Shown in pieces: positions 1-35,579 of a stretch of DNA of 35,579 nucleotides. Source of the DNA: Candidatus Latescibacterota bacterium. Its GTDB lineage: Bacteria; Latescibacterota; UBA2968. Each line of letters begins with the position of its first letter. The first letter of the stretch is position 1. The DNA is taken from contig JAYODI010000062.1 of the NCBI GenBank assembly GCA_038279365.1, positions 1 through 35,579 on the forward strand, in the 5' to 3' direction. Under the pieces are notes generated by a model. The model saw only the letters and a list, made by a program, of their open reading frames with translations. It ran no database searches and was not told the origin of the DNA. A program made the position numbers and the translations under genes.

Positions 1-83
1 TGTGTCAGATATGGTGTGGCTTTTTTATCAAGTTTGAAGACTTGGAATATTTCCCATTGCTTAAAAATTATGACAAATACCAT

Positions 84-112
84 TTGCAAAATTATTTTTT
101 TATTACTATAAT
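84..112 (+). promoter_or_regulatory. Putative sigma70-type promoter upstream of the Nudix/HIT genes
   Basis: TTGCAA (84-89), 17-nt spacer, perfect TATAAT (107-112). Confidence 0.55.
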
Positions 113-280
113 ACTGTTAAATATAGCCTTTGACGAATAAACGTAAGGTGGTAGTGCGTAAATAGTGGGCGGGATTGTCGTGAGTTGTGGTGGGGAAAAG
201 TTCGTTTAGTGAGGAGTTATGAGAAAATGCCCGCCTAAAAATCAGACGGGGCGTCCTGCGCCTAAAACCAAAAAGGCCCT

Positions 281-919
281 ATGTCAACGAATGATGACTT
301 ATATCTAATCGCCGATGAATTGCAAGCAATTGCAAACATTGGTAGTCGCTTTTCAAAAAACGAGCACGATTTAGAAAGATATAAACAGATACGATCTATC
401 AGTGCGCGGATTCTTGGCGTTATTGAAAATCGTTCGCCAGATGAAATATTGGAGCAACTTGAAAACAATCTCTTGCATGTTTCGCCTATACTTGGATCTG
501 AAGCCGCTGTATTTCAAAATGATCAGATTCTTTTGATCAAACGGCAGGATGATGGTCTTTGGGCGATACCTGGAGGTTTGGTTGATGTCGGTGAGTCTTG
601 GGCTAAAGCTGCTGAACGTGAACTCTGGGAAGAAACAAAAGTGCGAGGAAAAGCAACAAAATTGATGGGCGTTTTTGATTCTCGCAATTGGAAGAGCAAA
701 AGCAACCTTCATCTGTATCATGCTGTATTTCTTGTGGAATGTTCAGACCCATCACCTACACCAACATCCGAGGCTACTGAAGTAGGTTTTTTTAGCCAAG
801 ACAATTTGCCACCGCTTTCCCGTGGTCATCATCTGAGAGTGCCATTTGTGTTTAAGCTCTATAAAGGAGAAGAGCCAATGGCATTTTTTGATTTGTCGAC
901 TGATGCCTTACCAGAGTAA
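281..919 (+). CDS. Nudix hydrolase with N-terminal Nudix_N helical domain (ADP-ribose pyrophosphatase YjhB-like)
   Basis: Nudix box GGLVDVGESWAKAAERELWEETKV; N-terminal ADELQAIANIG...HDLERYKQIR segment typical of Nudix_N. Confidence 0.9.
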   Translation: MSTNDDLYLIADELQAIANIGSRFSKNEHDLERYKQIRSISARILGVIENRSPDEILEQLENNLLHVSPILGSEAAVFQNDQILLIKRQDDGLWAIPGGLVDVGESWAKAAERELWEETKVRGKATKLMGVFDSRNWKSKSNLHLYHAVFLVECSDPSPTPTSEATEVGFFSQDNLPPLSRGHHLRVPFVFKLYKGEEPMAFFDLSTDALPE

Positions 920-1034
920 TCACCTGAAGGAGATCCCCAAGCTTGCGTCCTGCAAGCCAACCCCCAACCACCCCGGTGGGCACATCTCATAACACGCTTT
1001 GGCAGTGCCACACCACAACCACCCAACCCACACA

Positions 1035-1098
1035 GGCTGTTGACTAAATGCTTTGCTTATTATCAAAAAGCTCCTTATCATTTTCTTAAACAACAGCC
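1035..1098. repeat. 64-bp element bounded by 13-bp imperfect inverted repeats (possible MITE or IS-end remnant)
   Basis: GGCTGTTGACTAA (1035-1047) vs TTAAACAACAGCC (1086-1098; reverse complement GGCTGTTGTTTAA), 11/13 match. Confidence 0.4.
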
Positions 1099-1174
1099 CG
1101 TCAGCAACCGCGACCGTTAGGCAACAGCACCCTATCCCAATCGAGAAAAACCTATTGAATTATTGGAGATTCGA

Positions 1175-1678
1175 ATGTCTGAATTGAAGACCTTTCAGAC
1201 CAAAGATTTTGATATTCAGTCGTATTCTGAACGGATACAAAACAGCCCTTGTTTTATATGTGAAATGCTGTCAGGTAATAATCCCCATCACATCATCTAT
1301 CAAGACGAATCTGCTGTTGTCTTCCTCAATAAATACCCCTCTCTCTACGGTTATGCTTTGGTGGCTCCTTGTAAGCACAAGGAACAGGTCACATCTGATT
1401 TTACAAAAGCTGAGTATCTCGCTTTGCAAAAGCTTATCTATGATGTTTCCGAAGCCATCAAAAAGGTTGTGCCAACCGAACGCATATATGTGTTGTCGCT
1501 GGGGAGCCAACAAGGCAATTCACATGTGCATTGGCACCTTGCACCGTTGCCTCCTAATGTCCCTTTTGAAAAACAGCAGTTTGAAGCTTTAAAAATTGAG
1601 GATGGTGTTTTGGATATCTCAGAAGCCGAATTGGCTCAACTTGCCCAACAAATTTATGAAGCAATGGATTTGGATTGA
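1175..1678 (+). CDS. HIT (histidine triad) family nucleotide hydrolase
   Basis: HVHWHL triad motif, N-terminal CFIC, FLNKYP..GYALVAP; ATG 1175 follows GGAG (ORF track starts at TTG 1163). Confidence 0.9.
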   Translation: MSELKTFQTKDFDIQSYSERIQNSPCFICEMLSGNNPHHIIYQDESAVVFLNKYPSLYGYALVAPCKHKEQVTSDFTKAEYLALQKLIYDVSEAIKKVVPTERIYVLSLGSQQGNSHVHWHLAPLPPNVPFEKQQFEALKIEDGVLDISEAELAQLAQQIYEAMDLD

Positions 1679-1729
1679 TGAAGAACAACTATCATTTAGA
1701 ATAACGACTTGTCATTCAGGGAGGTTTTT

Positions 1730-2191
1730 ATGGAGCCATTTACCATATTTCTCGATACCCATGATCCAAAACAAACGCGTTTTTTTTGGATCATTCAATC
1801 GTTTTTGTGTTTGGTGTGGACTGTGCAAGGTGCGCGTGTATTTTACGATGCATCAGAGCGCACCAGTTGGCTGCATTGGATCCAGTTGATCGGTGGGCTC
1901 TGTGTTTTTATTTTTCTTGTGTATCACTATTTTCAAATGAAAAACAATGATCGGCCAAGGTTGGTATTTCATGACGATGGTTTAGAAATTAAAGCCAAAG
2001 CAAATGGGCAAGTGAAACAGCTGACTTGGCAAGAGATTGGGCATATTCACATCAAGATAAATGAGGTTGAAATTGTGCCTAAAACGAGTGATGCGATTCA
2101 AATAGGTTTGGATTCTTATGTTATCAATCAACAGGTGAAGCAAAATTTACAAAGATATGCATCTGAAAAAGAAATTGAAATTGCAGAGTAA
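1730..2191 (+). CDS. Hypothetical membrane protein (2 TM helices plus small soluble beta, PH-like domain)
   Basis: GGGAGG RBS before ATG 1730; two hydrophobic segments followed by PRLVFHDDGLEIK...LTWQEIGHI. Confidence 0.7.
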   Translation: MEPFTIFLDTHDPKQTRFFWIIQSFLCLVWTVQGARVFYDASERTSWLHWIQLIGGLCVFIFLVYHYFQMKNNDRPRLVFHDDGLEIKAKANGQVKQLTWQEIGHIHIKINEVEIVPKTSDAIQIGLDSYVINQQVKQNLQRYASEKEIEIAE

Positions 2192-2218
2192 TTTTTAAAT
2201 GAGGCTATCAGACACTGT

Positions 2219-3166
2219 ATGAACACGCCCGTTGGTATAGACCCACAAGATGAAAATGGTGATAAATGGGGTGCGCCTTACAATGCCGAAAGTTTTAAGC
2301 AAATGCGTGTGGTCGAAACGTGGCACAAATACAAAAATGTGCTTTCGTGGGGCAAGGGGCAGTGTTTGGCTATTTTGGATGATGGGTGTGATTTGTCTGC
2401 GCCCGCCTGGCAAGTGCAAATGCCTTGGGGGCCAAAGGTGGTGGCCACATACAACAGCATCGATGACAATAACGACCCTACACCTGTTCCTCCAGGTTAT
2501 CACGGCACCACAGTAGGCTACCCCTCATCCATAAATCTCGATGGTATATATGGTGTGGCCTATCAAAACAGTGTGGCACAGGTGCGCTGTGTGAGCATTG
2601 TACATCTTCATCAACAAGATGAAGCGCCCAAAATGGCCAAGGCCTTGCAGTGGGTGTTGGATCACGCCACAGATTACCACATTACGGCTGTCAATCTGTC
2701 ACCCTTAGATGATGAACGTCATCAGGAGCCTGTGCCCACGGCAATAGATGAACAATTGTTTTTGTTACGTCAGCAAGGCATATGGGTCAGTGCGCCGTGT
2801 GGCAATCATCATTATACCGATGGCATCTCTTGGCCTGCGTGCCAGCCTTATTGTTTTGGCATTGGTGCAACATTGCCCAACAAACATGAAGTGCATTTGG
2901 ACAGATATCACAACACCGATCTTTTGGTTGCTGCGCAAGCCACGTCTTCGTCGAATGCCTATGCAGTGGCCTGTGCTCAAATATTGCGAGAGGCAATAGA
3001 AATCTGTCATTATCCGTGGCAGAACGATGCTTCAAATTTGCCAGAGGCCATGTTGGGCATTTTTAAAAAAACGGGTGTTGCTGTACCCGATGCCGAAACA
3101 AATGCCACATTTCACGCATTGGATTTGCTGGCATCTGTCGATTTTGTTTTTGAATCAACATCCTAA
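2219..3166 (+). CDS. Divergent S8 (subtilisin-like) serine peptidase, no signal peptide
   Basis: AILDDG (Asp), YHGTTV (His), PCGN (oxyanion Asn), ATSSSNAYA (Ser; canonical GTSMA), GISWPA. Confidence 0.75.
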   Translation: MNTPVGIDPQDENGDKWGAPYNAESFKQMRVVETWHKYKNVLSWGKGQCLAILDDGCDLSAPAWQVQMPWGPKVVATYNSIDDNNDPTPVPPGYHGTTVGYPSSINLDGIYGVAYQNSVAQVRCVSIVHLHQQDEAPKMAKALQWVLDHATDYHITAVNLSPLDDERHQEPVPTAIDEQLFLLRQQGIWVSAPCGNHHYTDGISWPACQPYCFGIGATLPNKHEVHLDRYHNTDLLVAAQATSSSNAYAVACAQILREAIEICHYPWQNDASNLPEAMLGIFKKTGVAVPDAETNATFHALDLLASVDFVFESTS

Positions 3167-3252
3167 ACATGCTACAAGGGCATCCATTTTAAATGATCAG
3201 TGATTCGAGATCTCTTTTGTGGGCCCATGTTTCAGCGCCAGAATCGGTTTGG

Positions 3253-5241
3253 TTATAAATACTTTTCAAACCAGCGCACAATGTGATTGAGGCGTTCTTG
3301 GCGGTGCTTGGGGCTACCAGAACGAGAGAGTTCGTGGTTTTCGCCCGGAAATCGAACGAGTTCGGTTTCAACGCCCATCATTTTTAGGGCCACAAAAAAT
3401 TGTTCGGCTTGTTCAATGGGGCAGCGCCAATCTTCTTCTGAGTGAATAATGAGGGTTGGCGTTTTGACGTTTTGCACGTAGGCCAATGGCGAGCGTTTCC
3501 AATAGTTGTCTAAGTTGTCATAGGGCAAACCGCCCAATTCTTCCTGTGGAAACCGCCACCCAATGTCCGATGTGCCAAAGAAGCTGATCCAGTTGCTGAT
3601 GCACCGTTGTGTACAGGCGGCTTTAAATCTTTGCGTGTGCCCCACGATCCAATTGGTCATAAACCCGCCATAACTGCCTCCCGTTACGCCCACACGCTTG
3701 CTGTCGATGGGGTAATTTTTCAGTACAAAATCGGTGGCTTCCATAATGTCGTCATAATCACGCTCTCCATAATGCCCGCCCACGGCACAGGTCCAGTCTT
3801 CGCCGTAGCTTGATGATCCACGTGGGTTGATATAAAAAACGGCAAACCCTTTGGCACAAAGCAGTTGAAATTCGTGCATAAAACCCAAGCCATAAGCTGT
3901 GCGTGGGCCACCGTGAATTTGTAAGATGGCAGGGTGTTTGCGTTTTTTAGATGATGTGGGCAACATGATCCATCCGTCTACGTGAGCCCCATCACTGGCT
4001 TGAAAAGTGAAATGTTCGGGTGTGGCAAGGTGAAGGCGACCAAGCGATGTGTGGTTAAACTGTGTGAGTTGTTTGACGGGTTTGCCATTTTGCCATAAAA
4101 AGACTTCTGCCAAACGGGTGGGCGTCATTTCGGTATAGCTGGCAAGGGTGTGATCGGCACTGTAAGAGACCGATTCGATGCTGCGTGTGTTGTCGGTATA
4201 GGGTTTAAGGTGTTTGGTTTTTATGTTGAAGGCATAAAGCTGGTTGACGCCGCGGGTGGTGGCCACAAATTTAATCAGGGTGCCATCGGGTGACCACACG
4301 GGGCCAAAGTTGGGTGAGGCCCATTTGGCATCGGCATTGAGGCTTTGCTCGACACTCAGGTCGAGGTGGGCGGTGAGGCATTGGGCTTTACCGCCCGATG
4401 AGGGCACGCTGTATAAACGTCCATTGGTGCCATAAGACCGCGAAAAGTCTGAGCCGATAAAAACAATGGTTTTGCCATCGGGTGAGGGGGCTGGGGTACT
4501 TATGTTGCCAGGTAGACCCGTGAGTTTTTTTAGAGGACCTCCTTTTGCCGATATGCGATAAAGGTTGCGGGCATAGGTGTGGTCGGGGTCTTCTTCTTTG
4601 TTGCCTGTCAGGTAAATGTGTTGCCCATCATGAGACCACGTGGCTTGGCCAGCATCCCAATCGCCAGATGTGAGCTGTTTGGCTTTGCCCCCACGTGTCG
4701 AAATGACAAAGACATGGGAGCGAAATTTGTGGATGAATCCTTGCCCATTAAAACGATACGACAGGCGATGGGTGTGAACCACATCGCTTTTTTCGTTGTC
4801 TTTTCGTTTGTCTTCTTCTGGGTCAATGGGCACGCGGCCCGTAAAAAGTATTTGTTTGCCATCGGGCGACCATTTGGGGCTTCCCGCCCCATGCTTTTGA
4901 TGGGTGAGCTTGATGGCTTCCCCCCCGTCTGAAGGCATGAGCCATATCTGACCGCCCTTTTCGGTGTCGCTGGCATCTCGGCCCGATGTAAAACAAACAT
5001 ATTTGCCATTGGGCGACCAACGAGGGTTTGACTCCGATTGGGTTGAGTTGGTAAATTGTATAGGGCGCCCACCCTGGGCAGACACTTTCCAAATATGACT
5101 TTGGTATGAGTTTTTCTTTTTGTCGGGGTGCGTTTGGGTGAGGGTAAAGAGAACGGTGTTGCCATCGGGTGAGGTTTGGACGTCTGAGACAAACTGAAAG
5201 GTTTGAAGATCTTCGGTTTTAATGGGGCGTTTGGTGGGCAT
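3253..5241 (-). CDS. S9 family peptidase (acylaminoacyl-peptidase / dipeptidyl aminopeptidase-like) with N-terminal TolB/PD40 beta-propeller
   Basis: IHGGP, GGSYGG nucleophile elbow, EEDWRC (Asp), ENHELS (His); repeated WSPDG/SPDG blades; AAGGAG RBS. Confidence 0.93.
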   Translation of the reverse strand: MPTKRPIKTEDLQTFQFVSDVQTSPDGNTVLFTLTQTHPDKKKNSYQSHIWKVSAQGGRPIQFTNSTQSESNPRWSPNGKYVCFTSGRDASDTEKGGQIWLMPSDGGEAIKLTHQKHGAGSPKWSPDGKQILFTGRVPIDPEEDKRKDNEKSDVVHTHRLSYRFNGQGFIHKFRSHVFVISTRGGKAKQLTSGDWDAGQATWSHDGQHIYLTGNKEEDPDHTYARNLYRISAKGGPLKKLTGLPGNISTPAPSPDGKTIVFIGSDFSRSYGTNGRLYSVPSSGGKAQCLTAHLDLSVEQSLNADAKWASPNFGPVWSPDGTLIKFVATTRGVNQLYAFNIKTKHLKPYTDNTRSIESVSYSADHTLASYTEMTPTRLAEVFLWQNGKPVKQLTQFNHTSLGRLHLATPEHFTFQASDGAHVDGWIMLPTSSKKRKHPAILQIHGGPRTAYGLGFMHEFQLLCAKGFAVFYINPRGSSSYGEDWTCAVGGHYGERDYDDIMEATDFVLKNYPIDSKRVGVTGGSYGGFMTNWIVGHTQRFKAACTQRCISNWISFFGTSDIGWRFPQEELGGLPYDNLDNYWKRSPLAYVQNVKTPTLIIHSEEDWRCPIEQAEQFFVALKMMGVETELVRFPGENHELSRSGSPKHRQERLNHIVRWFEKYL

Positions 5242-5487
5242 GATGACTCCTTTAGGGTTTGAAGGGAAGGAACAAAAGGCAATTTAAGACGTTTAACCAA
5301 CATGCTGTGGGTTTTGATGTTGGGGGGGATATCTAATTTGTGTATGGTTTTTGCTATACAAGAGCAGGCACGTGTTTTTATTTATTTTAGTCTAATAAAT
5401 GTATGTAAACAGATGGCCACTATCATGCTGTTGGTAGGTTTGATGGCATTTTAGAGGGTTACAAGAAATATTAATGGGAGGGTTTTT

Positions 5488-6807
5488 ATGGTAAGAAATT
5501 TAAAGTTTGGGCCTGTTATCGTTTTTTGGATTGTATTATGCGTTACCACTGCACCACAAGCATCACCCGAGTTGGGTGCCCAGTTTCCTGCTTTTAAACT
5601 CCAAGGGCTCGACAGCCAATTTTATGGAACTGAAGGTGCAGAAGGCAAAATTTCTGTTTTGTATTTTTTGGGATATAATTGTGCCCCGTGTGTGGGGGCA
5701 GGGCCCTATTTGGAAAGTGAAATGTGGGCAGGTATCAAACAGATACCCAATGTACAATTTATGGGGTTGGATCTGTGGAATGGTACCATTCCACAACTCA
5801 ATCAGTACAAGAGTATCACTGGTGTTACCTTTCCACTTTTGAAACAGGCGGGTTTGACCCGTAATTATGCAGGTGCAGGTCTTTCAGACATGGTTGTGAT
5901 TGATCAAGAAGGCTATGTACGTCTTGTCATTAATGGTGAAGACCGGAATGCCTATGCAGATGTATTTGCAATGATTGCATCGTTGCAAAACAAAACGCCC
6001 ATTGTGCGTATGATTACCAAAACACTTTATTATGGGCGCACCATGCAGGTTGGAGAAGTCAAATCGCAAGATGCAACAGTGACCAATACGGGCGCAGGTT
6101 CGCTTGAAATCACGGGTATCAATTCACCCATTCCCAATGTGGTGATGGAGCCTCCCGCCTTTACTTTGGCTCCATACGCATCTCAAACCGTATCTTTTAC
6201 CTTTGCCCCCACTCAAACCGGCACTTTTTCGGGGGACATCGTTTTGCAGCACACCAATACAGGGGTGCCCAAGCTCAAATTAGAATTTATTGAGGTGGCG
6301 GTGTCTGGGCGGGTATTTCCCAGCATATCATTGGGCCAAAACAACCTTGATTTTGGTCAGGTCGATTTAGACAAAAAGATTGAAAAGGTTGTGACCATTC
6401 ACAATGCTGGGCCTGGTGTGCTTGCTGTTTCAGACATTCAATCGGATGTGGCTGGAATTGTGATTTCTGAAAAGCAGTTCGACATCCCAGCCAATGGTTC
6501 AAAAGATATTAAAGTTTCCTATCAACCTTCATCTGAGGGGGCTTTTTCTGGGCTGATTCAGGTGATGTCCGACGATCCAGACCATGCGATTATGTCTGTG
6601 TCTTTAACTGGTACGGGCGTTTTTGTGCCAGCTGATGCCCGCACCGACTTTGATGGTTCTGGCAAGGTAGATTTTGCCGACTTTCTGGTTTTTGCACAGG
6701 CTTTTGGTTCTACCAATGTGCTGATCGATGTGGATGGTTCTGGCAAAGTAGATTTTGCCGACTTTTTGACATTTGCACAATCATTTGGAAAGTCTGTGTC
6801 AAAGTAG
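5488..6807 (+). CDS. Secreted redoxin (TlpA/AhpC-TSA fold) with two ASH/choice-of-anchor-D-like Ig domains and a C-terminal dockerin-like domain
   Basis: Signal-peptide-like N-terminus; CAPC CxxC; VVIDQEGYVR; two NTG/NAG-x-G-x-L-x-(I/V) Ig repeats; duplicated DxDGSGKVDFADFLxFAQxFG. Confidence 0.8.
   Translation: MVRNLKFGPVIVFWIVLCVTTAPQASPELGAQFPAFKLQGLDSQFYGTEGAEGKISVLYFLGYNCAPCVGAGPYLESEMWAGIKQIPNVQFMGLDLWNGTIPQLNQYKSITGVTFPLLKQAGLTRNYAGAGLSDMVVIDQEGYVRLVINGEDRNAYADVFAMIASLQNKTPIVRMITKTLYYGRTMQVGEVKSQDATVTNTGAGSLEITGINSPIPNVVMEPPAFTLAPYASQTVSFTFAPTQTGTFSGDIVLQHTNTGVPKLKLEFIEVAVSGRVFPSISLGQNNLDFGQVDLDKKIEKVVTIHNAGPGVLAVSDIQSDVAGIVISEKQFDIPANGSKDIKVSYQPSSEGAFSGLIQVMSDDPDHAIMSVSLTGTGVFVPADARTDFDGSGKVDFADFLVFAQAFGSTNVLIDVDGSGKVDFADFLTFAQSFGKSVSK
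6646..6789 (+). repeat. Tandem 81-nt-period repeat encoding the two EF-hand-like halves of the dockerin-like domain
   Basis: GATGGTTCTGGCAAGGTAGATTTTGCCGACTTT (6652-6684) vs GATGGTTCTGGCAAAGTAGATTTTGCCGACTTT (6733-6765), one mismatch. Confidence 0.9.
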
Positions 6808-6877
6808 GTTCGCCAGCTTAATGTCTATCACACCTGCTATATGACGGATTATTGTCATGTCAATGTTGTATCACCCC

Positions 6878-6909
6878 AGGGCATTTTCTTATTGGAAATG
6901 CCCTTTTTT
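6878..6909. terminator. Intrinsic terminator between convergent genes
   Basis: AGGGCATTT...AAATGCCCT stem followed by a T-run. Confidence 0.7.
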
Positions 6910-7675
6910 ATTGGATAGGGCTTAAACCATGAGGCATAAAAATTTCATGACGAGCAGGGTCTGAATACCCTTCAATTTCCATGTGGGTTACACCTGGGCT
7001 TTCAAGAGCCGCTTTGACGATGTGTTTGTTAAAGGTGCTCACGTTGCTGCTGGTCAGATATTCTTGAACGGGCAACCAAAGACATTCTTCAATTTCTTCG
7101 GCCTGAATGGCAATATCTGCACTTAATGGAGACAATCGACACACAAAGTAAATGTCCGATTTGTTGTAGCGATAGCCATGCCAGTGACGGAAACAGACGA
7201 GGGCATCAAATTTGGTGCGTACACCTGTTTCTTCCAAGATTTCGCGTTCAACACAGGTGGCAATGTGTTCACCTGCATGCAGTGCGCCACCTGGCAATTT
7301 GTAATAGGGAGATTCTGATCGACGGTGTAATTCACTCACAACCAGAAGTTCTTTGTTTTTGTTGAGTACAACCCCCCCAGCACCAATGTAATGGGTGGCA
7401 TATTCGGGAATGAGCGCATCTTCTTCCAATCGTTTGGTGAGCAGCAAATAGGTTTCAGCCGCATGATGAAAGTGAAAGCCTGCTTGGGTGGCAATGTGAA
7501 TGATGGCGGCTTTTTCAATCGGAACAGTCAACCATGCCACTTTCATGCCTTCATTTTGCCATTCGATCAGGGAAGCAGATAACCGTCCTTCAAATTCTAC
7601 AGGATCGGAGGGCAACGCTTCTGCATCAATTTCTATTCCTTTAAAACGGTTTGGTAAGGCTTCAAGAATTTGCAT
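6908..7675 (-). CDS. Nudix hydrolase, NUDT6/plant NUDT2-like with N-terminal pre-Nudix domain
   Basis: Nudix box GGALHAGEHIATCVEREILEETGV; SLIEWQNEG..VAWL...GFHFHHA..YLLL pre-Nudix segment; KSDIYFVCRL. Confidence 0.88.
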   Translation of the reverse strand: MQILEALPNRFKGIEIDAEALPSDPVEFEGRLSASLIEWQNEGMKVAWLTVPIEKAAIIHIATQAGFHFHHAAETYLLLTKRLEEDALIPEYATHYIGAGGVVLNKNKELLVVSELHRRSESPYYKLPGGALHAGEHIATCVEREILEETGVRTKFDALVCFRHWHGYRYNKSDIYFVCRLSPLSADIAIQAEEIEECLWLPVQEYLTSSNVSTFNKHIVKAALESPGVTHMEIEGYSDPARHEIFMPHGLSPIQ

Positions 7676-8047
7676 GAATCACCTCTTAAAAGGGTAATGA
7701 AAGGGCAAACGAAAAATCAAATCTATGCCGTTCACACAGTTTTTTTTATTCTTTTTGACAACGTGGCAAATTACGTCACAAAACAAGCCAGGGCAAGCGG
7801 ATTTACAACTGGGAGGTTTCGCTTGACATCCAATCCTATGCCAGTGATATTGCCCCAAAAGAACGGCTGCCCAATGAAAGGGTTTTGAGAATTTGGCATA
7901 TTTGCTCAATTTTAAATTGATGGCCAGATACCGTTTGGGCATTTGCTGTGTTGCAAGTCATTGGGGAAACCACCTGTTGACGTGGGGCGTATAGATGTTT
8001 TACTTGCCACAGGGTAAGGACGAATCAAAGAAGGTTGGGAGATTTTT

Positions 8048-9232
8048 ATGAGCAATATTTATGAAAAATTAGGAGTCCAGACCATTGTCAATGCAGCGGG
8101 TCCGGTTACGCGTTTGAGTGGTGCGGTAATGGACGGGGACGTGGTTGCGGCCATGCAGGAGGCGGGGCAATTTTCGGTGGATATGACCGAATTGCAAATG
8201 GTAGCCGGTCAACTTATCGCGGAACTTACGGGTGCAGAATCGGGTTATGTTACATCGGGTGCGGCGGCGGGGTTGCTGTTGGCTACAGCCGCGTGTGTGA
8301 CGGGTTTAGAACCCGGCAAAATGAATCGGTTGCCCGATACGATTGGCATGAAAAATGAGGTAATTATACCGCGTTCACATCGCAACTTTTACGATCACGC
8401 GGTGCGTGCTGTGGGAGTTAAGTTGATAGAGGTGGGCATACCAGATCGGTTTAGTGGTGCGGGTGTACGCGATACGGAAGCCTGGGAAATTGCCGATGCC
8501 ATCACAGAGCAAACGGCAGCCATTGTTTACGTGGCCCAAGGACATGCCCGTCCATCATTGCCCGAAGTGACGGCAGTGGCCCAAAAATATGGGGTGCCCG
8601 TTGTTGTTGATGCAGCAGGGCAGTTGCCACCTGCGATCCATTTAAAGCGATTTGTGGCAGAAGGGGCCGATGTGGTTTGTTTTAGTGGCGGCAAAGCTGT
8701 GGGTGGGCCACAAGGCTCGGGCATTTTGTGTGGGCGAAAAGATCTGATTTCGGCAGTGGCCTTGCAACATTTAGATTTGGACGTACATTTCGATTTGTGG
8801 AATCCGCCACCTGCATTGATTGACAAACACGCAATGCCAGGTGCACCACAACACGGTATTGGTCGGCCCTGCAAAGTGGGCAAAGAACAGATCGTGGGGC
8901 TTATGGTTGCTCTCAAAAAATTTGTGGCCGAAGGGGATGATGTGCGGCATAAACGTTGGGCACAGATGATGATTGATTTGGCAGAGGCCGTTGGAGAGTT
9001 GAAAAAGGCGCGTGTTGAAATGCATTTGGAGCGTGTGGTGCCTATGTTACAGATTCATTTGGCAGATGTGAATGCTGGGGTAGAGGTGGTGAAGCAACTC
9101 ATGGCAGGAACCCCCAGTGTGCATGTCAATACGGCAGGTGTTTATGAAGGTGTTTTGGGGTTTAATCCGATTTGTTTGTCACCCAATCAGGTGGGACAGA
9201 TAGCAAATCGTTTACGAGAGCTTTTGGGGTGA
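8048..9232 (+). CDS. SelA-like / DgaE-family PLP-dependent enzyme
   Basis: IYEKLGVQTIVNAAG, VTSGAAAGL, VVVDAA, FSGGK (PLP lysine) AVGGPQGSG, GIGRPCKVGKEQI. Confidence 0.85.
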   Translation: MSNIYEKLGVQTIVNAAGPVTRLSGAVMDGDVVAAMQEAGQFSVDMTELQMVAGQLIAELTGAESGYVTSGAAAGLLLATAACVTGLEPGKMNRLPDTIGMKNEVIIPRSHRNFYDHAVRAVGVKLIEVGIPDRFSGAGVRDTEAWEIADAITEQTAAIVYVAQGHARPSLPEVTAVAQKYGVPVVVDAAGQLPPAIHLKRFVAEGADVVCFSGGKAVGGPQGSGILCGRKDLISAVALQHLDLDVHFDLWNPPPALIDKHAMPGAPQHGIGRPCKVGKEQIVGLMVALKKFVAEGDDVRHKRWAQMMIDLAEAVGELKKARVEMHLERVVPMLQIHLADVNAGVEVVKQLMAGTPSVHVNTAGVYEGVLGFNPICLSPNQVGQIANRLRELLG

Positions 9233-9236
9233 ATCT

Positions 9237-10580
9237 ATGCAAATTGATTGGAAAAAAGAAGGTGCAGAGGCCGTTCGACGTTTACAGGCCATGTTGCAAT
9301 ACGATACCACAAACCCACCCGGCAACGAGTTGGCCTTGGCCCACTTTTTGGCCGAAGAATTAAAGGCCGAGGGCATTGTTTCTGAGGTGTTGTGTTCTGC
9401 TGATCAACGGGGCAATTTGATGGTGCGTTTACAGGGTGATGGCAGTGAACGCCCAGTGTTGATGATGTCGCATTTGGATGTGGTGCCTGCCGAACCCCAA
9501 ATGTGGACACACCCACCCTTTGGAGGAGTGGTCGATGGTGGTTTTGTTTGGGGGCGGGGGGCTATCGATTCGAAGCTTACGGGGGCAGTGCAGATGCAGG
9601 TGTTGTTGATGTGTAAGCGCTTGGGGTTACCCCTTAAGCGCGATTTGGTATTGGTGGCCACTGCCGATGAAGAAAAAGGTGCGCATTATGGCATGGAATG
9701 GTTGGTCGATCAACATCGCGAATGGTTTGATGCCGAATATGGTTTGAATGAGGCAGGTGGATTTGCCCTGATGGTTGATGGCATACCGGTTTATACCTGT
9801 CAGGTGGCGGAAAAAGGGAGTGCCCCTTACGATGTGGTTGCCAATGGCAAACCTGGGCACAGTTCAGTACCGCACAACGACAATGCCATCGCGCATTTGG
9901 GGCAAGTGTTGTATCATTTGGGATCGGGGTTGATGCCCCATCGGGTGGTGCTGTGCGTAGAAGCCTTTTTTGAGTCGATGGCCAATCAGATGCCCAACCT
10001 CGATGTGGCTGACTTGTTGCGGGCGGTGTTGGTACCCGAAACCTCAGAAGCGGCCCTTGCGCGTTTGCCAGTTAATGAGGCAACGCGATTGATGTTTCAA
10101 GCAATGGTGCGCAACACCTGTGCGCCCACGGTGTTAGAGGCAGGTTTGAAGCGCAATGTGATTCCTTCCCAAGCACGTGCTCAGTTAAGTGGGCGTCCTT
10201 TGCCGGGTGTGGATGAAGCCACTTTTGCATCGGAAGTGAATGCGTTGATGGGGGGGGCTGGGCAATTGGATTTGACCGAACCCTTTCGTCAAGGAGTGGC
10301 TTTTGAACACAATACGCCGTTGTTTGATGCCATTGTAGATGCTATGCATCAGGCCGATGGCAACAGTGTGGTGGTGCCCTATATGCAAACAGGTGGCACG
10401 GATGCACGGTTTTTAAGTGATTTGGATATGCATGTCTACGGGTTTGTGCCTATGCGTTATGAGGCAGGTTTGGATTTTTTTGAATTGTGTCATGGGCACG
10501 ATGAACGTGTTTCCACAGACAATGTGACCTTTGCTGTTGAGGTATTATTTGATGTGGTTCGCAGGTTGAATTTGGCGTAA
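9237..10580 (+). CDS. M20/M25/M40 family metallopeptidase / deacylase (DapE/ArgE-like)
   Basis: SHLDVVPA, GRGAIDSK, ADEE, LNEAG, GHSS, GGTDAR, HGHDER motifs. Confidence 0.92.
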   Translation: MQIDWKKEGAEAVRRLQAMLQYDTTNPPGNELALAHFLAEELKAEGIVSEVLCSADQRGNLMVRLQGDGSERPVLMMSHLDVVPAEPQMWTHPPFGGVVDGGFVWGRGAIDSKLTGAVQMQVLLMCKRLGLPLKRDLVLVATADEEKGAHYGMEWLVDQHREWFDAEYGLNEAGGFALMVDGIPVYTCQVAEKGSAPYDVVANGKPGHSSVPHNDNAIAHLGQVLYHLGSGLMPHRVVLCVEAFFESMANQMPNLDVADLLRAVLVPETSEAALARLPVNEATRLMFQAMVRNTCAPTVLEAGLKRNVIPSQARAQLSGRPLPGVDEATFASEVNALMGGAGQLDLTEPFRQGVAFEHNTPLFDAIVDAMHQADGNSVVVPYMQTGGTDARFLSDLDMHVYGFVPMRYEAGLDFFELCHGHDERVSTDNVTFAVEVLFDVVRRLNLA

Positions 10581-10679
10581 TGGGCTTTTGGGCTGTTGTG
10601 GCAATTGACTTTTGGGTTGCGTCCAGATATATTGTGGCACAGTTGTGTTGGTAAGTGGTCAACCATAGGAGGGCTTATC

Positions 10680-11360
10680 ATGAGTGCGATTACCATTTCA
10701 AGGGAATATGGCAGTGGTGGGCGAACCATCGCTGCAAAGGTGGCAGATGCCCTCGGCTATGAACATATGGATAAAGATTTGTTGGTGGCCGTTGCTCAAG
10801 AAGCGCAGGTGCCAGTGTCTGAAGTGGAGCGATATGACGAACAACCAGAACATCCGGCATTGCGTATTTTGCGCAAATTTTTAACACCTGGCTATGCCGA
10901 TACATTAACGGGTTTGTCTGAATACGAATGGTGGGCAACGGCAACCGTTCCAGAGTTGTCTCACCAAAAAGACAAGGCTTTGGCAACCTTGGATGAAGAA
11001 GTATATGTGAAGTTGACTGCCGAAGTGGCCACGCGTATGACCGAACAAGATAAAGTGGTTCTTGTGGGGCGGGGTGGGCAAGCTGTGTTAAAAGGACGGA
11101 AAGACGTTTTACATGTGCGGGTGGTTGCTCCTACAGATTTTAAGATGGAAATCGTCAAAGAGCGCGATGGTTTGGATGGGGATGCCGCTGTAAAACGGAT
11201 GAAGCAAATGGATGAGCGCAGGCGTACCTATTTGCATCGCCATTATGATATTGATCTGACCGATAGTCGGTTGTATCACATCACAGTCAATACGGGCTTT
11301 TTGGGTATGGATGCCGCTGCCGATTTGGTGGTCAAAGCAGCAAAGCGCATCGGGTTATAA
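10680..11360 (+). CDS. Cytidylate kinase-like family protein
   Basis: ITISREYGSGGRTIA P-loop variant, VVLVGRGG, LHVRVVAP, YHITVNT; AGGAGG RBS before ATG 10680. Confidence 0.88.
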   Translation: MSAITISREYGSGGRTIAAKVADALGYEHMDKDLLVAVAQEAQVPVSEVERYDEQPEHPALRILRKFLTPGYADTLTGLSEYEWWATATVPELSHQKDKALATLDEEVYVKLTAEVATRMTEQDKVVLVGRGGQAVLKGRKDVLHVRVVAPTDFKMEIVKERDGLDGDAAVKRMKQMDERRRTYLHRHYDIDLTDSRLYHITVNTGFLGMDAAADLVVKAAKRIGL

Positions 11361-11378
11361 AGCATAAAGTAGAGCTAC

Positions 11379-11416
11379 AAAAAAAGGGCGAGACAGATGT
11401 CTCGCCCTTTTTTTTT
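11379..11416. terminator. Bidirectional intrinsic terminator
   Basis: A-run, GGGCGAGACA-GA-TGTCTCGCCC, T-run, between convergent genes. Confidence 0.9.
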
Positions 11417-11430
11417 GACAGTGATGCATA

Positions 11431-12525
11431 TTATTTTGCGTTGAGATAAACGCGTTTCATGGCTTCTATTTTACCTGTGTCTTGTGCCACACTGCGTATG
11501 GTAAACATCATCACACCCGTGCTTTTTCCCGAAAGCCCATATTGTAATACTTTTTCAAATTCATCGGGTTCTATGCGCGGCTCGTCGTGAGCTTGTACGA
11601 TGGGCCAAATTTTAGGAAATTTATCGGGAGCTGTTTGAATATAGGGTTTGGCCCCCATCCAATCGACAAATTCTTTGACATATTCAGGAGGTTTGCCAGA
11701 GCGGCCATGGTATACCATGGGTGAAAAGACATCGACATAAGGAGATAAGGCGTCAAAATCGAGGCCCAGCGCACGTCGTCGAACGCCACCCAGATCTTCG
11801 TCTTTCCAAGCCGCATGGAATGCACCAACCAAGGCATTGGGGCGTATTTCTTTTACGATGCTACGAAATTCTTTTGCCCAATCAACCACAACGGATACGC
11901 GCCAATCTTCCCATTCTTTGGCGGCATTCATGAAGATCCATTTGGATTTTTCGGGAATGGTTTCGCCTTGTACTTCAATGCCTGTTTTTTCTTGAAAAGC
12001 ATGGAGACAATGGTCATTAAAACAGGTTTTAAGGAAGACCGGATAGGGGTCTTCAAATTGGGCATGCCAATGCACATAATCCATCCACACACCGTCTAAA
12101 TCGAGCTTTGTGAGCATATCGCGAAGGGCTTGCATGCGGTATTCGCGAAAGCCCGGATGCGTAGGACATACGCCCATAAACCAAGTAGCGGGTGGGGCTG
12201 GTTTGCCCGAATCATCTATGGGGTGGGCGTCAGGGTTTTTTTCAACATAGTTGCCATATTTGCCATTGAGGGTGGCAAATTCGGCAAAAACTTTGGCGCC
12301 TTCATCTTTTGCGCGTTTGAATGTGGCTTCATCAATGCTTGCTCCGTGAATAAAAACGGCATTGATGCCATATTCATCTAAACGCGCACCTGTATCCCAA
12401 AAGGTTTTGGGGTGTGCATAGGTACCGCGAATCATAATGGTTTTTTCCTGTGCATTAAGCGTGTTTGGTAAAATGTAAACACAAAGCGTGAGGAGGCATA
12501 GGCGACAAAATGTGCTTAGAGTCAT
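11431..12525 (-). CDS. Secreted putative glycoside hydrolase-like TIM-barrel protein (GHL10/DUF187-like)
   Basis: Signal-peptide-like N-terminus; VCPTHPGFR, LDGVWMDYVHW, CFNDHCLHAF, VDVFSPMVYH. Confidence 0.65.
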   Translation of the reverse strand: MTLSTFCRLCLLTLCVYILPNTLNAQEKTIMIRGTYAHPKTFWDTGARLDEYGINAVFIHGASIDEATFKRAKDEGAKVFAEFATLNGKYGNYVEKNPDAHPIDDSGKPAPPATWFMGVCPTHPGFREYRMQALRDMLTKLDLDGVWMDYVHWHAQFEDPYPVFLKTCFNDHCLHAFQEKTGIEVQGETIPEKSKWIFMNAAKEWEDWRVSVVVDWAKEFRSIVKEIRPNALVGAFHAAWKDEDLGGVRRRALGLDFDALSPYVDVFSPMVYHGRSGKPPEYVKEFVDWMGAKPYIQTAPDKFPKIWPIVQAHDEPRIEPDEFEKVLQYGLSGKSTGVMMFTIRSVAQDTGKIEAMKRVYLNAK

Positions 12526-12528
12526 CTT

Positions 12529-12714
12529 TTAAGCCTCTGTTGTTTTTTTGACAAGGTGATCGAGGTTGACATGTTTGATGGCATCTATGGCCAATTCCCA
12601 TCGGCCTTCTTGGCACAACCCTCTCAAACCGGCATCTTCGTAGGCTTCTGTTGCAGCATTGATGCAAGCTTGTCGGATTTTTTCAAGGTGTTGCTCTTTG
12701 ATATTATTTTTCAT
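12529..12714 (-). CDS. Small hypothetical protein (61 aa)
   Basis: Fills the gap between gdh and the GH-like gene with 6- and 3-nt spacers; IRQACINAATEAYEDAGLRGLCQEGRWELAIDAI resembles a small conserved protein I recall. Confidence 0.7.
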   Translation of the reverse strand: MKNNIKEQHLEKIRQACINAATEAYEDAGLRGLCQEGRWELAIDAIKHVNLDHLVKKTTEA

Positions 12715-12720
12715 TTGGTT

Positions 12721-14133
12721 TTACAAACCCATTTCTCTGTAGGCCATTGCAATTTTTTCTATTGCAATCACAAAAGCTGCGGTGCGTAAGTCTGGCACAT
12801 TGTCGCGCGAATTGTAAATGTTGCTGATACTTTGATAGGAGACGCGCATCGTATCTTCAAGGCCTGAACGGACAAGATCCAATTCGTCTGAACCATAGGT
12901 GAGTTTGGCTCGCACATGCGCGGGTACGGGTTTGCCAACCATTTCTTCAATGGCTTCTATGACTTGCTCACCCTTGTGGGCTTCATGGCGTCTGTCTAAG
13001 CGACCAAAACGAATGTGAGATAAGTTTTTGATCCATTCAAAATAAGACACCGTCACACCACCCGCATTGAGGAATGCGTCGGGAATGATCATTTTTCCAT
13101 GTTTGCGCAAATAATCATCGGCCTCAAATGTGACAGGGCCGTTGGCGGCTTCGGCAATCAGCTTGGCTTTGATACGCGGTGCATTTTCAAGCGTAATTTG
13201 ACCTTCCATCGCAGCTGGAATGAGAATATCGCACTCTGCCTCTAAGACACGGATGCCATTTTCAACATATTCGGCATCGGGGTAGCCTTTTACTCCTTTG
13301 TTTTCACGAATGTATTGTGATACGGCTTCTATGTTCAGGCCCGATGGAGAGACGAGTGCGCCATCGCGTTCGAGAATGCCTACAATTTTAACATCGTCTT
13401 CTTCTTGAAGGAATTTTGCCGCGTGATAACCCACATTTCCCAAGCCTTGTACAACTGCCGTTTTACCAGCCAACCCACCTGTTAAGCCCGCTTTTTTTAC
13501 ATCTTCAGGGTGCCTGAAAAATTCTTGAATGCCATATTGCACACCGCGACCAGTGGCTTCAACGCGGCCTTTGATGCCGCCTTGTGTTTCGGGTTTGCCA
13601 GTGACGCAGGCTATGGCGTTGATGTCTTCTGGGTGCAGGTTTCGATAGGTGTCAACAATCCAAGCCATTTCACGGGCGCCGGTGCCCATGTCTGGAGCAG
13701 GCACGTTTAAAGCTGGGTCGATATAGCCTTTTTTGATGAGCTCTTGTGCAAAGCGTCGGGTGATGCGTTCCAATTCAAATTCGTTGTAATCGCGTGGATC
13801 AATGCACAAGCCGCCTTTGGAACCCCCAAAGGGCACATCCACAATGGCACATTTATAAGACATGAGTGCTGCAAGTGCTTCAACGTCGTCTTGGTTGACG
13901 GAGGGGGCAAATCGAATGCCACCTTTTACGGGGAGGCGGTGTTCGCTGTGAACGGCTCGCCAGCCTTTAAAGATGCGGTAGCCATCGCGAAATTTGACAA
14001 AGAACTGAACCATATACACATTGTTGTTGGCTTTGATCTGTTCGCCTAAACCTGGAGGCAAATCTAATGTTGCAGCTGCGCGATCAAACATGAGATCTAC
14101 ACTTGCTTTAAAGCTCGTTTCATGTGTGGCCAT
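12721..14133 (-). CDS. gdhA: Glutamate dehydrogenase (Glu/Leu/Phe/Val dehydrogenase family) with antenna-like insertion
   Basis: KGGIRF, PFGGSKGG, VPAPDMGTG, VTGKP...GG, ATGRG, QGLGNVG, EAANGP, NAGGVTVSYFEW; GAAAGGA RBS before ATG 14133. Confidence 0.95.
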   Translation of the reverse strand: MATHETSFKASVDLMFDRAAATLDLPPGLGEQIKANNNVYMVQFFVKFRDGYRIFKGWRAVHSEHRLPVKGGIRFAPSVNQDDVEALAALMSYKCAIVDVPFGGSKGGLCIDPRDYNEFELERITRRFAQELIKKGYIDPALNVPAPDMGTGAREMAWIVDTYRNLHPEDINAIACVTGKPETQGGIKGRVEATGRGVQYGIQEFFRHPEDVKKAGLTGGLAGKTAVVQGLGNVGYHAAKFLQEEDDVKIVGILERDGALVSPSGLNIEAVSQYIRENKGVKGYPDAEYVENGIRVLEAECDILIPAAMEGQITLENAPRIKAKLIAEAANGPVTFEADDYLRKHGKMIIPDAFLNAGGVTVSYFEWIKNLSHIRFGRLDRRHEAHKGEQVIEAIEEMVGKPVPAHVRAKLTYGSDELDLVRSGLEDTMRVSYQSISNIYNSRDNVPDLRTAAFVIAIEKIAMAYREMGL

Positions 14134-14180
14134 AATCAGGTCCTTTCGCAATGGACAATGTTTATGCTGGAATGTGCCCA

Positions 14181-14209
14181 TTAATAGGACATGAATTGAA
14201 TGTTGTCAA
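14181..14209 (-). promoter_or_regulatory. Putative sigma70 promoter for the gdh operon
   Basis: Minus strand TTGACA, 17 nt, TATTAA(T); supports the 14133 start over 14181. Confidence 0.55.
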
Positions 14210-14309
14210 GGAAGATGGTGGGATGTAAAGCCTTTCACCATGCCTGGCGGGGTGGCGTAGAGATTGCCGATAGGGAGGGATAAACCTGTGTTTTTTGCAA
14301 TATGAAATT

Positions 14310-15206
14310 TTATTTGTTCAGCAAATTGCGAAGTGTAGGCTCAAGGGTTGGGTGGGTAAAGGTGAATTTGGAAGCTTGAAGTTTGGCGGGCAAAACGCGG
14401 ATGCTCGATAAAAGAAGAGCATCGGCCATTTCGCCTAATACCAAGCGAGCGGCAAATGCTGGCAACGGGAAAAGGGTTGGGCGATGTAAGACGTGCCCTA
14501 AGGTTTTGGTAAATGATCGATTGGTGATTGGTGTTGGTGAAACGGCGTTAATTGGCCCTGAAAGTGTGGGGGTATCTATGGCATAAAGAATGATGTTGAT
14601 CAGGTCATCGACACTGATCCAACTCATATATTGGGTGCCTGAGCCGATGACGCCGCCCAATCCGAGCTTGAAGGGCAAAAGCATTTTGCCCAACGCGCCC
14701 CCATCGGGTGTGAGTACGATGCCGATGCGGGGAAAGACCGTGCGGATGCCTGCGTTGATGGCAGGTTGGGCAGCATTTTCCCAAGCTTGGCACACTTCTG
14801 GCAAAAAGCCTCTGCCTTGGGCACTGTTTTCGGTGAGGATTTCATCGGCACGGTGGCCATAATAACCCATTGCCGATGCCGAGATCAATGTGTGTGGTGG
14901 GTGAGACAGGTTGGCAAGGGTTTGAGAAAGAAGGTGCGTGCCATTGACACGGCTGTCTAGAATACGCCGTTTTCGCGTGGCGGTCCATCGGCCTCCCGCT
15001 ATGTTTTCGCCGGCCAAGTGAACAACGGCATCCAGTTGGGGCAGTGCCGCAACATCAAGATGCCCTTTGTCGGGGTGCCAAGTGATTTCAAGGGCATTTT
15101 GGGGAGGACGCCGAACCAGGCGATAAATGGTGGCATTGCGGTTTGTGAGGGCATTGGTGAGGGTCGTGCCGATAAGCCCTGATGCACCTGTGATGAGAAT
15201 ATTCAT
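14310..15206 (-). CDS. TIGR01777 family (YfcH-like) NAD-dependent epimerase/oxidoreductase
   Basis: MNILITGASGLIG, VVHLAGENIAGGRW, SASAMGYYG, CQAWE, GSGTQYMSWI. Confidence 0.93.
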   Translation of the reverse strand: MNILITGASGLIGTTLTNALTNRNATIYRLVRRPPQNALEITWHPDKGHLDVAALPQLDAVVHLAGENIAGGRWTATRKRRILDSRVNGTHLLSQTLANLSHPPHTLISASAMGYYGHRADEILTENSAQGRGFLPEVCQAWENAAQPAINAGIRTVFPRIGIVLTPDGGALGKMLLPFKLGLGGVIGSGTQYMSWISVDDLINIILYAIDTPTLSGPINAVSPTPITNRSFTKTLGHVLHRPTLFPLPAFAARLVLGEMADALLLSSIRVLPAKLQASKFTFTHPTLEPTLRNLLNK

Positions 15207-15210
15207 ATCG

Positions 15211-15624
15211 TTATAGGTGATAAAGCATGAGGTAAATGATGACACCCGTCAGGGAAACGAACATCCAACTGGGCCATACATATCGCGCCAATTTTTTGTG
15301 CCGCTCAAAGTTTTCTTGTAAGGCCCGCAAAACGAGTATGATAATAAAAGGCACATTAAGGGCTGCAAGGATGATGTGCGGAATCAGTATGGCAAAATAA
15401 ATGGGGCGTGTCCAATCGTGGTGGGGGTAAGGCACGGAACCCACTTGCAGGTGATAAACCACATAAGACGATAAAAAAATGACAGATGTGATGAGGGCAC
15501 CAACCATACTTTTTTGGTGCATCTTGATGTTTCCCTGTTTAATTTGAATGTATCCCCATAACAAACAGAGCGTGCATAAGCCGTTGAGAATGGCATTGAA
15601 AGTCGGTAAATCCATCGTATTCAT
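15211..15624 (-). CDS. DUF420 family membrane protein
   Basis: LPTFNAILN, FLSSYVVYH, YFAILIPHIILA, HKKLARYVWPSWMFVSLTGV; AAGGAGG RBS. Confidence 0.9.
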   Translation of the reverse strand: MNTMDLPTFNAILNGLCTLCLLWGYIQIKQGNIKMHQKSMVGALITSVIFLSSYVVYHLQVGSVPYPHHDWTRPIYFAILIPHIILAALNVPFIIILVLRALQENFERHKKLARYVWPSWMFVSLTGVIIYLMLYHL

Positions 15625-15735
15625 GTCGCCTCCTTTTTTTAAAGTTGAAACAGTGTACTCATTTTTTTTATTTTTGGCAATTGGACACTGTCATTTTGGG
15701 TCACATTTATGCATCATCTTCTGTGAACGGTCGCG

Positions 15736-15764
15736 TTGACATTGTTTGAGGTTTGGTTTATTTT
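15736..15764 (+). promoter_or_regulatory. Putative sigma70 promoter
   Basis: TTGACA (15736-15741), 17 nt, TATTTT (15759-15764). Confidence 0.5.
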
Positions 15765-15810
15765 TAGTTGAAGTTTTTAAATAAGTTAAGTCGTTTTTAG
15801 GAGGGTATTT

Positions 15811-16014
15811 ATGTCGGCATCACAAAATGCTTGGATGACTCCGAAGGAGATTACGGAGCGTTTGGGCACACGGAAAACCCGCGAAGCACAAGAAGATTTG
15901 CTTTATGATCGGCGCACCCGTCGGGAAATATTAGATTTGGTGATGGAGGCTGTGGGGTGTAACGAATATTCTGCAGAAGATTTTTTACGTGAAATTGTCA
16001 AGCCTGCTACCTAA
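15811..16014 (+). CDS. Small hypothetical helical protein (67 aa)
   Basis: AGGAGG RBS, upstream promoter-like motif, charged amphipathic sequence. Confidence 0.75.
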   Translation: MSASQNAWMTPKEITERLGTRKTREAQEDLLYDRRTRREILDLVMEAVGCNEYSAEDFLREIVKPAT

Positions 16015-16200
16015 TACGGCAAAAGATTCCCGTGTTTTGAGACAGTTTTACCTGAAAGCTTCTTTTTTTAAAAATAAGTCAAGCAGTTTCCGAAATCGTT
16101 TATTGAGGCGTGTGCGATGACGTACAACTACCATATACGGTATAATCTCGCCTTTTTACCCACTGCCAGGCCCGATTCTGGTGGTTAAGAAAGTGCACTG

Positions 16201-17865
16201 ATGAGGCCAAACACCATTGAGAGCGATTTTTTGGTTATAGGAAGTGGCATTGCTGGTCTGTCATTTGCTCTTAAAGCTGCAGAAGTGGGCACTGTGACGC
16301 TGGTCACAAAAAAAGAGTTTCAGGAATCCAATACAAATTATGCCCAAGGAGGCATTGCTTCGGTTTTGGATCCCAACGATTCTTTTGACTTGCATGTCGA
16401 AGATACCCTTAAAGCGGGTGCGGGGTTGTGCCGAGAAGATGTGGTTGCGTTGGTGGTCAAATCTGGCCCCAATATGGTCAACGATTTGATTGCTTGGGGA
16501 GCCGAGTTTACACGCGCCCAACAAAGCAACGATTTGGCCTTAGGGCGAGAGGGTGGGCATTCTAAAAACCGCATTGTTTATGCCGCCGATTTGACGGGTC
16601 GAGAAATTGAACGGGCCCTTACCGAAGCGGCTTCTGCCCATCCCAATATCACACTTTTTGAACATCACATGGCCATTGATTTGATTACAGATCACCATGT
16701 GGTGGGTACCAATGTAACCCCAGAGTCTCAGATTCATTGTTGGGGTGCTTATGTTTTGGATAATGCTGAAGAAGTTGTTAAAACCTGTCTGGCTCGTTTT
16801 ACGTTGTTGTGCAGTGGCGGGTGTGGGCGGATTTACCAGCACACCACCAATCCGAAAATTGCAACCGGAGATGGTATCGCAATGGCTTATCGGGCAGGTG
16901 CGCGGGTGGGGAATTTGGAATTTATGCAATTTCACCCAACGACATTGTATCATCCAAAGGCCGATTCCTTTTTGATTTCTGAGGCCGTGCGTGGGCACGG
17001 CGGTGTGTTGGTTGATCGCAATGGGCAAGCCTTTATGGACGATTACCACGAGATGGGTTCTCTGGCACCGCGCGATGTGGTGGCTCGGGCCATTGATAGT
17101 GAAATGAAAAAAAGTGGTGAGCCATGTGTGTTTTTAGATATCACACATTGTTCTGCCGATGAGTTAAAAACGCGGTTTCCCAATATTTATCAACGTTGTT
17201 TACACTTTGGCATCGACATGACCAAAGTGCCCATACCTGTGGTTCCTGCCGCACATTATATGTGTGGGGGGGTGTTTACCGACACGTGGGGGCGAACAGA
17301 TATCAAAGGGCTATATGCTTCGGGCGAAGTGGCCTGCACGGGGCTTCACGGGGCCAATCGGTTGGCCAGCAATTCTCTTTTAGAAGCATTGGTTTTTTCG
17401 GATCGGGCCATTCAAGATATTCAAAGCCAACTGAATAAAGAGACCCAAATACCCAATGTGCCAGCTTGGCAAGACGATGGGGTTTTTAACACCGAAGAAT
17501 GGGTGTTGTTGGCACACGACCGCCAAGAAGTACAGCGTTTGATGTGGGATTATGTGGGCATTGTGCGATCCGATTTTAGATTAAAACGCGCGGCCCGACG
17601 CATTGGTATCATTTCGCAAGAAGTTGAAGATTTCTATAAACGCACAAAAGTAACCGAACCCCTATTGGATCTTCGCAACCTGACCATGGTTGCCGCTTTG
17701 ACGGTGAGATGTGCTTTGGAACGGCGTGAAAATAGGGGGTTACATTATTCAATTGATTGCAAAGATTTTGATGAAAAAGCCACACCCAAAGATACTGTGG
17801 TGTCGGCTTGGGAAACTTGGGGATCGGGTTTACCGGTTATTGAGTGGACTGCTATTCAAGGATAA
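16201..17865 (+). CDS. nadB: L-aspartate oxidase
   Basis: VIGSGIAG, SNTNYAQGGIA, REGGHS, FMQFHPT, LISEAVRG, LAPRDVVARAI, PAAHYMCGG, TGLHGANRLASNSLLE. Confidence 0.97.
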   Translation: MRPNTIESDFLVIGSGIAGLSFALKAAEVGTVTLVTKKEFQESNTNYAQGGIASVLDPNDSFDLHVEDTLKAGAGLCREDVVALVVKSGPNMVNDLIAWGAEFTRAQQSNDLALGREGGHSKNRIVYAADLTGREIERALTEAASAHPNITLFEHHMAIDLITDHHVVGTNVTPESQIHCWGAYVLDNAEEVVKTCLARFTLLCSGGCGRIYQHTTNPKIATGDGIAMAYRAGARVGNLEFMQFHPTTLYHPKADSFLISEAVRGHGGVLVDRNGQAFMDDYHEMGSLAPRDVVARAIDSEMKKSGEPCVFLDITHCSADELKTRFPNIYQRCLHFGIDMTKVPIPVVPAAHYMCGGVFTDTWGRTDIKGLYASGEVACTGLHGANRLASNSLLEALVFSDRAIQDIQSQLNKETQIPNVPAWQDDGVFNTEEWVLLAHDRQEVQRLMWDYVGIVRSDFRLKRAARRIGIISQEVEDFYKRTKVTEPLLDLRNLTMVAALTVRCALERRENRGLHYSIDCKDFDEKATPKDTVVSAWETWGSGLPVIEWTAIQG

Positions 17866-17959
17866 AATGTGAGGGGCACCACCCTTGCATTGTCGTTACT
17901 GATTGTTAACATCATCTAAAACCGATGGTTGGAGAGCCTACGGTTTTGTGAGTGAGGTT

Positions 17960-18994
17960 ATGAAACTTTACATGTGGATGTTTTTGGGGTTGTTGATGCC
18001 TCAAGTGGCTTGGGGTGCAACGGCCAACATCACCAAGGTGGAATCCAAGCGGGTGGTTATCGACATTGGATCTGCGCGTGGTGTCATTGTGGGCATGAAG
18101 GCCGATGTGCTCACCAGTGCTGGGCAAATCGTTCACCCTGTAACGGGTGAAGATTATGGCAATCGCCGGGTCAAAATAGGTGAAATAGAGATTCAATCTG
18201 TCAATGTTGAGTCTGCGGTCGGGCGCATTGTAGCGGCATATGGTCCTATCAGCGTGGGCGATATTGCCGATGGTTTGGTGGTCATTCCATCCGAGCAAGA
18301 GCGTATGCAGATGGATATTGACGAAGCGCGCTCAGAAATCAAGTCTTTGGCCCGCAGTTTGGCCGATGAAATCAAAGGCAACCAAAAGGCCATTGATGGC
18401 CTACGCCGCGATTTGCAACGCGTGGGCAGCTCTGAACAGCGTTTGCGGCAAGTGATGAATGCCGTACAAAACATGCGAGAACGCATGGTGGTTTTTGAAA
18501 ACCGCATAGCGACTATGGAACAACAACAAAAGGTGATGATCGCCCAAGATTCATCGGAAGTGTCAGTTAAAGATCAAGTGTTGGAAATGGAACAAAGAAT
18601 CAAGGTTATTGAGACACAGCAAAAAGAATTAGAAGCGATGTCTATGAAGATGGCGACCATGCCAGATTCCATGCAGGGAAAATCTGCAATGCAACAAGGT
18701 GTGCAGGCATCTGCCGAAAGTGATAATTTGGATGCTTTGTTTCCTGAAGAAGAGGTGCCTGAAACACCTTGGTATTTGGCTTGGTGGTTTTTGGCCATCA
18801 TTTTTGCAGTTATTGGTTTGGCCGTTGGGGCGGCGATTTTGATGCTCAAGAAAAAGAAAACACAAGGCGCAACAGGTGAATCGGTAGGAGGGGTGATGGA
18901 CGAATCTGGATTTGAAGAAGTGGAAACAGATGATTTGATGGACGATTTGCCTGATGATTTGCCCGAACTTGAAACCGCGGATGACGAAACCTGA
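17960..18994 (+). CDS. Hypothetical type-I membrane protein: signal peptide, FlgT_C-like beta domain, long coiled coil, TM helix, acidic tail
   Basis: GAGGT RBS before ATG 17960; VVIDIGSARGVIVG...HPVTGE...IGEIEI; heptad-like E/Q/R/K region; WYLAWWFLAIIFAVIGLAVGAAILML followed by KKKK. Confidence 0.8.
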   Translation: MKLYMWMFLGLLMPQVAWGATANITKVESKRVVIDIGSARGVIVGMKADVLTSAGQIVHPVTGEDYGNRRVKIGEIEIQSVNVESAVGRIVAAYGPISVGDIADGLVVIPSEQERMQMDIDEARSEIKSLARSLADEIKGNQKAIDGLRRDLQRVGSSEQRLRQVMNAVQNMRERMVVFENRIATMEQQQKVMIAQDSSEVSVKDQVLEMEQRIKVIETQQKELEAMSMKMATMPDSMQGKSAMQQGVQASAESDNLDALFPEEEVPETPWYLAWWFLAIIFAVIGLAVGAAILMLKKKKTQGATGESVGGVMDESGFEEVETDDLMDDLPDDLPELETADDET

Positions 18995-19008
18995 ACGGAG
19001 TGATGACC

Positions 19009-20448
19009 ATGCGTTTGTTATATGGATTGATTTGTTTGTGCTTTGCGCTGGCACCTGCTTTTGCTCAGGATACAGGCTATGTGTTGCAGGTGGCTGGGCG
19101 GTTGGTTTTTGTTGATAAGGGCGAACAAGACAATATGCGCCCTGGTGATTTTTTACAAATTATTCGTCAAGAAATCATCAAACACCCCGAAACGGGTGAA
19201 AACTTGGCGGGTGAAGTGGCATTGGGTGTGGTGCGTATTGTTGAGGTCTTCCCTCGTTTGTCAACGGCTGAAGTGGTTGATTTGATGAGAGGGATGGATT
19301 TTGACATGTTAGACAAAGAAGCTCGGCAGGGTTTGATTCGCATTCGTGTGCTTCCGCCTGAAGCAGAAATGATGATATTAGAACGTGTAAAGGCACGTGA
19401 AAGTGGCTTAATGGCTGCCCCAGATCGGTTGAACCCCGATGGGGTTTTACGTCAATTTGTACCTGAAATACGCGTGGGAATAGGGAGTCGGCAAGATGCG
19501 GTTTGGCCAGCCTTTACCTATCAACTGATAGACCAATCTACTATTGGTTCCCGTGTGGGGAAAACGAATTTGGCCCAACCCGATAGTGCATTTGATGGGG
19601 TATTGGATACGGTTTTATTAACATTGGCCGATACCACCAGCACACCACAAGAATTGGAACCATTTGGTGGATCTTTAGAAACACAGATCAATGTGATATA
19701 TCCTTATTCAGAGCGCATAACCTTGTTGGCTGATTTTGGGTTTGGCAATGTTTCAAGGCTCAATATTGGGGCCAAATTTTATTCGTGGAATCTGATTAAG
19801 TTTTTGGGGAGTGGATATACGCCCGACGGACAAGTGGGTACGCCCGTGTTTACATTCAAATTGGGAAAAGCGGGCAAGGGGCCAAGCAAGTTGTCTTCTG
19901 CTGGGTTGGAACAGTTGCAGGTAAAAGCAACCGTTCGGGGCGATTCGATTTATGCTGTAACGGCATTGGATACGGTTTTTACCACAGAATATGTGAATTT
20001 GAGCCAAGCTTTAATTACTCATGTTGATACCCTTTTTAGGGGTAATGTGAGGGATATGTTGCGTGATGTGGCCAACGAAGGCGTCAAATCGCGCAACAAG
20101 AGTGGTTTAGGTTTTTCTTTGGGGATCACTTGGCCCATTACGCGTCATTTTACATTGCATGGCGATTGGACACGGATGGGAAATATTAAGGAATATGGTG
20201 GGAAGCTAACTTATTATATGCGATCTGTTGAAAAAACAGATCCAAGGGTTAACCCCGATGGGCGTATTCGTTCTTTGATCCTGTCGCTAGGTGGGCGATA
20301 TGATACTGGGTCAAAACAAAGTGTTTTAGATTTTGATCTTGTGTTTCCCGTTTTACAACGTTTTACCTTTTCTAGTGTTGTGACCACAGATTTTAATAAA
20401 TTTACCCGTGTGGGACTGGCGTTTAAAACCTATTTAAAAGGATTTTAA
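19009..20448 (+). CDS. Hypothetical exported protein: FlgT_C-like domain plus probable outer-membrane beta-strand region
   Basis: Signal peptide ending AFA-Q; VFVDKG...HPETGE...LGVVRIVEV; amphipathic strands; terminal Phe. Start could be 19000, 19003 or 19009. Confidence 0.75.
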   Translation: MRLLYGLICLCFALAPAFAQDTGYVLQVAGRLVFVDKGEQDNMRPGDFLQIIRQEIIKHPETGENLAGEVALGVVRIVEVFPRLSTAEVVDLMRGMDFDMLDKEARQGLIRIRVLPPEAEMMILERVKARESGLMAAPDRLNPDGVLRQFVPEIRVGIGSRQDAVWPAFTYQLIDQSTIGSRVGKTNLAQPDSAFDGVLDTVLLTLADTTSTPQELEPFGGSLETQINVIYPYSERITLLADFGFGNVSRLNIGAKFYSWNLIKFLGSGYTPDGQVGTPVFTFKLGKAGKGPSKLSSAGLEQLQVKATVRGDSIYAVTALDTVFTTEYVNLSQALITHVDTLFRGNVRDMLRDVANEGVKSRNKSGLGFSLGITWPITRHFTLHGDWTRMGNIKEYGGKLTYYMRSVEKTDPRVNPDGRIRSLILSLGGRYDTGSKQSVLDFDLVFPVLQRFTFSSVVTTDFNKFTRVGLAFKTYLKGF

Positions 20449-20471
20449 ACTGAGAATCAGATGATGAACTT

Positions 20472-20517
20472 TGGGAAGACGGCAGACGCGACCAGATCAT
20501 GCGTTTGCCGTTTCCCA
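20472..20517 (+). repeat. GC-rich hairpin (REP-like or terminator-like) after the 19009-20448 gene
   Basis: TGGGAAGACGGCAGACGC ... GCGTTTGCCGTTTCCCA pair with one bulge and a G-U pair. Confidence 0.6.
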
Positions 20518-20640
20518 TTTGCTGTGACCAATCGGATCAAATCTTATAAGAAAAGATAAACTGGAGAGAACAGTGAGGAAATGTGACAGTCATTTTCTAC
20601 TCTTTCCATTTTGTTTTTTCATTATCTCAGGGGAATTGTT

Positions 20641-22440
20641 ATGCAACGTGGTATTGCGGTGTTGGATTTTGGGGGCCAATATTCTCACCTTATTGCAAAT
20701 CGAATACGCCGATTGAATGTGTATTCTGAAATTTTTGCACCCCATGTGGATCTCTCAGAAATAGAAGGTGCTTGTGGCGTGATTTTTTCGGGAGGCCCTT
20801 CCAGTGTTTACGACCCAAACCAACCTGCATTTAATCCTGCATTAATTGAGTCGGGGCTGCCTACGTTGGGGTTGTGTTATGGACATCAATTGATTTGTAA
20901 ACATTTGGGTGGAGAGGTGGTGGCGGGTGATGTGCGAGAATTTGGCAGCGCCACTTTGGAAATTGTGCCTCATACGGAACTTTTTACCGGATTGAGTGAC
21001 AAAGAAGAAGTATGGATGAGCCATGGAGATGTGGTGGCTCAATTGCCCAAAGGGTTTCGTTCATTGGGCAAAACAGATGATTGTCCTACTGCAGCTGTGG
21101 GAGATGATCAACGCCATATTTATGGTGTGCAATTCCATCCAGAGGTGGCACATACACCCAATGGGATGGTGATGTTGGATAATTTTTTGAATCTATGCCA
21201 GGCTCCTCGTACATGGACAATGGCCAATTATGCCGAAGGGGCAATGGATGCCATTCGACAACAAGTGGGTGATCGCAATGTGTTTTTGTTGGTGTCGGGA
21301 GGGGTGGATTCGAGTGTGGCTTTTGTGCTGTTTAATCAGGCCTTGGGGGCAGAGCGTGTTTTGGGGTTGCACATAGACAATGGATTTATGCGCAAAGCTG
21401 AAACTGCAACGGTAGAAGCATTTTTGAACCGCGAAGGATTTCACAATTTGCAGGTGGAAGATGCCAGCGATGATTTTTTGTTGAGTGTGGAAGGCATGGT
21501 TGAACCTGAGATGAAACGTGCGGCCATTGGCAAAACATTTTTAGATGTAAAGGATAAGGTTTTGGCACGATTGAATCTTGATCCTGACCATTGGTTGCTG
21601 GGGCAAGGAACGCTTTATCCTGACACAATTGAATCGGGTGGCACGGAACATGCAGCATTGATTAAAACACACCACAATCGCATTGATCTTATTGAAGAGC
21701 TCATTGCTCAAGGTAAGGTGATTGAGCCATTGGCTCAACTTTATAAAGACGAGGTGCGTGATTTGGGCACCGAGTTGGGGTTGCCTCACAATTTGGTGTG
21801 GCGGCATCCTTTTCCTGGGCCGGGGTTGGCGGTGCGATGTTTGTGTTCTGATGGTGTGGTTTTGGATGAAGATTTGGGGCCTGCCCAAGAAAAGGCTTCA
21901 CAACTTGCAGAAAATATGGGATTGCAGTTGCGCATTTTGCCCGTTAAGAGTGTGGGCGTTCAGGGTGATTATCGCACCTATGCACACCCGGCTGTGGTGT
22001 GGGGGCAAGCCAATTGGGATATCTTAGAGGATGTGTCTACGCGCATTACCAATTCGATTCGAGAAATAAACCGCGTGTTGTATCTCATTACGCCAGATAC
22101 TTTGCCCGAGTTGAATTTGAAACGCGCTTTTTTAACCCGTTCGCGTTTGGATTTGTTGCGTGAGGCAGATGCCATTGCGATGAAGGCTTTGTTGGATGCC
22201 GGTTTGATGGCTGATGTGTCTCAAATGCCCACGGTGTTGCTGCCTTTAAGTACAGATGGGCAAACTGAATCGGTGGTTTTGCGCCCTATTACCACGCCAG
22301 ACTTTATGACGGCACGTTTTTCCGAATTGCCATTTGAACTTGTGGCCCAAATGGGTCGCGATATTCTGGCGTTGGGTGGTATCAATGCTGTTTTTTACGA
22401 TGTGACCCACAAACCGCCAGGGACTGTGGAATGGGAGTAA
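20641..22440 (+). CDS. guaA: GMP synthase (glutamine-hydrolysing), long form
   Basis: LDFGGQY, SGGPSSV, LGLCYG, WMSHGD, QFHPE, SGGVDS, QGTLYPDTIES, IKTHHN, RHPFPGPGL, KPPGTVEWE. Confidence 0.97.
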   Translation: MQRGIAVLDFGGQYSHLIANRIRRLNVYSEIFAPHVDLSEIEGACGVIFSGGPSSVYDPNQPAFNPALIESGLPTLGLCYGHQLICKHLGGEVVAGDVREFGSATLEIVPHTELFTGLSDKEEVWMSHGDVVAQLPKGFRSLGKTDDCPTAAVGDDQRHIYGVQFHPEVAHTPNGMVMLDNFLNLCQAPRTWTMANYAEGAMDAIRQQVGDRNVFLLVSGGVDSSVAFVLFNQALGAERVLGLHIDNGFMRKAETATVEAFLNREGFHNLQVEDASDDFLLSVEGMVEPEMKRAAIGKTFLDVKDKVLARLNLDPDHWLLGQGTLYPDTIESGGTEHAALIKTHHNRIDLIEELIAQGKVIEPLAQLYKDEVRDLGTELGLPHNLVWRHPFPGPGLAVRCLCSDGVVLDEDLGPAQEKASQLAENMGLQLRILPVKSVGVQGDYRTYAHPAVVWGQANWDILEDVSTRITNSIREINRVLYLITPDTLPELNLKRAFLTRSRLDLLREADAIAMKALLDAGLMADVSQMPTVLLPLSTDGQTESVVLRPITTPDFMTARFSELPFELVAQMGRDILALGGINAVFYDVTHKPPGTVEWE

Positions 22441-22444
22441 ATAC

Positions 22445-24736
22445 GTGAGTGTTGTATCTCATATTGCTTCTGTGGTTTTTGTGATGGTGTTGCCCATGCA
22501 TATTTGGGCGGCCTCTGCACTGGTATTTACGCCTGTCTCAATTCAATTTGATTCGGTGGGTGTTGGGCAGCAAGACAGTACTGTTTTGACCATAAAGAAT
22601 ACGGGGCGTGAACGCCTGTCGGTTTTGGGGGGTAAATTGGCCCTAAAAGATGCGTCGGCGTTTTCGGTCAAGATAGACACACTACAGTTAAACGTTGGAG
22701 ACAGTGTGCAGGTCATCGTGCGTTTTGAGCCCATAGCGGGTGGTGAACAAGCCGATGTGTTGACAGTTGAGGCACGTGCATTGTCTCAGGCATCTGTAGA
22801 GCGATTTCTTGTTCAATTGGCAGGTAAAGCAGTGGGGGCAGAAATTGATGTGTCGCCATCTGTTTTGTCATTTGCCAGTTCTGGGCTGGGTGTATCGGTT
22901 ACACAAAATATATCGGTTAAAAACTGGGGAAACGACTCATTACGCGTTGCACGCATCTTTGCACAAGATGTCAGATTTGTTGTGGATGCCAACACGTTTG
23001 TGGTTGGCCCCAATAAAGAGCGCGTTGTTAAAGTGACCTATACACCCGATAGCATTCAAGCCCAACATGATACGCTGTGCATTGTCAGCAATGATTTTGA
23101 TGAAGATACGCTCAAGGTTGTATTAGATGCACAGGCCACACCACAGCAAGTGGGGGTTGCGCGTGTGTCACTTGCAAAAAATGGTGCCACATTTCCTCAA
23201 GTCGGAGATACGGTTTCGGTGGCCATGACGTTGGTACCCAATGGTGCCAGTATTGCAGGTGTGGAGCTGTTTTTTGGGTATGATCCCGTTTATTTTACCG
23301 TTGCAAATGCAGGTGCACCCTTTGTGCTTACTGGATATTCAGAAAGCCAGTTAAAAGTGTTGTCCAATGCAATTGTATCACAAACCAATGCACTTGTAGT
23401 GACCCATCTTTCGGGTTTGGGGGCGGCTTCTGACTCTATTACGACAAATGGTCTTTTGACACAGATTGATCTTATTGTAAAAGCCCCTTTGATAGAAGCA
23501 ACGCGCTTACGGGTGTTGGTTGAATCTCCTTTGTTCAATTCACAATTTATAACGCCTTCTGGCTTGGCTTTTACCATGCCTGGTTCCAATTCGGTGGGCT
23601 TGGGCAACACCCCCCCCACTTTGCGCCCGTTTCCGCCTTTAAAGATGTCTGAAGATGTGGCTGCCACATTGGGGCTGCGTTCTTTGGCCTCCGATGCTGA
23701 ATCGGGTCCAAATGAGTTGCAATGGTCTTTTCATGATCCCGACAGTTTGATTTTGGTTTCTATTTCAACCCCAGATACGGCATTGGGTTATATTGCTCGT
23801 TTTTTCCCTCCCGAAAATTTATCGGGTACTTTTACGGTTATGGCCAAGGTTTCAGATCCTGCAGGTGCCGCAGACAGTTCTGTGTTGGTTGTTGATGTAA
23901 CGGCTGTAAATGATCAGCCCAGCATACCCGCTGAGATTCGGCCAGGCAACGAGGCAACGGGGGTGTCTTCTCCGGTTACTTTGCAATGGCGTGCGAGTGA
24001 CCCCGATGTTGAAGACGTGCTTGTTTATGATGTTTCCTTTGGATTAAACGAACTTTTTCTCGAGTTGGTGGCAGAAGGTATTTCGGACAGCGCTTATACC
24101 ATCGAAACCAATTTGCTTGTTGATACCAATTATTATTGGCAAGTGGTTGCCCGTGATCTGGCAGGAGAAGAACGTTCGGGTCCAATATGGACGTTTACGA
24201 CAGAGTCTGATTTGGTGGCGCCTATTTTTTTAGGTGGCCCAGAAATTGTCGAGGTTTCCGATTCGACGGCATCGGTTTTTTGGTCTGTAGACGAGCCTGT
24301 TTCTGCGCGCATCGTATTGGGTGTCAGTGCCAATCTTTCAGATTCGTTGGCTTTTGACCCGGTGGTGGTAGACGCACAGTCTCGGTTGCGGACACAAGAA
24401 ATTGATGGTTTGACACCTGGTACGCAGTATTATCTTCAAATTACTTTAAGAGATGCAGCAGGAAACCCATTGGTAAGTGATATTTTAGGTGTGATGACCA
24501 CAGGTGAAAATGTGGTTGTTCCCGTTATTAGGGATATGGGTGATTTTACGGGTGATCGATTGGTGAACTTTGAAGACTTTGTGATATTTGCCGCTGTTTT
24601 TAATCGGCCAATTGGTAGTATTGAATATATACCCAATGCAGATTTTAACAGCAATGGTGTGATCAATTTTGAAGATTTTGTCGTGTTCGCAGGTGTTTTT
24701 GGAAACAATTATGCCACGGGAAAACCCACAAACTGA
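22445..24736 (+). CDS. Secreted modular protein: 2x ASH-like Ig, cohesin-like, cadherin-like Ig, 2x FN3-like, C-terminal dockerin-like
   Basis: IKNTG / VKNWG Ig repeats; VGDTVSVAM...IAGVELFFGYDP; NTPP..SED..VNDQP; YYWQVVARD; GLTPGTQYY; DFTGDRLVNFEDF / DFNSNGVINFEDF. Confidence 0.8.
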   Translation: MSVVSHIASVVFVMVLPMHIWAASALVFTPVSIQFDSVGVGQQDSTVLTIKNTGRERLSVLGGKLALKDASAFSVKIDTLQLNVGDSVQVIVRFEPIAGGEQADVLTVEARALSQASVERFLVQLAGKAVGAEIDVSPSVLSFASSGLGVSVTQNISVKNWGNDSLRVARIFAQDVRFVVDANTFVVGPNKERVVKVTYTPDSIQAQHDTLCIVSNDFDEDTLKVVLDAQATPQQVGVARVSLAKNGATFPQVGDTVSVAMTLVPNGASIAGVELFFGYDPVYFTVANAGAPFVLTGYSESQLKVLSNAIVSQTNALVVTHLSGLGAASDSITTNGLLTQIDLIVKAPLIEATRLRVLVESPLFNSQFITPSGLAFTMPGSNSVGLGNTPPTLRPFPPLKMSEDVAATLGLRSLASDAESGPNELQWSFHDPDSLILVSISTPDTALGYIARFFPPENLSGTFTVMAKVSDPAGAADSSVLVVDVTAVNDQPSIPAEIRPGNEATGVSSPVTLQWRASDPDVEDVLVYDVSFGLNELFLELVAEGISDSAYTIETNLLVDTNYYWQVVARDLAGEERSGPIWTFTTESDLVAPIFLGGPEIVEVSDSTASVFWSVDEPVSARIVLGVSANLSDSLAFDPVVVDAQSRLRTQEIDGLTPGTQYYLQITLRDAAGNPLVSDILGVMTTGENVVVPVIRDMGDFTGDRLVNFEDFVIFAAVFNRPIGSIEYIPNADFNSNGVINFEDFVVFAGVFGNNYATGKPTN

Positions 24737-24749
24737 TGTGGTCTGTCTT

Positions 24750-27700
24750 ATGAAGAAAAAAAATTATATATGGCACTGTCTCATTGGGCTGATGTTGATG
24801 ATGCCTTCATCGGCTATGGGGCAGATCGATACCACAAATGTGTGGTTTTCAAATGGGCCCACTGGGTTGTTAATTGTACCTGCTGTTGTGATCAATCCAA
24901 CCTTTCCCGATACGATTTATGCGGGTTCTTTGGGGGGCACGGTTTCACGCAGTGTGAACCGAGGCAGTTCATGGACGACAGTAGGGGCCAGTATTGCCGA
25001 TTCTATTTTGGCCCTGGCCATTGCAAGAAGCAATACGGCAGTGATTTATGCCGGAACGCTCAGTCGTGGGGTTTATAAATCAACTGATCATGGTGTAACG
25101 TGGGCGGCCACAGGATTAACTGGGGTGCAGGTTTCAGCAATTGCCATAGACCCCAATGATATGAACAAAGTTTATGCAGGAACACGCGATAGTTTGGTGA
25201 AATCTTCTAATGGTGGAACCAGTTGGGCCAAGGCCAACTTAGACAGTGTGAACGTAAGGGCCATCGCCATGGATCCACTTATGCCCGATACTGTTTATGT
25301 GGGAACCACAGGACGTGGGCTTTATCGGTCTTTTAACGATGGAACAACTTGGGCAAGTGTGAACACGGGGTTGCCAACCAATAATGTTTCTGAAATAAAT
25401 GTGCATCCAACACAATCCGATACCTTGTATCTGGCGACTACGAGTGGGGTTTTTAAAAGCACAAACGGTGGCAATTCATGGCAATCGGCAAACAATGGCA
25501 TCACGGCGCTGGATATGATCAGTTTGCAAATTGCACCCAGTGAAACCAATGTGATTTATGCCGGTTCTTCAACTGGTCAAGTATTTAAGTCTACCGACCA
25601 CGCAGGAATTTGGTCTGATATTTCGCGAAACTTAAATTATGGCATTCCCGTTTCGGCAATTGCAATAGCACCAGACAGCTCCAATGTGGTGTATGTGGGT
25701 ACTGGGCCATTGACCAATTTGGGGGTGCAGCGTTTAAAACAAACCGGATTGGGAGGGATCACAACCATTACCACAGGACTTGCACCCGAAATGGTTGCAA
25801 CGGGTGATCTGAATCGTGATGGTGTGACCGATTTGGTGGTTGCAAATGGTGGGGAAAATGACCTGTCTGTATTTTTGACGAGTTCTTTGGGGTCGATATT
25901 AACGCGCAGAGATTTTATTGTGGGCAGTGGACCCGTGATGGTTCGGGTGGGTGATTTGGATGGGGATCGAGATTTGGATTTGGTGGCCGCCAACCATATC
26001 AAGCGCACCGTGTCGGTATTGCTCAATGACAGCACTGGGGTATTTGGTTCGCCCAGAGAGTTATTTGTGGGGGCACCCGTGCGTGTTTTGGCCTTGGCAG
26101 ACTTTGACCGCGATGGGGATGTCGATATTGCGGTGGCAGAAGGCAATTCAGGTACCATATTGATTTATCGCAACGATGGTGCGGCCAGTTTTGAGGCCCC
26201 AGAAACGATTTCTACCATCAATGGCATTTCCGATTTAATTGCTGTTGATTTGAATGGAGATGGCATTCCTGATCTGGCGGCGATTAGTCAGGCTCAAAAC
26301 CGATTGGTGTTGCTTACAAATTCGGGCAATGCAACATTTCAAACTTATTTGGGAAATTCATTTGGTTTGCGCCCCGCACATCTTGTTTCTGGAGACTTTG
26401 ATATAGATGGAGATGTGGATTTGGCTTTGTCAAATGCCAACAATCAAGTATCTGTGTTTATGAATAACAATGGGTTTCAAGCCACCGTGCCAATTCATTA
26501 TGGTTTGCCCGATACTGCTTCTGGGCTTGTGGTGGCCGATGTCGATTTGGATCGTTATCCAGATTTGGTTGTGCCTACGAGAAATGGGCGTGTTGCGGCT
26601 TTGGTGAATGATGGCAATGGGGCTTTTTTGACCACGTTGAGCTTTGGTAATATTTCATCGGTAGGGCGTGTTGCTGTTGCCGATTTGAACTCCGATAGCC
26701 AGTTGGATATCTTGGTGTCCAATCCTTCTAACAATGCTTTAACCATTTTTTCCAATACGGTTGCAACATCCATTAAAGCTCCTGCGCCCCCTATTGGGGT
26801 TGGTGCCACAGATGCACAAGGTGATTTGGGTGGCAACACACGGCTTACCTGGAAACGGCCACGTATAGATGAAGGCACAGGACGCGCAGTTGCCTATCGC
26901 ATTATGCGGGCATTAAGCCGAACGGGTACCTATTCACAAATTGCCCGTGTTGATACATCGGCAACAAAAGGGATTGACAGCACGTTTGTGTTTCGCAGTT
27001 ATGTCGATAGCAATGCAACGGTGGGTGTTCCCTATTACTATTATTTGCGCAGTGAAAGCAGTGGTGGGTCGCTATCTGCCTCATCTGATACGGTAACGGC
27101 CACCAGCAAAGCACAACCGTTTTTTGATTTTTCTTTTTCGGACAACAGCCCCTATCATGTGCGTGATACCATTAAGGCGACCATTCGTTTAAATGCTATT
27201 GGGCATGATGTTCAGAGTTTTTCGTTGTTTTTGGGGGTTGATACCACAGCCATAACGCTTTTGGATCAGGACAGCGCGGTTGCAGGATTACAACCTATTG
27301 CCGTAGATACTGGGTTGGCGCAGGCCCGTGTGTTGCAAAATCGAATGGATCCATTGGATCGCAGGAAGATGGATTTTGGGCTGGGTTTTTTGCCGACCTT
27401 AAGTGATTCGACACCTGTGGCTGTTGGTTCATTTCGCATGATTGCAAAAAAAGACACCACCACATTGATTCAGATTTTAAATGACACGTCGGCAGCCCGT
27501 CAGTCGGTTTTAACAAGCCGCAGCGATGGCAGTTTGATTCGGCCATTTGTTTTGCCATCTTCAAAGCTCATTTTTAAAAATCACCGTTTGCGCGGAACGA
27601 TTGCTCTGCAAGGGATGCCAGCAGATGATCGAGACATTGATGTACGCTTGGATTTAACACAAAATACGGCTTTGGGTACCCCCTTAACCACGCCATACAA

Positions 27701-28793
27701 CTCACCCAATGACGCCGATTTGAAAAAGGCAGGTATACAGATTACGTTAAGCAAAACAGGCACATTTGAATTGTTACAAGTGCCGGTGGGCAGATATACC
27801 ATGTTTGCCAAGCCTTTTCATTATTTGAGAGGGCGTGTGTTAAGAGACAGTATTGTGGTTACCAATGCCGCTGGGGTTTCACCCGTGACGTTTAAATGGA
27901 TTTCTGTAGACAGCTCTAAAAACTTGACCGAGTTACGCGCCGGTGATGGCAACAATGACAACCGAATCGACTTGGCCGATTTTGGTTTGCTGGCGGCGCA
28001 CTTTGGTGCATCGGGGTTTGCTGTTGGGTCACTTGCTTGGGGCGCAGATTTTAACAGTGACGGCGTGGTCAATTTGGCCGATTTTGCCTTGTTGCAATCT
28101 AATTTTGGCGAATTGGGCATGGGCAGAACCATTACCACCAAACCTGTTGTGGTGGCCTCGCGGGTGCGTGTGCATGAAGGACGGGTGCAGATTGACAATG
28201 CGGTTGATGTTTCTGGTGTATCGATGGACATTGTGGCTGGTGAGGACTGGGTTTTGGATGCGGTCATGGCGGGTGATTTTTGGGGTGACACCAAACCGAT
28301 GGTTTTATTGCGTCAAATGGGGGATAAGCCACACTATCGTGTGGCAGTTGTATTGGGGAAGGGAACAGTTTCTGGAGCTGGCGATGTATTCGTGTTGCCT
28401 CAATTACCGAGTGATGTGCGTATTGAACGGGTGCGTATTTTAACGGGAGATGGGATTGAAGCTTGGGGTGATGGAGCCGAATTGCCATCTTATGTGTTGG
28501 CTGATGATTTGCCCAAACATCCTGATTTGTCTCAAAATTTCCCCAATCCCTTTAACCCCGACACGGTGATCCCTTTTGCTGTGAGTGAATCTACACAGGT
28601 GATGTTAACGGTTTATTCCTCTTTGGGACAAGTGGTGCGCTCATTGGTCCACGATGTCATTGAGCCAGGATATCATCAGTTGGTGTGGGATGGCAGAGAT
28701 GAGGCGGGCAAATTGGTGAGTTCTGGCGTTTATTTGATTCGATTTCAGCATGGTGACTTTGTAACAGTTCGCAAAGCATTGTTGTTAAAATGA
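24750..28793 (+). CDS. Large secreted modular protein: BNR/Asp-box propeller, FG-GAP/VCBS propeller, FN3-like, cohesin-like, dockerin-like, FlgD-Ig/T9SS-type C-terminal domain
   Basis: S-x-(D/N)-x-G-x-(T/S)-W repeats; (G/A)DLNxDGxxDL repeats; DGNNDNRIDLADF / DFNSDGVVNLADF; LSQNFPNPFNP...WDGRDEAG..VSSGVY...RKALLLK; ATG 24750 gives a signal peptide (ORF track starts at 24669). Confidence 0.85.
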   Translation: MKKKNYIWHCLIGLMLMMPSSAMGQIDTTNVWFSNGPTGLLIVPAVVINPTFPDTIYAGSLGGTVSRSVNRGSSWTTVGASIADSILALAIARSNTAVIYAGTLSRGVYKSTDHGVTWAATGLTGVQVSAIAIDPNDMNKVYAGTRDSLVKSSNGGTSWAKANLDSVNVRAIAMDPLMPDTVYVGTTGRGLYRSFNDGTTWASVNTGLPTNNVSEINVHPTQSDTLYLATTSGVFKSTNGGNSWQSANNGITALDMISLQIAPSETNVIYAGSSTGQVFKSTDHAGIWSDISRNLNYGIPVSAIAIAPDSSNVVYVGTGPLTNLGVQRLKQTGLGGITTITTGLAPEMVATGDLNRDGVTDLVVANGGENDLSVFLTSSLGSILTRRDFIVGSGPVMVRVGDLDGDRDLDLVAANHIKRTVSVLLNDSTGVFGSPRELFVGAPVRVLALADFDRDGDVDIAVAEGNSGTILIYRNDGAASFEAPETISTINGISDLIAVDLNGDGIPDLAAISQAQNRLVLLTNSGNATFQTYLGNSFGLRPAHLVSGDFDIDGDVDLALSNANNQVSVFMNNNGFQATVPIHYGLPDTASGLVVADVDLDRYPDLVVPTRNGRVAALVNDGNGAFLTTLSFGNISSVGRVAVADLNSDSQLDILVSNPSNNALTIFSNTVATSIKAPAPPIGVGATDAQGDLGGNTRLTWKRPRIDEGTGRAVAYRIMRALSRTGTYSQIARVDTSATKGIDSTFVFRSYVDSNATVGVPYYYYLRSESSGGSLSASSDTVTATSKAQPFFDFSFSDNSPYHVRDTIKATIRLNAIGHDVQSFSLFLGVDTTAITLLDQDSAVAGLQPIAVDTGLAQARVLQNRMDPLDRRKMDFGLGFLPTLSDSTPVAVGSFRMIAKKDTTTLIQILNDTSAARQSVLTSRSDGSLIRPFVLPSSKLIFKNHRLRGTIALQGMPADDRDIDVRLDLTQNTALGTPLTTPYNSPNDADLKKAGIQITLSKTGTFELLQVPVGRYTMFAKPFHYLRGRVLRDSIVVTNAAGVSPVTFKWISVDSSKNLTELRAGDGNNDNRIDLADFGLLAAHFGASGFAVGSLAWGADFNSDGVVNLADFALLQSNFGELGMGRTITTKPVVVASRVRVHEGRVQIDNAVDVSGVSMDIVAGEDWVLDAVMAGDFWGDTKPMVLLRQMGDKPHYRVAVVLGKGTVSGAGDVFVLPQLPSDVRIERVRILTGDGIEAWGDGAELPSYVLADDLPKHPDLSQNFPNPFNPDTVIPFAVSESTQVMLTVYSSLGQVVRSLVHDVIEPGYHQLVWDGRDEAGKLVSSGVYLIRFQHGDFVTVRKALLLK

Positions 28794-28835
28794 TGAATAA
28801 ATCTTATAAAGCGTGCGCAGAATGAAGGTGATTTT

Positions 28836-30080
28836 ATGATGCGTCTGTTGGTGTGGTGTGTGGTGATTGTGGTGGTGGGCACGCCTGTTGAGGCTGTGAC
28901 ATTGCGCGTTGAAACAGTTGGGGGAGATTCGACTTTTTTTGCTCCCGAAGGTGATACGGTGTCGGTGGCCCTAAGGGTTGATTCTGAAGATCAGGTGCTT
29001 ACGGGCGTTGAAGTTTTTTTGCAATATGACCCTCGGTTTTTTGCCGTGGCAGATACCATTCGGGCATCGCAGTTATTTGGCACTGTGTTGATTGATACCA
29101 CACGCGCGTTGTCAGACAGTGTTGCGGTTGTCCATTTTGCAGATGCAGACCTTGTCGGAAAAGCGGTAACGGGTTCATTGTTTGTCGTCGACTTTGTCAT
29201 ATTAAAAAATGTCCCCTTGCATGCGACTCTTAAATTGTTACAAGACAATATCACTTATCGCAGTGCGTATACCACTGCTTCGGATGTGGGCAATACGGTT
29301 GCGTTTGAACATATCGTACCGCTTTTGTTTGACGATTTGCCTCCTGAATTGCATTTGCCCCCGTTGTTGGTGATGAAAGAAGACGATGTGCGCGTTGTTG
29401 ATTTGCAAGCATTGGCCATTGATCGTGAATCGGGCAATCGGTTGGTTTGGTCTGTGGTTTCATCCAGTGAACGGGTGTTTACGCAAGTGACCGATTCGTT
29501 AACTGTTGTATTGACTCCACAAAAAGATTTTAGTGGCCAAGTGATCCTTGAGGTGATGGTGACGGATGGAAATGGCGGGCAAGCCAATGGATCGGTTGTG
29601 CTCAATGTGGCATCTGTCAATGACTTGCCAGAATGGATTGCAGGGGCTTTGCCTGATTCGGTGGTGCTTAATGGACGCAGCGCAGTTGTTGATTTGGGCA
29701 GAGCCGTTAAAGATGTGGATGGAGATGTTTTGGTTTGGTCTGGGCAGGGAACTGGAGACGTTGGATTAGATATCCAAGGTGCAATGGCTCAGATTTTTGC
29801 ACCTGTGGATTGGGTGGGAGCAGAAACCATTTCTATATCGGTGAGTGATGGTATTGGCGATGAGGTTCCCGTTTCGCTTTTGGTGGTGCGTCGTCAGCCA
29901 TTAAGTGCTTTGCTGGGTGATTTGAATGGAGATGCAGAAGTAAATTTCACGGATTTTATTGTCTTTGCTCAAGCTTTTGGGCAGGCAAACGCAACATCTG
30001 GTGCCGATCTCAATGGTGATGGGCGTGTAGATTTTCCAGATTTTTTGATTTTTGCTCAAAACTTTGGGCGCAAACTTTAA
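28836..30080 (+). CDS. Secreted modular protein: cohesin-like, 2x cadherin-like Ig, C-terminal dockerin-like
   Basis: Signal peptide ending VEA; EGDTVSVALRV...LTGVEVFLQYDP; KEDD..TPQKDFSG..VTDG..VNDLP; DLNGDAEVNFTDF / DLNGDGRVDFPDF. Confidence 0.8.
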   Translation: MMRLLVWCVVIVVVGTPVEAVTLRVETVGGDSTFFAPEGDTVSVALRVDSEDQVLTGVEVFLQYDPRFFAVADTIRASQLFGTVLIDTTRALSDSVAVVHFADADLVGKAVTGSLFVVDFVILKNVPLHATLKLLQDNITYRSAYTTASDVGNTVAFEHIVPLLFDDLPPELHLPPLLVMKEDDVRVVDLQALAIDRESGNRLVWSVVSSSERVFTQVTDSLTVVLTPQKDFSGQVILEVMVTDGNGGQANGSVVLNVASVNDLPEWIAGALPDSVVLNGRSAVVDLGRAVKDVDGDVLVWSGQGTGDVGLDIQGAMAQIFAPVDWVGAETISISVSDGIGDEVPVSLLVVRRQPLSALLGDLNGDAEVNFTDFIVFAQAFGQANATSGADLNGDGRVDFPDFLIFAQNFGRKL

Positions 30081-30095
30081 GTCTTTTTTAAACAC

Positions 30096-30130
30096 AAAAT
30101 CCCCTGACAAAAATGTCAGGGGATTTTTTT
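30096..30130. terminator. Bidirectional intrinsic terminator
   Basis: AAAATCCCCTGACA-AAAA-TGTCAGGGGATTTT(TTT) between convergent genes. Confidence 0.9.
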
Positions 30131-30148
30131 ATACATTCTGTATTATTT

Positions 30149-30808
30149 TTATTCAACAACCTCAAAGGGTGTTGATTCAAATGGGGCAGATACCATTCGA
30201 CCGCGTGCAACAAGGTGGTGACGCACCAAAAGATAAAGACCAATGCAAGCCAAGAAAAGCAACGCACAAATGATGAGCAATCGTGCAGGCAACAAGGCAC
30301 TGCCTAAAAAGGCAAAGAGAAAGTATCGGGGCCAACGGCCTAAAAAAACAGCGGCCATGTATCGGCGCAAAGGGTAATCGCTGGTGGGGCTGAGAACCCG
30401 AAAGATATAAAAGGGAATAAACGGGGCAAATGCAGCGATCAGCACGCATACAAAAGGTGCTTTTAAAAAGTAGTGCACAGCACCTTGATACATGTCTGTA
30501 TTTTGTATTTTTTGTAGGGATTTATGCTGAAATGCATATCGAATGGCTTTGTAGTCAATAAAACAGGCGATCACATTGCCACACGCTGCAACGGTAGCAG
30601 CCAAAAGGGGCGCATAAAGTGCGCCCATCACCACCATGACCGGTTCGTAGGGCATGGGGATGACGTTGTTGGATGCGATGGTAAAAAGAAACAATAAGGC
30701 CAGATTGCGGTATTCGGGAACCAAACCCGCAACAAGAATTGCGGTTAGGATGAATGGCCCTGCAAAAAGAGCAAAACGTCGCCAAGTATATGAAGAATTT
30801 ATGGACAT
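30149..30808 (-). CDS. DedA/VTT (YqaA-like) family membrane protein
   Basis: IPMPYEPVM, AACGNVIACFIDY, PFIPFYIFR, FLGRWPRY; multiple TM segments. Confidence 0.75.
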   Translation of the reverse strand: MSINSSYTWRRFALFAGPFILTAILVAGLVPEYRNLALLFLFTIASNNVIPMPYEPVMVVMGALYAPLLAATVAACGNVIACFIDYKAIRYAFQHKSLQKIQNTDMYQGAVHYFLKAPFVCVLIAAFAPFIPFYIFRVLSPTSDYPLRRYMAAVFLGRWPRYFLFAFLGSALLPARLLIICALLFLACIGLYLLVRHHLVARGRMVSAPFESTPFEVVE

Positions 30809-30868
30809 ATGTTATTCAGTAAAAGAAATGAAGTTTGATGGTTTTTACAAAATGTAACAAGGAACTTT

Positions 30869-30897
30869 AATATAAGGTTCTCTATTATTTAAGTCAA
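30869..30897 (-). promoter_or_regulatory. Putative sigma70 promoter for the DedA-like gene
   Basis: Minus strand TTGACT, 17 nt, TATATT. Confidence 0.55.
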
Positions 30898-31003
30898 GTT
30901 TTAACTTGTTGTTTTGGCGGGATATACCAAACCTTTTGCCTGGTAGATCAACGGGGCTTATTTTGGCAATGGTGCGATCACATTCCAAATAGGAGGCATG
31001 GAT

Positions 31004-31747
31004 ATGTCTATTGGGTCGGAAGAGGAATTTAAAGGAATGGCAGGTGTTGGGAAAGTGGTGTCTGAAACCCTTATGGCAATGAAGGCTGCTGTAAAACCAG
31101 GGATTTCTACACATGAGTTAGATGCCATTGGATTGGGCATATTTGAAAAATATGGTGCTGTATCTGCGCCTCATGTATTTTACGATTTTCCGGGAACGAC
31201 GTTGATTAGTATTAATGACGAAGTGGTTCATGGCATTCCGGGCGAGCGGGTAGTGAAAGCTGGTGATTTGGTTACGTTGGATGTGACGGCTCAATTGGGA
31301 GAATATATTGCTGACGCTGCGGTGTCTGTAACGGTTCCCACTGTGTTGGCCATCAATAGGCGGTTGTGTGCGTGTGCACATCAGGCATTGCGGGCGGCAT
31401 TGAAGGTGGCCAAAGCGGGACGTCCTATTCATGTGATTGGTCGGGCCATTGAGCAGGTGGTCAATGGGTGGGGTTTTTCGGTGATCCCCGATTTGAGTGG
31501 CCATGGCATTGGGCGGGTAATTCATGAAGAACCTAATGTGTTGAATTTTTATCACCCCAAAGATACCCAGCGTTTGACCGATGGATTGGTCATTACAATT
31601 GAACCGATCATTTGTGCGGGGCAGGGAGCGGTGTTTGAAGCGGGTGATGGGTGGACTATGAAAACGATGGATGGCAGTATGGCAGCACACTTTGAACACA
31701 CGTTGGTGATTACAAAAGGTAAGCCGATTGTTTTGACGGCCATGTAA
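31004..31747 (+). CDS. map: Methionine aminopeptidase type I
   Basis: SINDEVVHGIP, LDVTA, ADAA, GHGIG..IHEEP, TIEP, AHFEHT; AGGAGG optimally spaced from ATG 31004. Confidence 0.95.
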   Translation: MSIGSEEEFKGMAGVGKVVSETLMAMKAAVKPGISTHELDAIGLGIFEKYGAVSAPHVFYDFPGTTLISINDEVVHGIPGERVVKAGDLVTLDVTAQLGEYIADAAVSVTVPTVLAINRRLCACAHQALRAALKVAKAGRPIHVIGRAIEQVVNGWGFSVIPDLSGHGIGRVIHEEPNVLNFYHPKDTQRLTDGLVITIEPIICAGQGAVFEAGDGWTMKTMDGSMAAHFEHTLVITKGKPIVLTAM

Positions 31748-31758
31748 AAAAGGAGGAG

Positions 31759-32160
31759 ATGATGCGACTCTACTTGCGATATTTGGGATTGGGTTTTTTA
31801 CCGCTTCTTTTGGTTTTGCCTCATTTGCCATATTATGATGTGATTAAAGGTGTTGTTTTTTTAATATGTGTTGGTGTTTTTTGGTTGGCAGGTTTTTTAT
31901 GGGGCGTGAAGGAATTGATTGGGGCTTTCTTGCTTAAAAGAGCGCGTGTATCAATGGGTGACTTCTGGGGGTATTCTCCATTGGGGCAACTGCTTTCTGG
32001 TATCGGAAAAATAAGTGGTGCGGTTTTGATCATGTGGTCTTTTGCGGATGGGGCAATTAAAGATATTGAGATTGCAATGGTTGGAGGCTGTATATTGGTT
32101 ATGGGGGCTGGTTGGGCAATTGAATCGCGATTAGAACCGAACTCTAAGGTGCCACTTTAA
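31759..32160 (+). CDS. Hypothetical membrane protein (about 4 TM)
   Basis: AGGAGG RBS, tight packing between map and the next gene, hydrophobic segments. Confidence 0.7.
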   Translation: MMRLYLRYLGLGFLPLLLVLPHLPYYDVIKGVVFLICVGVFWLAGFLWGVKELIGAFLLKRARVSMGDFWGYSPLGQLLSGIGKISGAVLIMWSFADGAIKDIEIAMVGGCILVMGAGWAIESRLEPNSKVPL

Positions 32161-32169
32161 GGAGTTACG

Positions 32170-33333
32170 ATGCGTTATCGTTTAATCTTTGTGTTGCGAT
32201 GCGTAATTTGTTTGTTGGTCTGGTTTGTTGATATGGGATGCCAACAATCGAATCCAATAGATTCTGATGCGCTCGATGGCGTGATGGGGGCGCGTGAAAC
32301 ATTGTTTCGGGCAGATGTTCGCAATTCGGGTGTTTATGATACATCGGGGCCTGTAGGTGATGCATCTGTCGATTGGTCTTTTGCGACGGAGGCGGGTATA
32401 TTTTCGTCACCAACGGTTGCGGGAGATCAGATTTTTTTCGGAAGTGATGATGGGTATGTGTATGCCTTGCAGCGCGAGTCGGGTGCCTTGTTGTGGCGGT
32501 TTAAAACGCGGGGTGAAGTGCAAGGTTCTCCTGCATATGAGTCGGGTGTGGTGTATGTGGGCAGTCGAGATGAATTTTTCTATGCTTTAGATGCATTGAC
32601 GGGACAAGTTTTGTGGCAATTTGAAACGGCAGGCGAGGTGTTTTCTTCACCTGCTATTGACGGGAACTGGGTTGCGTTTGGTAGCCATGATGGCCATATC
32701 TATGTGTTAAATAGACAAACAGGTCAGGTTCGGTGGCGCTATCAAACGGAAGGATTTGTGTTTTCGTCACCGGCAATTGTAGGAGGTGTGATCTTTTTTG
32801 GCAGTGCCGACGGCTATGTATATGCCATGAATTTGACCAATGGGGTTGGTGTTTGGCGATTTAAAACCGATCACGAAGTTTTGGGCTCGCCTGCAGTGGT
32901 GAATGGCACCGTGTATATTGGCAGTGAAGACTTAAATTTCTATGCGCTTGACCAATATACCGGTGTGGAGAAGTGGCGGTTTAAGGTAACGGATCGCATT
33001 TTTGTTTTTCCGGCCATGTTTTCATCTGCTGCTGTGGGGAATGGGGTTTTGTACTTTGGTTGTGGCAGTCATTTCTTGTATGCTTTAGATGTACAAAATG
33101 GGCATCTCAAGTGGCAATATGACAGTGGTTCGCGTATTTCCTCTTCGCCGGGTTTGGCGGGAAATGCGGTTTATTTTGGAACCGATGCAGGTGATGTGTT
33201 TGCCTTAGATAGCAATGGTGGAAAGGTGGTTTGGCATTATAAAACAGGAGATGGGGTTTTGTCGTCACCGGCAATTGTGGACAATCGTGTTTTGGTGGGC
33301 AGTTTTGACAGACATTTATATGCCATAAAATAA
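32170..33333 (+). CDS. PQQ-like / BamB-like eight-bladed beta-propeller repeat protein, probable lipoprotein
   Basis: Eight ~40-aa repeats W-x-(F/Y)-x-T...SSP...GS-x-DG-x-x-YA-x-D; hydrophobic N-terminus ending MGC. Confidence 0.88.
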   Translation: MRYRLIFVLRCVICLLVWFVDMGCQQSNPIDSDALDGVMGARETLFRADVRNSGVYDTSGPVGDASVDWSFATEAGIFSSPTVAGDQIFFGSDDGYVYALQRESGALLWRFKTRGEVQGSPAYESGVVYVGSRDEFFYALDALTGQVLWQFETAGEVFSSPAIDGNWVAFGSHDGHIYVLNRQTGQVRWRYQTEGFVFSSPAIVGGVIFFGSADGYVYAMNLTNGVGVWRFKTDHEVLGSPAVVNGTVYIGSEDLNFYALDQYTGVEKWRFKVTDRIFVFPAMFSSAAVGNGVLYFGCGSHFLYALDVQNGHLKWQYDSGSRISSSPGLAGNAVYFGTDAGDVFALDSNGGKVVWHYKTGDGVLSSPAIVDNRVLVGSFDRHLYAIK

Positions 33334-33342
33334 AGGTTCAAC

Positions 33343-33927
33343 ATGGGTTCTTTTAATACCCAACTGCTATATTGCCCCAGTACGATTATTGATTACGTAC
33401 GTGTGGTTCTTTTGGGAATAGGAATTGGGTGTCATGGGCTGGGAAATGAAATAGGGTTTGTGGGGTTTGTGATGTTGAGCAGTGTGTTGGATATGGTAGA
33501 TGGTATGCTTGCTCGACGGTTGGGGCAAACATCGCGTTTTGGTGAGGTGTTGGATTTTTGTATTGATTTGATCACACATACGGTGTTGTGGGGCTTGTCA
33601 GGGTTTCCGTTTGCACCTGTGATGATTTTTTTGGAGTGGGGGGCTGGGGTGTCTATGTTTTGGCTTTCGGTTAAACAACGAGAACATTGGAAAACCACAC
33701 TGGCAACGATCAATGTGAAATTGATAGAGCGATATTTTGCCAATCGTCAACGAAATGTGCTGGCTGCATTTGCGGGTGTCAGTCATTTTGGGTTTCGCAT
33801 TGCGTGGTATTTGGGATATGGCGAAATGTGGCCAGCCGATATTTTTTTGCCGGGAGTTATATTGTTCGAGGTGGTTACGGCATATATGATCTGGATTGCG
33901 TGGCGGGTCAAGGGTTCTGTTGCGTAA
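33343..33927 (+). CDS. CDP-alcohol phosphatidyltransferase (phosphatidylinositol-synthase-like)
   Basis: DMVDGMLARRLGQTSRFGEVLDFCID matches DxxDGxxAR...GxxxDxxxD. Confidence 0.9.
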   Translation: MGSFNTQLLYCPSTIIDYVRVVLLGIGIGCHGLGNEIGFVGFVMLSSVLDMVDGMLARRLGQTSRFGEVLDFCIDLITHTVLWGLSGFPFAPVMIFLEWGAGVSMFWLSVKQREHWKTTLATINVKLIERYFANRQRNVLAAFAGVSHFGFRIAWYLGYGEMWPADIFLPGVILFEVVTAYMIWIAWRVKGSVA

Positions 33928-33962
33928 TATAATAAATCACGTTAGATTTTTTGTGTTGATAA

Positions 33963-34006
33963 AATAAAAAGCATCCACGCCCATATTGGTGTGGATGCTT
34001 TTTATT
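33963..34006. terminator. Bidirectional intrinsic terminator
   Basis: AATAAAAAGCATCCAC...GTGGATGCTTTTTATT between convergent genes. Confidence 0.9.
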
Positions 34007-34017
34007 ACATTTAACGA

Positions 34018-34761
34018 TTAGCTTCCTTTTTCGGCTTTCCATTTGCGATAGAGCGCAAAGGTTTCTTCATCGGGAGGGTAATATTTGGCAGGTGAGAGAT
34101 TTTCTTCATCTAATCGGCGACGAATCCACTCTTCAAGATCATCATATTCAATGGCTTTTTGTGCCATTTCTGGGGCCACTTTGCGAGGGATAACCACTAC
34201 ACCATCATCATCGGCTACGATATAATCGCCGGGGCGAATGAGAATGCCATCGACAGATACTGCGTCATTGGTTGAATAAGGCGTGCCAACTTTGGTGCCT
34301 AAGTTCGATGTTTTGCCCAAGCCCCATAGCATAATGCCATAGTCTTTTACGGTGTGCATGTCGCGAATGCCCCCATCGCAAATGAGGCCGTCTACACCGC
34401 GCTGTTTGAGGCGCAAAAATTTAATATCACCCCCAATAGAGAGCAACTTGCTGCGCATTGATTCCATGACAATGACATCACCTGGCCCTGCCAATTCAAA
34501 GGCAGCATATTCGGGAGAGTCTTCACCCGATGATTTTTCTGCATCGGCGTCTGGGCGGGCAGGTACAAAACGAACTGTAATGGCACGAGCAACAAGTCTT
34601 TTGCCTGGGTTCATCGTTTGCAAATTGGGCATATAAGTATAACGCGCGTCATATCCATTGCGTGCAAGCACATCGACTATGGCTGTTGTGTTGACTTTTT
34701 TGAGTGCCTCTCGGGTTGCTTCGTCTAAAACATGTTCGGGCGTGGGTTGTATCACTGCCAT
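34018..34761 (-). CDS. RraA/HMG-aldolase family protein
   Basis: GPGDVIVME, GGDI, RGVDGLICDGGIRD, IRPGDYIVADDDGVVVIP; AAGGAG RBS. Confidence 0.88.
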   Translation of the reverse strand: MAVIQPTPEHVLDEATREALKKVNTTAIVDVLARNGYDARYTYMPNLQTMNPGKRLVARAITVRFVPARPDADAEKSSGEDSPEYAAFELAGPGDVIVMESMRSKLLSIGGDIKFLRLKQRGVDGLICDGGIRDMHTVKDYGIMLWGLGKTSNLGTKVGTPYSTNDAVSVDGILIRPGDYIVADDDGVVVIPRKVAPEMAQKAIEYDDLEEWIRRRLDEENLSPAKYYPPDEETFALYRKWKAEKGS

Positions 34762-34989
34762 AAAATATTCTCCTTGGTTATACCGTACTGTGTGATTGTT
34801 TTCTTACGATCTGTAATTGTAATCGGGTGTGCGTGTTGGTTGATGCAGGACATCTGGAACACATCTATGCTTTTGGAATGCATAAGATAATAGTCTGAGC
34901 TGGGATAAAAAAGAAAAAATACCCAAGGCCGTCTGTGTGAGGGTGTTTTTATGGGATTATAAAATGGCGTCCTGGCAATGCATTCTTGT

Positions 34990-35018
34990 TTGACAATGAG
35001 CCACGTTGGTTTTATTCT
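34990..35018 (+). promoter_or_regulatory. Putative sigma70 promoter
   Basis: TTGACA (34990-34995), 17 nt, TATTCT (35013-35018). Confidence 0.6.
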
Positions 35019-35060
35019 GTTGAAAATATAATGGTGAATACCAAACACTGAGGATATAAT

Positions 35061-35579
35061 ATGGGCATGACGGAAGAAGAGAAATTTCGGTTTGACTTGT
35101 CGGGCTTCTTGGTTCGACCTGCAATTTTAACGGCTGATGAAGTGGCAGAGATAGTCGATCAGATTGATCGTATGAAACACAATCCTGAATCTTTGCCAAA
35201 AGCTCATCGATCCATTCCGGGTGGGCCTGCGAGTTTGTTGATAGATCACCCCAAAGTCATAGAAGTTTTGCATACGATCATTGGGCCAGAGGTTCGGATG
35301 GAAGGCGGATTTGCCGTTTGGCGATCTAAGGGAGAGTCTCATGGGCAAGGCTTACATGGGGGCGGGCCTCAGCAAATTGATCCCATTTTTGGATACCGAT
35401 TTCAAAATGGGCGTATTCATGCTGGAATGGTAAGGGTGGTGTTTGAATTGACCGATGTGAAACCCGAAGACGGTGCCACGCATTTTATTGTGGGCAGTCA
35501 TAAGGCCAACTTGCCCATGCATCCAGACCATATGTCGATTGCACCAGGTGAGCGCAGCCAATTTTTAACAGGGTATGAA
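35061..35579 (+). CDS. Phytanoyl-CoA dioxygenase (PhyH) family protein, 3' end truncated by the window edge (absent from the ORF track)
   Basis: My translation: MGMTEEEKFRFDLSGFLVRPAILTADEV...LIDHPKVIEVLHTIIG...LHGG...VVFELTDVKPEDGATHFIVGSHKAN; GAGGA RBS; frame open to the end. Confidence 0.85.
   Translation, partial: MGMTEEEKFRFDLSGFLVRPAILTADEVAEIVDQIDRMKHNPESLPKAHRSIPGGPASLLIDHPKVIEVLHTIIGPEVRMEGGFAVWRSKGESHGQGLHGGGPQQIDPIFGYRFQNGRIHAGMVRVVFELTDVKPEDGATHFIVGSHKANLPMHPDHMSIAPGERSQFLTGYE

Follow-up and report, generated by a model that had tools for sequence, protein, structure and literature searches.

Three co-directional genes, P1, P2 and P3 (positions 22445-30080, all on the + strand), which are located downstream of guaA in the window of 35,579 nucleotides analysed here, form one operon. 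The encoded proteins, predicted to be secreted and non-enzymatic, each bear both a cohesin-type and a dockerin module and, judging from these sequences, probably assemble with one another at the cell surface. The reading that we prefer, and to which we would give about an even chance, is that of a conserved operon for a non-catalytic, multi-protein cell-surface assembly that is built through predicted cohesin-dockerin contacts on P2 as a T9SS-anchored hub.

Organization of the operon

A first-pass annotation had described three co-oriented genes lying between guaA and a single strong terminator, and this description was borne out. The guaA gene for GMP synthase (20611-22440, +; Pfam GATase 9.4e-41, NAD_synthase, GMP_synt_C 7.8e-27) is separated by only 4 nt from P1 (22445-24736; 763 aa; start codon GTG, preceded at 8 nt by GGGAG) and, therefore, guaA and P1 are likely to be co-transcribed. 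P2 (24750-28793; 1347 aa) follows after a gap of 13 nt if its translation starts at the ATG at 24750, and P3 (28836-30080; 414 aa; ATG start preceded by AAGGTGA) after a further 42 nt. The ATG at 24750 is preferred as the start of P2 because the resulting N-terminus, MKKKNYIWHCLIGLMLMMPSSAMG, is signal-peptide-like and because the orthologue alignment (A3) begins there. Alternative starts are an ATG at 24711 and a TTG at 24669, the latter being used in the program-made list of open reading frames, and the database entry for P2 (P0043) has 1360 aa, a length that fits the start at 24711. Downstream of P3, an intrinsic terminator (30096-30130, +) consists of a hairpin at 30096-30127 and a T-run, with a dG of -21.8 kcal/mol. 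None of 200 shuffled sequences was equally stable (z -6.77), and the hairpin was absent from the output of a consensus terminator scan. This terminator is shared with a convergent VTT/DedA-type gene on the - strand (30149-30808). This single terminator and the short gaps speak for the trio as one operon, and P1, P2 and P3 are likely co-transcribed.

Domain architecture of P1, P2 and P3

The signal-peptide-like starts claimed for all three proteins were recognised here as well, as Sec-type N-termini judged by eye. The modules other than cohesins and dockerins also agree with the earlier assignment to Ig, FN3, cadherin-like and propeller domains, the Ig domains being of the ASH/choice-of-anchor-D kind and the propellers of the BNR/Sortilin-like and FG-GAP kinds. 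All features described in this section lie on the + strand. In P1, the signal-peptide-like N-terminus is followed by a pair of ASH/choice-of-anchor-D Ig-like domains (22520-23104; PF15780 1.2e-18; NF012200 64.7 bits with a cut-off of 45), the cohesin-like module Coh1 (23159-23626), a tandem-95/cadherin-like domain with two FN3 domains behind it (23648-24514; NF012211 at residues 402-495; fn3 25.3 bits versus 25) and the C-terminal dockerin Doc1 (24539-24712). The FN3 domains are supported by a match of the corresponding profile (A2) to titin FN3. P3 has a simpler order of signal-peptide-like N-terminus, the cohesin module Coh3 (28896-29330), a cadherin-like/Big_9 domain with a second Ig-like domain (29370-29891; PF17892 1.3e-10; PF17963 3.3e-9) and the C-terminal dockerin Doc3 (29913-30068). 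This Ig-like pair was modelled by AF2 with pLDDT values of mostly about 76-90, apart from one block of 10 residues at 69, and its Foldseek matches are cadherin and titin arrays.

P2 starts with two propellers with approximate bounds, namely a BNR/Sortilin-Vps10-like beta-propeller (24846-25703; PF15902 7.6e-18) and an FG-GAP/VCBS repeat propeller (25776-26768; PF13517 3.3e-41 in 7 stretches; PF01839 5.7e-20). These are followed by the first cohesin-like module, Coh2a (27081-27605), a beta-sandwich of tentative assignment (27606-27929), the internal dockerin Doc2 (27939-28112), a second and divergent cohesin-like module, Coh2b (28113-28535), and, directly behind the latter, a T9SS type A C-terminal sorting domain (28539-28790; TIGR04183 25.5 bits versus a cut-off of 23). 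Overlap of the slices aside, hhalign found the beta-sandwich to be unrelated to cohesins, and the relatives P0168 and P0169 show weak CarboxypepD_reg matches at the equivalent site. The sorting domain also matches PF13860 FlgD_ig above the cut-off (34.7 versus 27) and PF18962 below it (17.5 versus 27), and its presence supports the view that the host is a diderm. The T9SS tail and Coh2b were both absent from the first-pass description of P2.

The earlier view that each subunit carries one cohesin and one dockerin holds for P1 and P3. For P2 this rule fails because of the second cohesin-like module and the T9SS domain, and P2 is more likely to be a hub than a subunit equivalent to the other two. 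As had been noted before, a clear CAZyme domain is lacking: none of the operon proteins has a catalytic domain above any Pfam or NCBIfam cut-off, with the caveat that the first propeller of P2 gives a sub-threshold match to NF045728 ‘F510_1955 family glycosylhydrolase’ (106 bits; cut-off 175). Since no CAZyme can be recognised in the operon, the label ‘non-cellulosomal’ appears fair.

Evidence for the dockerin modules

Duplicated calcium-binding loops had been proposed for each protein, and a search with a degenerate nucleotide pattern encoding D-x-N-x-D-x-x-[VI]-[DN]-x-x-D-F recovered exactly these: six matches were obtained, two per gene (24542 and 24641 in Doc1, 27945 and 28047 in Doc2, 29919 and 30006 in Doc3), where 0.02 would be expected by chance. 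The loops of Doc2 match the pattern with 0 mismatches. At the Pfam Dockerin_1 cut-off of 22.9 bits, Doc2 (26.2 bits in the full protein, 33.7 bits when isolated) and Doc3 (28.7 and 34.6 bits) are recognised, and Doc3 also passes NF041540 dockerin_GC (29.5 versus a cut-off of 29). Dockerins were matched in 9 of the 9 members of the P3 family, the profile of which matches the dockerin 2y3n_B with an E-value of 7e-12. Doc1 stays under the cut-off (14.5 bits in the full protein, 19.7 bits when isolated), and the proposed dockerin of P1 was thus found only at the level of the family profile, which matches 2y3n_B (E 2.9e-10) and the X-Doc module 2b59_B (4.5e-7); Dockerin_1 was matched in 6 of the 11 family members (best 2.9e-6). 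Doc1 and Doc3 seem to represent one type of dockerin and Doc2 another.

A fourth dockerin gene (5488-6807, +; 439 aa; Dockerin_1 23.1 bits versus 22.9) is located 16 kb away in the window. Its product has a signal-peptide-like start, a weak AhpC/TSA-like CxxC domain (AhpC-TSA 21.3, under the cut-off of 26), two ASH Ig domains and a C-terminal dockerin (at about 6643-6795), and it is a possible further partner of the operon cohesins. Such a protein with a different head is what one would expect if the operon served as the platform of a genome-wide, cellulosome-like display, with P2 as anchoring scaffoldin, P1 and P3 as adaptors of the ScaC type, and hydrolases and other secreted proteins with dockerins encoded elsewhere as partners; the operon would then not be a closed, self-assembling unit. 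We regard this as a tentative alternative. It would also account for the imbalance between sockets and plugs, as the operon encodes four cohesin-like modules and three dockerins, and cellulosome-affiliated enzymes have been attributed to Latescibacteria (Farag 2017, cited in PMC7081726). Against it stand the lack of any dockerin-bearing enzyme in the 35,579 nt of the window and the presence of both module types in all three proteins, which would be needless for a plain scaffold with cargo.

Evidence for the cohesin-like modules

Hidden Markov models gave a divided picture of the proposed cohesins. Coh3 is the sole module above the Pfam Cohesin cut-off of 24.1 bits, with 26.2 bits when isolated, and it was not reported when P3 was scanned at full length; Cohesin was matched in 4 of the 9 members of the P3 family at E<=0.01 (best 1e-6). 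Coh1 falls just under the cut-off (23.3 bits in the full protein, 20.4 bits when isolated), with matches in 3 of the 11 members of the P1 family at E<=0.01 (best 1.8e-7). Coh2a gave no match in a Pfam scan of the isolated module at E<=10, and Coh2b has no Pfam match of its own. Likewise, searching PDB sequences with three cohesin-like modules as single sequences returned nothing significant. The profiles connect three of the modules: in hhalign comparisons, the Coh1 family scored 98.3% with the Coh3 family and 95.7% with the Coh2a family, and Coh2a and Coh3 scored 93.8%. BLASTP aligns Coh1 and Coh3 at 27% identity (E 2e-10).

Structure prediction gave a confident fold for one module. The AF2 model of Coh2a, based on 27 sequences, has a pLDDT of 91.5 and a pTM of 0.85, and all 38 of the 38 matches listed in the PDB by Foldseek, to rank 49, are cohesin modules. 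The best is 2vo8, the cohesin of a C. perfringens GH33 protein (E 1.3e-6; TM 0.82 when normalised to the target length), and others include the type II cohesins 2b59_A and 5m0y_A. Together with the dockerin profile matches, this shows that the modules are genuinely of the cohesin and dockerin types, as had been proposed, and not generic Ig or CBM domains. The cohesin part of P3 was modelled with low confidence (pLDDT about 50-70). For Coh2a, matches at E<=1e-3 among 1.84 billion proteins amount to only 23 representative clusters.

Coh2b shows less than 1% in hhalign with Coh1, Coh2a and Coh3, and was recognised through its context. The Doc-X-CTD region of P2 aligns with L005 and L044 over about 315 aa at about 30% identity, and these two have Pfam Cohesin matches of 50.1 and 47.9 bits at the position equivalent to Coh2b. 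The Coh2b family model matches the L044 cohesin (E 3.7e-8), and hhalign gives 94.5% with a 24-sequence profile of CTD-adjacent cohesins (A5), which also matches 2xdh and NagJ modules. Judged from their sequences, Coh1 and Coh3 appear to be of one type, and the cohesin modules of P2 of others. In the six-frame translation, the cohesin motif of the first-pass annotation has exactly 3 occurrences (23204, 27162, 28950), against none in 300 residue shuffles; this test is circular, as the motif comes from the very sequences to which it was applied.

The borderline or absent HMM support for the cohesins in the window's own copies is in line with another, unlikely reading, according to which P1, P2 and P3 act separately, as secreted adhesins or binding proteins that do not assemble with one another. 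The cohesin folds would then be structural spacers, for example a stalk before the T9SS tail, and the dockerin folds calcium-stabilised ends or binders of a non-cohesin ligand. However, all solved structures of both folds that were matched here are partner-binding modules, and the likely co-transcription of the three genes also speaks against independent functions.

Conservation in related bacteria

Homologues of the trio carry Latescibacteria names, on the basis of which the host, an uncultured bacterium, is probably a member of the Latescibacterota, and there are orthologues of all three proteins. For P1, 10 orthologues with 33-82% identity were found, and the search returned only 12 further full-length relatives; for P3, there are 8 further orthologues with 48-82% identity, and the search returned only 9 further full-length relatives. 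Full-length relatives of P2 extend down to 36% identity, and some of them are named Gemmatimonadetes. Apparent shared source assemblies were seen for P1, P2 and P3 in 2 cases, for P1 and P2 in 3 and for P2 and P3 in 1, which suggests that the linkage of the genes is conserved. All three proteins retain both cohesin and dockerin in orthologues down to 33-48% identity, with invariant calcium-loop residues, and this speaks against the independent adhesins considered above. The distant P2 paralogues P0070, P0072 and P0074 have a P1-type ASH Ig pair within a P2-type body, a hint of domain fusion.

We also inspected 79 loci, sampled by dockerin similarity and mostly from Latescibacterota, Gemmatimonadota, Pirellulaceae and Caldisericota, with our own HMMs. 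Combinations of dockerin, cohesin and CTD are frequent in these related phyla. Among the 125 ORFs with any match, 94 were dockerin-only and 19 had any cohesin match, numbers that reflect the choice of loci by dockerin similarity. This surplus of dockerins would suit both a genome-wide display and independent adhesins. The same is true for the recurrence of a cohesin directly before the T9SS tail on many unrelated large proteins, which is expected of a general anchoring scaffold as well as of a spacer.

Comparison with known systems

Cohesin and dockerin folds outside cellulose degradation occur also in Archaeoglobus fulgidus and in Clostridium perfringens glycosidases, with other hosts and domain contexts. 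Archaeoglobus fulgidus proteins reportedly bear both cohesin and dockerin; the survey by Peer et al. (2009) belongs to the same context.

The closest precedents are found in Ruminococcus. Proteins of the ScaC type in Ruminococcus flavefaciens combine one cohesin and one dockerin on the same secreted polypeptide, like the operon proteins; 5-11 such proteins per strain are proposed to be bridges between components (PMC4081043). They belong to the fibre-degrading cellulosome of a monoderm, which is anchored by sortase and includes numerous enzymes with dockerins, whereas the operon comprises three genes in a T9SS host, with propeller, cadherin and Ig heads and no linked enzyme. Amy4 of the Ruminococcus bromii amylosome carries both a cohesin and a dockerin, and binding of the one to the other was demonstrated, from which multimers are predicted (PMC4611034). 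This is the mechanism proposed in the first-pass annotation, but Amy4 is a GH13 amylase of a Firmicute with measured binding, and the operon proteins have no catalytic module and putative binding.

A cellulosome-like system has been inferred for Ca. Stygibacter (Cloacimonadota), in which a cohesin scaffold is attached to the surface through a C-terminal domain of the T9SS type and other proteins combine a signal peptide with a dockerin at the C-terminus (PMC8542988). Both cases concern diderms of candidate phyla and are in silico only. In Ca. Stygibacter, tandem cohesins and CBMs are combined with enzymes as partners (GH18, GH57, peptidases), a pairing that favours the genome-wide display, whereas each operon protein has one or two cohesins and a dockerin, no CBM and no enzyme. 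The design principle is therefore not new: one-cohesin-one-dockerin polypeptides and self-recognition leading to multimers have been published for Ruminococcus (PMC4081043, PMC4611034), and T9SS-anchored cohesin scaffolds are likewise already in print.

Proposed assembly

Altogether, the interpretation given in the first-pass annotation, a self-assembling surface scaffold, is partly supported. In the assembly that we prefer, P2 would be a substrate of the type IX system that becomes anchored at the outer membrane, where it would display its BNR/Sortilin-like and FG-GAP propellers as ligand-binding heads, along with its single dockerin and both of its cohesins. P1, with its stalk of Ig, cadherin and FN3 domains, and P3, with its cadherin stalk, would bind to P2 as well as to one another through calcium-dependent cohesin-dockerin contacts. 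P1 and P3 have no T9SS tail or other recognisable outer-membrane export signal and, therefore, they might stay in the periplasm of a diderm, which would be in line with independent binding proteins. Compared with the families of P1 and P3, that of P2 seems to be wider, and the P2 modules are therefore predicted to interact among themselves or with other partners in some genomes, unless relatives were missed by the word-based search. The fourth dockerin protein in the window and the frequent module combinations in related phyla also point to possible partners outside the operon, and further dockerin proteins, such as that encoded at 5488-6807, may join the complex. Given four sockets and at least three plugs, the predicted outcome is a branched adhesive or display complex rather than a strict head-to-tail polymer.

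Organization of the operon

Three co-directional genes on the + strand, P1 (22445-24736, 763 aa), P2 (24750-28793, 1347 aa from ATG 24750) and P3 (28836-30080, 414 aa), lie downstream of guaA (20611-22440, +), whose product has GATase and GMP_synt_C domains. The genes are separated by short gaps (4 nt between guaA and P1, 13 nt between P1 and P2, and 42 nt between P2 and P3), and P1 and P3 are preceded by GGGAG and AAGGTGA, respectively. At 30096-30127, beginning 16 bases past the P3 stop codon, there is a hairpin with a T-run behind it (to 30130); it sits between P3 and a convergent gene of the VTT/DedA type. Its folding energy is -21.8 kcal/mol (z -6.77), and none of 200 shuffled sequences was equally stable. 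A simple consensus scan for terminators did not list this hairpin, which is the strongest of the region.

The frame of P2 opens at TTG 24669 in the ORF listing. Because the orthologue alignment starts at the Met encoded by ATG 24750, this codon is taken as the start, so that the P2 N-terminus is MKKKNYIWHCLIGLMLMMPSSAMG. P0043, the database copy of P2, has 1360 aa, which by length corresponds to ATG 24711. When inspected by eye, the N-termini of P1, P2 and P3 all resemble Sec signal peptides, and in the alignment of P3 orthologues the A-V junction after VEA is invariant across the family. We also considered by eye whether P3 is a lipoprotein; this was rejected, as some orthologues lack the Cys at position 8 and no lipobox surrounds it.

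As listed, guaA encodes 609 aa, which is longer than usual for a GMP synthase. It starts at TTG 20611, with an in-frame Met 10 codons downstream, and the GMP_synt_C match is split over two stretches, suggesting either an insertion or a start call that is too long. Just 5' of guaA are two further + strand genes that match no Pfam family. The product of the first (17903-18994) begins with a hydrophobic segment; a long stretch resembling a coiled coil and a second membrane segment are also present, and the tail is very acidic. That of the second (19000-20448, 482 aa) has a signal-peptide-like start and the C-terminal end ...YLKGF; such ends are frequent in outer-membrane beta-barrels. A link between these two genes and the P1-P3 operon is possible.

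Relatives and linkage of P1, P2 and P3

Database searches returned 9 further full-length relatives of P3 (48-100% identity), 12 relatives of P1 (34-100% identity, one of them covering 68% of the query, with a thirteenth listed match that covers only 25%) and more than 25 full-length relatives of P2 (down to 35% identity). P0034, P0048 and P0070 carry the name Candidatus Latescibacteria, and the more distant relatives are named Gemmatimonadetes or simply 'bacterium'; any taxonomic placement of the trio would follow only from these attached names. Several relatives from separate searches have the same 'longest contig' value. The value 56921 is common to P0032, P0044 and P0004, and 416635 to P0040, P0046 and P0006 (in each case from the P1, P2 and P3 searches), while 34309, 22564 and 21165 are common to relatives of P1 and P2, and 14915 to relatives of P2 and P3. 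These common values suggest that the P1-P2-P3 linkage is conserved. Three distant P2 paralogues of 1617-1752 aa (P0070, P0072 and P0074), in which a P1-type pair of ASH Ig domains is placed between the BNR/Sortilin and FG-GAP propellers, hint weakly at a joint function of the P1 and P2 parts. P0070 is named Latescibacteria, as mentioned, and P0072 Gemmatimonadota.

Each protein carries a dockerin

The first-pass annotation had described a duplicated Ca-loop dockerin in each of the three genes, and this description was borne out. A degenerate DNA pattern for the loop D-x-N-x-D-x-x-[VI]-[DN]-x-x-D-F has six sites in the window, two per gene, against a chance expectation of 0.02. In type I dockerins the F-hand repeat occurs twice, with starts approximately 30-40 residues apart; a helix follows each repeat, and the Ca ligands are at loop positions 1, 3, 5, 9 and 12. 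The six loops agree with this arrangement, the starts being 33, 34 and 29 residues apart in the dockerins of P1 (Doc1), P2 (Doc2) and P3 (Doc3), respectively, and the only deviation is found in the first Doc1 loop, with Thr at position 3. The predicted P3 model shows two helices in Doc3.

Two of the three dockerins exceed the cut-off of 22.9 bits of Dockerin_1 (Pfam PF00404), namely Doc2 (26.2 bits in full P2, 33.7 when isolated) and Doc3 (28.7 bits in full P3, 34.6 when isolated). P3 also barely passes the NCBIfam family 'dockerin_GC' (29.5 vs 29). In the copy of P1 in the window, Doc1 remains below the cut-off (14.5 bits in full P1, 19.7 when isolated), and its assignment comes from the family: 6 of the 11 members of the P1 family match Dockerin_1 at E≤0.01. 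In the P3 family, 9 of 9 members match Dockerin_1. Against solved structures, the P1-family profile matches the dockerin 2y3n_B (E 2.9e-10) and the X-dockerin 2b59_B (4.5e-7), and the P3-family profile matches 2y3n_B at 7e-12. Comparison of the three dockerin families by hhalign gave 97-99%, with Doc1 and Doc3 as the closest pair. In the window, Doc1, Doc2 and Doc3 occupy 24539-24712, 27939-28112 and 29913-30068, respectively.

Cohesin-like modules Coh1, Coh2a and Coh3

The beta domains of P1 (Coh1), P2 (Coh2a) and P3 (Coh3) had been proposed to be cohesin-like on the basis of a motif; they occupy 23159-23626, 27081-27605 and 28896-29330, respectively. A search of the window in six frames found this motif three times, in these domains and nowhere else, a circular result since the motif was drawn from these very sequences. 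The corresponding HMM check gave a mixed picture. Isolated Coh3 reaches 26.2 bits on Pfam Cohesin (PF00963, gathering score 24.1 bits) and went unreported in the scans of full-length P3. However, Coh1 falls just under this score (23.3 bits in full P1, 20.4 when isolated) and Coh2a has no match to Pfam Cohesin even at E≤10. At E≤0.01, Pfam Cohesin matches 4 of 9 members of the P3 family (best 1e-6) and 3 of 11 members of the P1 family (best 1.8e-7). Searches of the PDB sequences with the three single modules returned nothing significant, the best match being 7urp_A for Coh3 at E 0.16, and the best cohesin for the P1-family profile in the PDB was 5g5d_A, at an E of only 0.051.

For the weakest case, Coh2a (P2 aa 778-952), the matter was settled by structure: a prediction from 27 sequences has a pLDDT of 91.5 and a pTM of 0.85. 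When this model was compared with the PDB by Foldseek, all 38 matches listed up to rank 49 were cohesin modules, spanning type I, type II and the non-cellulosomal cohesins of Clostridium perfringens, and the first non-cohesin appeared at rank 50. The best match is 2vo8 (E 1.3e-6, TM 0.82 by target length), and the TM values for the listed cohesins range from 0.47 to 0.82 by target length, except for 0.37 with the 335-residue cohesin dyad 3l8q_C. As modelled, Coh2a is thus a beta jelly-roll that can be superimposed on solved cohesins. The structural check had been proposed for every module, and it did not succeed equally for P3: the cohesin part of the whole-P3 model was set aside because of its low confidence (pLDDT approximately 50-70), and the Foldseek list for the whole-P3 model contains mostly cadherin and titin arrays.

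The three modules are also related to one another. Using sliced orthologue alignments, hhalign gave 98.3% for Coh1 and Coh3 (146 columns), 95.7% for Coh1 and Coh2a (102 columns) and 93.8% for Coh2a and Coh3 (only 40 columns), and BLASTP aligned Coh1 with Coh3 at 27% identity (E 2e-10) and with Coh2a at E 0.004. As a single sequence, Coh2a has 23 representative relatives at E≤1e-3 among 1.84 billion proteins. Of these, 6 were scanned, and 3 (P0166, P0168 and P0179) show a P2-type context with FG-GAP repeats and a dockerin. P0169 has only a weak CarboxypepD_reg match, and P0183 has FN3 domains with dockerin and cohesin matches below threshold. P0176 had appeared to be a tandem Coh2a array, owing to a match in seven stretches; it was rejected as an Ig_7 repeat protein that matches only the linker before Coh2a.

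P2 has a second cohesin-like module and a T9SS tail

P2 ends in a type A sorting domain of T9SS (type IX secretion system), which scores 25.5 on TIGR04183 (cut-off 23) and 34.7 on PF13860 FlgD_ig (cut-off 27), and 17.5 on PF18962, below the cut-off of 27. Family scans of P1 and P3 found no T9SS sorting domain, and no genes for the T9SS machinery were found within the window.

Between Doc2 and this tail are 140 residues (28113-28535, +) that we designate Coh2b. This segment has no Pfam match, and a relationship with Coh1, Coh2a or Coh3 was rejected by direct comparison (hhalign <1%). Its likely nature is indicated by proteins from three of 79 loci that were fetched from a genome collection by dockerin similarity. 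The region of P2 from Doc2 to the tail aligns with proteins in L005, L044 and L001 at approximately 30% identity over approximately 315 residues, and at the position equivalent to Coh2b the proteins of L005 and L044 match Pfam Cohesin with 50.1 and 47.9 bits. An HMM of the Coh2b segment of the P2 family matches the L044 cohesin at E 3.7e-8, and against a profile of 24 tail-adjacent cohesins Coh2b gave 94.5% over 101 columns by hhalign, with 89% for Coh1, 82% for Coh3 and 71% for Coh2a. A profile combining the Coh2b segment with the three locus cohesins, in which the locus sequences dominate, matches solved cohesins (3l8q_A, 8.4e-7). The ESM Atlas provided a weak lead, returning unnamed clusters and one cluster (score 0.90) in which 14% of the members have Cohesin. 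To judge by these comparisons, Coh2b is tied to the cohesins only via the class adjacent to the C-terminal sorting domain. Because of the matches to the locus cohesins and the profile, our tally for the operon is four cohesin-like modules plus three dockerins. The originally proposed design of one cohesin and one dockerin per subunit therefore holds for P1 and P3, but not for P2.

The remaining modules are non-catalytic

Besides its cohesin and dockerin, P1 contains two ASH/choice-of-anchor-D Ig domains, a tandem-95/cadherin-like domain and two FN3 domains. P2 contains a BNR/Sortilin-like propeller, an FG-GAP propeller, an FN3-like stretch recognized by eye and a beta-sandwich before Doc2, and P3 contains a cadherin-like domain and one more Ig-like domain. 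In agreement with the initial impression that a clear catalytic CAZyme domain is absent, no catalytic family scored above any cut-off in P1-P3. The nearest match was that of the first P2 propeller to the NCBIfam 'F510_1955 family glycosylhydrolase' (106 bits vs 175). From the propeller, cadherin and Ig heads, a role in adhesion or ligand binding is suggested rather than catalysis.

A cellulosome is defined by dockerin-bearing carbohydrate-active enzymes together with a multi-cohesin scaffoldin that has a CBM. In P1-P3 there is no GH, CE, PL or CBM family above cut-off and no tandem cohesin array. Likewise, an S-layer is defined by a single abundant protein that forms a 2-D lattice, or by an SLH-type or other known S-layer domain, and no S-layer family was matched by P1-P3.

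A fourth dockerin gene of the window, at 5488-6807 (+, 439 aa), passes Dockerin_1 with 23.1 bits vs 22.9. Its product has a signal-peptide-like start, a weak AhpC/TSA-like (thioredoxin-fold) CxxC domain, two ASH/choice-of-anchor-D Ig domains and the C-terminal dockerin, which lies at about 6643-6795; such a redox-type domain is an unusual cargo for a dockerin protein. The existence of dockerin proteins outside the operon bears on the idea that the operon serves an enzyme-display system encoded across the genome. We regard this idea as the strongest competitor of the model proposed below, and as rather unlikely.

Cohesin and dockerin modules in other loci

The 79 loci derive from Latescibacterota, Gemmatimonadota, Pirellulaceae, Caldisericota and others. 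They were gathered with dockerin motifs as patterns, and the sample is thus biased toward dockerin proteins. By tblastn, none of them contains an orthologue of the operon. Our own HMMs matched 125 ORFs in these loci, 94 of them with a dockerin only. Three ORFs have the order dockerin-cohesin-T9SS tail at the C-terminus (L001, approximately 8309-10912; L005, 8174-10897; L044, 9347-10975). They stem from MAGs of Latescibacterota and Gemmatimonadota/Gemmatimonadetes, and their heads, which consist of NHL/SBBP propeller repeats, a beta-helix or a short stretch, are otherwise unrelated. A dockerin combined with a T9SS tail is found in five ORFs.

Six cohesin-dockerin ORFs were all from Caldisericota/Cryosericum (L043, L053, L059, L062, L064 and L072). 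They encode proteins of approximately 1060-1150 aa with the cohesin-dockerin at the C-terminal end, as identified by our own HMMs only. In L053, L059, L062 and L072 the cohesin-dockerin ORF is directly followed by an ORF of approximately 1016 aa with one cohesin; in L064 a cohesin-only ORF of this size is located within the locus, and in L043 none is shown. Judged from these ORFs, the Caldisericota/Cryosericum loci appear to hold a further conserved pair of genes for cohesin and dockerin proteins outside the cellulosome context. In view of the ORF counts, the combination of cohesin and dockerin on one polypeptide is not rare in the sampled phyla, within this dockerin-biased sample.

Four loci (L006, L008, L015 and L017) from MAGs of Latescibacterota and Gemmatimonadaceae encode very large WD40-repeat proteins (1307-1792 aa) with a T9SS-type tail, and L035 encodes a 942-aa WD40 protein that ends in a dockerin and is without such a tail.

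A model for assembly on the cell surface

Our analyses establish the module identities, the operon structure and the presence of a T9SS tail on P2 only. In the model that we propose as the most likely, the type IX system would export and anchor P2, which would act as a hub with two sockets (the cohesins) and one plug (the dockerin). P1 and P3, with one socket and one plug each, would join P2 and each other by putative Ca-dependent cohesin-dockerin contacts, and further dockerin proteins may also attach. A main weakness of this hub model is the lack of any visible way for P1 and P3 to cross the outer membrane.

A complex prediction for Coh2a (P2 aa 778-952) and Doc3 (P3 aa 352-414) with 2 Ca gave ipSAE values of 0.03 and 0.02, where the mark is 0.32. 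This single uncontrolled prediction covers one of the 12 combinations that the four cohesins and three dockerins of the operon allow, and it weighs neither for nor against binding. In an alternative to the hub model, the modules are structural and the proteins act alone. We consider this alternative improbable, slightly more so than a service of the operon to enzyme display. In a bolder reading, the dockerin-cohesin-T9SS-tail cassette would be a self-complementary clip that lets T9SS-anchored proteins polymerise laterally into a surface lattice dependent on Ca, with the Sec-only P1 and P3 perhaps loaded on P2 before or during export. Of all readings discussed here, this one is the long shot. 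If true, diderm candidate phyla would have an envelope layer built on cohesins and dockerins, and the type IX system would offer a route for hitch-hiking partners.

Relation to known systems and implications

Cohesin and dockerin modules on one polypeptide have precedents. The cited text on Ruminococcus flavefaciens describes one cohesin plus one dockerin per polypeptide in 5-11 proteins per strain (PMC4081043). For Amy4 of R. bromii, the corresponding text reports that the cohesin was measured to bind the dockerin of its own protein, which predicts multimers, and its authors note earlier cases of self-recognition (PMC4611034). A cohesin scaffold with a T9SS-type tail and dockerin enzymes have been inferred for a genus of Cloacimonadota, according to PMC8542988, and Latescibacteria reportedly possess cellulosome-affiliated enzymes (Farag 2017 as cited in PMC7081726). 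Our literature search found no paper that joins Latescibacteria with both dockerin and cohesin. As far as the sequences indicate, four features appear to be new: a conserved operon whose three cohesin-plus-dockerin proteins are non-catalytic, the cassette of dockerin, cohesin and T9SS tail, a cohesin subtype that escapes detection by Pfam (Coh2a), and the presence of propeller and cadherin heads.

If the binding is true, the window would provide four new cohesins and four dockerins, possibly of orthogonal specificity, for protein engineering, and it would raise the question of how partners without a T9SS tail get to the surface. Cohesin-dockerin pairing is among the strongest protein-protein contacts known and, to our knowledge, has been worked out almost exclusively in Gram-positive fibre degraders. 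Here, in a conserved operon of an uncultured diderm lineage, both modules are combined with heads of the propeller, cadherin and Ig kinds, and one of the proteins has a type IX anchor. This points to the use of the cohesin-dockerin clip for general surface architecture or adhesion, not enzyme display.
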